Part shown: in pieces, positions 1-64,000 of the stretch | Layout: the number at the start of each line of letters is the position of its first letter | How positions within the stretch are numbered: position 1 is the stretch's first letter | From: Caldisericum sp. | GTDB lineage: Bacteria > Caldisericota > Caldisericia > Caldisericales > Caldisericaceae | DNA length: 64,000 nucleotides | Assembly: GCA_020692945.1 (NCBI GenBank) | Contig: JAIMJY010000001.1 | Span: 1-64,000, forward strand | Reading direction: 5' to 3' | Program-made: the position numbers and the translations under genes | Notes under the pieces: generated by a model | Database searches by the model: none | Seen by the model: only the letters and a program-made list of their open reading frames with translations | Told to the model about the DNA's origin: nothing

Positions 1-242
1 CATTCATATTGTTATTATATTATTATATACAATTTTTCAGAAATTCACATGAATTGCCTCACATAAAAACTATCCCTTCAGAAGTGGAAAAATAGAAAAA
101 AAGCATACTCAAAAAAATTGCAAGTTTTCAAATTGCCTCACCAAGAAAAGAGCAAGAAATTTACGTAAGGCAACACGTATTACGAGTCAACGCTGCTTTC
201 ATATTACAAAAATATTCAAATCTGTTATAATATACAAAAAAT

Positions 243-390
243 AACCTGCTGAAAAAGAGTACAGGTTACAAAGGAGTAAACCTGCTGAAAAGAAGCGCAG
301 TTTTAATCTTTTCTAATCCACGATCATTATCAATGGATTCCAGAGGAATAAATCTGCTAAAAAAGAGTGCAGATTACAAAGGATTAAAGG
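243..390 (+). repeat. Cluster of 3-4 units of the dispersed hairpin repeat. Units: AACCTGC-TGAAAAAGAGTA-CAGGTT-ACAAAGGAGTAAA; a degenerate unit at 281-308; a palindromic variant at 316-340; AATCTGC-TAAAAAAGAGT-GCAGATT-ACAAAGGATTAAAGG. The last unit supplies the AAGGAG Shine-Dalgarno for proS.
   Basis: Read directly in the sequence: inverted-repeat stems with complementary variation, conserved loop and linker, same family as the other listed loci. Confidence 0.8.
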
Positions 391-399
391 AGCCAAAAA

Positions 400-2148
400 A
401 TGAGAATGAGTAATTTCTTTTTACCGACGCTTAGAGAAGAGCCACAGGACGCAGAAATTGAAAGCCACAAGCTAATGCTCAAAGCTGCTCTTCTAAGAAA
501 AGTAGCGGCAGGAATATATTCTTATCTTCCTTTAGGGCTTATTGCGTTAAAAAAAGTTGAGAACATAATCCGAGATGAGATGAACAAAATTGGAGCAGTT
601 GAATTACTATTCCCTGCAATAATGCCAAAAGAATTATGGGAAGAAACGGGAAGATGGTTTATATATGGCGATGAAATGTTCAGATTAAAAGACAGAAAAT
701 CAAGAGAATTCTGCCTTGGACCAACTCATGAAGAAGCAGTTGTTGACTTAGCTAGAAATGAAATGCGCTCGTACAAAGAGCTACCTAAAACACTCTATCA
801 GATACAGACAAAATACCGAGATGAAATAAGACCTCGCTTTGGATTGATAAGGGCGAGAGAATTTGTTATGAAAGATGCTTACTCGTTCGATGCCTCTGAT
901 GATTCTCTTGAAGAAACGTACAACAAGATTTATCATGCTTATACGGAAATTTTCAAGAGATGCGGATTAGAAACTATTCCAATTGAAGCAGATTCGGGAG
1001 CAATCGGAGGAAAGGTTTCCCACGAATTTGTCGTAGAATCAGAAGTTGGGAGTGAAAGTGATTATGTTTTCTGCCCAAAGTGTCATTACGCTTCGAACAT
1101 AGAAGCAGCAAAGTCTTCAATAACTGCTGAGGAAAGTTCCGAAGATACCAATGAATTAACAAAAGTTGAAACGTTTGATTTCAAAACAATTGAAGAAGTT
1201 TCTCAATTTTTGAAAGTTGAAAAAAGCAAGATTTTGAAGTCTTTACTCTATAAACTCGACGGAGAGTTTATCCTTGCTCTCATGAGAGGCGATGATGAGC
1301 TCAATGAGATAAAATTAAAGAATCTATTCAATGCAAAGAATATATCTCAAGCTACGGGTGAAGAAGTCCTAAAAACGATGGGAGCTAATGTAGGAGCAAT
1401 AGGACCCGTAAATACAAAAGTGAAAATTGTTTTAGATAAAAGAATTATAGGAATGAAAAATTTCATTACAGGAGCAAACGCAAATGGATACCACTTCTTA
1501 AACGTAAATATGGGGAGAGATTTTAAAGAAGAAAACATTTATGACATAAGAAATGTTAAGAGTGGGGAACCATGCCCAAAATGCGGTACTCCTATTGAGC
1601 TTCGTCAAGGAATAGAGGTAGGACATGCTTTTAAACTGGGCACAAAATACTCAGAAAAAATGCACGCAACATTCCTCGACAGTGAGGGAAAGGAGCAGTT
1701 TTACATCATGGGTTGCTACGGTATTGGTGTTGGAAGAACTCTACAGTCAGTTGTTGAGCAACACCATGACGTGCATGGGATAAAATGGCCAGTTTCGATA
1801 GCACCTTTCCAGGTTGAAATACTTCCTTTAAATTCTTCTGATAGCGAAATAAACAATTTTTCCGAAGAACTCTACCTGGATTTAACGAATAAAGGTTTTG
1901 ATACTCTGCTTGACGACAGATTGGATGCAAGCGCAGGAGTAAAGTTCAACGATGCAGACCTTATTGGAATTCCAATTCAGTTGATTATTGGAAAAACTTT
2001 TAAAAAAGACAAAAAAATTGAAATCAAAATAAGAGAAACCGGAGAAAAGCTACAATTAGAAAAAGGCTCACTCGAACTTTTTCTCAAAACCTATTTTTCA
2101 AAAGAGTTGCAGAAATTACATAAGAATAATTCAAGGGGAGCTATTTGA
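400..2148 (+). CDS. proS: Prolyl-tRNA synthetase (class II, bacterial type with editing domain)
   Basis: 582 aa ORF with class II aaRS motifs and a ProRS-like architecture including the INS editing-domain region and a C-terminal anticodon-binding domain. Confidence 0.93.
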   Translation: MRMSNFFLPTLREEPQDAEIESHKLMLKAALLRKVAAGIYSYLPLGLIALKKVENIIRDEMNKIGAVELLFPAIMPKELWEETGRWFIYGDEMFRLKDRKSREFCLGPTHEEAVVDLARNEMRSYKELPKTLYQIQTKYRDEIRPRFGLIRAREFVMKDAYSFDASDDSLEETYNKIYHAYTEIFKRCGLETIPIEADSGAIGGKVSHEFVVESEVGSESDYVFCPKCHYASNIEAAKSSITAEESSEDTNELTKVETFDFKTIEEVSQFLKVEKSKILKSLLYKLDGEFILALMRGDDELNEIKLKNLFNAKNISQATGEEVLKTMGANVGAIGPVNTKVKIVLDKRIIGMKNFITGANANGYHFLNVNMGRDFKEENIYDIRNVKSGEPCPKCGTPIELRQGIEVGHAFKLGTKYSEKMHATFLDSEGKEQFYIMGCYGIGVGRTLQSVVEQHHDVHGIKWPVSIAPFQVEILPLNSSDSEINNFSEELYLDLTNKGFDTLLDDRLDASAGVKFNDADLIGIPIQLIIGKTFKKDKKIEIKIRETGEKLQLEKGSLELFLKTYFSKELQKLHKNNSRGAI

Positions 2149-2168
2149 GCCCCCCCTTTTTTTATTGA
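2134..2168 (+). terminator. Rho-independent terminator after proS
   Basis: GGGGAGC-TATTTGA-GCCCCCC hairpin overlapping the proS stop codon, followed by a T8 run. Confidence 0.5.
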
Positions 2169-2180
2169 TTTGTGCACCAA

Positions 2181-2222
2181 TTAATCCTTTGTAATCCGTA
2201 CTCTTTTTCAGCGGATTGATTA
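2181..2222 (-). repeat. Single unit of the dispersed hairpin repeat, minus orientation, between convergent proS and fabF
   Basis: Reverse complement reads AATCCGC-TGAAAAAGAGTA-CGGATT-ACAAAGGATTAA. Confidence 0.8.
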
Positions 2223-3458
2223 CTACTCAAATCTTTTATATACAAGGACGGCGTTGTGCCCGCCAAATCCAAATGCATTCTTCAGGGCAACATTTATCTT
2301 GGCCTCTCGCGGAGCATTCGGAACATAATCAAGATCGCAATCTGGATCTTTTTCCTCATAATTTATCGTTGGGAAAATAATCCCTCTTTCGATTGAAAGA
2401 ACAGTTGCCACTGATTCAATTGCTGCGGCCGCACCAAGAAGGTGACCAATCATTGACTTAGTGGAAGTTACAGGTATTTTATAAGCACCTTCGCCAAAGA
2501 GCTCTTTAATTGCAAGAGTTTCGTTCTTGTCGTTGAGTGGAGTTGAAGTGCCATGGGCATTTATGTAATTAACATCTTCTTTGTTGATGCGGGCATGTTC
2601 AAGAGCAAGAACCATTGACCTAATTACCTGTTTTCCAGATGGGTCAGGAGCTGTTATATGGTAAGCATCTGTTGAAGTACCATATCCTGCAAGTTCTGCG
2701 TAAATTTTTGCACCTCTTGCTTTTGCATGAGTAAGTGATTCAATAATAAGTACTCCTGCACCTTCACCCATTACAAATCCGTCTCTTCCTTTGTCAAAAG
2801 GGCGAGAAGCATGTTCTGGGTCATCATTTCTCCGAGAAAGTGCCCTCATTGATGCAAACGCAGCAACACCTAGAGGGGTAATAGCTGCATCAGCGCCACC
2901 CGCAACAATTACATCAAGGTCTCCTCGCTGAATGGAGTAAATGGCTTCCCCGATTGTCTTCGCTGAAGAAGCACAAGCAGCAACAGCAGCAAAAGTTTCT
3001 CCTTTTAACCCGTATTTAAGTGCGATATACGCTGGAATAGCATCAATAATCATCTGCGTAATTAGGAATGGGCTGACTCTATCAGGACCCTTTTCTTTGT
3101 ACTGTAATACCTGGTCTTCCATTGAGTGGAGGCCGCCTACTCCAGAAGTCACGTAAACCCCTATTCTTTCAAGGTTCTCCTCGTTCAACTCGATAGAAGA
3201 ATCCTCAATCGCCTCTTTTGCTGCAGCAAATGCAAATTGTTGGACTCTATCAAGTCGATTAATTTCCTTTTTTTCAATGAAGTTTTCAGCATTAAAATCC
3301 TTGATCTCTCCTGCTATCTGTACAGAGTGCCTGGAAGCATCAAATTGAGTTATCAGTGATACGCCAGACTTACCAGCAATTAGAGATTCAGCGAAGTTGT
3401 CTTTACCGATTCCAATTGGGGATACAACTCCCAAGCCAGTTATAACAACCCTTTCCAT
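2223..3458 (-). CDS. fabF: 3-oxoacyl-ACP synthase II
   Basis: 411 aa, KAS I/II family, active-site Cys (AACAS) and His-His motifs; sits in the fab cluster. Confidence 0.92.
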   Translation of the reverse strand: MERVVITGLGVVSPIGIGKDNFAESLIAGKSGVSLITQFDASRHSVQIAGEIKDFNAENFIEKKEINRLDRVQQFAFAAAKEAIEDSSIELNEENLERIGVYVTSGVGGLHSMEDQVLQYKEKGPDRVSPFLITQMIIDAIPAYIALKYGLKGETFAAVAACASSAKTIGEAIYSIQRGDLDVIVAGGADAAITPLGVAAFASMRALSRRNDDPEHASRPFDKGRDGFVMGEGAGVLIIESLTHAKARGAKIYAELAGYGTSTDAYHITAPDPSGKQVIRSMVLALEHARINKEDVNYINAHGTSTPLNDKNETLAIKELFGEGAYKIPVTSTKSMIGHLLGAAAAIESVATVLSIERGIIFPTINYEEKDPDCDLDYVPNAPREAKINVALKNAFGFGGHNAVLVYKRFE

Positions 3459-3459
3459 T

Positions 3460-3702
3460 CTACTTTAAATGTTCTTGGATATATGAGATAGTACTTCCAA
3501 TGGTGGAAATCTTCTCAATATCTTCGTCTGGAATCTTCATTCCAAACTCATCTTCAAGCGCCATTGCAATGTCGACAAGTGATAGAGAATCCGCACCAAG
3601 ATCCTCAACGTACTTTGCAGAGTCAACAATTTTGTCGTCCTCTACGCTGAGTTTCTCCTTTACAACCTTAACAACTTTCTCTCTAATTTCTTTTTCTTCC
3701 AC
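3460..3702 (-). CDS. acpP: Acyl carrier protein
   Basis: 80 aa with the DSL phosphopantetheine attachment motif (LGADSLSLVD). Confidence 0.9.
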   Translation of the reverse strand: MEEKEIREKVVKVVKEKLSVEDDKIVDSAKYVEDLGADSLSLVDIAMALEDEFGMKIPDEDIEKISTIGSTISYIQEHLK

Positions 3703-3720
3703 TTCTAACCTCCTTGATTT

Positions 3721-4476
3721 TTATCCTAAAGATAGCCCACCATCAACAACGATAACTTGACCAGTTATATAAGATGCCAAAGGTGAGACTAAGAAAGATA
3801 CAATACTTGCAACGTCATCAGGAGTGCCTGCTCTCTTTATAGACACCCTGTTAATAAAAGCTTCTTTTATTCTGTCTATGAGATTTTTGGTCATGTCAGT
3901 GGATATGAAACCGGGGGCAACAAGATTTGCCGTTATATTACGAGAGCCATACTCGATGGCAATAGCCTTAGTAAGGCCAATAAGTCCAGCCTTAGACGCA
4001 ACGTAATTTGCTTGCCCAGCATTGCCATTAATGCCAACTATAGAACCTATGTTAACAATTCTTCCTGATTTATCTTTAAGCATGTACTTGAGTGTGTGTT
4101 TCGTCATCAAAAAAGTTCCCTTAAGATTTGCGTCAAGAACCATATCCCAGTCTTCTTCGCTCATTCTCATAATTAATCCGTCTTTAGTAACTCCAGCATT
4201 ATTGATGAGTATGTCAATTTTCCCGAGCTCAATATAAATATTTGCAACAGAGTTCTCTACTTCGTTCTCTTTTCGAATATCGCATTTAACAGCTAAGGCC
4301 TTCCTGCCTAATTTTTCGATTTCAGTTTTGGTTTGCATAGCTTTATCGGCATTATGAGCATAGATAACTGCAATATCAGCTCCTGCTTCAGCAAGGCTCA
4401 AAGCTATAGACTTGCCAATGCCTCTCGAGCCACCAGTAACAATCGCCTTTTTACCTGATAGATCTATTTTAAGCAT
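3721..4476 (-). CDS. fabG: 3-oxoacyl-ACP reductase (SDR family)
   Basis: 251 aa with TGGSRGIG Rossmann motif and NNAG and YxxxK SDR motifs. Confidence 0.9.
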
Positions 4477-5368
4477 TTACCAACGCCTCCACTGGATCAA
4501 CTTTAGCGTTCTTTAATATTTTTTCAACAAGAGCCTTCAAAACATTCTTAGGGCCAACCTCAATAAAATAATCAACGCCCATTTGTTCCATCATTAGTAC
4601 TGTGTCGACCCATTTCACAGGGCCAGTTAGTTGTTGTTTTAGGTTCTGCTTAATTTCATATGCATTTTCTACAACGTGAGCAGAAATATTTTGGATAATC
4701 GGTACACTTGGATCTTTAAAGTCCATATTATCAATAAAAGAGCTCATCTCTTGAACAACAGGTTTCATTAAAGGAGAATGAAAAGCAGCAGAAACATCAA
4801 GTAACTTTACAAGGCGTGCTCCTAAACTTTTAGCAATAGGTATAGCTACTTCTATTGCTTTTGCTTCTCCTGATAAGACAATCTGGTCAAAAGAATTGAA
4901 GTTCGCACAAACGATATCGCCAACTTTTTGTGCCTCACAAATCAAAGTATTTACTTTCTCACTTTCAAGGCCAACAACCGCAAGCATTTTTCCCGGAGAT
5001 TTCTGAGACACATTTTTCATGAGAGAGCCTCTTTTATGAGTAAGCCTTACGCCATCCTCAAACGAAAACACACTCGCAGAAAAGAGGGCAGAGTATTCTC
5101 CAAGACTGTGTCCCGCTACAACTTCAGGAATAACGTTCTTACTTTTTAAAAATTGAAAATAAATCGCAGATACTACAAATAAGGCTGGCTGAGCGATATC
5201 AGTTGAAGTCAACTTCTCCTGTGGTCCTTTTTCGCAAATATCCAAAAGGTCAACCTGTACAATAGAAGACGCCTTATCAAACAGCTCCTTTTTCAAACTT
5301 GAATCTGGTATTTTTTGAGTCATCCCTACGTACTGAGAACCCTGTCCTGGAAAAACAAACGCTTTCAT
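4469..5368 (-). CDS. fabD: Malonyl-CoA:ACP transacylase
   Basis: 299 aa, N-terminal FPGQGSQ and GHSLGE active-site motif. Confidence 0.9.
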
Positions 5369-6345
5369 TTAGACCACTCCATAATAATTGCTCCGGAAGT
5401 CATTCCAGCTCCAAAAGAAACCATAAGCACTTTGTCGCTATTTTTTAACTTTCCTTCTCTATAAATTTTGTCAAGCGCAACAGGGATAGAAGCAGCAGAG
5501 GAATTGCCAAACTTATCAATAGTAACAACGACTTTTTCCATAGGTATGCCCAGTTTTTGAGCTCCAGCCTTAATGATTCTAAGGTTTGCTTGGTGAGGTA
5601 TGAACCAATCAACACTCTCAAGGGGAACATTTGCTTTATCCAGAACTTTCTTAGAAATACGCGAGATCTCACGGACAGAAAATTTAAATACTTCCTGACC
5701 ATCCATTTTAGTGAAGTAAGTTCGTTCTTTTAATACTTCTTCGCTAAAAGGTTTTCTCGAGCCACCGGCAGGTAAAGTGAGGTACTGCGCAAGAGAGCCA
5801 TCAGCATATAGTTCAGATGAGATAAAACCACCATTTTCGACAGTGCTTAGTACCGTAGCGCCTGCTCCGTCACCAAACAAAACATAAGTTCCTCTATCTG
5901 TGCTATCCATCATCCTTGTGATAACCTCAGCTCCTATGACAAGAATATTTTTGTACATGCCTGATTTAATAAATTGAGCTCCAACAGTAGCTGCATAGAT
6001 CCAGCCTGGACAACCTGCCTGGAGGTCAAAAGCAGCTGCATTCTTCGCTCCAATTTTATCCTGCACCAGGCAAGCTGTAGCAGGATAAAGCATGTCAGGA
6101 GAGTTTGTCCCAACAATTATCAAGTCAATATCGTAAGGAGAAAGATTTGCATCTTTCAGCGCCCTTTCAGCAGCAATTTTTGCGAGATCACTTGTTGCTT
6201 GATCTTCTCTCGCAAAACGCCTTTCAATAATTCCTGATCTGGTCCTTATCCATTCATCAGTTGTGTCGAGAACTTTCTCGAGATCGGCATTAGTGACAAC
6301 TCTCTCAGGAACATAACTACCTAAACCAACGATTCCTACCTTCAA
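5365..6345 (-). CDS. fabH: 3-oxoacyl-ACP synthase III
   Basis: 326 aa KAS III with active-site Cys (AGCPGW) and the C-terminal HQAN motif. Confidence 0.9.
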   Translation of the reverse strand: MKVGIVGLGSYVPERVVTNADLEKVLDTTDEWIRTRSGIIERRFAREDQATSDLAKIAAERALKDANLSPYDIDLIIVGTNSPDMLYPATACLVQDKIGAKNAAAFDLQAGCPGWIYAATVGAQFIKSGMYKNILVIGAEVITRMMDSTDRGTYVLFGDGAGATVLSTVENGGFISSELYADGSLAQYLTLPAGGSRKPFSEEVLKERTYFTKMDGQEVFKFSVREISRISKKVLDKANVPLESVDWFIPHQANLRIIKAGAQKLGIPMEKVVVTIDKFGNSSAASIPVALDKIYREGKLKNSDKVLMVSFGAGMTSGAIIMEWSK

Positions 6346-6362
6346 AATAGATACCTCCTACA

Positions 6363-6824
6363 TTAAAAAGTTTTATTATCAATAAAAACCGCAGTAATAA
6401 CACCATCTGCTACGAGAGAATCACCAGAATAAATCTTGCACTCGCTTCTTGCAATGTTGTGTCTAAAAGAAATAAGCCTTGCTTTTACAATGAGAGTTTG
6501 TCCAGGAATAACTTTCTTTAAAAACCTGAACTTGTCCACTCCGGCAAAAAAGCCAAATAAGCTTCTATATTTTAAAACAGTAAGTATCATAAATGCTGAT
6601 ACCTGTGCAGCAAGCTCCACCATAATAACCCCTGGAAGAATTGGCATCTTTGGAAAATGTCCCTTGAAAAAATCCTCCTTTCCAGTGAAAGTTTTCTTGC
6701 CTGTCACGCTTTCTTCGGGCACAACGTTGGTTATCTCATCGACAAAGAGGAACGGCTCTCTTTGAGGGAGTATTTTTTTTATATCCTCCCTGGATAACTT
6801 AAGTTCATTCGTGTTCATCTTCAA
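6363..6824 (-). CDS. fabZ: 3-hydroxyacyl-ACP dehydratase
   Basis: 153 aa hot-dog fold with the FabZ-like HFP..PILPGV motif. Confidence 0.85.
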   Translation of the reverse strand: MKMNTNELKLSREDIKKILPQREPFLFVDEITNVVPEESVTGKKTFTGKEDFFKGHFPKMPILPGVIMVELAAQVSAFMILTVLKYRSLFGFFAGVDKFRFLKKVIPGQTLIVKARLISFRHNIARSECKIYSGDSLVADGVITAVFIDNKTF

Positions 6825-8067
6825 GTAAAGCCCTCCTACTCAATTTTATTTTTTTGTTCTCTTTATCAATGGCAATGACTTTGACCTGAAGTTTATCGCC
6901 AATGTTAACAACTTCCTCTACTTTATTTACGCGCTTTTTATCAAGTTGGGAAATATGCACAAGTCCTGTCAAACCATCATCAATTTCGAGAACTGCCCCA
7001 AAAGGATGAATTCTTATAACAGTACCTTCAACTGTGCTGTTTATTGGAAACTTCTCACTGACTATATCCCAAGGATAGGGTTTTGTCTGTTTCAGGCTTA
7101 GGAGTACCCTTTCGGTGTCAAGATTTATCCCTATTATCTTCGCTTTGATAGCCTCACCGACTTTTAGGATTTCGTGAGGAGATTTTCTTCTACCCCAAGT
7201 AAGCTCGTTAACTCGTACAAGACCTTCTATCCCGTTACCAAGGTCAACAAAAACTCCAAAGTCCTGGATAGATCTAACGGTACCTTCATATATTTCACCT
7301 TTTTTAAGGCTTACGAGGGCCTGCTTCCTCTCTTTTTCTCTTATTTCTTCAAGGAGTTTAATTCTCGAAACCACAACTCGCTTTATGGATTTATCAAGCT
7401 CCAAAATGTTTAACTCAAGCTCTTGGGCAACAAAATTTTCAGGTTTTTCACCCCTTTTGAGCCCAATTTGAGATTGTGGAAGGAAAGCAGTAATACCATT
7501 TACATCAACCAATAGTCCCCCTTTTATAGCTTTTGAAGCAGTACCTTTAACAAACTCTCCATTTGTAAATTTTTCTTTGAGGTTATTCCATTTTTTTATG
7601 TAATCAGCCATCTTTTTGGAAAGAATTGCGCCGCCGCCAGACCTCCCTTCTTTCATTACAAAAACATCTATTCTATCTCCAACCTGAACTACCTCATCTG
7701 GTGTTAAAATTTCTTTTAATGAGAGCCCGTGTAAAGGAATAAAAATATCCTCCTTGCCCCCTGCGCTAACAAGTACACCATTTGGCTCAATTTTAACTAC
7801 TGTAACTGATATGATTTCTCCTTTTTTAAATACTTTGGGTAGGAAATTCTTATTAGAGCTTTTTGGAGACTCTTTTTTTTCACCTGGTTGCTCTTTTGCT
7901 TCTTTACGCTCTACTGTTTCTGTAATTGATTCTTTTACTTCCTCAATCTGAGGTTCTTGAATCCCCTCAATAAACCTGCGAGGTAATTTTTCAGCACTCG
8001 CTTCCTCAAGGATAGATCCTACATCATCAGAACTAACATCGTTTACAAAGCTTCTCTTCTCTTCCAT
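6805..8067 (-). CDS. S1 RNA-binding domain protein (four S1 repeats, ribosomal protein S1-like) with an acidic N-terminal extension
   Basis: 420 aa containing repeated S1-type OB-fold segments (GxV..I..fGaFV motifs). Confidence 0.7.
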   Translation of the reverse strand: MEEKRSFVNDVSSDDVGSILEEASAEKLPRRFIEGIQEPQIEEVKESITETVERKEAKEQPGEKKESPKSSNKNFLPKVFKKGEIISVTVVKIEPNGVLVSAGGKEDIFIPLHGLSLKEILTPDEVVQVGDRIDVFVMKEGRSGGGAILSKKMADYIKKWNNLKEKFTNGEFVKGTASKAIKGGLLVDVNGITAFLPQSQIGLKRGEKPENFVAQELELNILELDKSIKRVVVSRIKLLEEIREKERKQALVSLKKGEIYEGTVRSIQDFGVFVDLGNGIEGLVRVNELTWGRRKSPHEILKVGEAIKAKIIGINLDTERVLLSLKQTKPYPWDIVSEKFPINSTVEGTVIRIHPFGAVLEIDDGLTGLVHISQLDKKRVNKVEEVVNIGDKLQVKVIAIDKENKKIKLSRRALLEDEHE

Positions 8068-8141
8068 CGCGCTCGCTCCTATTTTGTGTATTTTATCAAA
8101 AAAATCAAAATTTCAAAATTAATCCAAAAATTGCATTTTTA

Positions 8142-9056
8142 CTACGCTCTTGACATGAGTGCTGCAAGAGCAAGTGAATAAAGTTTCGATTCTTCACTAT
8201 CTCCACGTGAAGTAAGAACAGCTGGAGCAATAGTTCCCGTAACTAAAGCTGCAATTTCAGCGTTACCGAGTTTAGTAGTGGATTTATAAAAAGCATTTCC
8301 TGATTCGATGTTCGGGAAGATCAAAATATCAGCATCACCTGCAACAAGTGAATTGAGTTTCTTGATTTCTGCTGATTCTTTAGAAACAGCAACATCTAAT
8401 GCAAGAGGTCCGTCGACGATGCATCCCTTTATCTGCTGTCTATCATTCATTTTTGAAAGAATAGCACCGTCAATTGTCGCTTGCATTTTTAAGTTAACCG
8501 TTTCAACTGCTGCAATAATAGCGACTTTAGGGTTATCGATGCCAAATTTATGAGCGATTTTAACATCATAGTTAATCATCATTTCTTTCGTTTTTAGATC
8601 TGGTTGAGGAATAACAGCAACATCTGAAACAATGAGCAATTTGTGGTAATTTGGTGATTCGATTATCGTGACATGAGAAAGTATGGCATCTGGAGGAAGT
8701 AGGCCTTCGTCCTTATCGAGCAAACCTCTCATATACGTTGCACTCTGGCAAAGCCCTTTCATTATAAAGTCAGCCTTCTTTTCTCTTACCATGCGTACTG
8801 CTTGTCTGACGGCTTCTTTCTCTTCTGGAACATCAACTACTTCAAACATAGATGTATCGATACCATTTGCTTCTGCAACACGCTTAACCTCACTTTTGTT
8901 CGCGAAAATAACTGCCTTAAGAAAGCCCTCCTTTACTCCATTTGAAACCGCTTGAAGCGTGTGCAAATCCTGCCCGTAGGCAACAGACACAATTCGCTTT
9001 TCCTGTTCAGATTTTACTGCCCCAAGAATGTCTTTTAGCTTCCTAATTTGTTCCAT
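8142..9056 (-). CDS. Phosphate acetyl/butyryl transferase family protein (Pta/Ptb-like)
   Basis: 304 aa with Ptb-like N-terminus, ADFIMKG motif and a Gly-rich C-terminal half. It occupies the position where plsX is often found, but the sequence resembles Ptb/Pta rather than PlsX. Confidence 0.7.
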   Translation of the reverse strand: MEQIRKLKDILGAVKSEQEKRIVSVAYGQDLHTLQAVSNGVKEGFLKAVIFANKSEVKRVAEANGIDTSMFEVVDVPEEKEAVRQAVRMVREKKADFIMKGLCQSATYMRGLLDKDEGLLPPDAILSHVTIIESPNYHKLLIVSDVAVIPQPDLKTKEMMINYDVKIAHKFGIDNPKVAIIAAVETVNLKMQATIDGAILSKMNDRQQIKGCIVDGPLALDVAVSKESAEIKKLNSLVAGDADILIFPNIESGNAFYKSTTKLGNAEIAALVTGTIAPAVLTSRGDSEESKLYSLALAALMSRA

Positions 9057-9225
9057 CTAATCCTCCTTAGTCTTATTGACTTTCAAACCTTTTATCGTTA
9101 CCAGTATAGATATAAAAAGAATAAAAGGTCCTTAAGTTTTTCATTTCATCTTGACATTATACATGTAACAGCAAAATTTGCATAACAAATTGTAAGCACA
9201 AAAAAACCCTTGAATAATATCATGC

Positions 9226-9262
9226 TAAAAAGTAAGGGCGCAATCGCGCCCAGCCTCTTACT
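9226..9262 (-). terminator. Probable rho-independent terminator downstream of recN
   Basis: Perfect GC stem GGGCGC-AATC-GCGCCC extended by AGTAAG/CTTACT, followed by a T-rich stretch on the minus strand. Confidence 0.45.
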
Positions 9263-9300
9263 AATGTCTTATAAAGTTTCCTTCAGCATTTTATTGCTAC

Positions 9301-11010
9301 TTATTGTTTCCACCTTTCTAATAATTCTTTGGACTGCTTGATTGTTGTGTCAGTAACACCTGTTCCAGAAATCATTCGTGCGATTTCATTAATTCTTTCA
9401 TACTCTCCAAGCTTATTAACTTTAAGGAACGTTTCACCCCCATCAATAATTTTCTCGACAACAAAATGTTCTCCGGGAAGCGAAGCAATCTGTGGAAGAT
9501 GTGTTATGCATATTACCTGCCTGTATTTTGAAATCTCAAGAAGCTTCTCTGCTACTTTTTCTCCCGTTTTGCCACCAATGCCAGCATCTACTTCATCAAA
9601 CGCAAGGATTGGAATCTCGTCAATAGAGGCTATGACATATTTAATTGCTAACATAGTCCTTGAGAGCTCGCCGCCTGAAGCTATTGACGCAAGAGGCTTG
9701 CAGTCATCTCCTGGATTAGTCTTTATTAGAAATTCTGCATAATCAACCCCGTCGCTAAATAATTTTACGAGTTTCCCATCAAATTCTATCCCGTCGTTAT
9801 CTTCTATTGTTTTAAATCTAACCTCAAAATCTGCATTTTCCATTGCAAGTTCTTTCAATTGCTTAATAACCAAAGAGCTAAATATGAGTGCAGTTTCCTT
9901 CCGCTTGGTAGACAAAAGCTCTACGTCACGGTTTATTTCTTTGAGTATCGTGCCTTCTTCTTCCTGAAGCTCGTCAATTTGTTCTTTCAATGAGTTAAAA
10001 CTCTTCACTTTATCCTTTAACTCAGAAAGATAAATTATTAGCTCATCAACTTTTTTCTTATATTTAAGTTTAATCTTTGAAATAACGCTTAATCGCTCTT
10101 CAATTATGTTTAGTCTATCTGGCTCCCAAACTAAACTGCCAGAAAAAGATGACAAGTCCCGAGCGATTTCCTTAAGTTCAATCTGCATATTTTCAGCCTG
10201 AGTCGTTAAAGGAACCAATCTTTCAGCTATTTGAGAACCTCTACTTAAAAACCCAATTAGCGTTGACATCTGTTTCAGTAGCGAATAATCTTCGGAAAGT
10301 GAAATCAAATTTTCAGCATTATTGACTATTTCAACGACTTCCTTCAAATTTGACAATATTTTTTCTTCTTCTCGCAATTCTTCCTCTTCATTCTTGCGTA
10401 AATTAGTCTCCTCAAGCTCTGCAATTTCAAAATTGATAAAATCACGTTCTTCAATATATTTTCTATCGAATTCTTCAAGTCCTCTTTTTATTTTTTTGAT
10501 TTCTTTGTAGCGTGCAATCTCTGAGATTACTTTAACTTTAAGCTCTGAGGTCTCTTTCCCTCCAAAAGCATCTATAAACATTAGGTGTGTATCTGGATTC
10601 AACAAAGACTGGATTTCATGTTGACCATGCATGTCAACAAGTGTCCTGCCAATTTCTGATAACTCCTTAACGGATGTTATGTGCCCATTAACGACACTTT
10701 TTCCCCTACTTTTAGCAATCGTTCTTGAGATAACAACAATATCTTCTCCATCATAAAGAGAAAATTTTTCAAGTGTTTCGAGAGCCTTTTTGGAGTCATT
10801 TAGAGTAAAACTTGCTTCAACAGTTGCTGATTCCTGCCCATTGCGTATGAGATCGCTGTTTGCATTAGTGCCACACACGATTCCTAATGAGTTCATAATG
10901 ATTGTTTTGCCCGCACCAGTCTCTCCTGAAATAATGACAAGATTATTGCTAAAGTTAAGTTCCGTCTTTTTAGCAATTGCAAGATTTGATATATACAGTC
11001 CTAAGAGCAA
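9301..11010 (-). CDS. recN: DNA repair protein RecN
   Basis: 569 aa SMC-like protein with N-terminal Walker A (GETGAGKT), a long coiled coil and a C-terminal signature/Walker B region. Confidence 0.9.
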   Translation of the reverse strand: MLLGLYISNLAIAKKTELNFSNNLVIISGETGAGKTIIMNSLGIVCGTNANSDLIRNGQESATVEASFTLNDSKKALETLEKFSLYDGEDIVVISRTIAKSRGKSVVNGHITSVKELSEIGRTLVDMHGQHEIQSLLNPDTHLMFIDAFGGKETSELKVKVISEIARYKEIKKIKRGLEEFDRKYIEERDFINFEIAELEETNLRKNEEEELREEEKILSNLKEVVEIVNNAENLISLSEDYSLLKQMSTLIGFLSRGSQIAERLVPLTTQAENMQIELKEIARDLSSFSGSLVWEPDRLNIIEERLSVISKIKLKYKKKVDELIIYLSELKDKVKSFNSLKEQIDELQEEEGTILKEINRDVELLSTKRKETALIFSSLVIKQLKELAMENADFEVRFKTIEDNDGIEFDGKLVKLFSDGVDYAEFLIKTNPGDDCKPLASIASGGELSRTMLAIKYVIASIDEIPILAFDEVDAGIGGKTGEKVAEKLLEISKYRQVICITHLPQIASLPGEHFVVEKIIDGGETFLKVNKLGEYERINEIARMISGTGVTDTTIKQSKELLERWKQ

Positions 11011-11012
11011 CT

Positions 11013-11837
11013 TTAGTCACCCCACCCGAATTTTTTGTTCAGCACTTCAAAAAAATTTTTGCTTTTAAGATGAATAATGTTAAGATCAGCATCATTTTTA
11101 GAAATCATAATACGATCGAATCTACTGAGGCGCAACAAATTTTCACCGTCACGCTGGAAAGTAAAATTGCCTTCCGATAATATTTTAATAACAAGCTTGT
11201 CTTGATGAGAGAAAACGACTGGTCGAGCAGAAAGCTTATGTGGAGCAGCAAATACAAGAGAAAAGACTTGAGATTGTGGAGTGATTATTGGGCCCCCAAG
11301 GGATAGAGAATAAGCAGTGGAGCCGGTGGGGGTTGAAACTACTACACCATCTGCCCTGAATTTACCAATCTCAAAACCATTTGCAATTATCTCTATTTGG
11401 ATTATATTATCAGATAATTCTCTCATTAAAACGAAATCATTTACAGCAATAAAGCTCTCTTCAACATTCTCGCCTGAAATTTCCGACCTTAGTGTCATTC
11501 TTCTCTCTACAATGTATTTCCCTGCAATAAAATCATCCACAGCCGAAAATATATCAACTCCTTCTACGTCTGTTAAAAAGCCAAGATTGCCAAGATTGAC
11601 ACCAAAAACAGATGCACCAATCTTTATAGCAAGGCGAGAAGCTTTTAAAAAAGTGCCGTCTCCACCAAGACTAATTACGGTAATACCGTCACTTTTAGTC
11701 AACTGTTCAAGCTCTTCTTTAGAAAGAACCCCTATACCCTTCTTTTTGAGATATGAGCATAACTCCTTCGCAACTTCTTCAATTAAGGCACCGTCAGCAA
11801 AAAAAATCCCCATTTTCATCATTTGGATAGCTCCCAT
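11013..11837 (-). CDS. nadK: NAD kinase
   Basis: 274 aa with GGDGT and NxGxLGFL motifs. Confidence 0.9.
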   Translation of the reverse strand: MGAIQMMKMGIFFADGALIEEVAKELCSYLKKKGIGVLSKEELEQLTKSDGITVISLGGDGTFLKASRLAIKIGASVFGVNLGNLGFLTDVEGVDIFSAVDDFIAGKYIVERRMTLRSEISGENVEESFIAVNDFVLMRELSDNIIQIEIIANGFEIGKFRADGVVVSTPTGSTAYSLSLGGPIITPQSQVFSLVFAAPHKLSARPVVFSHQDKLVIKILSEGNFTFQRDGENLLRLSRFDRIMISKNDADLNIIHLKSKNFFEVLNKKFGWGD

Positions 11838-12625
11838 GCTTCACTAATTATTTTATCAATTAAAGATAAATTTACAAGCTCGCCATTTTTTTTAATTCGG
11901 AAAAAGAACTCTATATTTCCTTTCCTTCCCTTGATGGGAGAGTAAGTTGCGTCGACTACAGAGAAACCTAATTTGGGAATAATTTCAATGAGTGAATTCA
12001 GAATAATTTTATGAAAATTCTTATCTTTTATTATGCCTTTCCTGTTGAATTTTCTTTCTCCCTCGAACTGAGGTTTGACAAGTGAAATAATCTCACCGTC
12101 ATCTCTAAGCAAATCACGCAAAGACGGGAGAATTTTTGTTATAGAGATGAACGAAACATCCATTACTATAAGATCGATCTTTTCTGGAATTAAATCTTGA
12201 GAAAGATATCTTGCATTTACTTTTTCTAAAATAACTACCCTTGGATTGGTCCTCAGGGTGTAATCAAGCTGTCCGTACCCAACATCCAAAGCATATACTT
12301 TCGTCGCATTCCTTTTTAATAGGCAATCCGTGAAGCCTCCCGTAGATGCACCAACATCTAAAGCAACTGAGCCACTTGCATCAAATTTAAAATAATCAAG
12401 TGCAAAACTAAGTTTTACTCCGCCACGGCTAACGAACGCCTTTGGTCCAATTATTTCAATCGAGTCAGTGTCCTTAACGAGAGTGCTTGCGCGAGAAACA
12501 GTCTCCTTATTCAAAAGTACTTTCCCTTCAATGATAAATTTTTTTGCCAATGTTCTGCTTTCAAGCAAACTTCGCTCGACAATAGCTTCGTCAATCCTTT
12601 TTTCCACGTATAAAACTCTCACCAA
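11819..12625 (-). CDS. tlyA: TlyA-family rRNA 2'-O-methyltransferase (hemolysin A-like)
   Basis: 268 aa with N-terminal S4 domain and FtsJ-like SAM-binding motif (LDVGASTGGFTD). Confidence 0.85.
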   Translation of the reverse strand: MVRVLYVEKRIDEAIVERSLLESRTLAKKFIIEGKVLLNKETVSRASTLVKDTDSIEIIGPKAFVSRGGVKLSFALDYFKFDASGSVALDVGASTGGFTDCLLKRNATKVYALDVGYGQLDYTLRTNPRVVILEKVNARYLSQDLIPEKIDLIVMDVSFISITKILPSLRDLLRDDGEIISLVKPQFEGERKFNRKGIIKDKNFHKIILNSLIEIIPKLGFSVVDATYSPIKGRKGNIEFFFRIKKNGELVNLSLIDKIISEAWELSK

Positions 12626-14429
12626 TGGTTACAATATTTTCTATACTAAGACCATATTTATCAAGGAGAAAATTCCTTTTACCCTGTTCGGGGTAAAAGT
12701 CCCCTATTCCTAAGTTAATTACATTAATATTTTTTTTATAGAGAGCATAGGCAATCTCTCTGCCGAAGCTTCCTTTCACAATATTATCTTCGATTGTGAT
12801 GACTTTCTTGGAAGTTTGAGCGGCACTTAGAATTAGTTCCATATCGATTGGCTTGATGAAACGTGCATTTATAAGTCCGACTGAAAACCCCCTGCTTTCG
12901 ATTATTTCTTTTGCCTTAAGTGTTCTTTCGAACATTGCCCCAACTGAAACAAGCAGCAAATCATTTCCATGAGACCAAAGTTCCCCTTTGCCAACCTCAT
13001 ATTGTGAACGAGAATCAAAAGAAGGTTCAGCGCTTGCTTTTGGGTATCTAATAATAAAAGGATGATTTGTTTGGAGTGCCAGATGGAGAAGGCGTTTAAG
13101 TTCCTCCCCATCCTTTGGTGCTGAAACAACGAAAGAAGGAATAATTTGAGTAAACGAGGTATCGAATATACCCTGGTGAGTAGGGCCATCATCTGAAACA
13201 ACTCCACTCCTATCAAGAGCAAAAACAACTGGAAGATTAAGGATACCGACATCATGAATCAATTGATCATACGCTCTTTGAAGAAACGTAGAGTAAATAG
13301 CAACAACAGGTTTAAAGCCGTTCTGTGCTAAGGCAGCTGCGGTTGAAACAGCACACTGTTCGGCTATTCCGACGTCAATGAAGCGTTCAGGAAAAGCTTT
13401 TTTGAATAGATCTGTTCGAGTTCCATCAGGCATAGCCGCCGTGATAGTTACAACCTTCGGGTCTTGTGTCCCTTCTTCGACAAGTGCTTCGCCAAAGTAA
13501 TCAGAGAAACTCTTTGCTCCTTTTTTACCGTTAAATATACCTGTTTCAACGTCAAAAGGGGATGAGCTGTGAAACTTTGTAGGGTTGTCCTCTGAGCTTT
13601 GGTAACCTTTGCCTTTTTTTGTAACAACATGAACTACCGTTGGTTGATAAATATTCTTTGTTCTTTCAAATGTATCAATGAGTTCTTTGATGTTGTGTCC
13701 ATCAATAGGGCCAATATACGTGAAGCCAAACTCTTCAAAGAGGACATTCTGCAGAAATAAATCTTTGATTGCAAGTTTTATTCTTCGGCCTATTTTTGTT
13801 CCTGGTGTTTTCCTTCTAAGGTTTTGATAAAACCTGGAAGAGCGAATACGAGAAAGATAACGAGAGATAGCACCAACATTATGTGCTATTGACATTTCAT
13901 TATCATTCAAGATAATTAGAACCTTCTTGCCAAAAGCGCCAAGATTGTTGAGTCCCTCGTAAGCCTCGCCACCTGTTAGAGCTCCATCGCCTATTACTGC
14001 GACTACCTCATAATTTTCTTTTTTAAGTTCTTTCGCTTTAATGAAGCCAAAAGCAATAGGGAGAGCCGTTGAAGCATGCCCTGCAATAAAACTATCGTAA
14101 GGGCTCTCATTTGGATCAGTGTATCCGCTTATTCCACCATACTGCCTTAATGAGTAAAAAGAATCCTTTCTTCCAGTGATTATCTTATGCGTGTATGCCT
14201 GGTGGCCAACATCAAAAATCAGCTTATCCTTCCTGAAATCAAATACGCTGTGAAGGGCAAGAGTAAGTTCAACAGTTCCAAGGTTAGAGGCAAGATGCCC
14301 CCCGTTCATTGAAACAGTTTCAATAATTAAATCCCTTATTTCCCCTGAAAGTACATTGAGTTCTTCAATCGAAAGCAACCTAAGATCACCTGGACTGTTT
14401 ATCCTATCTAAAAATTTTGGTTTTACCAT
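12591..14429 (-). CDS. dxs: 1-deoxy-D-xylulose-5-phosphate synthase. The ORF call extends to 14555, but the extra 42 codons are encoded by a copy of the dispersed repeat; the likely start is Met43 at 14429, preceded by AAAGGA.
   Basis: TPP-dependent transketolase-like protein. The canonical Dxs N-terminus (LDRINSPGDL) begins right after the internal Met. The upstream extension translates a repeat unit (LLRGIADYKRLKK). Confidence 0.88.
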   Translation of the reverse strand: MVKPKFLDRINSPGDLRLLSIEELNVLSGEIRDLIIETVSMNGGHLASNLGTVELTLALHSVFDFRKDKLIFDVGHQAYTHKIITGRKDSFYSLRQYGGISGYTDPNESPYDSFIAGHASTALPIAFGFIKAKELKKENYEVVAVIGDGALTGGEAYEGLNNLGAFGKKVLIILNDNEMSIAHNVGAISRYLSRIRSSRFYQNLRRKTPGTKIGRRIKLAIKDLFLQNVLFEEFGFTYIGPIDGHNIKELIDTFERTKNIYQPTVVHVVTKKGKGYQSSEDNPTKFHSSSPFDVETGIFNGKKGAKSFSDYFGEALVEEGTQDPKVVTITAAMPDGTRTDLFKKAFPERFIDVGIAEQCAVSTAAALAQNGFKPVVAIYSTFLQRAYDQLIHDVGILNLPVVFALDRSGVVSDDGPTHQGIFDTSFTQIIPSFVVSAPKDGEELKRLLHLALQTNHPFIIRYPKASAEPSFDSRSQYEVGKGELWSHGNDLLLVSVGAMFERTLKAKEIIESRGFSVGLINARFIKPIDMELILSAAQTSKKVITIEDNIVKGSFGREIAYALYKKNINVINLGIGDFYPEQGKRNFLLDKYGLSIENIVTIGESFIRGKKD

Positions 14430-14460
14430 TTTTTCCTTTAATTTTCTCAGTTTTTTTAAT

Positions 14461-14552
14461 CTCTTGTAATCTGCGATCCCTCTCAGCAGATTCCTTTTTT
14501 GTAATTTTAACTCTCTAAAGTTTATTTTTTTTTGCAATCGTGCCTTTGTAGT
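14461..14552 (-). repeat. Dispersed hairpin repeat (one full unit AATCTGC-TGAGAGGGATC-GCAGATT-ACAAGAG plus partial units) between ispA and dxs
   Basis: Stem, loop and linker architecture read directly; it explains the spurious N-terminal extension of the dxs ORF. Confidence 0.7.
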
Positions 14553-15442
14553 CACTTCATCCTGCCAAGCGTGAATTCTGCAAGCTCAATTATCGTTGTA
14601 TATTTGTTATTATAAGGTTTCAAAAAATCAACAGCTTTTAAGATGAGTTCTTGCGCAATATTTTTAGACTTCTCCACTCCGAAAAGGGCTACAAAAGTTG
14701 CCTTTTTGTTCTTCTTATCCTGTTGTGTTTCTTTCCCAAGGATTTCTGGAGAAGACGTCTCGTCGAGGACATCGTCAATAATCTGATAGCTTATACCGAG
14801 ATTTTCCCCGAACCTTGAGAGAGCAAGTTTCTCACTTTCGTTAACTCCTGCGAGTATTCCCCCTGTCCTGATTGCAAGAGAAATAAGGGAAGCAGTTTTC
14901 AGTCGGTCGATATAAGTGATAGTTTCTTCGTTGATTTCTTCATCGACACTGGAAATCATGTCCATTACCTGACCTCCCACGAGTCCCTTAACTCCGGAGG
15001 ACAAAGCAAAATTATTTACTACTTCAAGCAATAATTTTTCATCAAACAAATTTCTGTGAATTGGGTTTGACGCCATCTCGAAAGAATAAGAAAGCAAGGC
15101 ATCCCCTGCAAGGAGAGCCATATCGCTTCCATAAACCTTATGGCAACTTGATTTGCCTCTTCTCTCATCACTGTTATCCATTATTGGTAGATCATCATGT
15201 ATCAAGGAGTAAGTATGTATCATCTCAATCGCACAGGCAAAAGGAAGTATGTCTGCTTCGTTCTTACCGCTTGCAGAATATGTAGTAATTGCAAGAATAG
15301 GCCTAATTCTTTTGCCTCCTAAAAGCAAACTGTAAGCCATAGCTGCATAGAGAATTGAGTGCTCTTTTAAAGGAATGAGCGAAGACTCAAGCGCAGAATC
15401 AATAACTTTCTTCTTCTCCTCAAGATATTTAGTTATATCCAT
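14552..15442 (-). CDS. ispA: Polyprenyl diphosphate synthase (farnesyl/geranylgeranyl diphosphate synthase)
   Basis: 296 aa with first and second aspartate-rich motifs (LIHDDLPIMDNSDERRG; IIDDVLD). Confidence 0.85.
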   Translation of the reverse strand: MDITKYLEEKKKVIDSALESSLIPLKEHSILYAAMAYSLLLGGKRIRPILAITTYSASGKNEADILPFACAIEMIHTYSLIHDDLPIMDNSDERRGKSSCHKVYGSDMALLAGDALLSYSFEMASNPIHRNLFDEKLLLEVVNNFALSSGVKGLVGGQVMDMISSVDEEINEETITYIDRLKTASLISLAIRTGGILAGVNESEKLALSRFGENLGISYQIIDDVLDETSSPEILGKETQQDKKNKKATFVALFGVEKSKNIAQELILKAVDFLKPYNNKYTTIIELAEFTLGRMK

Positions 15443-15451
15443 TTGATCACC

Positions 15452-15733
15452 TCAAAAACTTTCAAAATCAACAAAATCATTATGAGCTTCTTTAAATGAA
15501 TAATCAATCTTCTCTACTGCTGAGTAAGAATTCCCTCTTGAAAGTACTTCAAGAAGCTTATCCAGGTTTTTCTTTTCGCCTTCAGCAACAACCTCAACGC
15601 TTCCATCAGGCATATTTTCTATATATCCAGAAACTTCTAACGCCAAAGCGTTCTTTCTTACGAAATAGCGAAATCCTACACCTTGTACGATCCCAAAAAC
15701 TTTAGCTTCAAGCCTCACTTTTTGATTTGCCAT
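15452..15733 (-). CDS. acyP: Acylphosphatase
   Basis: 93 aa with VQGVGFRYF signature. Confidence 0.85.
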   Translation of the reverse strand: MANQKVRLEAKVFGIVQGVGFRYFVRKNALALEVSGYIENMPDGSVEVVAEGEKKNLDKLLEVLSRGNSYSAVEKIDYSFKEAHNDFVDFESF

Positions 15734-16118
15734 CTCTAAGTAAATTCCTCAGTATTCCGTTAACAAAAACAGAAGACTCAACATCTCCGTAACGCTTTGC
15801 AAGTTCAACCGTTTCGTAAACTACAAGTCCGTCATCTACCTCTTTGACGTTTTCAATTTCGTATAAAGCGATTCTTAATAGCTCTTTATCAATAACACTT
15901 ATTCTCTCTATGCTCCAATTTTCTAATCTACTTACTATTTGGGAGTCGATTTCATTGAGTTTTTCAATGGTGCCGTTAACTAGTTTTAAAGCATAATCAA
16001 CGACAACAGGTGCCTCGTACTGAAAATATAAAAGAGCATCTGGAAGTTTATTTTTACCAATATCAATTGCAAATAAAAGCTTGAAGGCTATTTCTCTTCC
16101 CTTTGATTTAACCTTCAT
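15708..16118 (-). CDS. nusB: Transcription antitermination factor NusB
   Basis: 136 aa, NusB-like helical protein (REIAFKLLFAID...). Confidence 0.85.
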   Translation of the reverse strand: MKVKSKGREIAFKLLFAIDIGKNKLPDALLYFQYEAPVVVDYALKLVNGTIEKLNEIDSQIVSRLENWSIERISVIDKELLRIALYEIENVKEVDDGLVVYETVELAKRYGDVESSVFVNGILRNLLRDGKSKSEA

Positions 16119-16437
16119 CTTTTATGTCTTCGATAATAACGTTAACATCAACAACCTTAAAAGGAGTTATATTCTCGACCTGCAATTTAACCTGTTTTTG
16201 AATATCTTCACCAATTTGCTTAAGGTTAGTACCGTATCTCGCAATAACAAAAACTGTAACTTTTAAAGAATTATTCTCAACAGAAAACTCAACTCCATGC
16301 GGACTCTCTTTGTCGTTTTTTAAGTGAGGAATGTACTCTTTCATTCCTTTCCAAACGTCAATAACCCCTTCAACTGTAACAACTGCGTTGAGTATTATTG
16401 ACTCAATCGCTTCGTCAGAAATAACAATTTTACTCAT
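16108..16437 (-). CDS. Asp23/Gls24-family alkaline shock protein
   Basis: 109 aa, Asp23 family pattern. Confidence 0.75.
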   Translation of the reverse strand: MSKIVISDEAIESIILNAVVTVEGVIDVWKGMKEYIPHLKNDKESPHGVEFSVENNSLKVTVFVIARYGTNLKQIGEDIQKQVKLQVENITPFKVVDVNVIIEDIKDEG

Positions 16438-16997
16438 TTATTCACCCTCTCCAGGTATTCGCCTGTTCTCGTATCAATTCTAATAATATCGCCCTCGTTA
16501 ACAAAAAGCGGAACACCTACTTTGTATCCGGTCTCAAGAACAGCAGGTTTCAAACTACTTGTAGCAGTATCACCCCTGACTCCTTGTTCCGTGGATACTA
16601 CTGCCAATTCTACAAATGTTGGCAGTTCAACAGAAACAGGTTTATTCTTAAAAAACACAACTTGTATTTCAAGATTCTCTTTAAGAAAATTGCCAGCATC
16701 TCCGGCATCTTCTATGGATAAATAAAATTGTTCATAAGTTTCAAGCTCCATGAAAACAAAATTGTCTCCTTCTCTATAAAGGTACTGCATATTTTTTCTG
16801 TCAAGAAAAGCTTTCTTAAATTTCTCTTCTGGCCGAAAAGTTTTCTCAGTTATATTGCCTGAGTTGAGATTCTTCATCTTCACACGCACAAACGGAGAGC
16901 CCTTGCCAGGCTTTACATGCTGGTAAGAAATAACAGCGTAAAGGTCGTTATCAATTTCAAAAGTCACTCCGGTTCTCAAATCATTTGCGGAAATCAT
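16434..16997 (-). CDS. efp: Translation elongation factor P
   Basis: 187 aa with the KPGKG loop (modifiable Lys) and three OB/KOW-like domains. Confidence 0.93.
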   Translation of the reverse strand: MISANDLRTGVTFEIDNDLYAVISYQHVKPGKGSPFVRVKMKNLNSGNITEKTFRPEEKFKKAFLDRKNMQYLYREGDNFVFMELETYEQFYLSIEDAGDAGNFLKENLEIQVVFFKNKPVSVELPTFVELAVVSTEQGVRGDTATSSLKPAVLETGYKVGVPLFVNEGDIIRIDTRTGEYLERVNK

Positions 16998-17153
16998 AAA
17001 TCCTCCTTAAAAATTAATCTCACTAATAATGATACCAAAAACTAAAAATTCGTCAACTGCCTTTACAGAGGTCTCTCACAAACCTTATTGGTAGCTTAAA
17101 TAAATCAGCTCTATTTTGGAATTTTTTCTTTTTATGATATACTTAAAAAGGAG

Positions 17154-17924
17154 GTGGATATGATGTCATTAGTATATTTAATACCCATAAGTTTAATTTT
17201 AATCATTATCTTTGCGCTGAGTATCAGAATCGTGCAGCAGTGGCAAAGAGGTGTTGTCTTTTTCCTTGGAAGGTACAAGAGGGAACTTAAGCCCGGGTTC
17301 AACTTAATAATACCTATTTTTGAATATGTTCGGTATGTAGATGTGCGTACTCGCACAATGGATGTTACCCCACAAGAAGTTATGACCAAAGATTCTGTTC
17401 CAGTTAAAATTGATGCGGTGGTTTACTACAGGGTGTTTGACGCGATGAAATCGATTATAGCCGTTGAGAATTTTGCTTCAGCATCTACCCTTATGGCACA
17501 GTCTAAGTTAAGAGATGTCGTGGGGAAATACGACCTTGACACTCTTCTTGCAAGTAAGGATAAAATAGGAAAAGAAATCCTTGAAGCCTTGCAGGGGCCA
17601 ACAGATAATTGGGGAATAACCATTGTAAGTGTTGAGATTAAGAATATTGAGCTGCCTGATAATATGAAGCGTGCAATGGCAAAAGAAGCTGAAGCAACAA
17701 GGGAGAAGAGGGCTCGTCAAATCAAAGCATCTGCAGAAGAAGATGCGAGTTTAGCTTTTCTAAAAGCGGCCAAAAATATGTCAGAAGCACCTGGAGCAAT
17801 TCTTTTAAGGCAACTTCAAACATGGCAGGAGATTGGTGCAGAACAAAACAGCCTGATTATCCTTGTCCCAACTGAATTTGCAAACGCAATCGGGAGACTT
17901 CAGTCTAAAAAAGAAGAAAAATAA
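17154..17924 (+). CDS. SPFH/band-7 (stomatin/prohibitin-like) membrane protein
   Basis: 256 aa, N-terminal transmembrane helix then SPFH domain and coiled-coil (EAEATREKRA...). Confidence 0.8.
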   Translation: MDMMSLVYLIPISLILIIIFALSIRIVQQWQRGVVFFLGRYKRELKPGFNLIIPIFEYVRYVDVRTRTMDVTPQEVMTKDSVPVKIDAVVYYRVFDAMKSIIAVENFASASTLMAQSKLRDVVGKYDLDTLLASKDKIGKEILEALQGPTDNWGITIVSVEIKNIELPDNMKRAMAKEAEATREKRARQIKASAEEDASLAFLKAAKNMSEAPGAILLRQLQTWQEIGAEQNSLIILVPTEFANAIGRLQSKKEEK

Positions 17925-18052
17925 TCTACTGAGAAAGAGTATAGATTACAGAAGATTAAATTCACACACTTTTCCAGTGGATTTATTTGCACTCTTTTCG
18001 GCAAATGTGCCTGCATTCTTTCTCAGCGGGTTACAAAGGATTAAAGGAGTAT
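17923..18052 (+). repeat. Cluster of about 3 units of the dispersed hairpin repeat in mixed orientation, downstream of the SPFH gene
   Basis: AATCTA-CTGAGAAAGAGTA-TAGATT-ACAGAAGATTAAA; reverse unit ATTTGC-CGAAAAGAGT-GCAAAT; third unit ending in ACAAAGGATTAAAGGAG. Confidence 0.8.
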
Positions 18053-18234
18053 CATATATATTGTAACTTATTCATAAAATCCTGCTTTTATCTCGCATGT
18101 AAAGAAGAGAGGGTTCTTGTAGGAGGTGTCCTAAAAAATAAAGAGTTAAATGCGTAAAAAGCCTTGCTTTGTAAATTTTTTAAAAAATTCATAATTTTTT
18201 CATAATCTCAACTATAATTATATTAAGTGAAACT

Positions 18235-18906
18235 ATGAAAAAAGTACTTATTGTAGATGATGAAGAAAACATTAGAGAACTAGTTGATATCTACCTGAAA
18301 AAAGCTGGCTATTTGACTATTCAAGCACGCGATGGTAGAGAGGCTATAGAAAAGTTTCAATCCGAAAAGCCCCATTTAATAATACTCGATCTTATGATTC
18401 CGTATATAAATGGAGAAAATGTTGCTCAAACAATAAGAAAGAAATCAAACGTCCCGATTATAATGCTTACTGCAAAAGCTGAAGAAAATAACAGAATAAC
18501 TGGCCTCGAAATAGGCGCGGATGATTATGTGTTAAAGCCTTTTAGCCCTAGAGAGCTTGTGGTAAGAGTCAAAAACATTTTAAGAAGAAGCTATCCGGAG
18601 GAAGGGGTTATTAAATTCAACGACCTTGAAATTTACCCTAAGGAAATGACAGTTTTTAAAGAAGGAAAAGACATGATGTTAACGGCTAAAGAGTTCAGAG
18701 TTTTATTTGCTCTTATCAAAAAACCTGGCACGATTTTTTCACGAGAAGACATTATGAATGAAATATACAGTGAGTACGACGATGTTGTTTTTGACAGAAC
18801 TGTCGACGCATACATAAAAAACATTCGCAAAAAATTGGACGACGACCCAAAGTCGCCTAAGTATATTGAATCCGTTTATGGAGCAGGATACAGGTTCAAA
18901 AAATGA
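18235..18906 (+). CDS. Two-component response regulator, OmpR/PhoB family
   Basis: 223 aa with receiver domain (DDE...D...K) and winged-helix C-terminus (GAGYRF). Confidence 0.88.
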   Translation: MKKVLIVDDEENIRELVDIYLKKAGYLTIQARDGREAIEKFQSEKPHLIILDLMIPYINGENVAQTIRKKSNVPIIMLTAKAEENNRITGLEIGADDYVLKPFSPRELVVRVKNILRRSYPEEGVIKFNDLEIYPKEMTVFKEGKDMMLTAKEFRVLFALIKKPGTIFSREDIMNEIYSEYDDVVFDRTVDAYIKNIRKKLDDDPKSPKYIESVYGAGYRFKK

Positions 18907-19991
18907 CATTTAAGACAAAACTAATTATTAGCTATATTTTTGTAGTACTAATTGCTACTGTTTTTCCGCTTATCGTAACAAGCATAATTGTTAGGGATAA
19001 GTTTGTTCAGATTGTAATAGGAGGAGGACCTGGCCCTGGTTTTTCAGTTTTGATACCAGAAAAAGGACTAAAGTTCCTTCAAACCGTCCGCAACACTCTT
19101 ATGATTTCTGGGCTTATTTCAATGGCAATTGGCGTAGTTACCGCTTTGTTCAACTCAAAAGTGATAACAAAACCATTAAAGGAAATGAGAAATTTTGCAA
19201 GAAAGATTTCTAACGGGGATTATTCAGCAAGAGTTGGTGTAAAAACACAAGATGAAATTGGAGAGCTTGCAGATTCACTAAACTACATGGCAGATAGATT
19301 AGACGACATAGAGAACATGAGGAAGACGCTTGTACAAAATGTTTCGCATGATCTTAGAACACCTCTTTCAAGCATAAAAGGACACCTGGAGCTCATTTCA
19401 GATAGCGATTTCGATGAAAAAGAAAAAGAGCATTCGCTTTCCGTCATTCACAAAGAAGTTGAGCGAATGGAAAAAATGGTCAACGAACTAGCACACCTTT
19501 CTACGATTGATAGCAAAAAATACGAACTCGAAATGAAAAAAATCGATATAAACACTGTTGTACAAGAAACACTTGAGCTTTTGAAAGTTGAAATAGAGAA
19601 AAAAGGGCTTGGATTAAAAGAAGCTTTAGGCAAAACACCAATCTACATAAACGGAGACCCTGGAAAAATCAAGGAAATATTAATGAACCTTATCAATAAC
19701 TCAATAAAATTCACTCAAGAAGGGTCCATTGGCGTTGCTGCCACCTCAACAAAAACATGTGCAGTTATTTCAATTGAGGACTCAGGAATTGGAGTTGATG
19801 AAAAGGATCTTCCGCATATCTTTGATAGATTTTACAGAGGCGAAAAATCGAGATCTTCAAATTTAGGCGGACTTGGCATAGGACTAACAATAGTTAAGGA
19901 ACTCGTTTATGCTCAAAATGGCAGGATTCAGATTGAAAGCCCCGGACGAAATGGGACCAAAGTTACAATAACATTCCCGCTCAGCGCCTAA
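18903..19991 (+). CDS. Two-component sensor histidine kinase (TM-HAMP-HisKA-HATPase)
   Basis: 362 aa with H-box (VSHDLRTPL), N, G1 (DSGIGV) and G2 (GGLGIGL) boxes; 4 nt overlap with the regulator. Confidence 0.88.
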   Translation: MTFKTKLIISYIFVVLIATVFPLIVTSIIVRDKFVQIVIGGGPGPGFSVLIPEKGLKFLQTVRNTLMISGLISMAIGVVTALFNSKVITKPLKEMRNFARKISNGDYSARVGVKTQDEIGELADSLNYMADRLDDIENMRKTLVQNVSHDLRTPLSSIKGHLELISDSDFDEKEKEHSLSVIHKEVERMEKMVNELAHLSTIDSKKYELEMKKIDINTVVQETLELLKVEIEKKGLGLKEALGKTPIYINGDPGKIKEILMNLINNSIKFTQEGSIGVAATSTKTCAVISIEDSGIGVDEKDLPHIFDRFYRGEKSRSSNLGGLGIGLTIVKELVYAQNGRIQIESPGRNGTKVTITFPLSA

Positions 19992-20350
19992 AGACACTTT
20001 TCAAAATTCTCAACGTAAGTAATCATCTCTTGAGCATAGGATTTCAAAAGAGAAGAATCTTCTTCGTTTATCCTATTTAAACTGTACTTAATTTTATTAA
20101 ACATGTTTGTGAGGAATTGGAAAAATAATTGGCTCAATCTCGGGAGCCTTTTTATCTAAAGAAGTTATGCTTCCAAAGCATGCCCTAAGTACCATGCTTC
20201 TTCCACAATCAACTATTAGTATCAATTTTGCGATTCACTCTAAAATATACTTACCAACTTACGGGAACTATCTATTTATCGTAACAATGGTAAGCGTTAT
20301 TGTTTTTGAAGTAATCGGAGCGCCACTTCTTAAATTCTCCCTGGTGAAAC

Positions 20351-21500
20351 TCAAACAAAGAGTATAAGTATGGATGCAATTACCGCAAGTATTCCACCGA
20401 AGTAGAAAGGAGTTTTAGGTGCAATATATTGATACAAGATTCCTGCAATAAATGATGCAGGGAAAGCCGTAATACTAACACCAAAGTTATAAATTCCGTA
20501 TGCAGTTCCTCTTGAATCATCGTCTTCAACAAGATCAGCGACAAAAGCTTTTTGTGCCCCTTCAGTAAACGCATAATAAATCGCGTATATTATAAAGAAA
20601 ATCCAAAGAAATGAGGAAATTTTTGTCAGAGCAAAACCAAGATATGAAAGTCCATACACTGTATAGCCAATGATAATTGTCTTCTTCCTTCCGATCTTAT
20701 CAGAAAGTGCCCCAAGTGGTGCAGAAAGAAGTCCATAAATAGTGGAGTGAAGAGCCCATAGAGCAAGGATAGTCGTGGCCAAAAGCCCTAGATTTTCTGC
20801 ATACATTGTTATAAAAGCATCGGAACTATTACCAAGCGTAAAAATAGTAACAACGGCAATAAAAAAATAGAAACGTTTGCCAAGGTCGAATTTAGATGAA
20901 CTTTTAGCCTTCTTTATTGTTTCTTTAAATTCATGCTCACGAACAAAAAGCATCAAAATTAGTGCAATAAAAGCAGGTATCAAGGCATATTTAAAAACTG
21001 CCTGGTAATTTGTCTTGCCAAGTTTATTAAGCACCCATATACCAAGCAGAGGGCCAACTGCAGCACCAAAGAGTATCAAGTGCTCTATGAAAACCAAAAT
21101 ACAGCCCTCTATTCGTTTCGTTTGTATAAGATGAAATCAGTGCATCTCTTGGTGCAGTCCTTATTCCCTTGCCTATTCTTTCAGTTACCCGGATAATTAG
21201 GATACCAAAAGGTGTTACCGTAAAAGGCAAAAAGATTTTTGTAAACGTTGACTCTGCGTATCCAAAGAAAGCAAGCCATTTTCTGTTTTTAAATTTATCT
21301 GAAAAATATCCAGAAACAATCTTTAAAGTCGAAGATGTTGTTTCTGCAAGCCCTTCAATAACTCCGATAAATGCTCCACCAGCCCCAATTGACTCAAGGA
21401 AATGCGGCAAAACCTTCGTTATCATTTCAGATGAAACATCTGTGAAGAAACTTACCAATCCGAGCAAAACGACATTTAGATTAATTTTTCTTTTCGTCAA
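20351..21500 (-). pseudogene. MFS transporter split by a single-base frameshift into an N-terminal ORF (21027-21500) and a C-terminal ORF (20351-21097)
   Basis: The two overlapping ORFs together give a roughly 400 aa, 12-TM MFS protein. The frames switch inside the sequence GATACTCTTTGGTGCTGCAGTTGG (plus strand about 21068-21078; the G/A run is given on the minus-strand coding sequence, so the plus-strand run is an A run). A one-base indel in that short homopolymer would restore ...ALDTL(x)GAAVGPLLG. Confidence 0.6.
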
Positions 21501-23430
21501 AGCCTCCTATATACTTATACCCTTTAAAGGCTTTTGCAAATTCTCTGAATTCAGGTGAAGCAAGTGTATCGATGAACAAACGCACACTTTTCTTTTGCAG
21601 CTCGCTTTTTAAAATCAACAAATCGTACTCTTCGTCTTTAACGCTCACGAAGTCCAAATCAAACATATCTGCAACATATCTTATACCCATGCCACAATCA
21701 GCACCCCCAAACTTAACTGCGTTGGCAATTCCAAGATGGGTATACTCTTCATACTCATACCCTGCAATATCCGATGCAGGTATTTTATTGCGTTTAAGTA
21801 AATAGTCAAACAATACTCTTGTACCAGACCCCTGTTGTCTGTTAACAAATTTAATTCCATTTCGTATAAGATCAGAAATGGACAAGATGTTTTTAGGATT
21901 ACCTCTCTTTAAAATCAAACCCTGGTCTCTTAGACTAAATTTAACAACAATAATATCTTTCGAAACGTACTTTTCTAAAAAAGGCTTATTGTAAGTGCCT
22001 GTCATGTCATCAAAGAGGTGCACAGATGAAATAGAGCACTCCCCTCTTTCTAAGGCAAGAAGCCCTCCAAAACTTCCAGTATTGATAACTCCAATCCTAA
22101 AATTAGTATTCCTTTTCGCAATGTAATCGACAAGCGCATCAAGCAGCGGGTCATTACTTCCGATAAAGAGCAGTTGGTTTTCAATATTTTGTTTGGACTC
22201 CAATAAATTTACTTTCACTTTAGACCCACTTTCGATACCTTCAACATGATTAGGAATAACAAAAATACCATCGGCATTGGTTACGCTTGTTAGTACTCCT
22301 GCGCCCTTCTTAAGTGGCACTGCAACTAATTTGCCACCGACATCGCCCAATCTCACCCTTATGTATTCCTCAACTCCAATCGAAGATGGAATAGGACGAA
22401 GAACAAAAGCCTCAACTTCCTCATTTGACCCTTTATCGTCAGTTAAGGTTCTAATTGCTTCCTCTAAAAATATTCTGGTATCCAGGTAGCAGGATACTGG
22501 AAATCCAGGCATTCCAATGAGAGGCTTATTATGAGAAACAGCGAGAACAAATGGCTTGCCTGGTTGAATAGAAAGTCCATGTATTAAAACTTCACCGACT
22601 ATTGCAAAAATTTTTGAAACAAGGTCTTTATTTCCCTTAGCCGAGCCTCCAACAACAACAATAAAATCGGCATTACTTACATTTGATAAAATAGCTTTTG
22701 AAATTAACTCTTCATTATTAGGAAGAATTTCCGTAATGTAAGCCGCTCCTCCTGCCCCCTCTACAATATTTTTAATCATATAGGAGTTGGTATCAACGAT
22801 ATCGGGAACTGCAAGCTTCTCAAAGGGGGCTTTTATTTCCTCTCCCGTGGGAATAATACAAACTACTGGCCTTCGTTTTACAAAAACACTTTTAACTCCA
22901 CTTGCTATCATTACGGCTATATGCTCTGCCCGAATCTTTTGGTTTGGATGAATTAAAATATCGCCAACCGAAAAATCGTCACCTATCATTCGTACATTCT
23001 TGTATGCTGAAACTGGAAATGGTACTTTTATTCCTTTGTAATCCGCGCTCTTCTTCAGCGGATTTATTGACTTCATTGATAACTCTACATCCTCTATCAT
23101 GACAACGCCGTCAAAACCTTTAGGAATTGGGTCTCCTGTATTAACGGGAATAGCATCATTTGACAAAAATAATTCCTTAGGGTTTTTGATGTTCGCATCG
23201 GCTGTTTTGGAAGAGTGAATTGCAAATCCATCAACCGCAGAGGCATTGTAAGCTGGGGAACAAAGTTTTGCAACAACAGGGTCAGCAACAACTCTCCCAA
23301 GAGATTCAAAGGTTGAAACTTCTTCGTTGCTCAGAGGATACGCTTTTACTGCTTCTTTAACAACTTTATTCCAAATTTCGAGAGCTTCGTCTAAAGTACG
23401 TTTTTTGAGGAAAATTTCTCTTTCTACCAT
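21481..23430 (-). CDS. moeA: MoeA-like molybdopterin molybdenum/tungsten transferase fused to a C-terminal periplasmic-binding-protein-like (molybdate/tungstate-binding-like) domain
   Basis: 649 aa. N-terminal MoeA domains (MoCF biosynthesis GSAKG-like block, VVVGG) and a PBP-like roughly 230 aa C-terminus. Contains an in-frame repeat-derived insert SINPLKKSADYKGIK. Confidence 0.8.
   Translation of the reverse strand: MVEREIFLKKRTLDEALEIWNKVVKEAVKAYPLSNEEVSTFESLGRVVADPVVAKLCSPAYNASAVDGFAIHSSKTADANIKNPKELFLSNDAIPVNTGDPIPKGFDGVVMIEDVELSMKSINPLKKSADYKGIKVPFPVSAYKNVRMIGDDFSVGDILIHPNQKIRAEHIAVMIASGVKSVFVKRRPVVCIIPTGEEIKAPFEKLAVPDIVDTNSYMIKNIVEGAGGAAYITEILPNNEELISKAILSNVSNADFIVVVGGSAKGNKDLVSKIFAIVGEVLIHGLSIQPGKPFVLAVSHNKPLIGMPGFPVSCYLDTRIFLEEAIRTLTDDKGSNEEVEAFVLRPIPSSIGVEEYIRVRLGDVGGKLVAVPLKKGAGVLTSVTNADGIFVIPNHVEGIESGSKVKVNLLESKQNIENQLLFIGSNDPLLDALVDYIAKRNTNFRIGVINTGSFGGLLALERGECSISSVHLFDDMTGTYNKPFLEKYVSKDIIVVKFSLRDQGLILKRGNPKNILSISDLIRNGIKFVNRQQGSGTRVLFDYLLKRNKIPASDIAGYEYEEYTHLGIANAVKFGGADCGMGIRYVADMFDLDFVSVKDEEYDLLILKSELQKKSVRLFIDTLASPEFREFAKAFKGYKYIGGFDEKKN
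23031..23068 (-). repeat. Dispersed hairpin repeat unit inserted in frame inside the moeA-PBP CDS
   Basis: Reverse complement reads AATCCGC-TGAAGAAGAGC-GCGGATT-ACAAAGGAA and is translated as INPLKKSADYKG inside a loop of the MoeA N-terminal domain. Confidence 0.8.
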
Positions 23431-24647
23431 ATCTCAAATTTCACCTTTTCTCCTTTATACAACCCTTCTTTGTTTTGAGGAATAACGAAAAACCCATTTC
23501 CTTTTTGCAAAGTGGTTACAAAAGCTGACTCAGAAAAAATTGGTTGAATAATATTTCTATCGCTATCCACTGACAAGAATCCAATAACAATTTCGCTTCG
23601 TCCTTTCTTAGACGGGACGTTTTCTGTAAGTTCTCCAATTACAGAGATCCTATCAGAAACTAAAGACAACTTTTTCATTATCAGATCTTTAACAATGATA
23701 AGGTATATCAAAGTAGCAGCTAACGGATTACCAGATAATCCTGCAATGAGTTTGCCTTGCACCACTCCAAAGACAGAAGGCTTTCCCGGGGAAACATTGA
23801 GGCCGTGAATCAATACGCCAGGTGAACCCATTTTATTGATCACTGACACAGTAAAATCAAAATTGCCTTTGCTCGTTCCTCCGCTCATAACAACTACGTT
23901 ATTTTCTGATAATGCCCGCTTCAAGTTTAATTCCAAAATATCTGGGTCATCTTTCAAAATGCCATAGTCTGTTGGGGTGAACCCGTCTTTAAGCATTTGG
24001 CTCATTAGAGAAATTCTGTTGTAATCGTATATTTTACCTATGGGCAATGGGTACTGGTCTGATAGTTCATCGCCAGTTGAGAACAATCCAATCTTTACAG
24101 GCTTAAAGACCTTAATAAGCTTAATTCCTGCACTTTTTAGTACTCCTATAGAGCGTGGAGTGATTCTTTCACCTTTTTTCAAAACCAATTCACCATATTT
24201 AACGTCAACCCCAGTTCGCAAAACATTTTTATTCGGCGCAACGTCTTTCATCACAAAAAGCGAATTGTTTAAAGAATCCGTATATTCAATCATGACGACG
24301 CAATCTGCGCCTTCTGGCAGATAGCCGCCGGTTGGTACAAATACTGCAGTCCCCTTTTCTAATAGTACATCTGGTTTCGTACCTATTTTTACTTCTTTGA
24401 GCACTGAAAGCATTGCAGGGTTAGAAGCATTTGCACCTTTGATGTCTGAGGATCTCACGGCAAAACCATCAACAAGAGATTTGTCGAAAGGTGGGATATC
24501 AAGTATTGAGGAAATGTCCTCTGCTAAAAAATATCCTGAGGAATAATTGACGGGAATACTTTTAAAAAGGGGTTCAATTGAAAAGGAATCCAAAAGTTTA
24601 TCTTGAACTTCGCCAACTTGAACTACCTTGAGGAATTTTTTGCCCAC
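23424..24647 (-). CDS. moeA: Molybdopterin molybdenumtransferase MoeA (second paralogue)
   Basis: 407 aa canonical MoeA domain organisation (GGTSKG-like motif GGTSKGNFD). Confidence 0.85.
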   Translation of the reverse strand: MGKKFLKVVQVGEVQDKLLDSFSIEPLFKSIPVNYSSGYFLAEDISSILDIPPFDKSLVDGFAVRSSDIKGANASNPAMLSVLKEVKIGTKPDVLLEKGTAVFVPTGGYLPEGADCVVMIEYTDSLNNSLFVMKDVAPNKNVLRTGVDVKYGELVLKKGERITPRSIGVLKSAGIKLIKVFKPVKIGLFSTGDELSDQYPLPIGKIYDYNRISLMSQMLKDGFTPTDYGILKDDPDILELNLKRALSENNVVVMSGGTSKGNFDFTVSVINKMGSPGVLIHGLNVSPGKPSVFGVVQGKLIAGLSGNPLAATLIYLIIVKDLIMKKLSLVSDRISVIGELTENVPSKKGRSEIVIGFLSVDSDRNIIQPIFSESAFVTTLQKGNGFFVIPQNKEGLYKGEKVKFEIW

Positions 24648-25558
24648 GATAATAAATCCTCAATTACGTTTTCAATTTTTTGGTTAATTGAAAGGTCTGC
24701 CTTTGAAAAAATTGGAGCGTTTGGATCTGCATTAAAAGCAATTATATGCTTTGCATGAACTGCATCAATGTGCTGGATAGCACCAGAGATTCCAAAAGCA
24801 ATGTACAGTTCTGGATTAATAGATAGCCCGGTGTCACCCACTATCCGATTAGCATCGATCAGTCCTCTATCGCCAACAGGCCGTGTGCAGCAAATTTCAG
24901 CACCAATAGATGATGCAAATTCTTTTATCTTGGGGATCAACGATTCTTTGACTCCCCTTCCAACACCCACAACAACTTTAGATTCAATAAGTGGATTATT
25001 TTCCAGGCATTCGCTTGAAATACAATCGAGTGAATGAGTTTTAGTCACCTGAATGACTTCGCAAATTCCTTTGGAATCCGCACTCTTTTTCAGCGGACTT
25101 ATTTTTGATTTTGTTTCTTTGTAATTGTTGCCCTTTTTCAAACGATTATAAGGAAAGCATTTCTTGTCGTCCTTTAAAATTAGAAGCGCTGGCTTTTTTT
25201 GAGAGAAAACTTCTGCAACAAAATTTTCCCAGCCGTAAACAAGTCCAATAATTTTACCATCCTCAAACTTGATTTCTTTGCTGTGAGCAATAAGCCCGAG
25301 AGCATTCTTACCTGCAAAATAGGATGCAGTTTCTTTTACAACTGTTTCATCTGAAAAGATTATCGCGTCAAAATCCATAATCCCTGGTATATTCGAGATG
25401 AAATCTGTTCCAATGAGAGGGTCGTTTATAGCCAGGGAAGGAATAAAATCTGCACTACCTTCTTCACTTGAAAAGCTTGCAGAAAACACTTCGGGGAACA
25501 TTCCACGAAGCTTGGAAATGATACCGTTATCTTCTTTAAAAATTCCCAATATCTTCAT
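24623..25558 (-). CDS. etfA: Electron transfer flavoprotein alpha subunit (FixB-like)
   Basis: 311 aa with C-terminal FAD-binding domain motifs (YIAFGISGAIQHIDAVHAKHIIAFN). The interdomain linker carries two in-frame repeat units. Confidence 0.85.
   Translation of the reverse strand: MKILGIFKEDNGIISKLRGMFPEVFSASFSSEEGSADFIPSLAINDPLIGTDFISNIPGIMDFDAIIFSDETVVKETASYFAGKNALGLIAHSKEIKFEDGKIIGLVYGWENFVAEVFSQKKPALLILKDDKKCFPYNRLKKGNNYKETKSKISPLKKSADSKGICEVIQVTKTHSLDCISSECLENNPLIESKVVVGVGRGVKESLIPKIKEFASSIGAEICCTRPVGDRGLIDANRIVGDTGLSINPELYIAFGISGAIQHIDAVHAKHIIAFNADPNAPIFSKADLSINQKIENVIEDLLSWAKNSSR
25066..25150 (-). repeat. Two tandem dispersed-repeat units in frame within etfA
   Basis: Units AAGTCCGC-TGAAAAAGAGT-GCGGATT-CCAAAGGAA and AATCGTT-TGAAAAAGGGC-AACAATT-ACAAAGAAA, translated as NRLKKGNNYKETKSK-ISPLKKSADSKGI. 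Confidence 0.8.
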
Positions 25559-26334
25559 ATCGCAACACCTGAGTTCTTAATAAAATCGTTAAAGGCATCA
25601 AGCCAATTTTCTCTGATAGACTCTCTTTGTTTATTGGCTTCAATGTTAAAAACCCTCTTTACAAACGTTTTAGAAAACTTTGAACCAGAAAAATCTTCTG
25701 GCAATTTTAGATTCTTTGTGTCAAGAGTTTCGACTTCTTTTTCTTTAGAATGCAAGATTGAGTACAAATTTGGCGAAACACCCGTGTTGGTCGAGGCATC
25801 GAAAGTCAAAAGTGTCGGAGACTTTACTGTGAATGTCTCTATGGTTTTTTGAGAAGCGATTTTTTTAATAGTAAGCAAGGACGGCTCCTGAACGGTCAAC
25901 TCTTTAACAGAAGTTAAAAATGGAATACTCAATAATGATGCAAGTTCGCCTCCAAGCTGCCCGGTCAAGCCATCTGGGGAGTAATTCCCTGCGAGGATAA
26001 GATTATAATCGCCTTGAAATGTTTTAATGGCCTTCGCTAGTATAAAGGCTGTTGCATAAACATCTGAACCTGCAAACGCCAAATCACTTAAATGGATTAC
26101 TCTGTCAACTTCATAATTGAAGAGTTTTTGAAGGATTTCTCTCTCTTTTTGAGGTGCCATCGAAATAACAGTAATGCTTACGTTTTGATTACTCCTTTTT
26201 ATTTTGATTGCCTCTCGCAGGGCAATGATGTCTAATGGGTTAAAGAGAGATTCTCCAATGCGTTTTATCCGAAGTGATTCCGAATCAAAAACAATCTTCT
26301 CTGGAACAACCTTCACTAAAACAACGATTTTCAA
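25555..26334 (-). CDS. etfB: Electron transfer flavoprotein beta subunit (FixA-like)
   Basis: 259 aa, EtfB family, 4 nt overlap with etfA. Confidence 0.85.
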   Translation of the reverse strand: MKIVVLVKVVPEKIVFDSESLRIKRIGESLFNPLDIIALREAIKIKRSNQNVSITVISMAPQKEREILQKLFNYEVDRVIHLSDLAFAGSDVYATAFILAKAIKTFQGDYNLILAGNYSPDGLTGQLGGELASLLSIPFLTSVKELTVQEPSLLTIKKIASQKTIETFTVKSPTLLTFDASTNTGVSPNLYSILHSKEKEVETLDTKNLKLPEDFSGSKFSKTFVKRVFNIEANKQRESIRENWLDAFNDFIKNSGVAI

Positions 26335-27254
26335 AGCTTACCTCCTAATTTTTCACCATGCTTTAGTCGATACCCGTTGATGAAATCTTGTGCTGACATC
26401 TTACGTTTCCCCTCAGGAATTATTTCAGTAATCTTTAAAGAGCCTTTGCCGCACTGAACAGAAAATCCGCTCTTTTCAACTGAACAGACAATTCCAGGTG
26501 AACACCCAAATTCTCTTTCATCAATTACTGCACTTACTATTTTAAGAATACGGCCTTTTAGTAAAGTATACGCAAGGGGTTTTGGATTTAATGCCCTGAT
26601 CGTATTGTAAATAGTATAATTATCCTTTTCCCAATTGATGATTTCGTCAGTTTTATATATCTTTTTGGCATAATTAGAAATTCCTTTCTGCGAATTTCCT
26701 TTACAATTTTCATTTTCAATAAGTTCCAGAGCCTTTTTAAGGAGCGGAACGCCAATCCTATATATTTTCTGCTCGACATCACCTTTAGTATCACTGGTCA
26801 ATATTTTAAAAGGCTCCTGTAGAATAATATCGCCGCTGTCAAGAACTTCGCTAATTTTCATTATAGTCACGGCGGACTCAACAAATCCATCTATTATCTG
26901 TCTTTCTATTGGGGAAGCCCCTCTATAAAGGGGTAACTTTGAGGGATGCAAATTGATTGAGCACCTAACAATCTCAAGAATCTTTTTAGGTATCATTTTC
27001 CCATAAGAAACTACCACGAAGGCATCTGGAGCAAGCGAGCGAATAAAACTCTCTTCCTTTTCGGTAAATTTCAGACATTCAAGTACTCGAATGGAATTAG
27101 CAATTGCGTATTGTTTGACAGGATTTGCAGATGCTTTGTTTCCTCTCCCGCGAATTTTATCAGGAGTCGTAACGACTAGAGTAACGCCACCCTTTAAAGA
27201 CTCAAGAAAAGGCAGAGAAAAATAGGAAGACCCAAAAAAAACTATTCTTATCAT
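26331..27254 (-). CDS. fmt: Methionyl-tRNA formyltransferase
   Basis: 307 aa with formyltransferase N-domain (SINLHPSKLPLYRG) and Fmt C-terminal domain. Confidence 0.9.
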   Translation of the reverse strand: MIRIVFFGSSYFSLPFLESLKGGVTLVVTTPDKIRGRGNKASANPVKQYAIANSIRVLECLKFTEKEESFIRSLAPDAFVVVSYGKMIPKKILEIVRCSINLHPSKLPLYRGASPIERQIIDGFVESAVTIMKISEVLDSGDIILQEPFKILTSDTKGDVEQKIYRIGVPLLKKALELIENENCKGNSQKGISNYAKKIYKTDEIINWEKDNYTIYNTIRALNPKPLAYTLLKGRILKIVSAVIDEREFGCSPGIVCSVEKSGFSVQCGKGSLKITEIIPEGKRKMSAQDFINGYRLKHGEKLGGKL

Positions 27255-27754
27255 TTGACCAACTTATCAATTAACTCTTCTGGAACTTCATATCCCTCTT
27301 CAACGGACAGCACCTCAAGTTCGTTTATGTAATCAGTAAAGATGATGCCATTAAGATGGTCGATTTCATGCTGGAAAACTCTCGCCTTAATCCCCAATAA
27401 TTCTGTTTCAAAACGACGTCCTTTTAAGTCAATGCCTTTAACTAATATTTTTTCAGCACGTTCGATAGGAGCATAGATACCTGGTACAGAGAGACAACCC
27501 TCTTCACCTAACTCCTGCCCACTTCTTTCAATGATTTCTGGGTTGATTATCGCTCCAGAGTCATCCTCAAGCTTGTAAATAAATATCGCAATAGGTACCC
27601 CAACCTGTATTGCTGCAAGCCCAATACCTTTAGGGGTGGTCTGCTCCATTGTATCAAACATATCCTTAACGATTTGAAGAGTTTCTTTGTCAATATTCCT
27701 GACTTTCTTAGACTTTTTTCTTAGCACAGGATTTCCATACGTATAAATTTTCAT
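27251..27754 (-). CDS. def: Peptide deformylase
   Basis: 167 aa with GIGLAAIQVG, EGCLSVPG and HEIDHLNG motifs. Confidence 0.93.
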   Translation of the reverse strand: MKIYTYGNPVLRKKSKKVRNIDKETLQIVKDMFDTMEQTTPKGIGLAAIQVGVPIAIFIYKLEDDSGAIINPEIIERSGQELGEEGCLSVPGIYAPIERAEKILVKGIDLKGRRFETELLGIKARVFQHEIDHLNGIIFTDYINELEVLSVEEGYEVPEELIDKLVK

Positions 27755-27759
27755 ATTTT

Positions 27760-28398
27760 TTACTCCTTAGTGACCTTTATTTCTCTTAATGGATTTACGC
27801 TCCCTTCTCTTAGAAGTTTTGGTTTGCTTCCAGTACAATCAACTACCGTTGAGGACAAGCCGCTCATTTGTATATTATAATCGCAAAGACGGCGATTGCA
27901 AAGGAGTAAATCAAAATCTACGAAAAAGACTTTATCTCCAAAAAATCTATTAACTTCTTCCTTTGTAAGCATTGGCTGCTCGCCCGAAATGTTTGCGCTT
28001 GTATTCAAAAGAGGAATACCAATGTAGGCAAGGAATTCATTGAGCGGCCTTGAATTGGCAATTCGTACTCCGATGGTATCACCAATGGTGTTGGGGGAGG
28101 TAAATAATTTGTGGCTTGAGTAAAAAATAAGAGTCAATCCGCCCGGAAAATGTTTTTTCATAAGGTCATAAGCGTAATAAGGGATAGCACGTGCGTACTC
28201 AAATATTTGTGCTATTGAGTAGGCAAGCATGTATAATGGCTTATCAAACGATCTCTTTTTCAATTTAAAAAGATTGCTAACAGCAATGCTATCTCTTCCG
28301 TCAACCCCAATTCCCATTACCGTGTCAGTCTTAAAAGCAATTATGCCATGCAAATCAAGGTTTTTTTTTGCTTCTTTGAAAAAATCTATTTTTTCCAT
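27760..28398 (-). CDS. tsaC: L-threonylcarbamoyladenylate synthase (YrdC/Sua5 family)
   Basis: 212 aa YrdC-domain protein. The C-terminus may carry a degenerate in-frame repeat copy. Confidence 0.8.
   Translation of the reverse strand: MEKIDFFKEAKKNLDLHGIIAFKTDTVMGIGVDGRDSIAVSNLFKLKKRSFDKPLYMLAYSIAQIFEYARAIPYYAYDLMKKHFPGGLTLIFYSSHKLFTSPNTIGDTIGVRIANSRPLNEFLAYIGIPLLNTSANISGEQPMLTKEEVNRFFGDKVFFVDFDLLLCNRRLCDYNIQMSGLSSTVVDCTGSKPKLLREGSVNPLREIKVTKE
27879..27912 (-). repeat. Possible degenerate copy of the dispersed repeat (short loop) inside tsaC
   Basis: AATCGC-AAAGACG-GCGATT-GCAAAGGAGTAAATC; translated LLLCNRRLCDYN between the conserved DGG and STVVD blocks of YrdC. Confidence 0.35.
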
Positions 28399-29234
28399 CC
28401 TGCAACAAACCTTTTTTTGTCCGCAAGGTCTGGAATAATTTCGATATCCAGAAAACCTTCTTTTTTAAAACTATCGAAAGTTTTCGCTGAGAGACAGTCA
28501 TCAATTTCAACGATAAAATAACCACCATTCTTGAGCAAACGGAATGCTTTTCTAATCAAGTCAACATATAATTCGAAACCATCAATCCCTCCGTCAAGAG
28601 CCACTAAAGGTTCATGTTTTAAATGAATTAGGTTTCTTGTTTTAACATAAGGTGGGTTAGAGAGTATCATATCGAATTTTAATTTCGAGAAAAAATTTCT
28701 AAAGTCAGTTGCAATAAATTTAACTCGATTGCTTAATGCTAAATTTCTTGCATTCTCCTCGGCAACAGAGATTGATTTTTCTGATATATCTATTCCCGTA
28801 CCTACAGAAGATCCATTGTATTTAACGAAAGAAAGTAAAATACATCCACTTCCGGTTCCAACATCCAGGACAGTGAGAGATCTCCCGTCTGCAATCTCAA
28901 TAGCCTTCTCGACAAGAGTTTCCGTTTCAGGCCGTGGAATAAGAACTGACTCATTTACTTTAAATTCCAATCCCATAAATTCTCTTTTGCCAACCAAGTA
29001 ATAAAAAGGCGTCCCGTTGCGTCTTTTTTCAACAAATGCTACAATTTCTTCAAGTTTATCTTCACTTATTTTTTCATCATTGCTTATATATAAGCTCTCC
29101 TTAGAGATACCTAAAACAAAAGCGACAATAAGCTGAGCCTCGAGAAATGGCGAATCAGAGAAACGTTTAAGCTCTGCCCCGCAATACGCAACAGCATCGC
29201 TCAAACATTGAACATCATTTTTCATTAAGTTCAT
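28386..29234 (-). CDS. prmC: Release factor glutamine N5-methyltransferase (HemK/PrmC)
   Basis: 282 aa with LDVGTGSG and NPPY motifs; co-operonic with prfA. Confidence 0.88.
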   Translation of the reverse strand: MNLMKNDVQCLSDAVAYCGAELKRFSDSPFLEAQLIVAFVLGISKESLYISNDEKISEDKLEEIVAFVEKRRNGTPFYYLVGKREFMGLEFKVNESVLIPRPETETLVEKAIEIADGRSLTVLDVGTGSGCILLSFVKYNGSSVGTGIDISEKSISVAEENARNLALSNRVKFIATDFRNFFSKLKFDMILSNPPYVKTRNLIHLKHEPLVALDGGIDGFELYVDLIRKAFRLLKNGGYFIVEIDDCLSAKTFDSFKKEGFLDIEIIPDLADKKRFVAGWKK

Positions 29235-30294
29235 TGATCGATTCTTTTTGTTGTTCTTCTATGAGGGTATTGATTAATTGGCTTAGGTCGCCCTCCATTA
29301 TGCTTTGGATGTTGTATAGTGACAAATTTATGCGGTGATCGGTTACTCTCCCCTGAGAAAAGTTATAAGTCCTAATGCGCTCGTTTCTGTTTCCTCTGCC
29401 AATTTGAGACCTTCTTTCATCAACTCTTGCCTTATCTAACTCCTGCTGTTTCAGGTCATAGAGTCTTGCTCGCAAAATTCTGAGAGCTTTTGTTTTATTT
29501 TGCAACTGCGAACGTTCGTCCTGACAAGTTACAATCATTCCAGTAGGTCTGTGCAAAACTCTGATTGCAGTTGCGACTTTTTGTACATTCTGGCCTCCAT
29601 GACCGCTTGCATGAAAAATATCTATCCTTATGTCATCAGGATTAATTTCTAAATCAACATCCTCTGCTTCAGGTAACACGGCAACGGTTGCAGTTGATGT
29701 ATGAATCCGTCCTCCCGACTCAGTTTCTGGAACTCTTTGCACTCTGTGAACGCCGCTTTCATATCTAAGATACTTATATACGTTTTTACCCGTGATTGAG
29801 AAAATGATCTCCTTTAGACCTCCAATATCTGTTGGATGAGAGTCGAGTATCTCAGTTTTCCACCCTTTATTCTCAGCGTACATCGTATACATCCGAAAAA
29901 GGTCCTTTGCAAAAAGTGCTGCTTCTTCTCCTCCAACGCCTGCCCTTATCTCAATGATAATATTTTTGTCTTCAAACTGGTCTTTAGGGATAAGCAACGA
30001 TTTGAGTTCTTCAATGACAGCATTTTTCCTCTCTTCGAGAGCTTGTTTTTCATTTTTTCCAAGGTCAGCCATTTCAAGATCATCTGATTTAGCAAGTTCT
30101 TCTGCATCAATGATTTCCTCATCGAGTTTCTTTAAATCATTGTACTTTTCTACAATGGGCTCAATGTCTTTTAACTCCTTTGAGTACTTTCTAAATACAG
30201 CTCCCTCCTTTATTACTTTGGGGTCTGAAAGTTGGCTCGAAAGCTCGGCATATCTTTTTTTTACGTTATCAAGTTTGTGAATCAAAACAATCAC
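29215..30294 (-). CDS. prfA: Peptide chain release factor 1
   Basis: 359 aa with GGQ motif (SGHGGQNVQ) and an RF1-type PxT-containing region. Confidence 0.93.
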   Translation of the reverse strand: MIVLIHKLDNVKKRYAELSSQLSDPKVIKEGAVFRKYSKELKDIEPIVEKYNDLKKLDEEIIDAEELAKSDDLEMADLGKNEKQALEERKNAVIEELKSLLIPKDQFEDKNIIIEIRAGVGGEEAALFAKDLFRMYTMYAENKGWKTEILDSHPTDIGGLKEIIFSITGKNVYKYLRYESGVHRVQRVPETESGGRIHTSTATVAVLPEAEDVDLEINPDDIRIDIFHASGHGGQNVQKVATAIRVLHRPTGMIVTCQDERSQLQNKTKALRILRARLYDLKQQELDKARVDERRSQIGRGNRNERIRTYNFSQGRVTDHRINLSLYNIQSIMEGDLSQLINTLIEEQQKESINELNEK

Positions 30295-30866
30295 TCCTCT
30301 CTTTCAATGTAATGATGCAATTTACAGCGTGCTTCATACCTTTCTTCTGCTCCAATTAAAACGATGGGATCGGAATATTTGGCTGCATGCCCATCAATAA
30401 GCCTTTGAGTCATTGTTGCGTCCTCTCCGCAAACCATACAGATAGCATGGAGTTTAAGAACCTCGTCAGCAATTGCCATAAGAGAAGGCATACGCCCGAA
30501 AGGCTCACCTCTAAAGTCCATATCAAGGCCGGCAAAGATTATCCTCTTGCCATCTTTCGAAATTTGTCTTGCAACATCGAAGATTCCATCATCAAAAAAC
30601 TGGACTTCGTCAACTCCTATAACGTCAGCATCGGTTTTGATGGCCTTATATAGCTCGGAGGAACTTGCAACAGGCTCTGCCTGAATCATCTCCCCAGTAT
30701 GCGAAACAACCTCTATAGAAGAAACTCTAGTGTCAAGAGATGGTTTAAACACTTGAACATTCAATTTTGCTATTTTTGCCCTTTTTAGCCTTCGTATCAG
30801 CTCTTCGCTTTTGCCAGAAAACATACAACCAGTAACAACTTCAATTTTACCAACTCTATCTCTCAT
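30291..30866 (-). CDS. tdk: Thymidine kinase
   Basis: 191 aa with P-loop (GCMFSGKS) and C-terminal zinc ribbon (CxxC ... CxxH). Confidence 0.9.
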   Translation of the reverse strand: MRDRVGKIEVVTGCMFSGKSEELIRRLKRAKIAKLNVQVFKPSLDTRVSSIEVVSHTGEMIQAEPVASSSELYKAIKTDADVIGVDEVQFFDDGIFDVARQISKDGKRIIFAGLDMDFRGEPFGRMPSLMAIADEVLKLHAICMVCGEDATMTQRLIDGHAAKYSDPIVLIGAEERYEARCKLHHYIEREE

Positions 30867-32298
30867 TTTGCACCGCTATACTTTTTAAAAGCACGTCGTT
30901 AGAGTTCGTCTGAGAAAGCATTTCTATAATCCTCTCAAGAGCTTCTTGCGGCCCGAGGTCTCCAATGAATTTTCTCAAAGCCCATATTTTTTTGTACTCT
31001 TCAGGGGTATAGAGTAATTCTTCCTTCCTGGTGCCTGATTTTTTAATGTCTACTGCAGGGAAAATCCTCTGCTCAGCAAGCTCTCTATCAAGAATGATTT
31101 CCATATTTCCTGTACCTTTAAACTCCTCATAGATAACCTGGTCAAGCCTCGAGCCAGTATCAATCAGTGCGGTAGCAAGCATTGTAAGACTTCCTCCATC
31201 TATTATGCTTCTTGCTGCACCAAGGAACTTCTTTGGCCCCTTAATAGCAGCAGGGTCAAGGCCTCCGGAAAGAGTTTTACCAGTAGAAGAACTTAAAAGG
31301 TTGTAAGCACGTGTTAATCTTGTAATTCCATCAAGCAATATCATTACATCCTTCCCAACTTCAACAAGCCTCTTTGCTTTCTCAATTGCAAGTTCTACAA
31401 CTCTTATATGGTTCTCTGGCGGTTGATCAAATGTTGAACTTATTACTTCAGCAGCAACTGAGTTTTTCATATCAGTCACTTCTTCAGGCCTTTCGTCAAT
31501 CAGTAGAACCATAAGATTAATCTCGGGTGAACTCTTGGCAACGCTCTTCGCTATCTCTTTTATAAGAGTAGTCTTGCCTGCTTTAGGGGCTGAAACAATA
31601 AGCCCCCTTTGTCCTTTTCCGAGAGGTGCGATAAGGTCAAGAACACGGAGAGCTATGTTGCAACCAGGTGTTTCAAGAACAATCCTCTTCGTAGGGTAGT
31701 ATGGAGTAAGACTTTCGAAGTTTGTCCTCTTAAAAAATCCATTCACTTCAATCCCATTAATCGAAATGATATTTACTAAAGATGGATATTTCTCTCCTTC
31801 TCTTTGCGGTTTACGCACTGTCCCTATAATTGTATCACCAGTTTTTAGGCCATATCTTCTGATTAATGGGGGAGATACGTACACGTCAGAAAAAGAAGGA
31901 AAGTAATTGGATCTCAAAAAACCATAACCGTCAGGATGAGATTCAAATAAGCCTCTTGATACTGACTCTTCTGGGGATCTCTCGTTTACTCTTATTTCGC
32001 TCGGTGCTCTTTCGAATGACCTATCACGAGAAGGTCTATCGAAAGATCGTTCTACTACACCATGCGTATATGTTTTTTCTTCCACTTGTTTTTCAACCTC
32101 TTTTTCGACTTCTTCTTTAGTGCCTTCTAATCCTGTGGTCCCTCTGATTGATTTTAGAATTTCAAAAATCAACTCATCCTTTTTAAAATGAGTGTAGTTC
32201 TTAACTTTCAACGCTTGAGCTATCTTATAAAGCTCTCTCGCGGTTTTTATTTCGAGCGTTTCTTTAGTCAGCCCGCTCATTTCGCTAAAATTATTCAT
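30856..32298 (-). CDS. rho: Transcription termination factor Rho
   Basis: 480 aa with N-terminal insertion, OB-fold RNA-binding domain, RecA-like ATPase with Walker A (APKAGKT) and Q/R loops. Confidence 0.95.
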   Translation of the reverse strand: MNNFSEMSGLTKETLEIKTARELYKIAQALKVKNYTHFKKDELIFEILKSIRGTTGLEGTKEEVEKEVEKQVEEKTYTHGVVERSFDRPSRDRSFERAPSEIRVNERSPEESVSRGLFESHPDGYGFLRSNYFPSFSDVYVSPPLIRRYGLKTGDTIIGTVRKPQREGEKYPSLVNIISINGIEVNGFFKRTNFESLTPYYPTKRIVLETPGCNIALRVLDLIAPLGKGQRGLIVSAPKAGKTTLIKEIAKSVAKSSPEINLMVLLIDERPEEVTDMKNSVAAEVISSTFDQPPENHIRVVELAIEKAKRLVEVGKDVMILLDGITRLTRAYNLLSSSTGKTLSGGLDPAAIKGPKKFLGAARSIIDGGSLTMLATALIDTGSRLDQVIYEEFKGTGNMEIILDRELAEQRIFPAVDIKKSGTRKEELLYTPEEYKKIWALRKFIGDLGPQEALERIIEMLSQTNSNDVLLKSIAVQNER

Positions 32299-32326
32299 AA
32301 ATTGAACCTCCCATTGGTTTCGTTTT

Positions 32327-32953
32327 TTAATAAAGCTTCTTAAGGTTTTCTGCCTTAAGAATGTTGATTTTATTTAAAAGATTGTTAGAAATTTCTTGAG
32401 ACTCAGTATCGATTCTTTTAACAAATCCGTAATCATCAATCGACTTAAGATTGATTTTTACGTTAAAATAAGAGCCGCTAATTCCAGCCTCCAAAAAGCA
32501 TAATCCTGTTCCAAAATCGCTTGCAGTTGACTCAAGAGTGTTCTTAAATGCAAAATCTAAGATCTCTGCAACTTCGTAGATAGAGTGCATCATCCGCAAA
32601 GGGGAAAGTGATGCATCTTTAAGTGATTCTTGTATTTTTCCCTTTCTTAAACGTTTATCCTCATCAGTTAATTTGGGAAGCTTAAATGCCTCCATAACAA
32701 TGTCAAAAGCAATTTTGTCGCCATTGGCTAATGTTATAAGTTTATCTATCGAAGACTCAAGTTTTTTAATATTACCGTTTAACTTGACTACAAGTTCTTC
32801 ATCCTTGCTCTTTTTTGCCGCCACCCCCATAGCCATTGAAATCAAGGCCAAACCCATTGCACTGCCAATAGCAGAAGCAGTACCACCGCCCGGGGTTGGG
32901 GAAGAAGAAGATAATTCAAAAAGAAATTCTTTGAGCGTAATTTCGTGAGACAT
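32327..32953 (-). CDS. Cyclodeaminase/cyclohydrolase family protein (formiminotransferase-cyclodeaminase C-domain-like; methenyl-THF cyclohydrolase-like)
   Basis: 208 aa with the N-terminal TPGGGTASAIGSAMGLAL signature of the cyclodeaminase domain. Confidence 0.65.
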   Translation of the reverse strand: MSHEITLKEFLFELSSSSPTPGGGTASAIGSAMGLALISMAMGVAAKKSKDEELVVKLNGNIKKLESSIDKLITLANGDKIAFDIVMEAFKLPKLTDEDKRLRKGKIQESLKDASLSPLRMMHSIYEVAEILDFAFKNTLESTASDFGTGLCFLEAGISGSYFNVKINLKSIDDYGFVKRIDTESQEISNNLLNKINILKAENLKKLY

Positions 32954-32987
32954 TAAATCACCTCTCTAAAAATAAAGTATTCTTTAT

Positions 32988-33177
32988 TCCTTTGTAATCC
33001 ATACTCTTTCTCAGTGGATTTACTCCTAGGGTATATAATATTGTATAAGATTTTCAATATATTTCAAGTGGCTTATTTTTGTAGATGACCTTTGCTTTTT
33101 CACTTTTTTTAACTCTTCTGTAACCTGCGATCTTTCTCAGCAGATTTATTTCCACCTTTTCAGCAGATTTCTAAAGC
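32988..33177 (-). repeat. Three dispersed-repeat units (32988-33030 and 33115-33177) in the upstream region of the rho operon, forming the left border of the accessory island
   Basis: Reverse complement reads AATCCAC-TGAGAAAGAGTA-TGGATT-ACAAAGG, then AATCTGC-TGAGAAAGATC-GCAGGTT-ACAGAA and a partial unit. Confidence 0.8.
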
Positions 33178-33201
33178 AAAATCTCTCCTACCGCAAGATA
33201 G

Positions 33202-33744
33202 GAGAGAGTAATTATTCAAGATGCGTTAGATTTATTAAAACAAGCTGCCCTAAATGCAGGAAATGAAATAAACAAAACTGGAATCTTAAGACAAAGACCA
33301 AATGAAGTTGGAAATGATATAGAAACGTACGTTAAGGATGCTTTAAATTCGTTAGGTTTAAAAGCAGATATTCCAGTAGGACCAAGTGGAAATAAAAAGG
33401 CTATGGGCTATCCTGATGTGCTGTTCTGGTTTAGTGATACACCCTATTATTTAGAATGTAAAACTTACAACATTGAAAATATAGAGACAACACAAAGAAG
33501 CTTTTATTTTTCGCCCTCTGATGAATTTAAAGTGACCTATGATGCGCCTCATTTTATTTTGTCTTTTGAAATTTATGTTTCTGGAGAGCAAGGAGACAAA
33601 CATATCTACAAATGCAAACATTACAAGATTTTGTCCGTAGAATCATTGTCATTGGATGTAAAGTATGAATTTAACTCTGATAATAAGAGAATGTATTCAG
33701 GTAAAGATGGAACAATTATTCTTGCAGAGTACGATATCTCTTAG
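33202..33744 (+). CDS. PD-(D/E)XK superfamily nuclease (restriction-endonuclease-like). The reading frame is open from 33202, but the first canonical start is ATG 33403; the start is uncertain (non-ATG or damaged).
   Basis: Motif GYPD-x14-ECK matches the PD-(D/E)XK active site. The upstream in-frame 67 codons (DALDLLKQAALNAG...IETYVKDAL) look like the helix that normally precedes the catalytic strands, so the protein probably starts before Met 33403. Confidence 0.5.
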   Translation, partial: ERVIIQDALDLLKQAALNAGNEINKTGILRQRPNEVGNDIETYVKDALNSLGLKADIPVGPSGNKKAMGYPDVLFWFSDTPYYLECKTYNIENIETTQRSFYFSPSDEFKVTYDAPHFILSFEIYVSGEQGDKHIYKCKHYKILSVESLSLDVKYEFNSDNKRMYSGKDGTIILAEYDIS

Positions 33745-34057
33745 CATTTGCACTCCTTCTTGCCTTATCATGATTAGATAAAGATTTCTTATTCAGTATT
33801 GCCTCCCTCTCTTTCGACAGCCTTCGTATATTAATTGGTAGGAGGCGAACAAAAATGAGAAAAACAAAAAAGTTATTGGAATAATAAAGAGTATGTTTGA
33901 GTAGAAAAATAAAAAAAGTATAATAAATAGTGGCTAAATAGATGGGAATATGGAGAAAATTAAAATGAATCTATTTGAAGATAAATAGATGTTAGTAATT
34001 TGTTTTAGGCATATAAGATTTGAGGGTTGTCTTTTTATTATTTAGGGAAAAGGAGGC

Positions 34058-34702
34058 TTGTCCATGAAAATCTTTCAAACTGAAGATGAATTAAAAGATC
34101 AGCTAAAAGATCAGATTGACTTTTTGATAAAATCTTCAAAAGCTTACGATGAAGGATTCACAAGTGAGGCAAAAAGACTAGCTACGGGGATTAGAGTATT
34201 GCTCCATGATACTCAAAATTTAACTTCTTTATTAACACTTTTGAAAAAAAATGATATTTTATTTTATGATACTTCATTAGATTATAATCAGAATAGTCTA
34301 CTTCTTACGCCTGGGCTCATTATGCTGAAAATGGGACCTAATGGCGGGGAGTATGTTCCACCGTTAGGTAATGGTCCTCCGACAAGGTATCAGAAGGGAA
34401 AAATTCCATTTACACAATGGTGGAATAAAATTGTGCTCGTAGATGACAAAGGCAATAAACTAACAAGAAAAGACTTAGTTCTCACAGTTTGCGACAAGGA
34501 TGGAGGAGCACATGTTGATCCGAAATTAGATGAAGCTTATTTTGCACTTTCACGATTTAATTCTTTGGGGTGGAAATACATAAAAAATGACGTTGAAAAA
34601 GATTTTGTTACCAGACCAGAATTAGCAAGTATACGGCAAATTAGTTACGAGGTACTAAAATCTCTTAAAGATGAATTTCCAGAATATTTTAAAACAGTAT
34701 AA
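34058..34702 (+). CDS. Hypothetical protein (214 aa), first gene of a three-gene cassette
   Basis: ORF with good RBS context (AAAGGAGG). No family recognised from sequence. Alpha-helical acidic N-terminus, Gly/Pro-rich centre. Confidence 0.5.
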   Translation: MSMKIFQTEDELKDQLKDQIDFLIKSSKAYDEGFTSEAKRLATGIRVLLHDTQNLTSLLTLLKKNDILFYDTSLDYNQNSLLLTPGLIMLKMGPNGGEYVPPLGNGPPTRYQKGKIPFTQWWNKIVLVDDKGNKLTRKDLVLTVCDKDGGAHVDPKLDEAYFALSRFNSLGWKYIKNDVEKDFVTRPELASIRQISYEVLKSLKDEFPEYFKTV

Positions 34703-34714
34703 GCCATCAATAAT

Positions 34715-35338
34715 TTGCAAGAGTTAGATAAAATTAAGTTTAAGGAGGAGGTAAATATGATTACAAAGCCAGTTGTAATTAAGTTTTTTGCTCCTGTCAT
34801 TGAAGTTACGATTAATGCTCTAATGAATGCTATTGATCAGAAAATGAAACAAGGGATAACAAATTTTATAATTCTAATTTCTTCACCTGGTGGTATGGTT
34901 TTTCACGGTTTAAGTGCATACAATTATTTGAAAGGAATACCTGCCATAATAACTACACACAATTTTGGTAGCGTGGACTCAATAGGTGTTGTTCTATATT
35001 GTGGTGGATCAAAAAGACTATCAGTACCTCAGGCAAGATTCTTACTTCATGGTGTTAGTGCCAATTTTGAACAGAAGACAAGCTTAGAAGAAAAGCAATT
35101 AGAAGAGAGGTTGAAAGGATTAAGGATTGACGTTGAGAATATTGCTAAGGTAATTGCGGCAAATACAGGTAAGAGTGTGGAAGCTGTGATAAATGCTATG
35201 CTTGAACGAACAACATTGAATCCTGAAGAGGCTCAAGCTTGGGGACTTGTGAATGAAATTAGATCCGAATTATTTGAAGCAGGGAGTGAAGTAATTTCAA
35301 TACAATTTCAACAACAGAATCCTAATATGCAGCCCTAA
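34715..35338 (+). CDS. ClpP/S14-family serine peptidase-like protein (ATP-independent, stand-alone)
   Basis: ILISSPGG motif aligns with the ClpP INSPGG block. Candidate nucleophile Ser in GSVDSIG and His in LLHGV align with ClpP Ser/His. The Asp position is not conserved (RT instead of RD). Lies 13 nt after the upstream gene. Confidence 0.65.
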   Translation: MQELDKIKFKEEVNMITKPVVIKFFAPVIEVTINALMNAIDQKMKQGITNFIILISSPGGMVFHGLSAYNYLKGIPAIITTHNFGSVDSIGVVLYCGGSKRLSVPQARFLLHGVSANFEQKTSLEEKQLEERLKGLRIDVENIAKVIAANTGKSVEAVINAMLERTTLNPEEAQAWGLVNEIRSELFEAGSEVISIQFQQQNPNMQP

Positions 35339-35401
35339 CTTAAACCATAAAACTATTATGCACATGCAAAGAAATTTCATACCAAGTAAAAGGATTGAAA
35401 T

Positions 35402-35908
35402 ATGAAAATAGAATGGAACTGGCAAGTAATAACAATAATAATAACTTCTATAGTTGCAGTTTATGGTGCAATACTTTCTACTGTGAACATGATAGCAAAT
35501 ATTAGAGATAAACAACTGCATTTATCTGTTGTTTTAAAAAGTGGTAGTTTAGAAGGCTCTTACTTACGTTTTGGCCCTCCTTCTGCCTCTTCAATGCTCT
35601 TTATAGTAATCGCAAATGTAGGTAGTAAAGTTGTAACAATACAAGTTATTAATATAAAAGTGACAAAAGGATCTTTCTTGCCTATATGGAATATCATTAA
35701 CCCAAAGGGGGTCTCTCTTCCTTATACTTTAGAGGAAAGTCAAAATTGCATTGCTGGAGTTGATATAAAGGAACTTTCCAAAAAACTCATCCAAAGTGGA
35801 TGTTCTAAAATTATTAAACTTCATGCTATTGTTGTAAGCGGAACAGGAAAAACATACAAGTCAAAGAAAGCATGGATACTTAATTTAGATAAATATAATA
35901 AACAATAA
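35402..35908 (+). CDS. Small membrane-anchored hypothetical protein (N-terminal TM helix, beta-rich C-terminus)
   Basis: 168 aa. Hydrophobic stretch VITIIITSIVAVYGAILSTV. Third gene of the cassette. Confidence 0.45.
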   Translation: MKIEWNWQVITIIITSIVAVYGAILSTVNMIANIRDKQLHLSVVLKSGSLEGSYLRFGPPSASSMLFIVIANVGSKVVTIQVINIKVTKGSFLPIWNIINPKGVSLPYTLEESQNCIAGVDIKELSKKLIQSGCSKIIKLHAIVVSGTGKTYKSKKAWILNLDKYNKQ

Positions 35909-36033
35909 TTGCTATTATAAAATGAAATTGATCGACTTTCCAATTATAATTTAAGAAAATATTGTGTTTTTATCTGAATATAGTTAAAATAAGATATCTG
36001 TTAAAATAAATGCATTAAGGGGTCCATAACAAA

Positions 36034-36363
36034 ATGAAAAAAGATAAAAAGTTTCAAGGCCAAGGAGTGCAAAAATGGAAACATCCGGGAGGAAAGTTAA
36101 GAGAACTGGGGGCAGACAAACTTTCTGATGCAGAGCTGTTGGCTATTCTTATTTCAACAGGCACGAAAAATAAGTCGGCAGAAGCAATAGCCAATGAACT
36201 TATTAGTAAATTTGGATCCTTTCGTGGCTTAGCGAATCAACCGCTTTCTAAGCTTCTTGAAATTAACGGACTCGGTGATGTCAAAATTATACGTATCGCT
36301 GCTACTTTTGAAATAGCGCGTAGAATTGCTAACGAAATAGTTAAAACTTATGAGCAAAAGTAA
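36034..36363 (+). CDS. RadC N-terminal domain-like helix-hairpin-helix protein lacking the JAB/MPN domain
   Basis: LSDAELLAILISTGTKNKSAEAIANELISKFGSFRGLANQPLSKLLEINGLGDVKIIRIAATFEIARR closely matches the RadC N-terminal HhH region. Its stop overlaps the start of the downstream RM gene by 14 nt. Confidence 0.7.
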   Translation: MKKDKKFQGQGVQKWKHPGGKLRELGADKLSDAELLAILISTGTKNKSAEAIANELISKFGSFRGLANQPLSKLLEINGLGDVKIIRIAATFEIARRIANEIVKTYEQK

Positions 36364-39300
36364 AAAATTAGGAAAGATTTCATCAGAAACAAAAACAACT
36401 ATTCCAAATCCTTTTGAGATATCGACTCACAAAACAGAAAGGTCAGGTGCTGCTGTCATTATGCACTGGATGAGAGATATTATAGAGGAGAAGAATATTG
36501 ATTTAGGTTTACCTGATGTTGAAACAGGTGGCAAGGATAGCCTCTTTCCAGATACAATAATTAAAAAAACAAGAATAAGTCATGATGTTTTATGTGTTAT
36601 GGAGTTTAAACCCCCTCACTGGGATCCTTTTAACTATGATGATCCAAAAGAACCAGCTCGGAAAAAAGCTACCAAAAGAAACGCAAAATACTTCGCTACC
36701 TCGAACTTTCGAGATTTGATTCTTTGGAGTACTGAAAAGGTTAATGCCAACAAACCAGAAGAAGAACAAATCGTTTCACGCTATCATTTGTCAGATATTT
36801 ACGACCTTGACATGCTTGAGGACAATAGATACAAGGTTCCTACTAAAAAAGAGCTTGAAAAGTTTTTGACTGATCTTTACGAGTTTTCTACTGGTACCAA
36901 GGTTGAGCCACTTTTGGCTGTTGATGAATTACTCATTTATCGTCTTCAGGAAAAAATTGGAAAACTCGCGTACTATTATAGAGAAATTATTTATGATAAG
37001 ACTCACAAGGATAAAGATTTTGCCGAAAAGCTCTCAAAGTGGTTTACGGAACAAGGTTGGAGTTTTTTCATAGAAGATGAAGATTGTTATAATCGCATAG
37101 CTCATCAAACAGCATATCTTTTAGCAAATAAAATTATCTTCTACAATGCTTTGCAATTAAAGCGTCCTGATAAGCTAAGTCCATTAAGCATTCCTGAAGA
37201 CCTTACTCATGGCAAGATATTAGAAGGTTTCCTACAGTCATATTTTAAGTCTGTGCTTGATATAGATTATGAAACAATTTATACAACTGACTTTATTGAT
37301 GAAATTGCTTTTCCTGATAGTAAAGAAGTTGTTGAAGAAATCAAGAGCTTGGTTAATATTCTAAAACAATATGACTTTTCAAGCTTAGGTTTCGATGTAA
37401 TTGGTAGAATATTTGAGCGTTTAATTCCAGCGGATGAGAGACATAACTTAGGGCAATATTTTACCAATCCAGATATCGTTGATTTGATACTTCAATTTTG
37501 CATAAAAAACGAAAGAGATAAAATTTTTGACCCTTCTTGCGGTGCAGGCACCTTCCTTGTGCGTGCTTATCAGTATAAAAAACTGATGAACCAGAGGTTG
37601 CAGCACGAGGAAATCTTAAACACTCTTTGGGGAAACGATATCGCCAAATTTCCAGCCCATCTTTCTACAATTAACCTTGCGATAAACGACCTTTCGGTAG
37701 AGAAGAATTATCCTAGAATCATGCAGAAAGACTTCTTTGACCTCTTAGCTTCGCCGGATGAAGGATTTCGTTTGCCAGAGGACGTGAGAAAAGTTCTGTT
37801 AAAAACAATGAGCAATGAGGAATTTGAAATTGTCCACCCTCGTTGGTTTGATGTAATTGTAGGAAATCCTCCTTACACGAGGCAAGAGGAGATTTCCGAG
37901 ATTTCTGGAGATGAAGCGTACAAGGGAAATTTAATTGACAAAGCACTGAGATATGGAAATAATAAAATAGCAGATATTTCAAAGAGAGCTGGTATCTATG
38001 CGTATTTCTTCGTCCATGGAACTAAATTTCTGAAAGATAGTGGGCGTTTTGGTTTTATTGTTTCAAATGCCTGGCTTGACGTTGAGTATGGGGCTGGACT
38101 CCAAGAATTCTTTCTTGAAAACTACAAAATCGTTGCTATTATTGAGTCCAAAGTAGAGCGATGGTTTAAGGATGCGGATATTAATACTGTAATTGTGATT
38201 CTTGAAAAATGCAAAGAAAAAGAAGAGCGAGACAATAATGTTGTTCGTTTTGTATATTTGCTTAAGACTCTTCGAAATTTTATCCCTCCAGCTCAAACAA
38301 TCTGGGAAAAACAAATTGGAAGAAAGCAGGCCATAGATAATTTAATTAAGACTATCCTTGCACACTCAGAACTTTATGAAAATGAAGAGCTCAGGATTTT
38401 TGCCAAGAAACAATCAGAGCTCTGGGACGAAGGGTTAGACCCTGAAGAGCAAAAATATGTTGGTTCAAAGTGGGGAAAATATTTAAGGGCACCAGAAATC
38501 TTTTTCAAAATTTTGGAGAAAGGAAAAGACAAATTAGTCCCACTGAAAAAAATTGCAGATGTACGACGAGGTTTTACAACCGGCGCTAATGAGTTTTTCT
38601 ATTTAACTGAAGAAGAAATAAAACGCCGCAAGATTGAGAAAGAATTTTGGATGCATCAAGAGGGAAGAGGCAACTGGGTGCCAAACTATATTATTAAAAG
38701 CCCAAGGGAGTGTAAATCAATCATTGTTAATCCTAAAGATTTGAAGTACCTAGTTCTAATGATTCACAAAGATAAGGAAGATTTGAAGGGCACTAATGTC
38801 TTAAAATACATTGAAGAAGGTGAACGAAATGGATTTCATAATAGGCCGACGTGTGCAAGCAGGGAAAGATGGTATGAACTAACAGAGTTTAAAAGTAATA
38901 TTGTATGCATGATGACAGTAAATAAAAGGCATATTTGGCTTGATAATAGAAATGAATTTTTTATTGACGCAAGATTATACGGTGCTAACATAAAAGACAA
39001 TAGATATAAAACAATTTTAGGCACCATGCTTAATTCTACTTTGTTTTGGTTATTTACAGAATTGTGGGGGAGAGTGAATTTAGGAGAAGGAGCTCTTGAC
39101 GTTAAGGTTTATGAATATGCTTCTATGCCAGTATTAAAATTTGATAATAGGTTAGAAGAATTATTTAAAAACGAGATTTACAAAAGACCTATTAATGATG
39201 TTTTTGATGAGCTTGGTGTCTCTTCCCCTGAAAAAGTCTCTCTTGACAAAGTTAAGCCCGACAGAAGAGAATTAGATAAGATTGTAATGGGAGATCTCCT

Positions 39301-39826
39301 TGGATTAACTGATGACGAGCAATTAGAGGTCTATCATTCGGTCGTGGATTTAGTAAAATCAAGAATTGAAAAATCAAAAAGTGTTGGAAAATCTCACAAA
39401 GTAAAAAAAGGCATAGATATAGATGCAATATTAGTGCTCATTATAGAAAAGATTGGCGATAAAAGTCTTAAGAAGTGGTATGAAGAAAAAATTCTATCAA
39501 GAAACGACCTGGAAACAAAAGAGCTTCCCGAGATAGGCAATAACTTAAAGATAGAAAAAGGGCTTTATGGTTGGAAAATCAAAGGTGAAAGAGGTACCTT
39601 GCAATGCACTTCTGAGGCTGAGGCAGAATATTTGAAAGTATGGATTGAAATAGGTGCCAAATCTATTGATATTCCAAAAGATGAAACATATTTATCAAAA
39701 GTTGCAGAAGAACTTAAAACTCTTAAGAAAGAAATAGGCGATATAATTGATTCATATCTTGGTTCAGTTTTAGATATTAAATTAAAATCGCAAATTCTAT
39801 ATCGAATTTGGCAAAGTATAAGTTAA
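36350..39826 (+). CDS. Type IIG/IIL restriction-modification fusion enzyme: N-terminal PD-(D/E)XK endonuclease, gamma-class N6-adenine DNA methyltransferase, C-terminal target-recognition region
   Basis: 1158 aa. Nuclease motif FPD-x18-EFK near the N-terminus. MTase motif I FDPSCGAGTFLV and motif IV VGNPPYT. Long C-terminal region typical of TRDs in MmeI/Eco57I-like enzymes. Confidence 0.8.
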   Translation: MSKSKKLGKISSETKTTIPNPFEISTHKTERSGAAVIMHWMRDIIEEKNIDLGLPDVETGGKDSLFPDTIIKKTRISHDVLCVMEFKPPHWDPFNYDDPKEPARKKATKRNAKYFATSNFRDLILWSTEKVNANKPEEEQIVSRYHLSDIYDLDMLEDNRYKVPTKKELEKFLTDLYEFSTGTKVEPLLAVDELLIYRLQEKIGKLAYYYREIIYDKTHKDKDFAEKLSKWFTEQGWSFFIEDEDCYNRIAHQTAYLLANKIIFYNALQLKRPDKLSPLSIPEDLTHGKILEGFLQSYFKSVLDIDYETIYTTDFIDEIAFPDSKEVVEEIKSLVNILKQYDFSSLGFDVIGRIFERLIPADERHNLGQYFTNPDIVDLILQFCIKNERDKIFDPSCGAGTFLVRAYQYKKLMNQRLQHEEILNTLWGNDIAKFPAHLSTINLAINDLSVEKNYPRIMQKDFFDLLASPDEGFRLPEDVRKVLLKTMSNEEFEIVHPRWFDVIVGNPPYTRQEEISEISGDEAYKGNLIDKALRYGNNKIADISKRAGIYAYFFVHGTKFLKDSGRFGFIVSNAWLDVEYGAGLQEFFLENYKIVAIIESKVERWFKDADINTVIVILEKCKEKEERDNNVVRFVYLLKTLRNFIPPAQTIWEKQIGRKQAIDNLIKTILAHSELYENEELRIFAKKQSELWDEGLDPEEQKYVGSKWGKYLRAPEIFFKILEKGKDKLVPLKKIADVRRGFTTGANEFFYLTEEEIKRRKIEKEFWMHQEGRGNWVPNYIIKSPRECKSIIVNPKDLKYLVLMIHKDKEDLKGTNVLKYIEEGERNGFHNRPTCASRERWYELTEFKSNIVCMMTVNKRHIWLDNRNEFFIDARLYGANIKDNRYKTILGTMLNSTLFWLFTELWGRVNLGEGALDVKVYEYASMPVLKFDNRLEELFKNEIYKRPINDVFDELGVSSPEKVSLDKVKPDRRELDKIVMGDLLGLTDDEQLEVYHSVVDLVKSRIEKSKSVGKSHKVKKGIDIDAILVLIIEKIGDKSLKKWYEEKILSRNDLETKELPEIGNNLKIEKGLYGWKIKGERGTLQCTSEAEAEYLKVWIEIGAKSIDIPKDETYLSKVAEELKTLKKEIGDIIDSYLGSVLDIKLKSQILYRIWQSIS

Positions 39827-39875
39827 TATTTTGAATATGAATGTTACTTAATTGTTTTGAAATGAATTTTGCTAT

Positions 39876-39903
39876 TTGATGTTTTCCTGCAATCTGTTAT
39901 AAT
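39876..39903 (+). promoter_or_regulatory. Sigma70-like promoter with extended -10 (TTGATG -35, 16 nt spacer, TGTTATAAT) upstream of the toxin-antitoxin operon
   Basis: Hexamers read directly. RBS AGGGAGG follows. The same TCTGTTATAAT box recurs at 219-232 and about 62388. Confidence 0.45.
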
Positions 39904-39924
39904 ATTTCAAAAGGGAGGTTAAGA

Positions 39925-40509
39925 ATGTATAAAATTGAAGAAATCATTGAGGCTCTCCTTTACTTTGCAGGTTCGCAAGACATTAAGACAAAAATAGTAA
40001 AAGCATGCTATCTTTTAGAGTCAGAATATTTTGATAAGACAGGCCAAAGACTTACTGACATTGAGTATAAATATCACCTTTACGGTCCTTATAGCGAAGC
40101 TATTATAAGTTCAATGATGAACGATAAAAATATTGCATATAGCCCTCAAACAAGCATGAATGGAAATGAGTACGATTTGTTCAAACTTAAAAAAACTTCT
40201 GTTATCGCTAAAATTGATTCATTGGCACTTTCCTTTATCGAGAAGTGGGCAAAGATAATGCAGCAAAAGACATATAACGAAATGTTAGAACTTGCATATA
40301 ATGATAAGAATTTTAAGAGAACTGAAAAAGGACAAATCATAAAGTTTGATTCAGATTTTCTCAAAAAGAAAGAGTTGTTAAAGAAAAGAGCAAAGGAAAA
40401 ATTCGGAAACCGTAAACTAACAAAAGAAGAAGCTGACGGCTTGAAAGAAGCAGGCAACGAAGACTTAATTCAATACTCAAGGAAGTTATTAAAAGAGTCA
40501 GGTAGATGA
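39925..40509 (+). CDS. Panacea-domain (DUF4065, SocA-like) antitoxin
   Basis: N-terminal LLYFAG ... YKYHLYGPYSEAI pattern typical of Panacea/DUF4065 proteins. 4 nt overlap with the downstream toxin gene. Confidence 0.7.
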   Translation: MYKIEEIIEALLYFAGSQDIKTKIVKACYLLESEYFDKTGQRLTDIEYKYHLYGPYSEAIISSMMNDKNIAYSPQTSMNGNEYDLFKLKKTSVIAKIDSLALSFIEKWAKIMQQKTYNEMLELAYNDKNFKRTEKGQIIKFDSDFLKKKELLKKRAKEKFGNRKLTKEEADGLKEAGNEDLIQYSRKLLKESGR

Positions 40510-40886
40510 AAGCGCGTGTTCACCCTAAACGAGGCTTTGTATATAGAATTATTCTTAATTATATAGATAGACCTGCAGAATCTAATGAAAAGCATATGGT
40601 CGTTGTTATCCAAAACAATGATATTCTAAAATGGTCAAGAGAAGTTAATGTCTTGGAAATAACAAGTAACCCGAGGGACATTAGTGCACCATATAACGTT
40701 TCTCTTCCAGCAAAAACTCTAACGAGCCAATATCAATCAACCGACAGCAAAATTAAATGCCATGTCCTTTATGGAGTCAAGATAGAAGATTTGCTTAACG
40801 GAGAGTATTGCGGAAAAATCCCAAGTGAAATTATGAAAGAAATTGACGATGCAATTATTTTTTCACTTGGATTGTCAGAAGATTAA
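40506..40886 (+). CDS. MazF/PemK-family type II toxin (endoribonuclease fold)
   Basis: 126 aa with the conserved pattern RGFVY ... HMVVVIQNND ... ITSN ... KCHVLYGVKIEDL ... GKIPSEIMKEIDDAIIFSLGL matching Kid/PemK/MazF. Confidence 0.7.
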   Translation: MKARVHPKRGFVYRIILNYIDRPAESNEKHMVVVIQNNDILKWSREVNVLEITSNPRDISAPYNVSLPAKTLTSQYQSTDSKIKCHVLYGVKIEDLLNGEYCGKIPSEIMKEIDDAIIFSLGLSED

Positions 40887-40906
40887 TAGTTCAGAAGATT
40901 AATAGT
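40875..40906 (+). repeat. Perfect tandem duplication of the 16-mer TCAGAAGATTAATAGT spanning the toxin stop codon
   Basis: Read directly: two identical 16-mers followed by a partial third (TCAGAATATAATAA). Confidence 0.6.
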
Positions 40907-41069
40907 TCAGAATATAATAAAGTTTTATTGTGTGGAGCAAATTATGGACGACCAGGAAAAACAAAAAATTGACGTTATAATGAAAGACTATGAAATACTA
41001 AAAACCTATTCTACTCCAGTCGGAAAAAAAGTCAAACAATTTGAATCAGACCTTTTGTTAAGTTTCATA

Positions 41070-41172
41070 AACCTGCTGAGAATGATCGTGGGTTCCAAAG
41101 GATTAAATCCACTGAAAAGGATCGTGGATGAATCCGATGAAAATGAGCTCGGATTTCAAAGGAGTGACAAAA
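41070..41172 (+). repeat. Three dispersed-repeat units forming the right border of the accessory island, upstream of tilS
   Basis: AACCTGC-TGAGAATGATC-GTGGGTT-CCAAAGGATTAA; ATCCAC-TGAAAAGGATC-GTGGAT; AATCCGA-TGAAAATGAGCT-CGGATTT-CAAAGGAGT. Confidence 0.8.
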
Positions 41173-41202
41173 TATTAAACGGGGGGCAGCAGAGAAGTAA
41201 AT

Positions 41203-42546
41203 ATGGAAAACAGCCTGATAGACAAAATAAAAGAGGCTATAATTAATTTCAGCCTCATAGAGAAAAACGAGAAGGTGCTCATCGGGGTTTCGGGAGGACC
41301 AGACTCTTTGGCATTGCTTGCGGCATTGAATAAGCTTAAAAATGAATTGAATTTTTCAATAGCTGTTGCGACCTTTAATCATTTGATAAGAGATGAGTCG
41401 GGAAGCGAAGTCGAATTCGTAAGAGAGCTAACCAAAAATCTCGGAGTCCCCTTTTACACCAAACAAGAAGACATATTAAAAATTGCAAAAATGGAGTTTC
41501 TTTCTTTAGAGGAGGCTGCAAGGAAAGCGCGATTGGATTTCCTTTTTGCAATAAAAGACGAAAATCATTTTGATAAAATTGCTCTTGCTCATACCCTTGA
41601 TGACCTCGTAGAAACAATGCTATTTCATTTGATTAAAGGTACAGGAGCTTCGGGCTTAATTGGAATGAAGCCAAAAAGTTTTAACGGAATCATTCATCCG
41701 ATGCTAAGCGTTGAGAAAAAGGAAGTATTAGTTTTCTTGACAAATGCCAAAATCAGCTATAAATCAGACCTGACCAACCTCTCGCTTCGATACGAAAGGA
41801 ATAAAGTGCGCCTTCAAATCGTGCCGATGTTTGAAGCAATGAATCCTAATTTTAATAAGCACATGCTGTATACATCGCTTGTTTTGAGAGATGAGGACGA
41901 ATTCATCGAAGCTATTTCTAATAAAGACGCCAAGGTGATAAAAGATGGTGACTCGTACTCAATTTCAATCTTTAATAACCTCCCCATTTTTGAAAAAAGA
42001 AGAATCCTCAGGGCTATATTGGGAAAAGAATCAAATTTTGAAAGAATCGAAAGGGCTATGCTCTTTCTCAAGGGCAAGTTCGGCAGGCTCAACATTTTCG
42101 GAGAAACTTACATCGTATCAAGTAGCAGCCATTTTTGGCTCGAACAAAAAACTCCCTTCACGATAGATAGGAAAATCGTACTTGAGATTCCCGGAACTAC
42201 CGTTATTCCCGATGCAGATCTCGCAATAGAAACGCTTCTGAGCAGCAACCTTCCGGTATTAGACAATCTCAATGTTGCTTTTGATTTGAAAGAGCTCAAG
42301 TTGCCTTTAAGAGCTCGCTTCAGGCGCGAAGGAGACAAAATGCTAACAGAAGTTGGTTACAAAAAAGTTCAAGATATTTTTACTGACTGCAAGGTAAGAA
42401 GAGACAAGCGATATAAAACGCCAATTGTAACTGACAGAGACGATGAAATTCTCTGGATACCTGGAGTAAAGAGGAGCTCCCTAAATAAAATAAGCAATAA
42501 AGCGTCACAAACGCTTATTCTTAAGGCCGTATTTAATAAAAAATAA
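41203..42546 (+). CDS. tilS: tRNA(Ile)-lysidine synthetase
   Basis: 447 aa with N-terminal PP-loop (VSGGPDSLALL) and TilS C-terminal domain. Confidence 0.9.
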   Translation: MENSLIDKIKEAIINFSLIEKNEKVLIGVSGGPDSLALLAALNKLKNELNFSIAVATFNHLIRDESGSEVEFVRELTKNLGVPFYTKQEDILKIAKMEFLSLEEAARKARLDFLFAIKDENHFDKIALAHTLDDLVETMLFHLIKGTGASGLIGMKPKSFNGIIHPMLSVEKKEVLVFLTNAKISYKSDLTNLSLRYERNKVRLQIVPMFEAMNPNFNKHMLYTSLVLRDEDEFIEAISNKDAKVIKDGDSYSISIFNNLPIFEKRRILRAILGKESNFERIERAMLFLKGKFGRLNIFGETYIVSSSSHFWLEQKTPFTIDRKIVLEIPGTTVIPDADLAIETLLSSNLPVLDNLNVAFDLKELKLPLRARFRREGDKMLTEVGYKKVQDIFTDCKVRRDKRYKTPIVTDRDDEILWIPGVKRSSLNKISNKASQTLILKAVFNKK

Positions 42547-42566
42547 TTTTCTGATATAATATTTAT

Positions 42567-43130
42567 ATGAATAGCGACGTTAAAGAAGTTTTGATTACAG
42601 CCAACAAAATTAAAGCAAGAATAAAAGAACTTGGCCAGGAAATAAGCAAGGATTACAGCAATAAATTTCCTCTGCTGATCTGTGTTCTAAGAGGGGCTTT
42701 TTTATTTCTCGGAGACCTTGTTCGCGAGATTGATATACCTCTTTCTATAGATTTTATGGCAATTTCTAGTTATAACGGGCAAACTGAATCGAGCGGGCAG
42801 GTTAAAATTTTAAAAGATCTTGAAACCCCGATTGACAAGAGGGACGTTATTGTTATTGAAGACATAGTCGACACTGGATTAACTATGGACGCCATAACGA
42901 GACTATTGATAACAAGGAAGCCAAAGAGCATAAAGATTTGTACTCTCCTCGACAAAGCGGAGAGACGTAAAATTAATATCAATATTGACTATTACGGGTT
43001 CCGTATACCTAATAAATTTGTCATAGGATACGGCCTTGATTACGAAGAGAAGTACAGAAATCTACCTTTCATTGGAGAATTGAAGGAAGAGGTTTACAAG
43101 GGAGGCATTAACAAAAAAGATGGCAAATAA
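42567..43130 (+). CDS. hpt: Hypoxanthine-guanine phosphoribosyltransferase
   Basis: 187 aa with PRPP-binding motif (VIVIEDIVDTGLT). Confidence 0.9.
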   Translation: MNSDVKEVLITANKIKARIKELGQEISKDYSNKFPLLICVLRGAFLFLGDLVREIDIPLSIDFMAISSYNGQTESSGQVKILKDLETPIDKRDVIVIEDIVDTGLTMDAITRLLITRKPKSIKICTLLDKAERRKININIDYYGFRIPNKFVIGYGLDYEEKYRNLPFIGELKEEVYKGGINKKDGK

Positions 43131-45015
43131 TAACAAAAATAGAAATAATAGTAGACTCATCGTAAGAGATATAATCACCTGGGTTTTGCTATTCGTGACT
43201 GTGTTTGCGGTTTCGAAATTTTTTAACTTTTCAGGAGGCACGCAAGTAAAAAAAGTTGCCTATTCAGACTTTATTAATTATATAGAGGGCGGTGAGTTAA
43301 ACTCGGCTACAATTACAGTGCAGGGTAGCATTCCTACACAGATTACTGGAGTTTTGAAAGATGGCACGACAATACAAACCGACACAACTAACGACGTGAA
43401 CATTCTGGAGAAGTATCTGTTGGATAAAAAAGTTTCATTTGATATAAAGAGAAATAGTTCTTCGTTCTGGTCAATATTTTGGAACATAGTTCCGTGGATT
43501 GTTGTCCTTGCACTCTGGTGGTTTATGATGCAGAGAATAATGCAGGGAGCGGGAGGGGGCGGGAGTCAAGCTTTCTCTTTTGGAAAAAGCAAAGCGAAAT
43601 TGTTTATGGAAAACAAACCACAGGTGACATTCAAAGATGTGGCGGGAGCAGAAGAAGTCAAAGAAGAAGTAAAAGAAATCATTGAATTTCTTAAAAATCC
43701 AAATAAGTTTCTTAAATTCGGTGCGAAGATACCAAAGGGCGTTCTTTTGGTAGGTCCTCCGGGATGCGGTAAAACACTCGTTGCGAAAGCAATAGCAGGA
43801 GAAGCTGGTGTTCCTTTCTTCTCTGTTTCTGGATCAGAGTTCGTTGAAATGTTTGTAGGGGTCGGGGCTTCAAGAGTTAGGGACCTCTTTACTCAAGCAC
43901 GATCTTATGCTCCATGTATTGTTTTTGTCGACGAAATAGATGCTGTTGGAAGACACAGGGGAGCCGGAATCGGGGGTGGAAACGACGAAAGAGAACAAAC
44001 ACTTAACCAATTGCTCGTTGAGATGGATGGGTTTGATCCTCATACAGGAATCATAATTGTCGCAGCAACCAATAGGCCCGATATACTTGACCCAGCACTT
44101 TTAAGGCCGGGAAGATTTGATAGGAGAGTCATTGTTGGACTTCCTGATACGAAGGAAAGAGAAGAAATTTTAAAACTGCATGCAAAAAATAAACCTATGG
44201 ATGATAGCATAAATCTTGGCGCTATTGCTCAACAAACCGCAGGCTTTACTGGAGCAGACCTCGAAAATCTTCTCAATGAAGCTGCTTTACTCACCGTGCG
44301 CCAAAGCCTTGAAAAAATTACACAAAATGAGATTGAGGAAGCTATAGATAAGGTTATTGCTGGACCTGAGAAGAAATCACTCGTGCTTTCCGATGAAGAA
44401 AAAAGAATAATTGCTTATCATGAAACAGGACATGCTGTTGTAACAAAGGCATTGCCTTCTGGCGATTTAGTGCATAGAATTTCAGTAGTTTCAAGAGGAA
44501 TGGCGCTTGGCTACAATGTGCAACTTCCGGAAAGAGACAAGTACCTGCAAAGGAAAAGTGAATTGCTTAATAAAATCTCTTCTTTACTTGGTGGAAGAGC
44601 TGCAGAAGAAATAGTAATTGGGGAAGTTTCTACCGGAGCAGCTAATGACCTCGAGCGAGCCACTGATATAGCGATGAAGATGGTAAGAGCTTACGGAATG
44701 AGCGAAAAACTTGGCCCAATCACCTTCGGAAAAGAAAATGAACTTATTTTTCTTGGGAAAGAGCTCGGAGAAGAAAGAAACTACAGCGAAAATACTGCTA
44801 ACGTAATTGACGCAGAGGTTAAAAAAATTGTTGAATTATGCTACGAAGCGGCAAAACAAGTAATAAAGAAACAGATTGCTGCAGTTAACACTATAGCAAC
44901 CGCTCTTCTTGAAAAGGAAACGCTTCAGGGAGACGAATTAAAAAGTTTGCTTTCTCTTATAAAAATTGGACTCTCAGCAAATAATTCGCAAGTTGTTCCA
45001 GCGACTTCTGAGTGA
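43120..45015 (+). CDS. ftsH: ATP-dependent zinc metalloprotease FtsH
   Basis: 631 aa with TM segments, AAA+ module (GPPGCGKT, Walker B DEIDAV, SRH) and HEXXH (HETGHA). Confidence 0.95.
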
Positions 45016-45652
45016 ATTTGGAAGCCAAAAGTGGTGGCCTGCTGATTCTCCTTTCGAGGTAATGATTGGGGCTATATTAATTCAGCAAACAACTTGGAAG
45101 AACGTGCAGAAAGCCATTGAAAACATTAAACTCAGTGGGACACTATCCCCTGAGCTAATAAATTTGATCAGCCTCGAAGAGTTAGAGAACTTAATAAAGC
45201 CTTCAGGATTTTATAGGGTAAAAGCCAGGACTTTAAAGACGTATGTTGCATTTCTCATGGAAGGCTACAACGGAAGGATAAGCAGTATGAATAGGGAAAG
45301 TTTAGAAATTCTAAGAAACAAGCTTCTCAAAATAAAAGGGATAGGAATGGAAACCGCTGATTCAATTCTTTTGTATGCACTTAAAAAAGAGATATTTGTC
45401 GTTGATGGGTACACAAAGAGAATATTTGAACGGATTGGAATAACTAATTCAAGAGATCATGAAAAAATACGTATTTTATGTGAAAGGTCCCTAAGGTCAG
45501 AAGGTAATTCTATATACTGTTTCAATGAGATGCATGCTTTGATTGTTGCGTTAGGAAAAAGTTATTGCAAAAAGAGGCCTAAGTGCGGCATTTGCCCCGG
45601 GAAAGATTTATGCCAAAAGAAAGGAGTGAAAAATGAGCAGCGTTGGAATTAA
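44966..45652 (+). CDS. HhH-GPD superfamily base-excision DNA glycosylase (endonuclease III-like). The ORF overlaps the ftsH 3' end by 50 nt; an internal start at 45062 is possible.
   Basis: 228 aa with helix-hairpin-helix GIG motif (IKGIGMETADSILLYAL), catalytic Asp (VVDGYTKRIFERIG) and conserved N-terminal ILIQQTTW block. Confidence 0.7.
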   Translation: MDSQQIIRKLFQRLLSEFGSQKWWPADSPFEVMIGAILIQQTTWKNVQKAIENIKLSGTLSPELINLISLEELENLIKPSGFYRVKARTLKTYVAFLMEGYNGRISSMNRESLEILRNKLLKIKGIGMETADSILLYALKKEIFVVDGYTKRIFERIGITNSRDHEKIRILCERSLRSEGNSIYCFNEMHALIVALGKSYCKKRPKCGICPGKDLCQKKGVKNEQRWN

Positions 45653-46742
45653 AAAATGTGAAAGTTATCGAATCGAAGACGTTAAAAATGCTTTCAAAGA
45701 GTTATTCACAGGCTTAGATAAAGACAAGATAAAAGACAAAAAAATTCTCATTTTCTTCGATTACCCTTTCCCTAATTACGTAATTTTAGATTATGTAATT
45801 AATTTTTTGAAAGAGGAGGGAGCTTCAAAGATCTCGGTTGGAACTTCTTTATTTATCGAACCTATTCCTCACGAACTTATGAATACCTTTTCTGAGAATA
45901 ACGTAGAATTTACAGATTTTAGGCAAAGCCAATACGAACGGCTTGATGTACCTTACAGAAAAAATAAACGCCCCGAACATTTTAGAGGTTTTGCTGTTAT
46001 GTCGCCTGTACAGTACGCGGAAGAAAAATCACTTGAAAAAATAGAACAAACGAATGTAAGGACAATGAAAAATGTCTTATTACCAGTGTCTCTGACTGAC
46101 AGCGATTTCGTTGTGCCAATAATAAAGATGAAGGACTCTCCTATTTTTAAAATAGGGGGTTTTGTGAATTCAATGTTGTATTTGGTGCCAACTATTACAC
46201 GCGGAGAAATTTTTGTAAATATGCTTGAGGCAAAACACATTGAATCTGTTCTCGAGATATTTAATATTTTTAGTGAGAGAACTTTATTTGGAATAGTAGA
46301 TGGAATAGAAGGGGATTTGTCGCAGAAGGAAGAATTAAATAGAATGCAGGTTTTGCTCTTTTCGACAGATCTACTTTCCCTTGATTCTCTTACGTCTGTG
46401 CTTATTGGATTTAGATCAAGTGAAATTGAAACTAACAAGGTGGGAGATGTTTTTGGTTTTGGGAAAGGGCTCTTACAAAATATTGAACTCTATGGAGACA
46501 ATTTCGAAAAGGTTAGAAAAGACATCGTAAAAAACCTTAAGTACGCTAATGAGATCGGGAAGAGACGATCGAATATACCCCACATTGCTAAGACTGACCC
46601 AACAAAAATAAAAAAGGCAATGGATTTTTGCCCGACGGGAGCAATTGAAGAAAAAGACGGGGAGTTCTCAATCAACAAGGACAAGTGCATCAAATGCAAC
46701 TTCTGTGTTCAAATCGCACATGAGATATTTAAACTAAAATAG
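45633..46742 (+). CDS. DUF362-family protein with C-terminal 4Fe-4S ferredoxin-type domain
   Basis: 369 aa. DUF362-like N-terminal block. C-terminal CPTGAIE ... CIKCNFCVQ cysteine clusters. Confidence 0.6.
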   Translation: MSSVGIKKCESYRIEDVKNAFKELFTGLDKDKIKDKKILIFFDYPFPNYVILDYVINFLKEEGASKISVGTSLFIEPIPHELMNTFSENNVEFTDFRQSQYERLDVPYRKNKRPEHFRGFAVMSPVQYAEEKSLEKIEQTNVRTMKNVLLPVSLTDSDFVVPIIKMKDSPIFKIGGFVNSMLYLVPTITRGEIFVNMLEAKHIESVLEIFNIFSERTLFGIVDGIEGDLSQKEELNRMQVLLFSTDLLSLDSLTSVLIGFRSSEIETNKVGDVFGFGKGLLQNIELYGDNFEKVRKDIVKNLKYANEIGKRRSNIPHIAKTDPTKIKKAMDFCPTGAIEEKDGEFSINKDKCIKCNFCVQIAHEIFKLK

Positions 46743-46773
46743 AAGCTTGAGGTCTTACGTAAAAAATCAGCTT

Positions 46774-46986
46774 CTAAGGAAGAATTACTCCTGATAAAAG
46801 AGGGTCGATAACAGGTGCAATTTCAAACAGAATTGAAATAATTAATGCCGAGAAGATTAGAGAAGAAGCAAGGGCAAATGCAATGAACTGTTTATTTTCT
46901 CCTTTCATGATCCGGTTTTTAAGAGCTTTTGGTATTTCAATCCCATCAGAGACTATTTGAAAGTAATCTTTAATTTTATTCTCCAC
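46774..46986 (-). CDS. Small single-TM protein (possible anti-sigma-factor-like partner), GTG start
   Basis: 70 aa with one hydrophobic helix. Overlaps the 3' end of the sigma region-4 fragment by 11 nt, the arrangement typical of ECF sigma / anti-sigma pairs. Confidence 0.35.
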   Translation of the reverse strand: MENKIKDYFQIVSDGIEIPKALKNRIMKGENKQFIAFALASSLIFSALIISILFEIAPVIDPLLSGVILP

Positions 46987-47134
46987 TGTCCATTTCCTCC
47001 TTCAATTTCCTTTTTGCATTAAAAAGCCTTGATTTCACAGTTCCTTCCGGAACATCGAGCACAAAAGCTATTTCTTTCTCGCTCATGCCTTTAAAGAATT
47101 TCAAATAAATTGCTTCGTAATCATCTCGCTCAAG
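46976..47134 (-). pseudogene. Remnant of an ECF/sigma-70 family sigma factor: only region 4 (HTH) is encoded
   Basis: Frame translation ERDDYEAIYLKFFKGMSEKEIAFVLDVPEGTVKSRLFNAKRKLKEEM is a textbook sigma region 4.2. An in-frame TAA lies immediately upstream, only about 45 nt separate it from the neighbouring permease gene, and the only RBS (AGGAGG) feeds a different frame that yields a 10 aa peptide. Confidence 0.55.
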
Positions 47135-47182
47135 TTACCTCCTGTATATTAGATACGTTGAGGAAGAAAAAGGTTCAAAAAT

Positions 47183-48454
47183 TTATCGATAAAAGAGTGC
47201 AAATAAAATTCCTGCAACTAAAATATTGATGAAGGTAATCGGGACAACTGCTTTTAAATAATCTTTCCACTCAACGTCAATGCCTGCCTTGGATAAGATT
47301 GAAAGGCCAACAACATTTGCAGAGGCACCAATCGGGGTGAAGTTTCCTCCTACGTCTGTTCCAAAGCTAACTATTAAGCCCATACCCAACAAGGAAACAA
47401 CGCCTGATGGAGACATTAATTTAACAACTGGCACCATTGATGCTGCAAACGGGACGTTATCGATAAAACCAGAAAGTATTCCCGAAGACCAAAGAAGAAT
47501 ACCCTTAGTTAGAATACTGCTTCCGTTTGAAAGATCTGTAATCGCTTTGCTAAGCGATGCAATCACACCAGTTTTTTCTAACGAACCAATTATGATAAAT
47601 AGAGTGGTAAAAAACATAAGCACTTCCCAATCAATTGATTCCCAGATATTTGCAACTCTTTTCCCGTTAAGCAAAAGCGCAAGTGATGCTCCCAAAAGAC
47701 CGGCATACGCAACTGGAAAATTCAGCTTTTCATGGAGAATAAGTAGAGTAATAGCCAAAATAAAACTTATTATGCCGGTTACCATCATGTAAAAGTCATT
47801 GACATGCTCGGAAGGATTCAAGCTTTTTAAGTACTCTTTATCGAGGCTTGCAGATTTTGCAAAACTTTTCTTATAGAAAAAAACAAAGTAAAGAGTGTTT
47901 AAAAGAAGTATCGTGATAGAGATAGGTGCAAGGTATCTAACGAACTGGTTCAGTGTAATTCCAAGACCAGTACCAAGAATGATATTAGGAGGATCGCCCA
48001 TGAGAGTTGCGCTTCCACCAATGTTTGCAGCGGTTATCTGAGACAAAACAAATGGAATCGGACTCATTTTCATTTTCTTGGCTGTTTGAACCGATAAAGC
48101 GCTCATGAATAGCAAAACTGTAATGCTGTCCATAAAAGCTGCAAGCAAGCCAGTAAATAAGGCGAAGGCGATAAGAATATTAATAGGTACACCTTTTGTG
48201 AATTTTAACACTTTCACGCTCAGAAAATCAAAAAATCCGCTATCGGTTAAGATTCTTACAAGGATGAACATTCCGAAGATAAGCCCGATTGCCTCCCAGT
48301 TGACTGATGAAACAATTTCTTTTGGCTCAAGGACTCCAAAGATTACGAGCAAAAAAGCTCCTACCAGTGAAACAATTGAGCGCGGCAATAGATTAAAAAT
48401 AATGAAGGCATAAACAATAACAAATATTAATAAAGAAATGATTTTAGGGCTCAT
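47183..48454 (-). CDS. ArsB/NhaD-superfamily permease (YbiR/citrate-transporter-like anion or Na+/H+ transporter)
   Basis: 423 aa polytopic membrane protein with the duplicated hairpin-loop pattern of this ion-transporter superfamily (GGSATLMGDPPNII ... GGNFTPIGASANVV). Confidence 0.7.
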   Translation of the reverse strand: MSPKIISLLIFVIVYAFIIFNLLPRSIVSLVGAFLLVIFGVLEPKEIVSSVNWEAIGLIFGMFILVRILTDSGFFDFLSVKVLKFTKGVPINILIAFALFTGLLAAFMDSITVLLFMSALSVQTAKKMKMSPIPFVLSQITAANIGGSATLMGDPPNIILGTGLGITLNQFVRYLAPISITILLLNTLYFVFFYKKSFAKSASLDKEYLKSLNPSEHVNDFYMMVTGIISFILAITLLILHEKLNFPVAYAGLLGASLALLLNGKRVANIWESIDWEVLMFFTTLFIIIGSLEKTGVIASLSKAITDLSNGSSILTKGILLWSSGILSGFIDNVPFAASMVPVVKLMSPSGVVSLLGMGLIVSFGTDVGGNFTPIGASANVVGLSILSKAGIDVEWKDYLKAVVPITFINILVAGILFALFYR

Positions 48455-48472
48455 AAGATGTCTCCTCTTAAA

Positions 48473-49276
48473 TTAGTCACAAACCAATAGGAAAGGTTTT
48501 GGAAGGAACGCGACTATGAGTTTAACATGAGGGTCAAGTGCAAAAGGATGGAATAAAAATCTTAACTTATAACTTTTTCTTGGTGAACCTCTACTCCCGA
48601 TAATTATATCTGTGTTTGAAGACTGAGAAATAACCGAAGAAACTTCTTTACCAGATTCTGCGAAGTCAAATGAAGCTTTTTTTTGATAATTTGCCAGAAT
48701 ATTTTCAACTCTTGTTTTAACTCTTTCTTTATCATCATTTAATATAAGGACGTCAACACTGGTATTCCATTTGCTTGCAACCTCGCCTGTTATTTGAGTT
48801 GCAAGCTCCGAGTATTTGCTGCCAGAAGTAGGATGCAGAATTTTTGGTTTAGATACAGGTTTCAAATCTTCACCAAGAAGCAATACTGGAATATTTGAGT
48901 GCATTATCATTGAAGCTGTAGTCTTTCCGAGTTTAATCTTATTTGCGCTCATTCCTGCATGCGTTTCCATTACTATGAGGTCGACACCTTGCCTCCTGGC
49001 AAACGAAAGAGTGTCACTCACGGGATCCCCTACTTCAATCTGAGTAGAGAATTTTAAGGATTTTGCTTCGAGGATTTCCGTAAGGCTCTCAAGAGTCTGT
49101 TGACTCAATTCATTCATTTCTTTGTAGACAACTTTTGTATAGTATCCCGCAAAAGAGCCAAGATTAATGATGCTAAATAGATAGTAAAAAGCTTCCGGAA
49201 ATAGGGTGGTCATGTATTCAATAACATCCTTCATAGCCTCAGAATTGTCAACAATTATAAGAATTTTCCTAAACAT
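48473..49276 (-). CDS. Universal stress protein, tandem UspA domains
   Basis: 267 aa with two Usp-like halves (ILIIVDNSE...; conserved G-x2-G-x9-G(S/T) in HAGMS/IIGSRGS blocks). Confidence 0.8.
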   Translation of the reverse strand: MFRKILIIVDNSEAMKDVIEYMTTLFPEAFYYLFSIINLGSFAGYYTKVVYKEMNELSQQTLESLTEILEAKSLKFSTQIEVGDPVSDTLSFARRQGVDLIVMETHAGMSANKIKLGKTTASMIMHSNIPVLLLGEDLKPVSKPKILHPTSGSKYSELATQITGEVASKWNTSVDVLILNDDKERVKTRVENILANYQKKASFDFAESGKEVSSVISQSSNTDIIIGSRGSPRKSYKLRFLFHPFALDPHVKLIVAFLPKPFLLVCD

Positions 49277-49394
49277 TTTTTTGCCTCCTTTGCATCGTGT
49301 TATTTTATCACAAATATAATGCTACTGCAACTAAAAACACTATTTGTTAAAAAAGTACTTTTATGATAACCTGTTACAAAAATAGGAGAATGTT

Positions 49395-50150
49395 ATGCTT
49401 AAGGTTAGAAAATTTCCGAGCGTTTTGCTTTCTATTTCTACCGTTGGTGTTGTCTTCGCTGTATTTGCGTTTTTTTCAAAAGGTAAATTACTTTTTGGCC
49501 TCGTTTCCCTCGCCATTTCTACAATCATTTACTTAGCTTATTTGCTTTCTTATGATTATAAAGCTTCCCATCTCATGCTAACAGCAAAGAAATATCTTGA
49601 TAAAGAAAATGCAGATAAGGCTGCTGATTGTATTTTGGAGTCCGCTCGATTGAATCCAGATGAAGAAAATCTTGTCAAAATATTCGGACATCAAAAGAAA
49701 AACTTAGATGCTTTTAGGCAAACTGCAGTCAAAATGTACAAGGAAATTGGTGCAAATGATACTCCTTTCGTTCGCTTTACAATTGCAAGTTTTTTCTATT
49801 TTGCTGGCGACCTGAAAAAGGCAAAAGAACTTTTGAATGAAGTTCCTGAGGAAAAGCGCACAATCAAAATGGTAAGACTTCTTGGTTCAACTCTTTTTGA
49901 TCTCAAAGATTACGACAAATCAATTGAAGCATTAAGTACTTATGATCCCCCGTACCTTCCAACAAATGAAGATGAACTTGCTGTAGTTTTCGGTTTAGGA
50001 ATTGCTTATCTTAGTAAAGGTGACAAAGATAAAGCATTTGAGTATCTCGTTAGGGTGGAAACAAGAAATTCCAAGTTTGGTAACGTTTCAAAAATCTTAG
50101 CAAGCATCGAAGACGAAACGGAGAAGGATAAATCAACTCACACTGCCTGA
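49395..50150 (+). CDS. Membrane-anchored TPR-repeat protein
   Basis: 251 aa with two N-terminal TM helices followed by TPR-like helical repeats. Confidence 0.55.
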   Translation: MLKVRKFPSVLLSISTVGVVFAVFAFFSKGKLLFGLVSLAISTIIYLAYLLSYDYKASHLMLTAKKYLDKENADKAADCILESARLNPDEENLVKIFGHQKKNLDAFRQTAVKMYKEIGANDTPFVRFTIASFFYFAGDLKKAKELLNEVPEEKRTIKMVRLLGSTLFDLKDYDKSIEALSTYDPPYLPTNEDELAVVFGLGIAYLSKGDKDKAFEYLVRVETRNSKFGNVSKILASIEDETEKDKSTHTA

Positions 50151-50193
50151 GCAAAGCTAAAGGCAAGGTCTTTTACTTGAAGGAAGATAAATT

Positions 50194-50235
50194 AAGGAGG
50201 CTGCTCATACACTGATAGCAGCCTCCTTAAGTAGT
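50194..50235. terminator. Bidirectional rho-independent terminator between convergent genes
   Basis: 12 bp perfect stem AAGGAGGCTGCT / AGCAGCCTCCTT with 11 nt loop, T-rich flanks on both strands. Confidence 0.6.
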
Positions 50236-50247
50236 TTTAAGAAATTA

Positions 50248-51444
50248 TCACTGATATCTTAATGCTTCAACGGGATTCAATCTTGATGCCCTTCTTGCAG
50301 GGTAAACCCCAAAGAAAACACCAATGAGAAGTGAAACTAAAAACCCAACAACTATCGAAGTGGGAGTTATGTGAGTAGGTATTACGCTCTCAGGAACAAG
50401 TTTTGACAACGTAACGCCAAAGATTATCCCAACAACCCCGCCAAACGCTGAAATAAATGAAGCTTCTATCAAAAACTGAGTTAAAATATCCCTGTTTTTT
50501 GCTCCTACCGCTTTTCTTATCCCTATTTCCCTTGTTCTTTCGGCAACTGATGCAAGCATTATGTTCATTATACCAATGCCTCCAACAATCAATGCTATAG
50601 ACCCAATTGCGGTAAGCGCCACGGTAAACGTGTCAGTAACCTGTTTTGCTAACTGGAGATACTGTTGCTCGCTTCTTATAGTAAAATTTTCCATGCCGTG
50701 AAGCTCCATAAGCATCCTTTTAAGTCTTGCCCCGAACAACTCGATCGAGGTTGTTGGAGGTGCTTTAGCGTATACAACTTGAAGGCTCCTCTTGTTAATA
50801 ATTGCCTGCATTGAAGTTACCGGAACAAAAACTGTCTGGTCGAGGTTCATTTGCCCGAATGCACCCTGAGATTCAAGCACTCCAATTACCGTAAACTTTG
50901 TATTTAAGAGCTTTACTGAGTTGCCTAATACTTTGCCTGATTTAAATAACTGCTGGTATGTTTCGTAACCTAGTATGCAAATGTTTCTATAATTTGCTAC
51001 GTCTTCAGTATTAAAACCTCTTCCTAACTGCAACTTGTAGTTTGAAACAAGCAAAATATCCTCATTTGAGCCCACAACAGTCGTAAAAATCTCCGTATTG
51101 CCATATTTTATTGTAGATGTAGCAGTGAGCTCTGGAGCAATTTTAGCATCTGGGATTTTCTTCTTAAGGTACTTTACATCATCATATGTAAGAGGTTTCC
51201 TCAGAGCGCTTTCGCCAATTGCAGCACTCATTAGAGTTGAGCCTTTCCCTGGCAAAATCAAAACCACATCGGATCCAAGCGACTGAATGCTTGATAAAAT
51301 GCTGTTCTGAGCACCGTAGCCGAAAGAAGTTATAAGTATGAGAGAAGAAACGCCAACAATAACTCCAAGCATTGATAGAAATGTCCTCATTTTGTTAAGC
51401 TTCATGGAGGTAAAAGCCATTTTAAGAATTCTGATAATTTTCAT
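50248..51444 (-). CDS. ABC transporter permease, MacB/FtsX family
   Basis: 398 aa with N-terminal TM, periplasmic MacB_PCD-like domain and C-terminal FtsX 3-TM bundle. Confidence 0.85.
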   Translation of the reverse strand: MKIIRILKMAFTSMKLNKMRTFLSMLGVIVGVSSLILITSFGYGAQNSILSSIQSLGSDVVLILPGKGSTLMSAAIGESALRKPLTYDDVKYLKKKIPDAKIAPELTATSTIKYGNTEIFTTVVGSNEDILLVSNYKLQLGRGFNTEDVANYRNICILGYETYQQLFKSGKVLGNSVKLLNTKFTVIGVLESQGAFGQMNLDQTVFVPVTSMQAIINKRSLQVVYAKAPPTTSIELFGARLKRMLMELHGMENFTIRSEQQYLQLAKQVTDTFTVALTAIGSIALIVGGIGIMNIMLASVAERTREIGIRKAVGAKNRDILTQFLIEASFISAFGGVVGIIFGVTLSKLVPESVIPTHITPTSIVVGFLVSLLIGVFFGVYPARRASRLNPVEALRYQ

Positions 51445-51446
51445 GA

Positions 51447-52163
51447 TTATTCTAAGGCCTCCTCTTCAAAACTTGAGTTATGCTCGTCGTCTTCAATACG
51501 CCCATCTTTAACTTTTATGATTCTTTGAGTAAAGCTCGCAATAAATGGATCATGCGTTACAATGACTTCAGTGACGCCACGGCTTTTGCTGAGCTCACGA
51601 AAAACTTTTATTATTTCAAGTCCAGTTTTTGAATCCAGGTCTCCTGTAGGCTCATCTGCAAGGATTATCAACGGGTCGTTTATGAGAGCACGCACTATTG
51701 CAACTCGTTGCATCTCTCCTCCGGAAAGTTGGTTAGGTACATGCCTTACTCTATCTTTCAAACCTACACTATCAAGAAGTTCAAGTGCTTTTCTTTCTGT
51801 TGCTTTTACGGAAGCATTAGGATTATAAACCGCTGGAAGCATAACATTCTCAAGCACCGTAAGGTTCTGCAATAGGTTAAATGTTTGAAATACAAATCCA
51901 ATTTTCTTGTTTCGTATTTCTGCAAGTTTGTCATCGTTAAGTCTTGAAACATCTGCTCCTTCAAGAAAATATTTTCCGCTCGTTGGCTTATCAAGGCACC
52001 CAAGGAGATGCATTAGCGTGGATTTTCCTGAGCCAGAGGCTCCCATTATGGAAACAAGTTCACCTGGCTTGATATTTAAAGAAACTCCCCTGACAGCCTC
52101 AACTTTAACTCCGCTGAGAAAATAAGTTTTTACTAAGCTTTCGGTACTTATAATGTCATTCAT
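51447..52163 (-). CDS. ABC transporter ATP-binding protein (MacB/LolD-type)
   Basis: 238 aa with Walker A GASGSGKST, signature LSGGEMQR and Walker B ILADEPTG. Confidence 0.9.
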   Translation of the reverse strand: MNDIISTESLVKTYFLSGVKVEAVRGVSLNIKPGELVSIMGASGSGKSTLMHLLGCLDKPTSGKYFLEGADVSRLNDDKLAEIRNKKIGFVFQTFNLLQNLTVLENVMLPAVYNPNASVKATERKALELLDSVGLKDRVRHVPNQLSGGEMQRVAIVRALINDPLIILADEPTGDLDSKTGLEIIKVFRELSKSRGVTEVIVTHDPFIASFTQRIIKVKDGRIEDDEHNSSFEEEALE

Positions 52164-52167
52164 ACTT

Positions 52168-54045
52168 TCATTTTCCTTGCCCAGAGAAAATACTTCTATT
52201 TATTGCAGTAAACCCGGAAGAGGCAACCTCAGCAATTTTATCGCCTTCATTTAAACCTGAAACAATTTCAACAAATTCGTCTGATGAAACTCCTGTGACA
52301 ACTTCAACTCTTTCAAAAATCTTTTCATCAAGCGTTAAATAGACAAACTTTTTTCCATTTTCTTCGAGGATAGCGTCAATGGGTATGCCTATTGCGTTAT
52401 CCTTCTCTTGGACGGTAATGTCAATGTTGACACTCAAACCACTTTTTAGGGAAATATTCGATGAATTTATAGCAGTCTGCACTTTATATGCTTGAACTCC
52501 TTGATTTGTAACCGTAGAAACGAAAGAAATGGATTTAACGCTTCCATTGATACTCTGCTCTGGTAAGGCATCAAAAGAGTACTGAACAGATTGCCCTGGT
52601 TTTATCTTCACTGTGTCAATCTCGTCAGAATAGGCCTCTGCAAAAAAATGCATTGTATTACCAATTATACAGATCACCGCGCCAGGAGAAACAATATCCC
52701 CCTCGCTCGGTTTGACCATAAGAACCGTACCATCAAACGGAGCTTTTATCGTGAATTTACTAAGAGTGTCATTTGCAACTTGAAGGTTTGCTTTTGACTG
52801 CTCTACTTGAAGTTCAGCTTGTATAACCTTATCGTCTCCAATGTCAAACTGCAATTTTGCGTTTGAAAGTGTTGCCTCAGCCTGAGAAACGCTATCTGAG
52901 GCCTGTTCAACCTGCAAATGCCTAATTTCTATCGTATCATTGCTTGTAGAAGCATTCTTATTCACCATATCAAGATTAGCCTTTGCAACCTCAAGTTGCG
53001 ATTCTGCTAAGTGTACCTGGTTCTCGAGTTGAATCTTCTGGACTGACTTAGTATTTTGAGCTTTAACTGCCTGGTTGTAGTTTTCCTGGGCAATTTGAAG
53101 TGAATTTTTGGCTTGTTCTACCTGGTTTTCGGCAGTATTTATTTGGTCGTCAGACGCAGGACCATTGATTATTTTCATCTTTTCCAAACTATTCGTTGCT
53201 ATCGTAACATTACTTTTAGCGATTTCCACCTGAGATTCGTAGATCGTTATTTCTTCCTCTGGTGTTTTTGGGTTGTTGGCAGCTTCGTTTAGCTTTTCCT
53301 CAGCAATTTTTTCGTTCTCTTTTGCCTGGTTGAGTTGCTCATTTGCAGTGCTTATATCCTGAGCGGTTGTTAGAGATTCCTTCATTCTTTTTAGGCTGAG
53401 CTGAGCAATTGCAAGAGAAAGTTCAGCATTTTTTTCCTGAAGTTCTGCAATCTTAACAGATTCGGGAGACGTATCGGTTTGATCAAAGGACTCGTAGTTG
53501 AGCCTGGCATTTGAGAGATTTATTTCGGCTTGTTTTACAGATTCTTCTGCTTGAGTTAACTGGCTGGAATGATTATCCGTTTTCTGAGTAATTTCCAAAT
53601 TTTTCCGTGCAATGGCTAACGACTCATTTGCATTTTTTAGTCCAGCTTCTGCCTGCAAAACCGCTGCGTTAGTATTGGACTTTTTTGTTATGTTTAAACT
53701 CTCTAAAGCAAGATTGTAGTTAATCTGCGCAATTTGATAATTGGAAGATGCCTGCGTAGAATCAATATAAAGTATAACATCGCCTTTTTTTACAGAAGTT
53801 CCATCCTTTTTATATATCTTTGAAACCTTTCCCTGCACTTCCGAGTAAACAGTAATCTCAGGATCAGTTTTTAATGTCCCTGTCAAGCTCACAACGTTTT
53901 GTATGTCCATCCTACCTACAGTATAAATTCCAGTTTGTTGAGAAGATGAAGAACTGTTGCATCCATAAAAAACTACAGTGCCAACAATCAAAATGGCTAA
54001 CAACAGCAATGTTTTTACTCTTCTGGAATCTGCAATCTTTTTCAT
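52168..54045 (-). CDS. Periplasmic adaptor (HlyD/MacA-type membrane fusion protein) with an unusually long coiled-coil
   Basis: 625 aa with N-terminal TM or lipobox region, roughly 350 aa of heptad-rich Q/A/E/N sequence and C-terminal beta-barrel/MPD domains. Confidence 0.75.
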   Translation of the reverse strand: MKKIADSRRVKTLLLLAILIVGTVVFYGCNSSSSSQQTGIYTVGRMDIQNVVSLTGTLKTDPEITVYSEVQGKVSKIYKKDGTSVKKGDVILYIDSTQASSNYQIAQINYNLALESLNITKKSNTNAAVLQAEAGLKNANESLAIARKNLEITQKTDNHSSQLTQAEESVKQAEINLSNARLNYESFDQTDTSPESVKIAELQEKNAELSLAIAQLSLKRMKESLTTAQDISTANEQLNQAKENEKIAEEKLNEAANNPKTPEEEITIYESQVEIAKSNVTIATNSLEKMKIINGPASDDQINTAENQVEQAKNSLQIAQENYNQAVKAQNTKSVQKIQLENQVHLAESQLEVAKANLDMVNKNASTSNDTIEIRHLQVEQASDSVSQAEATLSNAKLQFDIGDDKVIQAELQVEQSKANLQVANDTLSKFTIKAPFDGTVLMVKPSEGDIVSPGAVICIIGNTMHFFAEAYSDEIDTVKIKPGQSVQYSFDALPEQSINGSVKSISFVSTVTNQGVQAYKVQTAINSSNISLKSGLSVNIDITVQEKDNAIGIPIDAILEENGKKFVYLTLDEKIFERVEVVTGVSSDEFVEIVSGLNEGDKIAEVASSGFTAINRSIFSGQGK

Positions 54046-54135
54046 TTGCTCTTTACCTCCCTGTTATAATTAAAATCAGTTCTTTTAATCCCCTGGAATC
54101 CACTGATAAGGATCGTGGCTTTACTCTCTTCTTAC

Positions 54136-54236
54136 TTCTTTGTAATTGCTGCCTTTGCAATTTATCGCATTTCTTTTCAGCGATTCCAAAAGAATAAATC
54201 TGTTGAAAAAGAGTGCAGATTATAAAAGAATAAAGA
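54136..54236. repeat. Two or three dispersed-repeat units in mixed orientation between the efflux operon and the NHL-protein gene
   Basis: AATTGC-AAAGGCA-GCAATT-ACAAAGAAG (minus strand); ATCGC-ATTTCTTTTCA-GCGAT; AATCTGT-TGAAAAAGAGT-GCAGATT-ATAAAAGAATAAAG. Confidence 0.7.
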
Positions 54237-54239
54237 AAA

Positions 54240-57200
54240 TCAATCTTCGTAATAAATTGTAATTTTCTTTGTAGTATCGTCCCAACTAACCGTGCATCCA
54301 AGATTTTCAGCAACAAACCTAATGGGAAGCATGGTTCTCGAGTTAATAATTATTGGTTTGACGTCTTTATTATCTTCATCGATATTTAATTTCACTCCGT
54401 TTACTTCAGCTGCAGGATTATTAATCCACAATTTGATTGTTTTATTTATAAACAAAACCGAAACGAGTTGCTCCCTATCATTCCAACTGATAGTGCCGCC
54501 GAGCGTTTCGACGATAGCCCTTACTGGAACGATAGTTCTATTCCATCCAGCAAGTATTATCGGAGAAGTTCCCCTTCCGGGATCAATTTCTTTCTTCACT
54601 CCATTGACTTCCATTATAGGGTTACCAACTTGCATTACAATCGTTATCTTCTTCTTTCCTGAATAATAAACAGTTTTCGAAGTTGCTGTTTGTTCTCCAC
54701 TTAAAGCTTTCGCAGTAACGGTTACTTGGTTAGTGTTATAGAGCAGGCTAATTGAAGCAGAAAAGCTTCCATCGCTTTTAATTTGAACAGGGCTCCCGTT
54801 TACCGTAACGGTGCATCCTGCATTAGTCTTTCCCGTAAAGGAGAAAGTCTGAGTTGTAGAAACTGCTCCATCGATAAAACTAAGCCATAGATAAGGTCCA
54901 ATGGTAATAGTGGAGCTTTTCTTATTGTAATCCATGGATTCGTCAAGAACATTTTGAACAAGGACATTTTGAAAATCTATGGAATTGGTTGAAATATTTT
55001 TGGCTTTGAACTTGATGTTTAGTATTTGCATCATCCCGTCGACAGCCTTCCCGTTTGGTGCATAAGTTGCAACAGTAAGACCTGCTGAAGTTTCGCTGTA
55101 CGCCAGGAGATTGTCAGTTGCTCCAAGAGGAAGTTCTATGCCTGAGAGAGAAAGGGCATTTTTATTGTAAGGCAGGTCAAATGCAACTCCCTTTATATTG
55201 TTAGCGTTCTTGACAAATATTGGTACCGAAAATGTATCCGCGTTTGGAGCAAATATATCTTGAGAATAAATAGTCAAAGGAAGATTAGTAGAAACTAAAA
55301 TATTCGCATTAACTGTTTTGATAATTTTGGAATTCGAAGAAGTAACGCTGAAAATCAAGTTCCCTTTATCACCATCTTTAGCAGTTTTTGATGCGCTAAC
55401 GTTCACCTTTATTGCTCTTGTACCATTGGGGTCAATTGTAAATGTAAGAGAAGCACTTTCTAATACCTGGTAATTCCAACCCGGAGGAAGATTATTTTTA
55501 ACTGATACGGAATAGGTGTCAGAATTAGTACCCGAGTTTCCTACCGTAATTATGAAAGTATCAGAATCAGAAGGTGCAAGGACAAAAGTATCAGGATAAA
55601 TTGAGACATAGAAAGAATAGAGCTCGTTCTCAACTTCCTCGGATACCACTCTAATAATATTATGAAAACAGTCAGCTAAAAGAAAGGTATCACCCTCGGA
55701 TTCGATAGAGATTGTCTCGTAAAACGACCTTTCAGTTTGGAAAAGCAGCGCTCCGTCCTGAGAGAAAAATGATAATCTTCCATTTTCGGTATCTGCAACA
55801 ACAAGATTTCCATATTTGTCGATTGCCACATCCTCAGGAATATAAAATTGCAACGAACCTCTTCCGCCACCTTGCCCGATAGTCCTTAAAAACTTAAAGT
55901 TTGTATCATATACGTAAATTTTACTATCAGAGAGGGATGAAATAAAAAAATTCCCTTTGGAGCTTTGGGTTATCCCTGAAGGAGAGCTGCACACAGAAAA
56001 GCTTTTTATAATTTTGCCCTGCGTGTTAAATTCTACGACAGAGTCTTTATCTTCATTTGTTGCGTATAGGTTACCATCTGTTCCTTTAATAATTTTGCGA
56101 ACAAAACCGATGCTGTCACTTCTTATAACGCTTTTAAAGGCACCTGAGTTTGCAAAGACAGCAATGGCATTTTTCATTCCGACAAAAATTGACCCTTTCT
56201 TATCAGAGAAAACACTAAACGCACCGGAAAGATTATCTGCACCCATTTTAGTAATACTTTTTACAAACTTACCAGAAAGAGAAAACTCATCAAGTTCGCT
56301 TGAGTTAAAGCCTCCATTATTTATCACCCACATGTTTCCGTTTTCATCAAGCGTTACTCCTGTCGGGTTCGTAAGAATACCCTGGTTATTATGCAGGAAA
56401 TCCTTTTTAGATAAAAAAATGCCTGTGGAGGTAAAGACACTTAGTCTTGCTCCAATTGGGGAACCAAAAGGGGCATCAGAGTCGAGAGACCAATAAAAAT
56501 AACCCCCATCCATCACATAGATGCTGCCGAAACTATCGACGGCAATTCCGCAAGGGGTTAAAAAGGAACCGTCTTTTTGATTAGGATACACCGTTGCAGC
56601 AGTACCTATCGTAGTGACAAGGTTTCCCGAGGCAGAATAAATTACTACCCTTCCATTGGCACCGTTACCCTTAGAAAGTCCTCTATCAACAATGCAGATA
56701 TTGCCCTTTGAGTCAATCACAGAATCAGAGGGAAAGACAAGTTCGTTCCCGGTAAAAGAGCTCAAAAGATTGAGGTTTGTGTCAAAAATAAAAATCTTAT
56801 TTTCAAGCATACTTATTGCAATGACTGTTTTGCTTCCATCAGAGGAGAGGCCTCCAGGGAAATTTATAGGATAAGTCTTAATAATGTTCCCATTTAAATC
56901 AAGTTTGAAAATCTTACCGCCAAAATAATCTGAAACGAATATCCCATCTTTCAGGACCGTAACTCCATTAGGAGTATTCATTCCATTAGATATCGTTTTA
57001 GAAAAAAGGCCACTTTTTGAAAATACTTTGACTCCTCCTCCAAGTGCATCAGCAATGTAAAAATTGTTCGAATAATATGCTATATCAGTTGGATAAACCA
57101 ACTGTGCTAACGAGCCAAAGGTGTAACTATTTTGAAGAAGCGAGTTCAGGACGTGCACTCTTCCGTATGAGTTATCAATTACCGCAATTTTACCGTCATC

Positions 57201-57425
57201 AGTCATGCAAATACCCTGCATGGGGAATAAGTATTTAGAGTCATAATCGTTTTCGTATAAGTTCGCTTCAGTTAAGGAAATCGAACCAATGAACTCCTCC
57301 TGAGGAACTGCAATATCCTGTATGATCTTAACGCTCTTCACCGAGAAAGCTATTGAAGTCTCGACAGGTGTAAGCAAATTAAGAATAAGAACTAATCCAA
57401 TCGAAATTAGTGTTAATCTTTTCAT
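54240..57425 (-). CDS. Large secreted protein with multiple NHL-type beta-propeller repeats, Ig-like domains and two C-terminal copper-amine-oxidase N-terminal-like (cell-wall-associated) domains
   Basis: 1061 aa. Signal peptide. Recurring NHL-like motifs (GxxxGxFxxPxGIAVD). C-terminal duplicated segment (VNGVK...TMLPIRFVAENLG) typical of the CuAO-N-like domain of Firmicutes surface proteins. Confidence 0.7.
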   Translation of the reverse strand: MKRLTLISIGLVLILNLLTPVETSIAFSVKSVKIIQDIAVPQEEFIGSISLTEANLYENDYDSKYLFPMQGICMTDDGKIAVIDNSYGRVHVLNSLLQNSYTFGSLAQLVYPTDIAYYSNNFYIADALGGGVKVFSKSGLFSKTISNGMNTPNGVTVLKDGIFVSDYFGGKIFKLDLNGNIIKTYPINFPGGLSSDGSKTVIAISMLENKIFIFDTNLNLLSSFTGNELVFPSDSVIDSKGNICIVDRGLSKGNGANGRVVIYSASGNLVTTIGTAATVYPNQKDGSFLTPCGIAVDSFGSIYVMDGGYFYWSLDSDAPFGSPIGARLSVFTSTGIFLSKKDFLHNNQGILTNPTGVTLDENGNMWVINNGGFNSSELDEFSLSGKFVKSITKMGADNLSGAFSVFSDKKGSIFVGMKNAIAVFANSGAFKSVIRSDSIGFVRKIIKGTDGNLYATNEDKDSVVEFNTQGKIIKSFSVCSSPSGITQSSKGNFFISSLSDSKIYVYDTNFKFLRTIGQGGGRGSLQFYIPEDVAIDKYGNLVVADTENGRLSFFSQDGALLFQTERSFYETISIESEGDTFLLADCFHNIIRVVSEEVENELYSFYVSIYPDTFVLAPSDSDTFIITVGNSGTNSDTYSVSVKNNLPPGWNYQVLESASLTFTIDPNGTRAIKVNVSASKTAKDGDKGNLIFSVTSSNSKIIKTVNANILVSTNLPLTIYSQDIFAPNADTFSVPIFVKNANNIKGVAFDLPYNKNALSLSGIELPLGATDNLLAYSETSAGLTVATYAPNGKAVDGMMQILNIKFKAKNISTNSIDFQNVLVQNVLDESMDYNKKSSTITIGPYLWLSFIDGAVSTTQTFSFTGKTNAGCTVTVNGSPVQIKSDGSFSASISLLYNTNQVTVTAKALSGEQTATSKTVYYSGKKKITIVMQVGNPIMEVNGVKKEIDPGRGTSPIILAGWNRTIVPVRAIVETLGGTISWNDREQLVSVLFINKTIKLWINNPAAEVNGVKLNIDEDNKDVKPIIINSRTMLPIRFVAENLGCTVSWDDTTKKITIYYED

Positions 57426-57435
57426 TTTTCACCTC

Positions 57436-60400
57436 TCACGGGTATTTCTCGCCGTAATGCTTTGCAAGCATGAAAAAATCGATGCTGCTTATAATGCCGT
57501 CAAAATTAAGGTCACAGGAGGCGTTGTATCCTGTATCACCCTTTTTTTTCAAGAAGCTTGCTTTGAGAATGTTCAAGTCAAGATTATTGATTGCGTTATC
57601 ATTGTTCAAATCAAAGAAATGTGAATAATCAGAAATATTATAATACAGTTGTGGAAGGACAAAACCTAAAAGCTGAGAACTCTGAACAGAAGAAACGCCA
57701 ACAAAACCAGACCCATTGTCCAACGCTTTCAGTTTTAATGAAGCTATCACGCTCTTGTTTGTGAATGAGCTAGTTTCGGATGTCAAAGAAATTTTAACTA
57801 CCCCGTTCTGGATATCGGAGGTAAAATTTATGTCATCTGCCAGGCTTTTCCCTTTCTGACATTCGCTGACCGCAAAGTGGTACGGGTCGAAATTGAAGTT
57901 AAAGTTAAGGCTCCCCGCCAGTTTTAAAGAATCAACGTATACGTCAAGCCAAAATTCATTTCCGTTCTTCAATAAAAGCGTAAAATTGTTTTGAGGAACA
58001 ATGTATATGGTGTTGGAAGGAGACTGTGATACAGTAAATGTACCACTTGAGGAAGAAGTAACTTCTGTTGGCAAGACAATCTTTGCACCTTCGTTAACGG
58101 TTGCTTCTATGTACTCTACTTTATAGTAATAGGTACCGTTGTCGTACTTGAAATCTTGCGATAAATCCATTAGAGAGAGGTTTGCGGAATAATCGCCAAC
58201 GTAAATAGGGGCTTGGTCAAATATTGTATCAATCAACTTGCCCGAAAAATCATAAACATCAACCTTTACCTCCTCAGCAACGTTTCCGTTAAAAGTGGAA
58301 TTGTCATCAGACATGCTTTGTCCTATGCCAACCGTAAACTGTACTACGAGGTTGTTTTGAGGAGTCAAACCGGTGCCTGATATCTTAACGTTGTTTAGTA
58401 CAGGCTGGATTGAGGCATTGGCAATGTAGACAAAAGGAATGTGTAAATTTATTGAGCTTGAGTCTTTGAGGTAAATATATCCGTAGGCCTCCGACGACTC
58501 TTTCAAAGCAGAAAAATTAGCAGTGAAAGTAGCAGTGCCGTTTACTGGCACACTAACAATAAAAGGCAGAGTAATTGAAATTTTGTCATTTGAAACCATT
58601 TGATAAGAAGTAAAGAAAGTTTTTGCATTGCTTGATAAGTTAGTCACAGTAAACGTTACTGACTTAGTTAAATCACCGTTACCAAAAATCACTGAGGATG
58701 GTTTAATGAAATAATTTGAATTGATAGCATTTAATGCATTTATTCTGCCCGCTCCTTGCATTAATGGAGAAAAAGGAAGCCCGGAGTACGGGTTGATGAG
58801 TACGTCAGAGGAATTCATCAATAAAGCCTTTGCATCATCAGGGCTGATGTTCGGCCTCCACTGCTTTAGCAAGGCAGAAACGCCTGCAACTACTGGAGAA
58901 GCCATTGAAGTGCCACTCATTACGCCAACTTTATCTGCCGGAAGCGTTGAACTAACATTCACTCCAGGAGCTACCAAATCAGGTTTGAAAAACAAATCTG
59001 AAGTTGGTCCGTCAGAGGAGAAATCAGCGATCCGTCCGAGGCCATATTTATTCTGAATGTATATACCTAAAGATAGATTCTCCTTTAGTGTTTGCCCGTC
59101 AGTGAAAGAAACAAATAGAAACGGTATGAACCCAGTTGCTTGAGGGTTACTTTCAGAAGATAGTTGTATACTGGGGATACCACTAACATTGTTATATACT
59201 ATTACTCCGATTGCTCCTGCGCTCTTAGCGTTGAGATCTTTATCACCAAAATATATCTTACCTCGTTCAATGAAGGCAATTTTACCTTTAACGTCTTTCC
59301 CTTGAAAGTCACTTGGCTCTCCAAGACCGCAGTAGACCATATCATAATTTCCATCATTAAAAAATGGAGATTCTGGAGGGTAATTAGCAAGAATTTGCTT
59401 ATTACCAGAGGTTATAACTCCTGTGATGCTATCATCGGTTGCCCCGACTCCGATAGCTTTGTCCACAGAAGCAGGGGAGGAGAGCGGAAATTCCACTGAA
59501 TCAGAGCGCGAGCCCTTATTCCCTGCAGCAGCCACAACAACTACCCCGCTGCCAACCGCATTTCTTACGGCTAAAGACTGAGGGTCGTCTCCAAAAGCCT
59601 GCCCTCCAACCGTACCAATAGATATGTTAATGATGTTACATTTATCCTTAACTGCTTGTTCGATGCCTTGAATTATTGTCGAAGTAGAGGTAGAATTATC
59701 GTTACCCGAAAATACCTTATAAGCTCTTATTTTTGCATCAGGAGCAATGCCATCGACAGAACCTGCTATTATGCCAGCCACATGTGTACCATGGCCGTCG
59801 GAATCTTTTGGATCAGCATCGTCATCTGCAAAATCATAACCTCCGATCACTTTAGAGTTTGGAAAATTGCCTCCTCCAAGCTCTTTGTCAGTGTAATCCA
59901 CACCGGTGTCGACAATACCAACTACAATGCCTTTTCCTGTGATATAGTTATTGGAAGAATCTTTCTTTTTGTTCACGACATCTGATTGTATAACTTTTGT
60001 GAGAGTAGTCCTCTCAAGATAAACTGGATTATCTTCAAAGATACCGCTAACATCTTTAAAATTGGCAATGCCTTTGATATCAGTGCCTTTGACCTTGCAA
60101 GCAACAGCATTTACGGTGTAGGAAAATGAAAATCTTGTTTCCCCACCAAGTGAAGAAACTAAATCTGAAAACTTTTCGTGGAAACTTTGGATTTGTGCTT
60201 CATAGGAGTCCGCTTCATTCCTGTTTACAAATGACAGCAGCTTATAAGCAAAGCTTTTTCTGTACTCTAAAACTGGTGGTTTGTTGAACACTACAATAAC
60301 TTGTTTAAATTCATTTGAATAAAAGTCAAATTTTCCGAAAAATTTTGCACTTATTCTTTCATAATCCACGATCTCTATCAGTGGATTTACTCTCCCGTAC

Positions 60401-60465
60401 GATGACGGAAGTGAGCTCATTAGAAATAATATGGTTAGCATTAAAGCTACAACAACCCTTTTCAT
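57436..60465 (-). CDS. Subtilisin-like (S8) serine protease with PA/fibronectin-like domains and a C-terminal dockerin-type module. The pro-region carries an in-frame dispersed-repeat unit.
   Basis: 1009 aa. Signal peptide. Catalytic triad contexts VGIVDTGVD, HGTHVAGII and GTSMASPVVAG. C-terminal duplicated calcium-binding loops DLNNDNAINNLDLNIL and DLNFDGIISSIDFFML resemble a type I dockerin. Confidence 0.85.
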   Translation of the reverse strand: MKRVVVALMLTILFLMSSLPSSYGRVNPLIEIVDYERISAKFFGKFDFYSNEFKQVIVVFNKPPVLEYRKSFAYKLLSFVNRNEADSYEAQIQSFHEKFSDLVSSLGGETRFSFSYTVNAVACKVKGTDIKGIANFKDVSGIFEDNPVYLERTTLTKVIQSDVVNKKKDSSNNYITGKGIVVGIVDTGVDYTDKELGGGNFPNSKVIGGYDFADDDADPKDSDGHGTHVAGIIAGSVDGIAPDAKIRAYKVFSGNDNSTSTSTIIQGIEQAVKDKCNIINISIGTVGGQAFGDDPQSLAVRNAVGSGVVVVAAAGNKGSRSDSVEFPLSSPASVDKAIGVGATDDSITGVITSGNKQILANYPPESPFFNDGNYDMVYCGLGEPSDFQGKDVKGKIAFIERGKIYFGDKDLNAKSAGAIGVIVYNNVSGIPSIQLSSESNPQATGFIPFLFVSFTDGQTLKENLSLGIYIQNKYGLGRIADFSSDGPTSDLFFKPDLVAPGVNVSSTLPADKVGVMSGTSMASPVVAGVSALLKQWRPNISPDDAKALLMNSSDVLINPYSGLPFSPLMQGAGRINALNAINSNYFIKPSSVIFGNGDLTKSVTFTVTNLSSNAKTFFTSYQMVSNDKISITLPFIVSVPVNGTATFTANFSALKESSEAYGYIYLKDSSSINLHIPFVYIANASIQPVLNNVKISGTGLTPQNNLVVQFTVGIGQSMSDDNSTFNGNVAEEVKVDVYDFSGKLIDTIFDQAPIYVGDYSANLSLMDLSQDFKYDNGTYYYKVEYIEATVNEGAKIVLPTEVTSSSSGTFTVSQSPSNTIYIVPQNNFTLLLKNGNEFWLDVYVDSLKLAGSLNFNFNFDPYHFAVSECQKGKSLADDINFTSDIQNGVVKISLTSETSSFTNKSVIASLKLKALDNGSGFVGVSSVQSSQLLGFVLPQLYYNISDYSHFFDLNNDNAINNLDLNILKASFLKKKGDTGYNASCDLNFDGIISSIDFFMLAKHYGEKYP
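60363..60392 (-). repeat. Dispersed-repeat unit in frame in the S8 protease, just after the signal peptide
   Basis: Reverse complement AATCCAC-TGATAGAGATC-GTGGATT, translated VNPLIEIVDYE in the same reading frame as the moeA and etfA copies. Confidence 0.7.
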
Positions 60466-60484
60466 TGCGTCCTCCTAACTTTTA

Positions 60485-60580
60485 TTCTTCTGTAACCCGA
60501 GATCATTTTCATCGGATTTATCTATGCACTTCTTTCCAGCGGATTTACTCCTCTGTATCCGCACTTCTTACCAGAGGATA
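60485..60580 (-). repeat. Two degenerate dispersed-repeat units in the divergent promoter region between the S8 protease and the HAD hydrolase genes
   Basis: Reverse complement AATCCGA-TGAAAATGATC-TCGGGTT-ACAGAAGAA and a second partial unit with the CTCCTCTGTA linker. Confidence 0.6.
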
Positions 60581-60628
60581 TATTTTACACACTATTGACT
60601 GAAATTAAAATAGTTTTATAAATAAATC

Positions 60629-61270
60629 ATGAAATTTGATTTAATTATTTTTGATTTTGACGGTACTTTATTTGACACGAAAGCGGATATTACAGCATCT
60701 ATTAACTTTGCTTTAAAGCAGTGCAATGTACCTCCTGCTTCTCCAGCGTTGGTTTGGAGGTTCACGGGAGATGGGACTCCAGCCCTTGTTAAGAGAATTT
60801 TGGGAGAAAAAAACAAGGACTTTTTCGAGATTGTTCTGAAAACGTCTTTAGATTACTATGAAGCACATTCTGCTGATTTTGCTAAACCAATTGGTGATAT
60901 AGAGTGGTTCCTTGAGCATTATAAAAATAAAACAAAGACGATTCTCTCGAACAAATATAAATCATTGATAGACAACATAATCCATAAATTTGGCTTTGAA
61001 AAATATTTCAACGCTTCCTTCGGAAGGGACAGCTTTGCAAAAAGCAAGCCCGACCCGTTACCGCTCATTGAAATAATGAGCATGTTTAGCGTAGAAAGAT
61101 ACCAAACGCTTTATATAGGAGATAGCGTTAACGACGTTCTAATTGCAAAAAACGCAGATGTTAAATGCTTTATCATTCCATCAGGAGCATCTAATGAAAT
61201 TGAGATCGAAAAATTGAAACCTGATCTCTTGTTCAGAAATTACAGAGAGCTTGAAAATATTATCGAATAG
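60629..61270 (+). CDS. HAD-superfamily hydrolase (phosphoglycolate phosphatase-like)
   Basis: 213 aa with motif I DFDGTLFDT and C-terminal GDSVNDV motif. Confidence 0.85.
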   Translation: MKFDLIIFDFDGTLFDTKADITASINFALKQCNVPPASPALVWRFTGDGTPALVKRILGEKNKDFFEIVLKTSLDYYEAHSADFAKPIGDIEWFLEHYKNKTKTILSNKYKSLIDNIIHKFGFEKYFNASFGRDSFAKSKPDPLPLIEIMSMFSVERYQTLYIGDSVNDVLIAKNADVKCFIIPSGASNEIEIEKLKPDLLFRNYRELENIIE

Positions 61271-61291
61271 ATTAAAATTAAGTAGGAGGTA

Positions 61292-61699
61292 ATGATGGCA
61301 TATTTGCTCGTAATCGTTCTTAACAAAACAGAAAAGATCAACAAAATTCTTGAACGCTTTATAGAAGCTGATGTCCGCGGTGCAACAATTATCGATTCGA
61401 TTGGTATGGGAAGGACGCTTGAACCAGAGATTGCTACTTTTTCAACGCTTCTTGAAGTATTCAATATCGGGAAAGGACGCTACCCGGAGAACAAAACAAT
61501 TTTTACTCTAATTAAAGAAGAAAAAACTTTAAGGGATGCCCAGAAAATCGTAAGAGAAGAGCTTAATGATTTTAAAGAAGCAGGGACAGGAATAATGTTC
61601 GCCGTGCCTGTTACAGATTTTGTTGGTATATCTCCTTCGCTTGAAGAAGAAGAACAAGCACTTAAGGAACACAAAAACATCGAAAAACATATAGGATAA
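61292..61699 (+). CDS. PII (GlnB)-like family protein (DUF190-like)
   Basis: 135 aa with beta-alpha-beta pattern aligning to GlnB (LLVIVLNKTEKINKILERFIEADVRGATIIDSIGMGR ... EAGTGIMFAVPV). Confidence 0.5.
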   Translation: MMAYLLVIVLNKTEKINKILERFIEADVRGATIIDSIGMGRTLEPEIATFSTLLEVFNIGKGRYPENKTIFTLIKEEKTLRDAQKIVREELNDFKEAGTGIMFAVPVTDFVGISPSLEEEEQALKEHKNIEKHIG

Positions 61700-61783
61700 T
61701 AGGTTTCCATCCTACTCATCTTCTCGTTGGATTTCAATGCGAATGTTAATTGTAAGAGCAGTGAGGCTTCATGGATTTATATC

Positions 61784-62132
61784 TGGTGGAGGCGGCGGGA
61801 GTTGAACCCGCGTCCGAGTAAGTAACCCATACCGACGACTACAGGCTTAGTCGATCATTGTTTTTCTGTCTCCGCACCCGAGCGACAGGGTTTGGACACA
61901 TATCCTGAATTATACTTTGCAACATAGGCTCAGGCAACCTACACTGCAAGACCTGCATTCCTACGTTTTGAACGTCCTACAGGTGGAGACTGCCCAAAAC
62001 GTTAGCTGCCTATGCAGCTAATGCGTAATTATAATCGGCGTTTATATTTTTTGGTGGATGTTTAAAGAGGCCAACCACCGTCCTCTGCCTGCTCCGGTAT
62101 GCTCCACTTATCCGTCGAGCCCCAGCGCCCCC
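61784..62132 (-). ncRNA. ssrA: tmRNA (transfer-messenger RNA)
   Basis: 5' GGGGGCGCUGGGGCUCGACGG and 3' tRNA-like end GGACGCGGGUUCAACUCCCGCCGCCUCCACCA on the minus strand. Internal tag reading frame ...(N)ADYNYALAA-stop. Candidate promoter TTGTAA-16-TATAAT just upstream (about 62152-62180). Confidence 0.85.
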
Positions 62133-62445
62133 GATTTGTACTGCAAAATATATTATACTACATTCAAAAATATTTACAATCTAAACAATATTTTCATATT
62201 TCCTTCAAAGTTTTTTGATATCGTTAAATAAGGTAAATCATTTAAAAATGGAGATTGCAGAAGCAGTTGCCCTGAAAATAGGAAAAAGGTTTAGCAAAAT
62301 GGCACGAAAATTACTATTCCTTTAAAAGCATCGACTGCCGCCTCAGGCTAATAAAAAAGAGCCAATATTCTTGTTGCGAATTTAAAAGAATTCTGTTATA
62401 AATATTATGCGGTCAATTGATAAAAATAGATATAAGGAGATGATT

Positions 62446-63531
62446 ATGCGCTACGGAGAATACGAAATAGCAAATTACAGCCCAGAGTTTTTCCCGGAAG
62501 TTGTTGAGATTCAAAAGTATCTGTGGCCTAAGTATACAAGCAATACGGCAGAATACTTAAAATGGAAATTTGAAAATAATCCTATTAATAGGAAATTTCT
62601 TGGCGTTGTTGCGTTAGATAAAGGCAAAGTTATAGGTTTCAATGGGCTTTTCGTGACGCGCTGGAGAGTCGGAAACAAAAACGACCAAATATTAATGCTT
62701 AGCCAAGCGGATATATCTGTGCATCCTGATCATCGAAAGAAAGGTTTGTTCACGGCGATGACAGAATATGCAGTGGAGAAATTTGAAAGCACGGAATTTA
62801 AGGCGTTTATAGGCCTGAGTATAAATACATCTTCGGGTGTAGCCTACCGGAAAATGAGTTGGCCCAAAATTACCGACAGAACAAGTGTAAGGCAAACAAG
62901 TTTATCTGGGATGTTAAACTGGAGGCTCGTGCAGAAAACAGGTAAAAGTCTGCTTAAGCTCCGCATAAATTACGGGACGTCTGGGAATATCGAAGTTTCA
63001 AACAAACCAAGGCCAGAAGATATGTATTCTGTTGTAACCCAACAAAAAATTCTTGATGATAAGATTACACTTTTTAGAGATGTAGATTTTTTTAAATGGA
63101 GATTTCAAAACGTAAGAAGGAAATACTTCTTTTACTACTGTTTGAAAAATGAGTCCATCGACGGCTATGTTGTGATAGAAACAGCTGACGACAGCACAAG
63201 CGGACACATTTTAGATTATGCAGAAGCAGAAGACGGGGCCATTAATGAAATCCTGCACTACATTGTACGAGAAAGACATTTTGATATGCTATCTGCCTGG
63301 AATTTTAGTTTGAGGGAAGATTTCGGAAGAACATTAAAAAGTCTCAGGTTCAGCACAACAAACTTACCTGCAATAATAGAAAAACTTTTTCCTCACGAGT
63401 TCCCTTTGCTTCCGGTATTTGTAAGACCAACAAAGAAATTATACAAAGAAGAAGATTGGTTTATTGAAAGCATTGATATAAGGGACATTAAAAATTGGGA
63501 AATTAAGAGAATTTGCTCTGATAACACTTGA
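62446..63531 (+). CDS. GNAT-family N-acetyltransferase-like protein with C-terminal extension. The ORF call starts at 62407; the better start is ATG 62446, preceded by AAGGAG.
   Basis: Acetyl-CoA-binding-like motif (VHPDHRKKGLFTAM). Extended -10 TGTTATAAA box at about 62390. Confidence 0.55.
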   Translation: MRYGEYEIANYSPEFFPEVVEIQKYLWPKYTSNTAEYLKWKFENNPINRKFLGVVALDKGKVIGFNGLFVTRWRVGNKNDQILMLSQADISVHPDHRKKGLFTAMTEYAVEKFESTEFKAFIGLSINTSSGVAYRKMSWPKITDRTSVRQTSLSGMLNWRLVQKTGKSLLKLRINYGTSGNIEVSNKPRPEDMYSVVTQQKILDDKITLFRDVDFFKWRFQNVRRKYFFYYCLKNESIDGYVVIETADDSTSGHILDYAEAEDGAINEILHYIVRERHFDMLSAWNFSLREDFGRTLKSLRFSTTNLPAIIEKLFPHEFPLLPVFVRPTKKLYKEEDWFIESIDIRDIKNWEIKRICSDNT

Positions 63532-63671
63532 CGGAAGATGCTTGTATAGGTTTCATTACATATCTGGTGCCAGGCACCAATCTTGCCGCAAAGAACGCAA
63601 CTCCACTTTGTTTTGTGAGTTCGGAATGGTTCTCTCTTACTTTTCCTAAAAGCCTCCTCAGGATATTTTAT

Positions 63672-63989
63672 TTAGGAGCCTTCCTTTCGTAAAGCATCCC
63701 CACCTCTCAGACGTAAGAAATAGTCGTAAATTGGAGCAATAAGCTTAAAACCGTTCATTAAATCAACAAGTAAACCCTTGCTGAATAAATTATTATCAAT
63801 GCTCCTCCTGGATACAAAGTATATATTTTTTCTTTGATACCATTCTTGCAAGTCAGCAGAAAGCGAGTTATCAATTATTCTTTTGTATCTTTCTCCGGCA
63901 ATCATAAAGGTTTTCTGCTTTTTGTACAAGGAATTTATTTCTACGAAATCACTGTCTCTTTCAATGATCTGCCTTCTCAACTTGCACAT
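63672..63989 (-). CDS. Hypothetical protein (C-terminal part only; the gene continues past the window end)
   Basis: ORF at the window edge, no family recognised. Confidence 0.3.
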   Translation of the reverse strand: MCKLRRQIIERDSDFVEINSLYKKQKTFMIAGERYKRIIDNSLSADLQEWYQRKNIYFVSRRSIDNNLFSKGLLVDLMNGFKLIAPIYDYFLRLRGGDALRKEGS

Positions 63990-64000
63990 TGACTCTCCTG

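Follow-up and report, generated by a model that had tools for sequence, protein, structure and literature searches.

RPEs are palindromic repeats that lie between genes and also, in frame, within unrelated housekeeping genes, where their translation gives a conserved peptide in loops (PMC2229807; PMC10969869). REPs are extragenic, and their mobile unit is an inverted doublet of ~100 nt, the REPIN, with single REPs being decaying remnants (PMC3337134). MITEs such as Correia/NEMIS, ERIC and RUP span ~100–200 bp, carry terminal inverted repeats and usually leave a TA duplication (PMC2229807). How REP- and RPE-like repeats move, and why they are tolerated within genes, is largely unresolved, and clean insertions are rare in model organisms. 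A family of small palindromic repeats, MJRE, was reportedly described by Suyama et al. in 2005 from Methanocaldococcus jannaschii; most of its copies are said to be extragenic, and a few are said to sit inside coding genes with the reading frame kept. We know of no report of exact unit-length presence/absence data or of a frame preference for MJRE.

The repeats considered here come from a 64-kb stretch of Caldisericum DNA, which as a whole we call the window, and are 36 nt long. As with RPEs, copies are found both between genes and in frame in conserved protein genes, where they would encode a conserved peptide. They are set apart from RPEs by description: RPEs are 105–146 bp long and Rickettsia-specific, whereas this unit is about a quarter of that length and its hosts are Caldisericum-like, with a single short hairpin (7-bp stem), an asymmetric tail and head-to-tail arrays, and with many filled/empty polymorphisms among close relatives. 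The family shares with REPs a short imperfect palindrome present in many copies, a lineage-specific sequence, a hairpin kept by compensatory change, and a presumed mobility in trans that leaves no target duplication (PMC3337134). Unlike REPs and REPINs, however, it has copies inside genes, is gained and lost as a single 36-nt unit, and forms arrays that are mostly head to tail. REPs and REPINs go with a RAYT gene; searches with approximate query sequences, covering the window and ~1 Mb of fetched loci, found none for the 36-nt family. The likeness to MITEs lies in small, non-autonomous repeats with folded transcripts that are sometimes fused in frame to genes (PMC2229807); the differences are a length of 36 nt, an inverted repeat that is internal, a one-sided tail and no consistent duplication. 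IS200/IS605 elements have a hairpin end, leave no duplication and insert 3′ of a short specific motif; the 36-nt units have a hairpin and lack a duplication, with a left flank that carries only ~0.5 bit per position. The orientation of IS200/IS605 elements is tied to the direction of replication, but that of the 36-nt units follows the gene strand. The sequence is unrelated to that of MJRE, and the host is a bacterium rather than an archaeon.

Results

A 36-nt unit with a covarying hairpin

Each unit consists of a 25-nt hairpin, made of a 7-bp stem (AATCYRC/GYRGATT) and an 11-nt loop (TGARAAAGAGY), followed on one side only by an asymmetric, purine-rich 11-nt tail (ACARAGGAWTA) whose last bases are TA. 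Units are either solitary or arranged in head-to-tail arrays with a 36-nt period and no spacers. The stems are AT-rich and the hairpins are weak, with predicted energies of −5 to −9 kcal/mol at 37 °C, and either strand folds equally well. In the sense orientation, the tract 3′ of the hairpin is A-rich, not U-rich. The unit corresponds to 12 codons and is open in two sense frames, while the third sense frame contains stops.

The loop motif occurs 18 times in the 64-kb window, compared with 7.7 expected, and the linker motif 25 times, compared with 8.8 expected; none of 100 shuffles reached 18 or 25, respectively. A repeat finder independently recovered the same loci and the 36-nt array spacing. 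Thirteen window copies were aligned over 46 columns with a mean column identity of 78%, and this alignment served as the seed for a covariance model. The model gave 19 matches in the window at E ≤ 0.018, distributed over 11 loci, and six of the 19 were not in the seed. When the degenerate copies at 27760–27908 are included, the window contains 12 loci, fewer than the 15 or more that had been counted in an earlier sequence-only reading of this DNA.

Across the 13 window copies, 95.6% of the stem cells are paired and four of the seven pairs show changes on both sides; when the partner column is slid along the alignment, pairing falls to 15–47%. Among the matches listed, 64 distinct metagenomic copies gave 94.3% paired cells with double changes in six of the seven pairs, one of which is UA in 31 copies and CG in 30. 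The pattern with which these copies were fetched left the 5′ arm of the stem unconstrained.

At the Rfam gathering score, a tmRNA was the sole pass in the whole window and no unit was matched, and at E ≤ 10 the interval 200–420 returned nothing meaningful. Full-text literature searches did not find the 36-nt family described. The sequence-only reading had proposed a dispersed hairpin family of the REP/RPE/Correia type, and this holds given the covariation, the absence of an Rfam match, and the further copies that the covariance model detects in Caldisericum MAGs and in at least 67 metagenome contigs. Its more specific statements, that the stem is maintained by compensatory changes, that loop and linker are shared, and that the absence of spacers distinguishes the units from a CRISPR array, agree with the pairing, the motif counts and the abutting or solitary placement of the units given above. 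The 36-nt repeat family is real and, as far as our searches reach, previously undescribed. The coordinates of the copies are collected in Table 1.

Table 1. Repeat units and associated features of the window, followed by filled/empty allele pairs from fetched contigs.
Feature	Coordinates or site	Strand	Remarks
Promoter-like −35/−10	203..231	+	ATTACA, 17 nt, TG-TATAAT; consensus match only, 10/12
proS unit 1	243..278	+	62.5 bits; AACCTG-CTGAAAAAGAGTA-CAGGTT-ACAAAGGAGTA
Degenerate hairpin-only unit	279..303	+	starts exactly 36 nt after unit 1; weak, E = 4
Inverted unit in proS leader array	304..339	-	38.2 bits; one of two antisense exceptions
Last, near-consensus unit ahead of proS	351..386	+	65.4 bits
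Unit directly 3′ of fabF-like stop codon, convergent genes	2182..2217	-	covariance model
Unit between polyprenyl synthase gene and dxs	14457..14492	-	degenerate units continue to 14552
Unit overlapping stop codon of SPFH-family gene	17923..17958	+	covariance model
Unit with inverted loop and sense tail, then AAGGAG	18008..18043	+	E = 0.018
In-frame unit in MoeA-PBP, residues ~121-133	23029..23064	-	SINPLKKSADYKG; gene 21481-23430, minus strand
In-frame unit in ETF-alpha	25064..25099	-	ISPLKKSADSKG; 12-residue insertion vs L045 orthologue
Weak second unit at ETF-alpha locus	25117..25147
Decayed sense unit, 3′ end of TsaC/Sua5-like gene	27760..27795	-	E = 1.3
Degenerate 30-nt unit, antisense within TsaC/Sua5-like gene	27879..27908	+	E = 1.1
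Unit in leader of FTCD_C-family gene	32985..33020	-	covariance model
Second unit, same divergent intergenic region	33111..33146	-	covariance model
Three head-to-tail units upstream of tilS	41070..41166	+	41070-41105; hairpin-only 41106-41130; 41131-41166
Truncated unit, loop gives ATG of HlyD-like gene	54016..54046	-	MKKIADSRRVK; E = 6.5e-5
Mixed-orientation cluster	54086..54232		54086-54121 (-); degenerate 54130-54178 (-); 54197-54232 (+)
In-frame unit after subtilase signal peptide	60352..60387	-	VNPLIEIVDYER; covariance model
Subtilase-upstream array, two to three units	60483..60580	-	60483-60518; 60546-60580; a degenerate one between
Filled L095 vs empty L085, L090	inside ORF		flanks 96-100% identical; AATCCACTGAAAAGGAGCGTAGATTACAGAGGAGTA between GATTAT and AAAGTT
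Filled/empty pair L140 vs L065
Filled L137 vs empty L129	directly before intrinsic-terminator-like hairpin
Filled L166 vs empty L088, L135, L058, L146
Filled/empty pair L051 vs L153
Filled L106 vs empty L128	after 4th codon		MRNI^NPMKKSSDYRGL^KYII
Further filled/empty pairs: L134 vs L121; L163 vs L153

Copies in leaders and spacers

The array ahead of proS (243–392) has a promoter-like site just 5′ of its first unit, so the proS leader would consist almost wholly of repeat units; the proS transcript would start just ahead of the first unit, from the promoter predicted at 203–231. An AAGGAG follows at 387–392, directly 3′ of the last unit, and the proS ATG is at position 400. The final unit had earlier been credited with supplying this ribosome-binding site, but the AAGGAG adjoins the 3′ end of the unit and lies outside it. 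Where inverted units stand next to sense units, here and at 54086–54232, the antisense and sense tails can pair over ~12 bp and enclose the hairpins. This tail–tail pairing corresponds to a REPIN-like composite fold with an energy of −31.6 kcal/mol (z = −2.1). The unit at 54197–54232 is the second antisense exception in the window.

The unit at 14457–14492 is in frame with a long dxs ORF, yet lies upstream of the likely dxs start. The longest dxs ORF (12591–14555, minus strand) begins at a GTG that overlaps the polyprenyl synthase stop and runs through the units in frame. Its DXP-synthase domain starts only at residue 49, and an internal ATG followed by the sequence MVKPKFLD is present at ~14429. 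From the position of the domain and of this ATG, the units can cause false N-terminal extensions in annotation. The divergent intergenic region that carries the two units at 32985–33146 measures 449 nt in the window versus 177 nt in L043.

Copies inside genes

At least five window genes have copies in their coding sequence, namely MoeA-PBP, ETF-alpha, the subtilase, the HlyD-like gene at its start and the TsaC-like gene at its end. A Pfam scan of 20 window ORFs showed that several copies fall within domains. The adjacent paralogue of MoeA-PBP and most of its orthologues, including that of C. exile, are 12–13 residues shorter at the position of the insert. An AlphaFold model places the insert in coil between two strands, with a pLDDT of ~52, which is low confidence. 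We considered MoeA-PBP as a clean empty site and rejected it, as the closest orthologues have unrelated-looking inserts of their own there: the two closest carry different inserts of ~25 residues in the same loop (L043:10331-10480, L045:10331-10480). The 3′ part of the L043 insert is faintly like the tail of the unit, and this insert may be an old decayed copy, or the loop may be one that accepts insertions. Since the loop holds other, longer inserts in the closest orthologues, the MoeA-PBP site cannot date the insertion.

Two copies lie in the TsaC/Sua5-like gene. The one at 27760–27795 encodes the final 11 residues of this gene and its TAA stop, and also provides def, whose ATG is at 27754, with its AAGGAG Shine-Dalgarno sequence. 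The antisense copy at 27879–27908 corresponds to a 10-residue insertion, DLLLCNRRLC, and two orthologues are without it.

Among the matches listed, copies internal to long ORFs are read in the frame that gives NPLKKSADYKG (frame b) in 14 of 16 cases, in the other open sense frame in two, and in the stop-containing frame in none. The binomial probability of this preference is p = 0.004, a statistic that treats orthologous copies as separate; as several of the 16 copies are orthologous, the number of independent cases is ~10. We infer that copies inside genes are translated, almost always as NPLKKSADYKG(I/V), and that the peptide lies in a surface loop.

Exact gain and loss of single units

Both flanks of every copy in the fetched contigs were searched against the other contigs. 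Among the matches listed, many contig pairs have the same flanks 36 nt closer together and without the unit. In six filled/empty comparisons (filled alleles L095, L140, L137, L166, L051 and L106), the difference is exactly 36 nt and the flanks are 87–100% identical. At the three best-resolved sites the junction can be shifted by only 1, 2 or 4 nt and no common motif is duplicated. With a junction ambiguity of only 1–4 nt, there is no consistent target-site duplication.

For 130 unique copies among the matches listed, the left flank is informative only at −3 to −1, where W, T and A are preferred and C is almost absent, and the two bases 3′ of the unit are usually AA. The left flank ends in TA or GA, like the end of the unit itself, with only ~0.5 bit per position.

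One set of orthologous genes includes eight filled and six empty alleles, which are interspersed in a weakly resolved neighbour-joining tree. The flanks of the empty allele L057 are nearly identical to those of the filled alleles L108 and L114. The clean filled/empty pairs, together with the interspersed alleles, indicate that gain and loss have been recent and repeated. The filled members of the set (L106, L113, L054, L108, L114, L116, L078 and L151) encode proteins that start MRNI/MRTI...KYI(I/V)LHHSAT, with the unit after codon 4.

Distribution

The ProS protein of the window is identical to that of MAG GCA_017973915.1, which MoeA-PBP matches as well, and the closest named relatives of MoeA-PBP are those of Caldisericaceae and Caldisericum exile, at 46–63% identity. 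When one genome per species was scanned with the pattern, 38 stretches came up, of which three contain true members of the family, all from Caldisericum MAGs, while the others are single chance matches. A scan of metagenome contigs gave at least 120 stretches, and the model confirmed members in at least 67 of the contigs, with at least 129 matches at E < 0.001, or at least 135 when the three MAG loci are added. The syntenic DNA of three relatives (C. exile L047 besides L043 and L045), 66 kb in all, contained no match better than E = 1.2. Between 12.5 and 33 kb, the window has ~8 copies, whereas the syntenic regions of L043 and L045, the closest available, and of L047 have none. Hence the family is lineage-specific, with a patchy distribution across the phylum.

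Orientation with respect to transcription

Seventeen of the 19 window copies are oriented with the host transcript, whether they lie in its leader, a spacer, its end or the coding sequence, and the unambiguous window loci are in sense orientation in nine of nine cases. Units had earlier been described as occurring in either orientation; both do occur, but with a strong bias to the sense strand. Metagenome contigs, with genes called by a simple ORF heuristic, gave 38 sense versus 9 antisense copies among the matches listed, divided into 19 versus 4 between co-directional genes and 19 versus 5 at contig edges. Within the 64 kb, copy orientation tracks the gene strand across eight strand switches, so the bias is tied to transcription and not to replication. 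Replication-linked orientation was accordingly rejected, as the gene strand dictates orientation, and the skew profile of the window merely mirrors the gene strand.

The sense bias probably reflects selection on transcripts. Possible causes are the hydrophobic, cysteine-containing peptides that antisense frames would encode, the anti-Shine-Dalgarno-like CCUUU in antisense tails, the avoidance of sense/antisense duplexes between different mRNAs, and a mechanism that uses the non-template strand. Terminators formed by antisense copies were also considered and are a weak candidate, as the T-rich tract precedes the hairpin in a solitary antisense copy.

Conservation of orthologous copies

Across the eight filled alleles of the orthologous gene set, identity at third codon positions is 96% in the unit versus 58% elsewhere in the gene. 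This difference is partly ascertainment, since fetching of the contigs relied on an exact 24-nt pattern that fixed 21 of the 36 unit positions. Of 216 segments of 12 codons in this gene set, the unit ranks first in conservation, and the unit positions that the fetching pattern left unconstrained are also nearly invariant. In three pairs fetched for other reasons, the unit is 97–100% identical versus 76–93% for the flanks. A simple decaying selfish insertion does not predict conserved orthologous copies. Their high identity could reflect selection, gene conversion, or the spread of a filled allele by recombination, and it also points to recurrent insertion as a possible source.

Among the matches listed, the mismatched stem cells of the 64 metagenomic copies comprise 6 G:U and 7 A:C, without strand asymmetry. 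An RNA-strand signature, suggested by an excess of G:U in the 13 window copies, was therefore rejected, the excess being gone in the 64. The hairpin structure is under selection, and RNA and DNA are both compatible with these data.

Discussion

In all likelihood, the 36-nt units are a family of very small mobile palindromic elements specific to the Caldisericum-like lineage, similar in kind to REPs and RPEs but unusually small. Whole units are gained or lost at W-T-A^A sites without target-site duplication, and are tolerated in leaders, in spacers within operons, at 3′ ends and, in frame, within coding genes. Some decayed copies now serve the host as a start or stop codon or as a Shine-Dalgarno sequence.

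The conserved hairpin, loop and tail would form the recognition signal for a trans-acting enzyme. The best candidate for such an enzyme would be a hairpin-recognising single-strand transposase (HUH/Y1, IS200/IS605- or RAYT-like), which would cut 3′ of '...TA' in two places, the left flank and the end of the element itself. Insertion beside the end of an existing unit would then generate the 36-nt arrays. Cutting of the HUH/Y1 type would explain why no duplication is left, why the unit has an exact length and why arrays run head to tail. Recognition of the folded single strand by a trans-acting enzyme of this type, with cutting 3′ of '...TA', is a tentative proposal. Pfam detected no transposase in 20 window ORFs, and phmmer none in 3,381 ORFs from the window and ~1 Mb of fetched loci, using approximate IS608 TnpA and E. 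coli RAYT queries. Exact 36-nt loss could be enzymatic or could arise by slippage between the ATAAA direct repeats that bracket the hairpin. With slippage possible, an enzyme is not needed for every polymorphism.

A bolder version of the mobile-element reading, which we regard as speculative, is that no smaller self-contained transposable unit may be known. It would be one hairpin with its tail, precisely excised and inserted, polarised by transcription and not by replication, and exactly 12 harmless codons long, which would let it live within genes; orthologous copies would be actively maintained at the nucleotide level, as in the 96% versus 58% identity at third codon positions. If this were true, a host-level function in RNA or DNA, or continual gene conversion, would be implied, and the mobilising enzyme might belong to a type that has so far had no connection with repeats like these.

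The strongest alternative is that the units are host-functional RNA hairpins, acting in protein binding, mRNA stability, processing or translation, that are kept by selection and are not mobile parasites. The strong sense-strand bias would fit such a role, as would the many copies in leaders near start codons, the covarying stem, a tail that resembles a Shine-Dalgarno or GGA-type binding motif, and orthologous copies that are more conserved than flanks and synonymous sites. This last comparison, however, is inflated by exact-pattern fetching and has only three unbiased pairs. Against it, copies vary widely in where they stand with respect to genes (in leaders, at 3′ ends or in coding sequence, 13 to 190 nt from starts), presence or absence differs between near-identical strains, and the close syntenic relatives L043 and L045 have no copies at the same genes. 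The hairpins are weak, and the balance of G:U and A:C mismatches bears no RNA-strand signature. On this evidence we think a purely host-functional RNA element unlikely, but function and mobility are compatible and both could be true.

Known classes of repeat of other kinds are highly improbable. The hairpin arms can be read as the inverted repeats of a MITE moved by a DDE transposase, but there is no consistent target duplication and the 11-nt tail lies outside the inverted repeat. A degenerate CRISPR array would have repeats of about this length, but the units abut with a 36-nt period and lack spacers, and no cas domains were found among the ORFs scanned with Pfam. Some copies lie at 3′ ends of genes, as intrinsic terminators would, but the stems are GC-poor and the tract after the sense hairpin is A-rich; a terminator scan of positions 1–2400 called no unit. 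The least probable reading, and one that is largely refuted, is that NPLKKSADYKG is a peptide module spread by duplication of coding sequence, with the non-coding copies as dead remnants: one frame dominates in genes and 36 is a multiple of three, but 121 of 137 unique copies among the matches listed lie outside coding sequence, some, such as those at proS, do not share the frame of the gene downstream, it is the nucleotide sequence that is conserved, third codon positions included, the paired stem positions covary, and the host proteins are unrelated.

As a family of very small, probably mobile elements, the 36-nt repeats offer dozens of natural filled/empty alleles with identical flanks, in a unit that is short enough to synthesise and has a clear strand and frame polarity. 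In-frame copies occur in well-understood enzymes (MoeA, ETF-alpha and a TsaC-like protein). The mechanism, with its enzyme, strand and target, is thus directly testable, and so is what a gene loses or gains when 12 residues are inserted into a loop. Annotators of Caldisericota genomes should note that the units give rise to false N-terminal extensions and to spurious small ORFs, but that some start codons, stop codons and ribosome-binding sites within them are real. A new principle would emerge only if the maintenance of copies or the enzyme proves to be new.

Other features of the window

Several observations concern the surroundings of the repeats. The SPFH/Band-7 gene (17154–17924, plus strand) sits between efp and a response-regulator gene, a place where L043, L045 and C. 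exile do not have it; the gene ends with a stop codon in the flank of a repeat unit, and further units follow downstream. From ~33400 to 40900, the GC content is only 0.33–0.35 and there are small ORFs without Pfam matches, along with an Eco57I/MmeI-type restriction-modification fusion (36350–39826) and a MazF-like toxin. This region looks like a defence island that adjoins the repeat-rich divergent region at 32954–33402. A perfect 16-nt tandem repeat, TCAGAAGATTAATAGT, is present in 2.4 copies at 40875–40912, where it overlaps the end of the MazF/PemK-like toxin gene (40506–40886) and lies just upstream of the tilS array.

Two very large secreted proteins are encoded in tandem at 54240–60465 on the minus strand, with repeat clusters at both ends. 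The larger, of 1061 residues, combines NHL/beta-propeller repeats with a copper amine oxidase N-terminal-like domain; its neighbour, a subtilase of 1009 residues, contains PA and dockerin domains. The tmRNA gene (61784–62132, minus strand; RF00023, 174.9 bits) is full-length and has no repeat unit inserted, in contrast to the RPE-bearing tmRNA of Rickettsia. An MFS transporter gene (20351–21500, minus strand) is split into overlapping ORFs at 21027–21500 and 20351–21097, owing to a frameshift or a sequencing error, or because it is a pseudogene; in L043, L045 and L047 the orthologue is one undivided gene of 381–389 residues.

Follow-up and report, generated by a model that had tools for sequence, protein, structure and literature searches.

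A 36-nt, REP-like palindromic repeat very probably inserted in frame within the moeA-PBP gene of Caldisericum sp.

About 20 copies of a short palindromic repeat are present in the 64 kb of Caldisericum sp. DNA analyzed here (the whole stretch, hereafter the window), and one of them falls within the protein-coding gene moeA-PBP (21481..23430, minus strand). The original prediction held that this copy was inserted in frame, raising the question of whether the corresponding loop of MoeA was supplied by the repeat or is a native loop that resembles it. The 37-nt string quoted in that prediction occurs once in the window, at 23029-23065 on the minus strand, where chance would give 0 matches (100 shuffles); the site stood, while the coordinates given for it, 23031-23068, were 2-3 nt off. 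A profile built from 13 other window copies matched the moeA site at all 38 positions, comprising stem, loop, and tail, with E = 6.7e-11, and therefore the match is far beyond chance. The site ranks second among the window matches of the repeat profile.

The moeA copy consists of one 36-nt unit (AATCCGCTGAAGAAGAGCGCGGATTACAAAGGAATA; 23029..23064, minus strand) that leaves the ORF intact. In its hairpin, a stem of 7 bp (AATCCGC/GCGGATT) closes a loop of 11 nt, and a tail of 11 nt follows; computed as RNA, the hairpin has a dG of -8.8 kcal/mol. The unit encodes residues N123-I134 (NPLKKSADYKGI). In the protein context (...MIEDVELSMKSINPLKKSADYKGIKVPFPV...), the S and I preceding the insert and the K following it are flanking MoeA residues. 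Tandem copies spaced at 36/72 nt, together with three filled/empty pairs differing by exactly 36 nt, fix the length of the unit at 36 nt, so the insert comprises 12 residues rather than the 15 originally supposed; the claim that unit length is divisible by three was correct. The boundaries of the insert can be shifted by up to 4 nt, since the stretch immediately 5' of it (..TCAATA) has the same ending as the unit (..GGAATA). The 649-aa host protein has MoeA domains I-IV and a PBP_like domain (domain matches: MoeA_N, MoCF_biosynth, MoeA_C, and PBP_like), and retains every column that is invariant across 118 homologues. An identical protein was found in 4-5 independent MAG assemblies, so the insert is no assembly artefact.

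The window protein has 33 aa between E113 and R147, two invariant residues, as compared to 21-22 aa in 29 of its 31 next-closest orthologues (P0004-P0032), which have a turn of only 4-5 aa at the insert site. The excess over the 21-residue form is 12 aa, i.e., exactly one unit, and in silico removal of the unit leaves E-L-SMKS-I-K-V, collinear with E-I-KDNT-F-K-I of an orthologue. An AlphaFold model of MoeA-PBP (mean pLDDT of 88.9), whose predicted fold matches the solved structures of MoeA, gephyrin E, and Cnx1E, places the insert between two strands, 116-119 and 131-136. Residues 121-130 have a mean pLDDT of 53, and the insert is the sole low-confidence stretch of MoeA domain II. According to this model, the insert would occupy a surface loop position that is compatible with the MoeA fold. 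With an intact ORF, the profile match, and 12 aa more than orthologues, in-frame insertion of the repeat was borne out, and the short turns of orthologues and the modeled loop between two strands agree with the proposal that canonical MoeA proteins have a short turn here.

At the same site, P0002 and P0003, which at 63% identity are the closest orthologues of all, have loops of 28-29 aa (+24/+25 residues), in which no nucleotide similarity to the repeat was found; neither nhmmer (E up to 100) nor blastn-short detected residual repeat signal in the long moeA loops or etfA linkers of these closest relatives. These loops show that the moeA site tolerates indels. The protein database held no closer empty-site moeA relative between 63% and 100% identity. 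A short ancestral turn would be the parsimonious reading, short of proof because the loops of P0002 and P0003 are long and no close relative with an empty moeA site was found. Not a single repeat copy occurs in the 22-kb loci that are syntenic in the closest relatives, so the family expanded after that split.

Across the family, the 7-bp stem encloses a conserved loop of 11 nt (TGAAAAAGAGY), and each unit also has a tail, TACAAAGGAATA. Among 60 distinct copies, 95.7% of stem cells were paired, and double-sided stem changes numbered 63, as compared to 26 in shuffles (0/500 shuffles reached the observed value). Pairing collapsed once the partner was slid by 1-3 columns. These alignments indicate that compensatory changes maintain the stem. 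Stem covariation can also arise from a hairpin requirement in DNA transposition or from sub-family structure. The consensus of the 60 copies has a nearly invariant flank, T27-A28-C29-A30 (TTACA, or TGTAA on the other strand). It lacks GTAG and CGTC tags as well as terminal inverted repeats, its 5' end (AATCYRC) being unlike its 3' end (AAGGAATA). At 36 nt the unit spans 12 codons, and four of its six frames are stop-free. A unit either stands alone or directly abuts the next, giving a 36-nt period without spacers. A CRISPR array was ruled out by the lack of unique spacers between units, and ordinary tandem repeats were rejected because TRF found no array at the repeat sites. Similarly, a phage origin was dismissed on finding 0 matches to the repeat pattern in IMG/VR, and a known RNA family on finding only tmRNA with Rfam at gathering thresholds; a relaxed scan of the 241-386 cluster returned noise.

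Of the 20 window copies, about 17 lie outside genes or at their ends. Beyond moeA, an in-frame unit in etfA (25064..25101, minus strand; ORF 24623..25558) encodes SPLKKSADSKGI in the linker before the FAD-binding domain, where the repeat peptide reads KISPLKKSADSKGI, and a more diverged in-frame unit in the S8 protease gene (60352..60389, minus strand; gene 57436..60465) encodes RVNPLIEIVDYERI directly after the signal peptide. The original prediction that the moeA frame is reused elsewhere was upheld for both of these but not for the "40932 ORF", a doubtful gene. This 104-aa ORF spans the intergenic cluster at 41068..41165 (plus strand), where three units stand in tandem or abut one another between mazF and tilS; it overlaps tilS and is probably not a real gene. 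A profile match marks a unit in the ispA-dxs spacer (14457..14494, minus strand), and the true start of dxs is the ATG at 14429; the repeats inflate ORF predictions, as in the 40932 ORF and a false N-terminal extension of dxs. A single unit (2182..2219, minus strand) lies 3 nt past the fabF stop codon, and one full unit clustered with several partial ones (17921..18043) follows the stop codon of an SPFH gene. Clusters with units in both orientations occur upstream of proS (241..386; 3-4 units) and between an NHL-repeat gene and an HlyD-family gene (54016..54232; full and partial units). The minus strand also carries a group upstream of an FTCD_C gene (32985..33170), with full units at 32985-33022 and 33111-33148 plus a partial one, and the 5' leader of the S8 protease gene includes one full unit with partial units (60483..60580, minus strand).

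In related populations of Caldisericum, units are also found inside pheT, a mobA-like gene, and IS transposases, and relatives were compared for presence or absence of the unit, as originally suggested. A difference of exactly 36 nt separates the two members of each filled/empty pair (L052/L049, L071/L077, and L018/L015); etfA has one unit in the window as compared to three (+72 nt) in near-identical MAGs, and the mobA-like gene has one unit in one population and two in another. The 1-unit etfA allele could be a collapse of short-read assembly. Repeats of this family break or collapse such assemblies, as seen in N-gaps in L003 and L004 and in many contig ends at copies. In L052 the copy is read in a frame with a stop codon, which cuts short an IS transposase; therefore, insertion is blind to frame, with selection doing the filtering. 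TAA is found on both sides of the copy in moeA, L071, and L018 but not in etfA or L052, flanks that would fit a 33-nt element with a 3-nt duplication or, equally, insertion beside A/T-rich sequence. Pfam searches found no transposase, RAYT, Y1 transposase, or other mobilizing gene beside the copies (24 window ORFs, 20 of which flank repeats).

Copies in moeA, etfA, the S8 protease gene, the mobA-like gene, and pheT all fall in open frames and in loops, linkers, or termini. The genes are distinct, have known functions, and encode housekeeping or secreted proteins; four of the copies share the same sense frame, and the pheT copy is the sole exception. Relative to the local gene, about 33 sites are sense and 13 antisense by a partly manual reading, an overall sense bias of roughly 2.5:1 that rests on crude gene calls, whereas spacers between co-directional genes have 9 sense to 8 antisense per site. 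The shared frame and the sense bias could reflect something beyond simple tolerance.

How, then, is the moeA segment best explained? It could be a native, fast-evolving, expanded loop of this MoeA-PBP subclade that resembles the repeat by coincidence or compositional convergence, and the 28-29 aa loops of P0002 and P0003, together with a range of 21 to 48 residues for the E113-R147 segment across 118 homologues, are in keeping with such a loop. However, neither coincidence nor convergence accounts well for a match to the family profile at 38/38 positions, an excess of exactly one unit, and recurrence of the same nucleotide unit in unrelated genes and spacers, and we consider this explanation highly improbable and effectively refuted. 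The original prediction had named native loops in relatives, with no similarity to the repeat, as a sign that the match was coincidental; such loops do exist in P0002 and P0003, but the E-value of 6.7e-11 argues against coincidence.

Two other explanations concern why the copies are kept. In one, selection would act on RNA, the sense hairpin and the ACAAAGGA tail (Shine-Dalgarno-like or GGA) serving as a binding, processing, or stability signal in operon mRNAs, with the moeA and etfA copies retained for that role and the peptide a by-product. Covariation of the stem alongside conserved loop and tail sequences is consistent with this, as are the excess of sense sites and the placement of copies in leaders, within-operon spacers, and directly after stop codons; in addition, the antisense hairpin is followed by UUUAUU and is terminator-like, which could explain antisense avoidance. 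Yet sense and antisense sites are nearly even in co-directional spacers (9 to 8), Rfam has no matching family, the covariation has the alternative sources given above, and copies vary between close populations and are absent from syntenic relatives, as for dispensable DNA. Hence, an RNA role appears improbable. The other explanation, that NPLKKSADYKGI is a functional short linear motif recruited into several proteins, e.g., as a recognition or localization tag, draws on the shared frame and orientation in moeA, etfA, the S8 protease gene, the mobA-like gene, and two transposase genes. However, the hosts are unrelated and include decaying transposases, copy number differs between near-identical strains, pheT uses a different frame, and the insert is of low confidence in the AlphaFold model, without defined structure. 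Furthermore, a peptide search found no conserved protein family: a concatenated repeat-peptide query of a 5.8-billion protein set gave one marginal match (E = 0.45), although single 12-aa inserts cannot reach significance in a set of that size. We regard a peptide motif as extremely improbable. Considering all of this evidence, the moeA segment is very probably a copy of a lineage-specific, 36-nt, interspersed palindromic family that is REP-like and that entered the gene by in-frame insertion.

There are precedents for such an insertion. Rickettsia palindromic elements (RPEs) occur in frame within protein genes (Ogata et al., 2000, as summarised in PMC10969869), and intragenic REPs in known genes encode 10-30 extra residues (Di Nocera et al., 2013; PMC3733652). 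Like RPEs, the Caldisericaceae unit is a dispersed palindrome, found between genes and in frame within unrelated housekeeping genes whose ORFs are preserved. The parallel to RPEs drawn in the original prediction is valid as an analogy, given the in-frame copies and preserved ORFs of moeA, etfA, the S8 protease gene, pheT, and the mobA-like gene, but implies neither homology nor membership. RPE-1 measures about 100-150 bp and codes for 30-50 aa (PMC10969869), as compared to 36 nt and 12 aa here; a CGTC tag, present in the short RPE-4 and RPE-6 (PMC3733652), is missing from the Caldisericaceae unit; and the latter amplifies in tandem, has no sequence similarity to RPEs, and resides in a free-living member of the Caldisericota rather than an obligate intracellular alphaproteobacterium. 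The unit agrees with REPs in size class (20-40 bp) and in its stem and loop (7 bp and 11 nt, within the reported 5-13 bp and 2-20 nt; PMC3733652), and also in being mostly extragenic, in clustering in both orientations, and in having some copies right next to stop codons and an occasional one within a gene. It differs from REPs in having a TTACA flank in place of the GTAG/CGTC tag, in the absence of a RAYT among the 24 window ORFs scanned, and in its head-to-tail arrays of strict 36-nt period, where REPs form predominantly head-to-head dimers. Caldisericota is not among the REP phyla listed in PMC3733652. MITEs such as Correia, ERIC, and BOX (PMC10969869) are likewise small, non-coding, A/T-rich repeats with possible in-frame fusions and RNA hairpins; however, the Caldisericaceae unit is far shorter than typical MITEs, its internal hairpin is its only inverted repeat, and any target-site duplication is uncertain.

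For the family to which the moeA copy very probably belongs, we propose multiplication by whole 36-nt units, either into new A/T-rich sites, often beside TAA, or in tandem. The element would be non-autonomous, its DNA hairpin moved by an enzyme encoded elsewhere, and local expansion and contraction may occur by slippage or recombination between units. In moeA, a unit would have entered the 4-residue beta-turn of MoeA domain II, giving a 16-residue loop (SMKS + INPLKKSADYKG) and leaving the rest of the protein untouched. Copies in permissive loops and linkers of housekeeping proteins would escape purifying selection when their frame is open and preferably hydrophilic (as in NPLKKSADYKGI), and the inserted peptide would be a neutral passenger rather than a functional module. 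A further proposal, to which we assign a small chance, is that the unit is a coding-compatible module, with 12 codons, stop-free frames, and a hydrophilic sense-frame peptide shaped inside genes, whose covarying hairpin and TTACA flank would be recognized by an enzyme that binds ssDNA or RNA and differs from known RAYTs. Such a module might bring about rapid, unit-wise lengthening of loops in free-living Caldisericota, as in etfA (1 vs. 3 units) and possibly in the sister moeA loops (+24/+25 residues).

The phenomenon itself is known from Rickettsia and from REP elements; the repeat family and the phylum are new for it. The best-known cases of palindromic repeats colonizing essential genes in frame come from Rickettsia, with its reduced genomes, and from REP-rich Proteobacteria, and the Caldisericota case is a clean example, with a 12-codon unit, in a deep-branching, free-living phylum. 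In practical terms, the repeats disturb short-read assembly and ORF prediction. Since the unit is 12 codons long, whole units are gained or lost between close populations, and copy number in etfA varies, the family constitutes a natural experiment on the tolerance of protein loops to insertion and on how selfish DNA supplies new loop sequence.

The 37-nt string placed inside moeA by the original prediction has a single occurrence in the window (23029-23065, reverse strand), 2-3 nt from the coordinates first proposed, and its chance expectation in dinucleotide-preserving shuffles was 0. It is enclosed by the ORF of MoeA-PBP (21481..23430, reverse strand; 649 aa), which matched MoeA_N (residues 12-178), MoCF_biosynth, MoeA_C, and PBP_like domains and whose translation around the insert is ...GVVMIEDVELSMKSINPLKKSADYKGIKVPFPV... 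Read by codon, the repeat unit (23064-23029) is AAT CCG CTG AAG AAG AGC GCG GAT TAC AAA GGA ATA, so that its 36 nt encode 12 residues, N123-I134, rather than the 15 originally counted. This copy was the second-best match in the window to the nhmmer profile of the family (E = 6.7e-11). A stand-alone second MoeA paralogue (23424-24647, reverse strand; 407 aa) lies directly upstream, overlaps the fusion gene by 7 nt and carries no repeat unit. Downstream, one additional T within a T-run (~21070) divides an MFS transporter gene (20351-21500) into ORFs of 157 and 248 aa. The same T occurs in L003, a near-identical MAG locus, and the gene is intact (382 aa) in L001, L002, and L004; the additional base is a sequencing error or else a genuine frameshift polymorphism.

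In an alignment of 118 MoeA-PBP homologues, we counted the residues between the invariant E113 and R147. There were 33 in the window protein and 21 (22 in two) in 29 of the 31 next orthologues (P0004-P0032; 46-54% identity), an excess of exactly 12 residues; more distant homologues had 21-48. Without the 36 nt, the protein reads E-L-S-M-K-S-I-K-V, collinear with E-I-K-D-N-T-F-K-I. The two closest orthologues, P0002 and P0003 (63% identity), had 46 and 45 residues in this segment (+25 and +24), and their loops sit exactly at the insertion site (L007/L005 10331-10453). No nucleotide likeness of these loops to each other or to the repeat was detected, not even residual similarity, and no family copies were found in the syntenic 22-kb loci (L005, L007, and L008). 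Therefore, the moeA site is a hot spot of tolerated indels. The loops of P0002 and P0003 may have arisen independently or may be older inserts that have decayed; +24 residues equal the length of two units, no more than a hint at a decayed two-unit insert. The copy in the window, which is close to the consensus, is recent. Since the identical 649-aa protein is encoded by 4-5 independent MAG assemblies, the insert is not an assembly artefact. The interpretation first offered, an in-frame repeat insertion in moeA, was essentially right, and the finding is real.

An AlphaFold2 model of MoeA-PBP built on the 118-sequence alignment (mean pLDDT 88.9, pTM 0.80) showed a loop between strands 116-119 and 131-136, with a mean pLDDT of 53 for the 121-130 block and values <50 at residues 126-128. 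Foldseek against the PDB returned MoeA, gephyrin E-domain, and Cnx1E structures (E ~1e-33 to 1e-36), in agreement with a PDB sequence search, and Pyrococcus MoeA, as judged by eye, has a 6-residue turn (KREGSK) at the insert site. By comparison with E. coli MoeA structures, the insert-bearing hairpin would belong to domain II. Columns invariant in the 118 homologues are all kept in the window protein, as follows from the way the alignment was built, and this is consistent with a functional moeA-PBP gene.

A repeat search found related segments of 36-45 nt in the window, spaced 36 or 72 nt apart where they are in tandem. The nhmmer profile, made from 13 copies and run over the 64 kb, gave 18 matches at E < 0.001 plus several partial ones, at eleven places. 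The unit has the form TAA-AATCYRC-TGAAAAAGAGY-RYRGATT-ACAAAGGAATA, i.e., a 7-bp stem, an 11-nt loop, and an 11-nt tail. Across the window and related loci, 60 distinct full-length copies were compared: standard pairs filled 95.7% of stem cells, and double-sided changes occurred at four of the seven pairs (U-A/C-G at two, G-C/A-U at one, and C-G with a few A-U/U-A at the fourth). Compensated cells numbered 63 vs. 26 in shuffles (0/500 shuffles reached that value), and sliding the 3' partner by 1-3 columns reduced pairing to 16-43%. On either strand, the hairpin had a predicted energy of ~-7 to -9 kcal/mol in RNA form and of ~-6 kcal/mol in DNA form. The unit had no Rfam match and TRF reported no array at repeat sites; a CRISPR array was rejected because no spacers separate the units. 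A 57-nt variant, with a second small hairpin (AAATTGCAAAGGCGGCAATT) nested between stem and tail, is present in L011 (2586-2639) and in L013, L022, L048, L066, and L075. Read directly, four of the six consensus frames are open, and the peptide read from the favoured sense frame is hydrophilic and contains Pro and Gly.

The majority of window copies are extragenic. Units or clusters lie upstream of proS (cluster, 241-386), 3 nt past the fabF stop codon (2182-2219), in the ispA-dxs spacer (14457-14494; the dxs start is the ATG at 14429 by Pfam), after an SPFH gene (cluster, 17921-18043), upstream of an FTCD_C gene (32985-33170), between mazF and tilS (cluster, 41068-41165), between an NHL-repeat gene and an HlyD-family gene (cluster, 54016-54232), and in the S8 protease leader (60483-60580). 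Three copies are intragenic, all sense and in one common frame: that of moeA-PBP, one in etfA (25064-25101; KISPLKKSADSKGI) in the linker before the ETF_alpha FAD domain, and one in the S8 protease (60352-60389; RVNPLIEIVDYERI) directly after the signal peptide. The frame had been predicted for these genes and for an ORF at 40932, which is doubtful as a gene: its 104 aa run through the mazF-tilS cluster and overlap tilS. Mechanical ORF calls were inflated by units both here (40932-41246, largely three units) and at dxs (12591-14555, +42 codons). Just upstream of the 41068-41165 cluster is a defence-type cluster (36350-40886) comprising an Eco57I/MmeI-like fused restriction-modification methylase (1158 aa), a SocA/Panacea-domain antitoxin, and a MazF/PemK toxin. 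The window also holds a tmRNA gene (61784-62132, reverse strand; Rfam RF00023, 174.9 bits). In metagenome locus L032, a copy of it with 79% identity adjoins a repeat unit.

The four MAG loci with identical MoeA showed 6 single-base differences from the window in 8 kb. At the etfA site, L001 and L002 (1330-1440) have three units vs. one in the window, an in-frame gain of 72 nt that gives an EtfA of 335 aa vs. 311 aa; L003 and L004 have scaffold N-gaps exactly there. The middle unit of L001 uses a second open frame (KPAEEDRRLQRS). In the third unit of L001, the stem is chimeric and mismatched (CCTGC...GCGGA), a pattern that recombination between units would be expected to leave. The filled/empty pairs L052/L049, L071/L077, and L018/L015 each differed by exactly 36 nt, and two further site pairs by 34 nt and substitutions; TAA stands on both flanks in moeA, L071, and L018, but not at every site. 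An IS transposase that is complete in L049 is cut short at its C-terminus in L052 by a copy in a stop-containing frame. Insertion therefore takes no account of the reading frame, and the clean in-frame copies seen in housekeeping genes are those that selection has spared.

Searched with an exact degenerate pattern, the family was found in one of 185,579 GTDB species representatives (Caldisericum sp. CG2_30_36_11) and in 73 JGI metagenome contigs (~36% GC), none of the window's species, and in no IMG/VR contig. This sole GTDB genome and the names on the closest proteins identify the window organism as Caldisericaceae. In related metagenome contigs, a unit lies in pheT, in the linker between a catalytic-like domain and FDX-ACB, in an antisense frame (LFLCNPHSSSVDY), and others lie in a MobA-like nucleotidyltransferase gene (one in L014, two in L035). 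IS3-type and other rve (DDE) transposases carry several copies (L041 5553-7047; L062 72-929; L052 ~12527), several of them in frame and one directly after a W-E-I-D motif. In L012, L019, L025, L049, L063, L072, and other contigs, the same unit is joined to differing sequences on its left and right, and a copy marks the end of many contigs. This pattern reflects either rearrangements mediated by the repeats or short-read assemblies that are chimeric or broken at them.

Relative to the local gene, de-duplicated sites were 33 sense and 13 antisense by a crude ORF-based gene call, compared with 9 vs. 8 in spacers between co-directional genes; the window has ~15 sense and ~5 antisense copies. In antisense, UUUAUU follows the hairpin, which makes it terminator-like. 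We infer, from numbers that are soft, that this form could underlie the avoidance of antisense copies inside transcription units.

Palindromic repeats inserted in frame are the hallmark of Rickettsia palindromic elements (RPEs), and in-frame insertion of intragenic MITEs has been called "not unusual" in a review (PMC10969869). Di Nocera et al. catalogued REPs of 20-40 bp that lie inside known genes in several species, and set out both the GTAG and CGTC super-families and the link of these to RAYT transposases (PMC3733652). The 36-nt unit shares the geometry and genomic habits of REPs; it lacks the GTAG and CGTC tags, its invariant flank being TTACA, and no RAYT, or any other transposase, was in view among the 24 window ORFs scanned. 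Unlike classical MITEs, it has no terminal inverted repeats. The unit is a member neither of the RPEs nor of the tagged REP super-families or the classical MITEs. It works like RPEs and intragenic REPs, and the parallel with RPEs drawn in the original prediction holds as such a likeness, not as membership. In-frame insertion of palindromic repeats is already known. Full-text searches turned up nothing on Caldisericum repeats, and there appears to be no earlier description of the family itself, of its strict 12-codon modularity with in-frame variation in tandem copy number, or of its presence in the free-living Caldisericota.

Follow-up and report, generated by a model that had tools for sequence, protein, structure and literature searches.

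Has etfA of this Caldisericum genome been lengthened by an inserted repeat, or is the repeated segment a native part of its protein? In the window, by which we mean the whole 64-kb stretch of DNA that was analysed, an ORF of 311 aa (24623..25558, minus strand) encodes FPYNRLKKGNNYKETKSKISPLKKSADSKGICEV, exactly as quoted in an earlier note on this DNA, which took the segment for two tandem repeat units translated within a linker of EtfA. We find that the segment is very probably an 84-nt in-frame insertion of Caldisericum-specific 36-nt REP-like hairpin units, and most likely passenger DNA.

The insert in etfA

The host ORF is annotated as etfA-like from the ORF list, Pfam and PDB matches. Pfam finds the C-terminal FAD domain of ETF_alpha (PF00766) at aa 190-266 with an E-value of 1.2e-23 (83 bits, for a cut-off of 27), and the ETF family (PF01012) stays below threshold on the N-terminal domain. 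The 311-aa protein matches ETF alpha chains of the PDB both by sequence and by full-length fold; Foldseek aligns its AlphaFold2 model to these chains over approximately 340 alignment columns with E-values of 1e-17 to 1e-19. The partner gene etfB (25555..26334, minus strand; PF01012, E 2e-26) is immediately upstream with a 4-nt overlap, an order also seen in L001, L002, L004 and L127. The host gene therefore has both the two-domain ETF alpha fold and an adjacent etfB.

The insert occupies positions 25064-25147 on the minus strand, 84 nt or 28 codons, corresponding to residues 138-165 of 311; the limits first proposed, 25066-25150, were off by at most 3 nt. Read 5' to 3' on the coding strand, it includes unit 1, a 12-nt remnant and unit 2. 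Unit 1 (25112..25147, minus strand; AATCGTT-TGAAAAAGGGC-AACAATT-ACAAAGAAACA; codons 138-149, NRLKKGNNYKET) is decayed and agrees with the family consensus at 25 of 36 positions by manual count. It has 0 mismatches to the family pattern AATCNNNTGAAAAAGNGNNNNNATTACAAAG, which matches 5 times in the window and 0 times in shuffles. Unit 2 (25064..25099, minus strand; AGTCCGC-TGAAAAAGAGT-GCGGATT-CCAAAGGAATT; codons 154-165, SPLKKSADSKGI) is near consensus, with 1 mismatch to the pattern AATCYRCTGAAAAAGAGTRYRGATT (9 matches in the window versus 0 in 100 shuffles) and an nhmmer E-value of 8e-12. Both are thus family members beyond chance, and the description as two consecutive repeat units holds. The reading frame proposed for them, NPLKK, is borne out for both as an N-x-L-K-K frame, and peptides within residues 138-165 include GNNYKETK, ISPLKK and SADSKGICEVIQVTK. 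The sequence between the units, AAATCAAAAATA (25100..25111, minus strand, encoding KSKI; read from sequence), is probably a residual fragment of a unit; a 4-unit allele of etfA described below contains 12-nt tail fragments that arise in this way.

Two details of the earlier note have to be revised. It gave unit sizes of 48 and about 42 nt, whereas the units of the family repeat every 36 nt; its "48" counts the 12-nt remnant together with unit 1, and its "42" is one 36-nt unit. Of its two stems, the one in unit 2 stands as 7-bp AGTCCGC/GCGGATT with one G-T pair, and this hairpin is present in both the minimum-energy and the centroid predicted folds. The other, AATCGTT/AACAATT in unit 1, fails as a full stem: it pairs at 6 of 7 positions and is absent from the predicted minimum-energy fold. 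With copies this few and this divergent, the arrays of the family are not reported by Tandem Repeats Finder.

The alignment of 16 Caldisericota EtfA homologues (39-57% identity, 281-299 aa) has a gap at the position of the insert, and the window EtfA minus the 28 inserted residues is 283 aa long. Two of these homologues, L002 and L004, have syntenic loci (about 20 kb each) without any copy of the repeat family. Since the homologues lack the segment and these loci are free of repeats, we do not see here a native EtfA segment shared with genomes that lack the family. The EtfA proteins of L002 and L003 have 13 extra residues at nearly the same loop; we considered these as a repeat family of that genome and rejected the idea, as they are single-copy in the 20.9 kb examined.

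In the AlphaFold2 model (mean pLDDT 81.6), the ETF alpha fold is kept and residues 132-163 have pLDDT below 50 and no secondary structure, so that the insert is predicted to be disordered. It lies between strands 124-128 and 167-169 of the N-terminal domain, and the FAD domain starts at about residue 189. The position between the N-terminal and FAD domains given in the earlier note is therefore only approximate: the insert belongs to the final loop of the N-terminal domain, some 25 residues short of the FAD domain, and not to a strictly interdomain linker. The interpretation of the segment as a tolerated surface linker is supported by the alignment, by the structure model and by copy-number polymorphism.

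This polymorphism is seen in other assemblies of the species, whose source metagenomes are GCA_020692315.1, GCA_017973915.1 and GCA_017973955.1. Over 18.5 kb, the second assembly (L001) and the window share 99.97% identity, and a pairwise alignment shows its etfA to be identical to the window etfA except for 72 additional nt (two more units) flanked by an 18-nt direct repeat. At the junction of this indel (25076..25094, minus strand), where two BLAST blocks overlap, the 18-nt GCTGAAAAAGAGTGCGGA is present once, whereas the 4-unit allele has two copies of it at a distance of 72 nt. The third assembly (L127) has a 4-unit variant in which 5 of the 12 substitutions across 21 kb fall in the 84-nt array, and the fourth has a run of N exactly at the array. 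Alleles of 84 nt (2 units) and 156 nt (4 units) thus occur in metagenome assemblies that are 99.93-99.97% identical elsewhere, and every array length change observed is in frame. The array has the properties of an intragenic VNTR: head-to-tail units, a unit length that is a multiple of three, and a copy number that differs between metagenome-assembled strains. In the 4-unit allele, one unit is nested at position 24|25 of another, and one is in the +2 frame with peptide KPAEEDRRLQRS. In the L001 allele, the stem arms of the last unit are mismatched and of two different types, which points to exchange between units. We could arrange the three alleles in no simple series. All comparison genomes are metagenome-assembled and one has the N run at the array, so the variation in copy number and sequence could partly be assembly noise or unresolved strain mixtures.

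The repeat family

The family unit is 36 nt long. Its 7-bp stem varies in the interior, and the 11-nt loop (TGAAAAAGAGT) and the 11-nt tail (ACAAAGGAnTA) are both conserved. The palindrome covers unit positions 1-25, and the 11-nt tail has no inverted partner. We find between about 18 (strict threshold) and about 30 (loose threshold) copies or fragments in the window, from nhmmer searches with 18 strict hits and 37 looser rows, several of which are marginal. The copies fall in ten clusters, mainly head-to-tail with a 36-nt period and with inverted neighbours in the minority. Among the contigs L128-L146, nearly all copies are outside long ORFs. In an alignment of 48 units, 95.8% of the stem cells are paired, and there are 53 double-sided changes versus 14.3 in shuffles; 0 of 500 shuffles reach the observed value, and the signal collapses once the pairing partners are slid. 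The family is thus dispersed, mostly intergenic and in both orientations, and its stem is kept by compensatory changes.

The copies outside etfA are found in a variety of places. A cluster in the proS 5' leader (228..392, plus strand) includes an inverted unit (304-339) nested in a forward unit (24 + 37 + 11 = 72 nt, read from sequence). A solitary unit (2182..2217, minus strand; pattern match and nhmmer) separates the convergent proS and ketoacyl synthase genes. Another (14457..14492, minus strand; nhmmer) lies about 28 nt before the probable true start of dxs; in the GTG-extended ORF, Pfam DXP_synthase_N does not begin until aa 49. After the Band-7 gene, whose TAA stop overlaps the first unit, there is a cluster with units in both orientations (17923..18043; pattern and nhmmer). 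The MoeA-PBP fusion gene (21481..23430, minus strand) has an in-frame unit (NPLKKSADYKGI) at 23029..23064 on the minus strand (nhmmer E 1e-11), in a loop that varies in length and sequence among orthologues according to their alignment. The remaining clusters were identified by nhmmer. Two and a half units are upstream of the FTCD_C gene (32985..33170, minus strand), and three consecutive units are within the unassigned ORF 40932..41246, upstream of tilS (41070..41165, plus strand). Between two minus-strand genes there are further units (54016..54231), one of which (54016-54044, minus strand) provides the ATG and the first 10 codons of a HlyD-family lipoprotein. Finally, units occur in and upstream of an S8 subtilase gene (60353..60565, minus strand), where 60353-60389 is in frame just past the signal peptide. 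In metagenome contigs, genes with in-frame units include rve, IS110 and IS200 transposases, a MobA-like transferase and PEP mutase.

The range of the family is narrow. A scan of 185,579 species genomes with a looser pattern gives 19 hits, all in five Caldisericum/Caldisericaceae genomes. A stricter pattern finds no family match in the same collection, and the species of the window is evidently absent from the species representatives. A metagenome scan identifies at least about 25 low-GC contigs with real copies among the matches listed; its pattern was very loose, and the listed matches are mostly chance single ones. The concatenated consensus peptide, searched against 5.8 billion proteins, yields 94 candidates and none at E <= 10, and no Rfam family matches the hairpin. 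We rejected a CRISPR origin, as the units abut without spacers, and a terminator role, as no T-run follows the consensus hairpin in either orientation.

Movement of the units and competing explanations

In orthologous genes of contigs L116 and L054/L012/L111, a unit is found at two different sites 36 nt apart. This insertion polymorphism at two sites of one gene, together with the nested units of the window (279-350) and of the 4-unit etfA allele, shows that the family spreads in discrete 36-nt steps. At the junctions of the units, the sequence reads ...T(A)|AA. Of 81 left flanks, 27 end in TA, compared with a 7.4% background (p 1e-11), and 96% of the right flanks start with A. For both pairs of filled and empty sites, the junction is ambiguous within TAAA/TTAAA, with TAAA common to both sites. 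These flank statistics are compatible with a 2-4 nt A/T duplication and with a target preference alike.

In 42-44 of the 48 units, sense frame 0, sense frame +2 and one reverse frame each lack a stop; a second reverse frame lacks one in 26 of 48. The units in the window have the sense orientation relative to the local gene about 20 times and the opposite 6 times by manual count (approximately 3:1, p 0.009), and one reading frame is used in 12 of 15 independent intragenic events (p 1e-5 relative to an equal share of the four open frames). Pure neutrality does not predict these biases in orientation and frame, so selection or insertion bias, taken here together, is at work.

In approximately 300 kb of Caldisericum DNA, we find no dedicated transposase tied to the family, no RAYT gene flanked by its units, and no related autonomous insertion sequence with matching ends. 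That DNA has a single Y1 transposase (L028), part of an IS605-type element with TnpB. A unit is internal to this element, at the 5' end only of the Y1 transposase and not at the element ends, and the visible end is unit-free. We rejected this TnpA as a RAYT-like mover, as it is part of an ordinary IS605-type element and has no other copy in the DNA examined; given the TnpB and the unit-free end, it is not evidence for a dedicated transposase. An IS200/IS605 or RAYT-type single-strand transposase that recognises hairpins would be the most plausible mover, and this is a guess only.

For etfA, we propose the following course of events. A unit would survive inside a gene because it is exactly 12 codons long; it is also mostly stop-free in three of six frames and about half of the time in a fourth. 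The usual frame would add a hydrophilic peptide containing Pro and Gly (NPLKKSADYKGI) that may be harmless in a surface loop. Landing in the last loop of the N-terminal domain of EtfA would then produce the predicted disordered excursion and leave the fold intact. Once there, the units could act as an intragenic minisatellite, with recombination or slippage at the identical 18-nt stretches of neighbours adding or removing 72 nt, and exchange from unit to unit may make the array by far the most variable part of etfA. Most likely, the insert is passenger DNA with a neutral or mildly deleterious effect and not an adaptation of EtfA.

More tentatively, the 36-nt unit might be an active 12-codon mobile element that inserts as a discrete unit next to T(A)|AA sites, those within its own copies included, and that remodels proteins with a built-in bias for sense strand and frame; we consider this possible and somewhat doubtful. 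Such an element would routinely lengthen loops, as in EtfA, MoeA-PBP and the S8 protease. Some proteins would owe it their start codon and signal-peptide n-region (HlyD-family lipoprotein) or their C-terminal tail (PEP mutase), and it would create hypervariable segments within populations. It would be among the smallest translation-compatible mobile DNAs.

Alternatively, the units could be functional RNA or DNA hairpins read by a host factor, for example to control the stability of mRNA, the start of translation or the pausing of ribosomes, with the etfA copy kept as a useful hairpin or pause at a domain boundary. The conserved loop and tail, the covarying stem and the roughly 3:1 sense orientation (p 0.009) agree with such a function, as do the insert's location near a domain boundary and the many units just 5' of start codons beside AAGGAG-like sequences, the tail itself containing AAAGGAG. 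We nevertheless regard this explanation as unlikely. In etfA, the hairpin of unit 1 is lost and the unit number is free to vary between near-identical strains, which argues against a needed structure at this site. The host genes and positions are heterogeneous and include transposases, Rfam has no match, and the covariation could also come from the amplification of a few master copies that need to fold for mobilisation.

Less probable still is a protein-level adaptation. The segment (NPLKKSADYKGI) would then have been selected in EtfA and other proteins as a flexible linker or interaction motif specific to the lineage, and copy number would tune its length. The strong one-frame bias of intragenic copies, the hydrophilic Pro/Gly-rich peptide, the vicinity of the ETF alpha hinge region and the in-frame nature of all length changes could be read in this way. 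But the copies are mostly intergenic and occur in both orientations and in other frames, the 4-unit allele including a unit in the +2 frame (KPAEEDRRLQRS). Moreover, the stem covariation couples third with first codon positions, a pattern that has no meaning for a protein; the orthologues function in the absence of the segment; and the segment is predicted to be disordered.

Finally, it is hardly credible that the insert, or at least its copy-number variation, is a short-read assembly artefact over a multi-copy repeat: the N run at the array, the metagenomic origin of all compared genomes and the chimera-like last unit of L001 would fit, but family units are found at this exact spot in four independent assemblies, in frame and with identical flanks, a read pair is at least about as long as the array (84-156 nt), direct repeats mark the 72-nt difference as cleanly as they would a real deletion or duplication, and other genes have independent insertion polymorphisms.

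Relation to known repeats and meaning

The in-frame hairpin-repeat insertion in etfA is a new example of a known phenomenon and not a new kind of biology. The closest analogues of the Caldisericum family are the Rickettsia palindromic elements (RPEs) and intragenic REPs. RPEs are dispersed palindromes of about 100-150 bp, tagged by CGTC, in obligate intracellular alphaproteobacteria, located within and between genes, and in frame in unrelated housekeeping genes with a fold-compatible peptide (Ogata et al. 2000, 2002, as summarised in PMC10969869 and PMC3733652). The Caldisericum family is likewise in frame in unrelated genes, with a fold-compatible peptide and in one lineage only. In etfA, an RPE-type insertion is recognised by the intact ORF, the gap in the orthologues and the predicted disordered loop. 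Unlike RPEs, the Caldisericum unit is 36 nt long, has no CGTC and is outside the Rickettsia RPE sequence families, and the units form tandem and nested intragenic arrays whose copy number varies between near-identical strains.

REPs, BIMEs and REPINs are imperfect palindromes of 20-40 nt in high copy, mostly extragenic, in clusters of mixed orientation, with compensatory stems and occasional intragenic copies (PMC3733652, PMC3116915). The Caldisericum unit is similarly a short imperfect palindrome with many dispersed, mostly extragenic copies and a compensated stem. It differs by the large conserved 11-nt loop and the conserved 11-nt tail, and its arrays are mostly head-to-tail, not the inverted doublets of REPINs. 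The REP tags are nearly missing from the 48 units (GTAG in 1/48, CGTC in 0/48).

Other families share some of these properties. The small dispersed repeats of cyanobacteria (Elhai et al. 2008, Genome Res 18:1484, a paper cited in PMC3116915) are reportedly mobile, measure a few tens of nt and insert into one another and into genes; we know of no transposase for them. The Caldisericum family would be alike in size, self-nesting and genic insertion, and would differ in sequence, lineage and unit architecture. Correia/NEMIS-type MITEs have a TA duplication. MITEs of this type are non-autonomous dispersed elements of 50-500 bp with terminal inverted repeats at both ends (PMC10969869). The Caldisericum family is also dispersed and non-autonomous, with junctions compatible with a short A/T-rich duplication, but its unit has a palindrome at positions 1-25 and an unpaired tail in place of terminal inverted repeats at both ends. 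PARCELs, too, are tandem intragenic repeats from dyad-symmetric DNA with variable copy number; they are 25-residue amphipathic domains in proteins of unknown function, horizontally transferred and under protein-level selection, whereas the Caldisericum family is mainly non-coding.

The best-known translated repeats in housekeeping enzymes are those of Rickettsia and the rare intragenic REPs. Here, a REP-sized family in a deep-branching, poorly studied phylum behaves likewise, and it adds direct population evidence for gain, loss and nesting of units, 36 nt at a time, within a redox enzyme that stays intact. Such arrays trip up gene callers and assemblers; one assembly has a gap at the array, and the gene was predicted as a fragment of only 141 aa. 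From the filled and empty sites and the nested copies, the inserted unit can be delimited to within a few bases. The family is a tractable case for how very short hairpin repeats move. It could also be used as a lineage marker, and differences in protein length between Caldisericum strains may often be driven by repeats and not by function.

The repeat insert in EtfA

The etfA ORF (24623..25558, minus strand; 311 aa, containing ...FPYNRLKKGNNYKETKSKISPLKKSADSKGICEV...), with its partner gene etfB directly upstream, carries an 84-nt insert at codons 138-165. On the coding strand, unit 1 (25147-25112) reads AATCGTT-TGAAAAAGGGC-AACAATT-ACAAAGAAACA, a 12-nt remnant follows (25111-25100, AAATCAAAAATA), and unit 2 (25099-25064) reads AGTCCGC-TGAAAAAGAGT-GCGGATT-CCAAAGGAATT. 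The coordinates and the peptide are as in an earlier note on this locus, which had described tandem units of 48 and about 42 nt; the repeat in fact has a period of 36 nt. Residues 190-266 match the ETF alpha FAD-binding domain (Pfam PF00766, E 1e-23), solved ETF alpha chains match the protein by sequence, and its AlphaFold2 model matches them in fold over the full length.

By sequence comparison, the etfA segment is an insertion. The names carried by homologues point to a member of Caldisericota as the host organism. Sixteen homologues (39-57% identity) are 281-299 aa long and show an alignment gap opposite the 28 additional residues, and the window EtfA without them has 283 aa. Two homologues lie in syntenic loci, with genes in the same order, fmt-etfB-etfA-moeA-moeA/PBP, and no copy of the repeat family is found in these loci (~20 kb each), where several are predicted at the density of the window. 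With homologues gapped and syntenic loci free of copies, a native linker conserved in genomes that lack the family, which the earlier note had named as the competing case, was therefore not found. The Caldisericota EtfA clade (the window EtfA and homologues P0002-P0028) is short, 281-299 aa, and its N-terminal domain falls below the Pfam ETF (PF01012) threshold, despite a fold that matches ETF alpha. Flanked by fmt and two moeA paralogues, the etfBA pair sits in an unusual neighbourhood.

The AlphaFold2 model has a mean pLDDT of 81.6, and residues 132-163 fall below 50 without secondary structure. This stretch is flanked by strands 124-128 and 167-169; in the model, the FAD domain starts near residue 189. 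The insert is thus predicted to extend the N-terminal domain's last loop as a disordered excursion, ~25 residues ahead of the second domain. The proposed location between the two domains holds as near the interdomain linker, not as strictly within it, and the predicted disorder supports the interpretation of a tolerated surface linker. In the etfA of a relative (L002:10424-10460, 57% identity in the EtfA alignment A1), we observe an unrelated single-copy 13-residue insertion, HLLPSLEAVANQS, in nearly the same loop, which suggests that the loop tolerates insertions in general.

The repeat family and its hairpin

With 3 or fewer mismatches allowed, the pattern AATCYRCTGAAAAAGAGTRYRGATT has 9 matches in the window and 0 in 100 shuffles; unit 1 matches with 0 mismatches the pattern in which the stem interior is left free, with none expected by chance. 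A profile search of the window gives 18 matches at a strict threshold and 37 rows, several of them marginal, at a loose one. The matches form ten clusters in both orientations (228-392, 2182-2217, 14457-14492, 17923-18043, 23029-23064, 25064-25147, 32985-33170, 41070-41165, 54016-54231 and 60353-60565), and most copies are intergenic or in leaders. In the usual frame, the consensus is AAT CCG CTG AAA AAG AGT GCG GAT TAC AAA GGA ATA, with peptide N-P-L-K-K-S-A-D-Y-K-G-I.

We analyzed covariation in 48 distinct aligned units from the window and metagenome contigs. Standard pairs fill 95.8% of stem cells, and both-sided changes occur in 4 of the 7 stem pairs, with 53 such cells observed vs 14.3 in shuffles. 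The observed covariation score is higher than in all 500 shuffles, and when the partners are offset by 1-3 columns, pairing is only 15-43%. As judged from this covariation, the family hairpin is maintained; because stem pairs couple a third codon position to a first position in another codon, the constraint is on the nucleic acid, not on the protein. Unit 2 has the family hairpin as its predicted fold and unit 1 does not; unit 1 agrees with the consensus at 25 of 36 positions, counted by hand.

A scan of 185,579 species genomes, with a pattern that recovers about half of all units, matched 19 stretches, all 19 within five Caldisericum or Caldisericaceae genomes; copies also occur on about 25 low-GC metagenome contigs among the matches listed. 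In the five genomes almost all copies lie outside long ORFs, which makes the family an essentially extragenic one. No Rfam family matches the hairpin, and our full-text literature search turned up no account of repeats of this sort in Caldisericum.

Array polymorphism, insertion sites and mobility

We compared four assemblies of one species at etfA, the window's included; all comparisons are between metagenome assemblies, which is the main caveat. GCA_020692315.1 (99.97% identity to the window over 18.5 kb) has the window etfA base for base plus 72 nt bounded by an 18-nt direct repeat, GCTGAAAAAGAGTGCGGA, and its EtfA has 335 aa. GCA_017973955.1 (12 substitutions from the window over 21 kb, 5 of them within the 84-nt array) has a four-unit allele, different again. 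In GCA_017973915.1 both flanks are identical and a run of N falls exactly at the array; consequently its etfA is called as a 141-aa fragment. The check for copy-number differences is thus positive, array length differing by 72 nt between the near-identical metagenome assemblies of the window and GCA_020692315.1. In the four-unit allele, unit 1 (48 nt including the remnant) comes first, then unit 2, interrupted after its first 24 nt by a whole 36-nt unit and resuming with its last 12 nt, and finally one further unit. The nested unit is in the +2 frame and reads KPAEEDRRLQRS; as it is 36 nt long, the frame is restored downstream of it. The window allele would be the expected leftover of recombination or slippage between the two 18-nt repeats.

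Orthologues of a prophage-region gene carry a unit at one site in metagenome contig L116 (1310-1345) and 36 nt further along in L054 (2444-2479), L012 and L111, each empty at the other's site. At window 279-350, an inverted unit splits a forward unit after its 24th base (72 nt in total), and in the four-unit etfA allele a whole unit is nested within another. We take these sequences to indicate that the 36-nt unit is what moves, as a discrete piece. The prophage-region gene adjoins recT in L054, and the native 36 nt between its two sites resembles a decayed unit.

At neither polymorphic site can the junction be placed more exactly than within TAAA or TTAAA. Of 81 copies, 33% have TA as the last two bases of the left flank vs a 7.4% background (p 1e-11), and the right flank starts with A in 96% of copies. 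Since the unit itself ends in TA (80 of 83), like the preferred left flank, it recreates the preferred junction at its own end, which would explain head-to-tail arrays. The junctions may reflect either a short target duplication or target preference alone. A covarying stem, a conserved loop and asymmetric tail, insertion beside a short A/T motif, and nesting resemble elements that move as single-stranded hairpins, and we infer that a Y1 transposase (IS200/IS605 or RAYT) could handle the units in that form. The sole Y1 transposase seen is in an IS605-type element (metagenome contig L028:1-1726) with divergent tnpB and tnpA. A unit at the tnpA 5' end is translated as TnpA residues 7-18, ahead of the Y1_Tnp domain; it is internal to the element, not at its ends.

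In-frame units and relation to known repeats

Units also lie in frame in other genes. On the minus strand, a MoeA-PBP fusion (ORF 21481..23430) has a near-consensus in-frame unit at 23029-23064, NPLKKSADYKGI, in a loop that varies among orthologues, with longer, unrelated sequence in the two compared. An S8 subtilase (57436..60465, minus) has a degenerate in-frame unit, NPLIEIVDYERI, directly after the signal peptide (60353-60389); two further units lie immediately upstream of its start codon. In a HlyD-family lipoprotein (52168..54045, minus), the unit at 54016-54044 is the ATG and first ten codons (MKKIADSRRVK), and thus provides the signal peptide with its positively charged n-region; a hydrophobic stretch ending ...FYGC follows. 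The plus-strand ORF 40932..41246 (104 aa), just upstream of tilS, contains three consecutive units, one frame-shifted, has no Pfam match, and may be a genuine gene or may owe its open frame to the repeats. On metagenome contigs, in-frame units occur in two rve transposases, an IS110 transposase (reverse orientation), the 5' end of an IS200-type tnpA, a MobA-like transferase and the C-terminal tail of a PEP mutase.

The TAA stop of a Band-7 gene (17922-17924) overlaps the first two bases of the unit starting at 17923, which may have set the present stop. The dxs ORF (12591-14555, minus), as mechanically called, has a GTG start and runs ~42 extra upstream codons through a unit; its Pfam domain begins at residue 49, so the true start is probably an ATG near 14429. 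Elsewhere in the window, a full-length tmRNA gene lies at 61784-62132 (minus; Rfam RF00023, 175 bits). GC skew goes from ~-0.13 to ~+0.1 or higher at about 32000-36000 (4-kb windows), and gene orientation changes from minus to plus around 33 kb; this has the appearance of a replication origin or of a strong strand-bias boundary, with no dnaA noted nearby.

Stop codons are absent from frame 0, from frame +2 and from one reverse frame in 42-44 of the 48 units each, and from a second reverse frame in 26. Frame 0 is used in 12 of 15 independent intragenic events (hand count; p 1e-5 vs equal use of four frames), and about 20 of 26 window copies are in sense orientation to the local gene (p 0.009). 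Both biases could come from selection on the peptide or transcript, or from insertion bias.

What marks out Rickettsia palindromic elements is that they lie in frame in housekeeping genes (PMC10969869); the Caldisericum family behaves alike but differs in size and lineage. Intragenic REPs, with GTAG and CGTC tags in the classical ones, are catalogued in several species (PMC3733652), and REPIN/RAYT biology is described in PMC3116915. The family also behaves like REPs, but without those tags; REP doublets are inverted, whereas these units are mostly head-to-tail, and in place of a RAYT the only Y1 transposase seen is of IS605 type with TnpB and carries a unit at its 5' end. Unlike MITEs, the units have no terminal inverted repeats. 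From their sequence features, we would file them as short dispersed palindromic repeats that can be translated, outside every named family. The observation itself is confirmed: the repeat family in etfA is real and apparently undescribed, an instance of a phenomenon already known.

Follow-up and report, generated by a model that had tools for sequence, protein, structure and literature searches.

A mosaic defence-type island, very probably acquired horizontally, between the rho and tilS operons of a member of the Caldisericota

The 64-kb stretch analysed here (the window) comes from a metagenome-assembled genome of the Caldisericota (Caldisericaceae-like) and carries, between two housekeeping operons, a 7.7-kb accessory block that extends from position 33208 to about 40906. 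From sequence comparisons we judge this block very likely to be a horizontally acquired, mosaic defence-type island made of independent modules. On its left side FTCD_C (cyclodeaminase-like; 32327..32953, minus strand; Pfam FTCD_C E=1e-47) is the first gene of the FTCD_C-rho-tk-prfA operon, whose gene order is shared with conspecific genomes and with the relative L181; all genes from 32953 leftward (FTCD_C, rho, tk, prfA and onward) lie on the minus strand. On its right side tilS (41203..42546; homologue search and synteny) is the first gene of tilS-hpt-ftsH, which occupies the plus strand from 41203 on, and the site of the island would be the divergent promoter region between the two operons. 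The original prediction, an accessory defence-type island of about 8 kb between the rho operon and tilS, thus describes what is present there; its statement that the island genes run opposite to the flanking operon is correct for the rho operon and incorrect for tilS-hpt-ftsH, which has the same direction as the island. Three of the eight island genes have no predicted function.

In a relative, the FTCD_C-rho and tilS-hpt-ftsH operons lie side by side. In a contig of L181, def-sua5-prmC-prfA-tk-rho-FTCD_C faces tilS-hpt-ftsH-HhH_GPD-DUF362 across 352 nt without the island, in synteny that includes at least seven genes on the left and at least nine on the right, and no island remnants were seen in the 352-nt spacer; the question of whether the rho operon lies directly beside tilS-hpt-ftsH elsewhere is therefore answered in the affirmative. 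Protein identities to L181 are 71% for Rho, 73% for TK, 75% for Hpt, 73% for FtsH, 50% for TilS and 41% for FTCD_C. The genes upstream of tilS are unrelated in three other relatives, and no island gene is present in any locus around tilS fetched from the relatives. Since the empty site was found in just one relative, a distant one judging from its TilS, and the other relatives are rearranged, the probable polarity of the event (a gain here and not a loss there) is read from composition and from the identities of homologues, not from a resolved phylogeny.

As judged by protein identity, the island genes have homologues in unrelated organisms that are much closer than any the core genes have. 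Homologues of island proteins in unrelated taxa (other phyla and archaea) are 57–95% identical, whereas the slow-evolving FtsH and Rho are merely 71–73% identical even to those of the syntenic L181, and for TilS the best non-self match in 5.8 billion proteins reaches 55% identity. The block might instead be ancestral and have been lost from the lineage of L181, relaxed selection and not foreign origin then accounting for its low GC. That all conspecific assemblies carry it, that only one empty site is known and that the region upstream of tilS is rearranged in other relatives would agree with such a history, but we think it very improbable in view of the above identities, the lack of any island gene in the relatives' loci around tilS, and the within-species SNP patches described below, which point to ongoing exchange.

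The composition of the block is also atypical. The GC content of 32954-41202 is 0.336 versus 0.380 for the remainder of the window; the lowest-GC 8249-nt segment of the whole 64 kb begins at 32901, and only 0.2% of sliding segments are equally low. The island genes have a GC content of 0.340 versus 0.380 for genes elsewhere (Mann-Whitney p=4e-5) and a GC3 of 0.273 versus 0.328 (p=0.001), so both measures uphold the lower GC noticed originally. The shift amounts to a modest 4.4 GC points.

At the left end of the block there is an orphan intrinsic terminator (33182..33207, minus strand; terminator scan) with an 11-bp stem followed by TTTTGCTTTA. No minus-strand gene ends there now, and the foreign DNA likely has its left edge here. 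The adjoining plus-strand frame (33202..33744) is a 5'-truncated remnant of an MjaV-like Type II restriction endonuclease (PADLOC REase_II PDLC03511 E=2e-27), for which PF27324 MjaV is also precomputed. It matches just positions 71–221 of the 230 in the PDLC03511 profile; the first ATG (33403) lies 141 nt inside the region of homology, and no start codon precedes it in the frame, which opens at 33202 beside the terminator, after a stop at 33199-33201. The remnant retains the PD...ECK motif and has no partner methyltransferase. On its sequence, then, this endonuclease is decayed: the original assignment to the PD-(D/E)XK nuclease family holds, while that of a functional gene does not, as the 5' third and the start codon are missing. 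The island would have been eroded at this end after its assembly.

The next three plus-strand genes had been thought to form a cassette around a ClpP-like peptidase, an idea that must be abandoned, because homologues of the first two occur apart elsewhere with unrelated neighbours. The first (34058..34702) encodes a 214-aa protein of a widespread, solitary mobile gene family (phrog_7805), whose homologues are 55–92% identical and include one from a Methanophagales archaeon at 62%. The second (34715..35338) encodes a divergent ClpP-like peptidase (Pfam CLP_protease E=7e-21), a paralogue in which Ser and His are retained and Asp is replaced by Thr (Ser-His-Thr); among solved structures, it is closest to that of the non-canonical PpClpP1 (9uxt). 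It has 2691 homologues, the best 120 of which are 79–100% identical and include one from Coprothermobacterota at 87%, and their gene neighbours vary between contexts. The third (35402..35908) encodes a 168-aa protein of no detected family (no match in Pfam, NCBIfam, PADLOC or PHROGs) that is unlike the products of genes found after ClpP-like homologues elsewhere; its hydrophobic N-terminal stretch, judged by eye, is likely a membrane helix.

The central module consists of a 109-aa stand-alone RadC-N-type helix-hairpin-helix (HhH) protein (36034..36363, plus strand; UPF0758_N E=1e-19 and HHH_2), whose gene overlaps by 14 nt that of a 1158-aa Type IIG restriction-modification enzyme (36350..39826, plus strand; PADLOC REase_MTase_IIG E=5e-52 over residues 60–980; Pfam Eco57I, N6_Mtase and M_Eco57I_C); here the original identification of both proteins was right. 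The enzyme is laid out as an N-terminal PD-ExK nuclease, a gamma-class N6-adenine methyltransferase, a variable specificity region and a C-terminal tail. P67-D68...E85-x-K87, DPSCGAGTF (motif I) and NPPY (505–508) are invariant in 17 orthologues, among which residues of about 760–960 are variable and some of which have the last ~120 residues as a separate ORF. By these sequence features the enzyme is intact. Homologues in diverse metagenomes are up to 74% identical for the HhH protein and up to 64% for the enzyme. The best HhH relatives are stand-alone proteins of 90–130 aa and not full RadC; a methyltransferase-bearing giant ORF directly follows the HhH gene in 42 of 54 informative loci, with an overlap of 4–17 nt in most, and HhH-N6_N4_Mtase fusions exist. 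Most likely the HhH protein assists the Type IIG enzyme as a DNA-binding partner or regulates it; we found no description of such a partner in the searchable literature. Type IIG enzymes of the Eco57I/MmeI kind share with the island enzyme the single polypeptide that joins PD-ExK nuclease, NPPY methyltransferase and variable specificity region, but the latter differs in that a stand-alone RadC-N HhH protein comes before it, apparently with translational coupling of the two. None of the loci elsewhere with this gene pair has any other island gene.

At the right end are the two genes of a predicted toxin-antitoxin pair, as originally proposed: a Panacea-domain (PanA/SocA-like) antitoxin (39925..40509, plus strand), whose Pfam SocA_Panacea score of 26.3 bits is barely over the threshold of 25.7, and a MazF/PemK-family toxin (40506..40886, plus strand; Pfam PemK_toxin E=9e-13; PHROG MazF-like growth inhibitor E=3e-13). 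PanA (Panacea-domain) antitoxin-toxin pairs were reportedly described by Kurata et al. in 2022. The island pair is like these and MazEF type II systems in that the antitoxin gene comes first, the genes overlap by 4 nt and both Pfam domains are above their cut-offs; it differs in its marginal Panacea match. A perfect 16-nt tandem duplication across the mazF stop codon (40875..40906, plus strand; repeat finding) likely marks the right edge of the foreign DNA. A 104-aa ORF beyond it (40932-41246) is mostly repeat sequence, has no family match in four libraries, and is probably spurious.

Hairpin-repeat clusters do lie at both junctions, as first noticed, at 32984..33172 (minus strand; two full units and one partial; nhmmer and motif scans; matches at 33030-32984, E=4e-10, 33151-33110, 3e-9, and 33172-33155, 0.05) and, within the 104-aa ORF, at 41064..41166 (plus strand; three units; matches at 41064-41107, 6e-10, 41102-41129, 3e-6, and 41129-41166, 2e-8). 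In the 40-nt unit the loop and the tail are conserved, and the 6–7-bp stem shows covariation among copies. It was suggested that these repeats may mark or mediate the insertion. Recombination between copies, or a transposase or recombinase recognising them, might for instance have captured the block with the inverted clusters as its ends. The clusters are indeed within 250 nt of both borders and inverted, the 7.7-kb island contains no copies versus about 20 in the rest of the window, and short-read assemblies break at both clusters, a behaviour expected of any dispersed repeat. The repeats are, however, a genome-wide, lineage-specific family, found in clusters in intergenic regions, with some copies in frame inside genes. 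Of the 24 intergenic gaps in the window that are 60 nt or longer, eight carry them, so the probability that two named gaps both do is about 0.10–0.17, which is not significant. Copies across the window are mostly co-oriented with the adjacent gene; the left cluster is oriented like the FTCD_C operon and the right one like tilS, and the divergence of these operons explains the inversion with no transposon-like logic. Neither the L181 empty site nor any relative's locus fetched has a member of the family, no target-site duplication exists, and the left foreign edge is a truncated gene by a terminator, 30 nt from the repeats. We therefore consider repeat-mediated insertion unlikely. The repeats would rather be a REP-like family that has spread as a bystander through many intergenic regions, the two halves left of this one among them. 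The present repeats resemble the REP/BIME elements of proteobacteria and the Rickettsia palindromic elements in their short stem-loop units, intergenic clusters and some in-frame copies in genes, but belong to a different sequence family and a different phylum.

There is no tRNA at the island and no integrase or transposase domain in any of its ORFs. The search for target-site duplications at the junctions likewise gave a negative result, the longest direct repeat being 8 nt, a length reached by 83% of shuffles. One might see in the block a decayed prophage or integrative element that has lost its integrase and structural genes: the ClpP-like protein also fits families of phage head-maturation proteases (phrog_94 E=1e-18; NCBIfam Clp_rel_HeadMat), phrog_7805 also occurs in phages and the 214-aa protein is similar to a protein of a Gordonia phage, MazF is often found as a phage moron, and the left end is eroded. 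We think this origin unlikely, as there is no capsid, terminase, tail, integrase or replication gene, viral contigs scanned with the ClpP-like, Type IIG and 168-aa proteins gave no close relative, ClpP-like homologues on long contigs lie among cellular accessory genes and not in prophages, and the modules are distributed independently. The island would more plausibly have been built by successive illegitimate or flank-homology recombination than as a self-mobile element.

Diversity at the locus within the species is highest in the island. It is present in all four conspecific assemblies, and no presence/absence polymorphism, alternative cassettes or empty alleles were found among them, but they have 6.3–11.1 SNPs per kb in the island versus 0.6–1.0 per kb in the flanks, a 6- to 13-fold difference. 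The island SNPs are mostly synonymous and lie in short patches; the assemblies being metagenomic, such clusters could in part be consensus chimeras of co-existing strains. The variable cassettes between conserved gene pairs that Saunders and Snyder are said to have named minimal mobile elements in Neisseria in 2002 reportedly also have no mobility genes and are exchanged by flank homology. The present block resembles them in lying between two conserved core genes with short dispersed repeats nearby and no integrase, tRNA or direct repeats, but differs in the uniformity of its gene content among the four assemblies.

As defence islands go, this one is ordinary. Makarova, Wolf, Snir and Koonin reportedly described such islands in 2011 as clusters of restriction-modification, toxin-antitoxin and abortive-infection genes, and the block similarly brings together an intact Type IIG enzyme, an endonuclease remnant, a toxin-antitoxin pair and uncharacterised genes, with atypical composition, patchy distribution and elevated diversity; it differs in its small size (eight genes), with no other PADLOC match and no neighbouring mobile-element genes. 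It may be kept because the Type IIG enzyme would restrict unmethylated incoming DNA and the toxin-antitoxin pair would stabilise the block or abort infection.

The island stands between two sets of core genes that are transcribed divergently: the FTCD_C-rho-tk-prfA-prmC-sua5-def operon on the minus strand, whose 5' side stops at 32953, and tilS-hpt-ftsH on the plus strand, which begins at 41203. Between these points lie eight ORFs, all on the plus strand, with AT-rich spacers of 63–313 nt; they run opposite to the rho operon, as the original prediction had it, but in the same direction as tilS. The proposed comparison of gene order revealed an empty site in a relative, locus L181, in which def-sua5-prmC-prfA-tk-rho-FTCD_C on one strand faces tilS-hpt-ftsH-HhH_GPD-DUF362 on the other across an AT-rich FTCD_C to tilS spacer of 352 nt that is free of both island genes and hairpin repeats (identities to the window's proteins are TilS 50%, Rho 71%, FtsH 73%, Hpt 75% and TK 73%). 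The order downstream of tilS is also kept in the relatives' loci L010/L011 (TilS 52%), L012/L013 (48%) and L014 (54%), where the upstream genes are unrelated, and the island genes are absent from every one of these tilS loci, including L181. Two other features of these loci deserve mention. An ECF-type sigma factor (153–155 aa) and two more genes lie between a 70-aa gene and an ArsB-like transporter in the relatives (L010 15580–17369, L181 12214–13967), and all that remains of this sigma factor in our species is a 42-aa Sigma70_r4 fragment (window 46774–47183; L007 gene call); since the relatives keep the full gene and its two companions, this looks like a lineage-specific deletion. The ABC/FtsX transporter genes are downstream of the TPR gene in the window (49395–54045), but in L010 (1–1787, 19625–21347) they are found upstream of tilS, at a distance of about 8 kb; this suggests that the region around the tilS block was inverted or rearranged between the lineages.

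The lower GC content that had been noticed in the block is borne out: it is 0.336 for 32954–41202 against 0.380 in the remainder of the window, and the minimum-GC stretch of 8249 nt in all 64 kb begins at 32901, the island site. Island genes differ from the 49 other genes in GC (0.340 versus 0.380, p=4e-5) and in GC3 (0.273 versus 0.328, p=0.001), but a codon-usage score against core genes does not set the island apart beyond its own AT bias; the compositional shift is real but modest. The cumulative GC-skew minimum at ~33 kb was considered as a possible replication origin and rejected, as DnaA-box-like sites are not enriched (12, where 16.6 would be expected) and show no clustering at that point; the skew tracks gene strand.

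The affinities of the island proteins differ from those of their neighbours. Among TilS homologues with a named source the nearest belongs to a Caldisericaceae bacterium, a search of 5.8 billion proteins gave a top non-self TilS match of 55% identity, and a TilS-alignment scan of a species-representative collection found Caldiserica genome UBA646 closest, the one Caldisericota locus among the matches listed (a single-sequence TilS scan of the genome collection gave no match); to judge from these TilS relatives, the source organism is a member of the Caldisericota without a close sequenced relative. Island proteins are 57–95% identical to proteins of other phyla, as compared with 41–75% for core proteins and their syntenic counterparts in L181, and even the slowly evolving FtsH and Rho reach only 71–73% even in L181. 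For the 214-aa protein there are 760 homologues, 55–92% identical (among them one at 62% in a Methanophagales archaeon); the ClpP-like protein has 2691, the best 120 of which are 79–100% identical (87% in a Coprothermobacterota genome); and in many metagenomes there are homologues of the HhH protein and of the Type IIG enzyme, at up to 74% and 64% identity, respectively.

Within the species, the window is 99.5–100% identical to contigs of four metagenome-assembled genomes (GCA_017973955.1, GCA_017973915.1, GCA_017973935.1 and GCA_020692315.1), and the island is present in all four. These assemblies differ by 6.3–11.1 SNPs per kb in the island versus 0.6–1.0 in 10–12 kb of its flanks. The SNPs are mostly synonymous and are bunched in short dense patches (36045–36126, 37345–37582, 39244–39346 and 39575–39790) that occur in differing combinations among the assemblies, a pattern that fits exchange with diverged alleles, and part of which could be due to chimeric consensus in the metagenome assemblies. 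Because the empty site is seen in one distant relative only, the polarity of the change (gain here versus loss there) rests on two lines of evidence, foreign affinity and within-species diversity. The block is accessory: it is mosaic, variable and distinct in composition, and the corresponding site stands empty in a relative. In placing such a block between the rho operon and tilS the original prediction was correct.

At least two defence-type systems are clustered within 7.7 kb, namely the Type IIG enzyme, the remnant of a Type II endonuclease and a PanA-MazF pair (the last recognized through Pfam). Together with the site empty in relatives and the signs of horizontal origin, this clustering identifies the block as a putative defence island, an ordinary small one in an under-sampled phylum, whose defence role is read from its gene content. 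A classical integrase-type genomic island or integrative element was rejected: profile searches (Pfam, PADLOC, NCBIfam and PHROGs) found no integrase or recombinase domain among the island ORFs, and these together with a tRNA scan found no mobility gene; no tRNA or tmRNA gene is beside the island, the window's sole such gene being a tmRNA at 61784–62132; and the target-site duplication that was to be looked for at the junctions did not appear, the longest junction-to-junction direct repeat being 8 nt, a length reached by 83% of shuffles. At a permissive threshold no Rfam family matched in the island or the hairpin repeats.

The leftmost ORF (33202–33744, plus strand) matches the PADLOC Type II endonuclease profile PDLC03511 (E=2e-27) over positions 71–221 of 230 only. 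The homology begins 141 nt 5' of the first ATG, and its frame, open back to a stop at 33199–33201, contains no start codon; this ORF is a 5'-truncated remnant, and no partner methyltransferase accompanies it. The PD-(D/E)XK nuclease proposed earlier is therefore right as to family (the ORF carries the precomputed tag PF27324 MjaV, and a PD...ECK motif is visible) but not as a functional gene. Immediately left of it is an orphan intrinsic terminator (33207–33182, minus strand) with an 11-bp stem and T-rich tail that serves no present gene, which we take as the probable left edge of the foreign DNA. Near the other end, the expected toxin-antitoxin genes are present, with both domains above their Pfam cut-offs: a Panacea antitoxin (39925–40509; SocA_Panacea 26.3 bits, cut-off 25.7) and a MazF toxin (40506–40886; PemK_toxin 48.8 bits, cut-off 23.1), both on the plus strand and overlapping by 4 nt. 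As adjacent small genes with these family domains they are a predicted Type II pair (PanA-MazF). Two perfect tandem copies of a 16-nt sequence (TCAGAAGATTAATAGT, 40875–40906) extend across the mazF stop codon.

As had been predicted, the island has genes for a small RadC-N-type HhH protein (36034–36363) and a Type IIG enzyme (36350–39826; PADLOC REase_MTase_IIG, E=5e-52, residues 60–980, and Pfam); both are on the plus strand, and they overlap by 14 nt. The motifs P67-D68...E85-x-K87, DPSCGAGTF and NPPY of the enzyme are invariant across 17 orthologues, and residues ~760–960 are variable among them; a nuclease and a methyltransferase with conserved catalytic motifs are thus joined in one polypeptide, the defining arrangement of Type IIG, and the enzyme appears to be intact and has a conserved partner gene. 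In seven of the HhH loci (L109, L117, L118, L127, L133, L141 and L143) a separate small ORF encodes the Type IIG tail (29–38% identical to residues 1035–1157; window 39452–39826), and for this reason the last ~120 residues may be a detachable subunit. A truncated core radC was considered for the HhH gene and rejected, since the proteins most like it are 90–130 aa long and stand alone.

We surveyed 80 metagenome loci with relatives of the HhH gene, 54 of which were informative (at least 900 nt downstream). A Type IIG orthologue begins at the HhH stop in 24 of the 54 (typically with an overlap of 4, 11 or 14 nt) and follows a small inserted gene in five (in two of them toxin-like, of the PIN or PBECR2 kind), and a divergent methyltransferase-bearing ORF of 1000–1130 aa occupies the same position in 13. 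In all, 42/54 have a large methyltransferase ORF after the HhH gene, usually with an overlap of 4–17 nt. Among the 12 loci without a tblastn match, Pfam finds a Type ISP-like ORF (L174) and an N6_N4 methyltransferase ORF (L166) directly downstream, and four others are full-length RadC genes. Two proteins (P0461 and P0462) join the HhH domain to an N6_N4 DNA methyltransferase in a direct fusion. On plasmids the Type IIG enzyme has only distant homologues (≤35% identity), and these have no HhH partner. No other island gene occurs in any of the 80 loci, so the island modules evidently travel independently. Literature searches found no description of an HhH-methyltransferase or HhH-Type IIG link. 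The operon coupling and the fusions suggest that the most plausible role of the HhH protein is to provide the Type IIG enzyme with non-specific DNA binding or to regulate it. We offer as a tentative proposal, somewhat short of probable, that single-chain restriction-modification enzymes of a widespread clade (Type IIG and Type ISP-like) have in it an obligatory partner not so far described, either a DNA-binding subunit or a regulator; if so, the window would hold a two-component variant of Type IIG restriction in intact form. The recurrence of the association with DNA methyltransferases or Type IIG enzymes, in operons and in fusions, puts the little-understood N-terminal HhH domain of RadC in a context that can be tested.

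The remaining three ORFs, all on the plus strand, encode a 214-aa protein (34058–34702), a ClpP-like protein (34715–35338; Pfam CLP_protease) and a predicted 168-aa membrane protein (35402–35908), and were first seen as a cassette. The 214-aa protein matches phrog_7805 over its full length and nothing in Pfam, NCBIfam or PADLOC; its homologues elsewhere are solitary (twice beside restriction-modification genes), and none of four contexts includes a ClpP gene. The ClpP-like homologues occur in three distinct contexts (four loci, two being the same place), all without the 214-aa and 168-aa genes. As their neighbours are unrelated and the genes downstream bear no similarity to the 168-aa protein, the three are not a conserved unit. 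The ClpP-like protein was rejected as a canonical ClpP, as it scores 47.7 bits against the NCBIfam equivalog TIGR00493 (cut-off 308.6) and, aligned to ClpP2 (6x60), keeps the Ser and His with Thr at the position of the triad Asp; among structures it is closest to the non-canonical PpClpP1, whose triad is Ser-His-Pro (PMC12900304). In the window and in L097–L100 this gene is single among unrelated, mostly hypothetical neighbours despite its unusual conservation across phyla, and such a Ser-His-Thr paralogue amid changing neighbours is a point for follow-up. It seems less likely that this gene and the phrog_7805 gene are new genes of defence or counter-defence, each acting alone. No close relative turned up on viral contigs when these were scanned with the ClpP-like, Type IIG and 168-aa proteins.

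Hairpin repeats (approximately AAATCYRC-TGARAANGAKY-GYRGATTA-CAAAGGAATAAA, stem 6–7 bp) lie at both junctions, as the original prediction noted, and it had suggested that they mark or mediate the insertion. The family numbers ~20 copies in the window, grouped in 10 clusters and mostly intergenic, and the sides of the stem change together among copies (ATCCAC/GTGGAT, ATCTGC/GCAGAT, ATCCGA/TCGGAT) around a conserved loop; many short imperfect palindromes, chiefly intergenic and with compensatory stem changes, make it similar to REP/BIME elements. Of 24 intergenic gaps of at least 60 nt, 8 contain repeats (6 of 14 for gaps of at least 150 nt), so the probability that two named gaps both have them is ~0.10–0.17. 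In most clusters the copies are co-oriented with the adjacent gene, the left cluster being minus like FTCD_C and the right plus like tilS; their inverted layout thus follows from the divergent transcription of the flanks and is no evidence of transposon-like ends. The family is, moreover, absent from all the relatives' loci fetched, the empty site included, and there is no target-site duplication. Conspecific assemblies break at both border clusters, as dispersed repeats would lead one to expect. Nothing, then, indicates that the repeats mediated the insertion; they mark the island borders only trivially, in that they fill many spacers.

Some copies are inside genes. Repeat units are in frame in an ETF-alpha-like gene (24623–25558, minus strand) at 25064–25159, within the linker that precedes the ETF_alpha FAD domain, and at this point conspecific genomes have an extra 24 in-frame codons (72 nt) of repeat sequence (L001 17396–18403, L003 7532–8539). 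A full unit (nhmmer E=9e-11) is at 23028–23071 in the MoeA_N region of a MoeA-PBP gene (21481–23430, minus strand), an otherwise intact ORF of 649 aa. The insertion in the ETF-alpha-like gene resembles Rickettsia palindromic elements. A by-product of this work is thus a hairpin-repeat family that lies in frame within protein-coding genes and varies there in copy number.

As a whole the island is ordinary, and the central idea of the original prediction was right, its repeat role and three-gene cassette being unsupported. We suggest that the island was gained piecemeal by recombination into the divergent promoter region, that its left end was then eroded, and that it would be kept through restriction of unmethylated DNA, with the HhH protein binding DNA non-specifically for the Type IIG enzyme or regulating it, and through toxin-antitoxin stabilisation. 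Small integrase-free defence islands would then be built in divergent promoter regions between essential operons even in the sparsely sampled Caldisericota, where they would be fast-evolving spots within otherwise nearly clonal populations.
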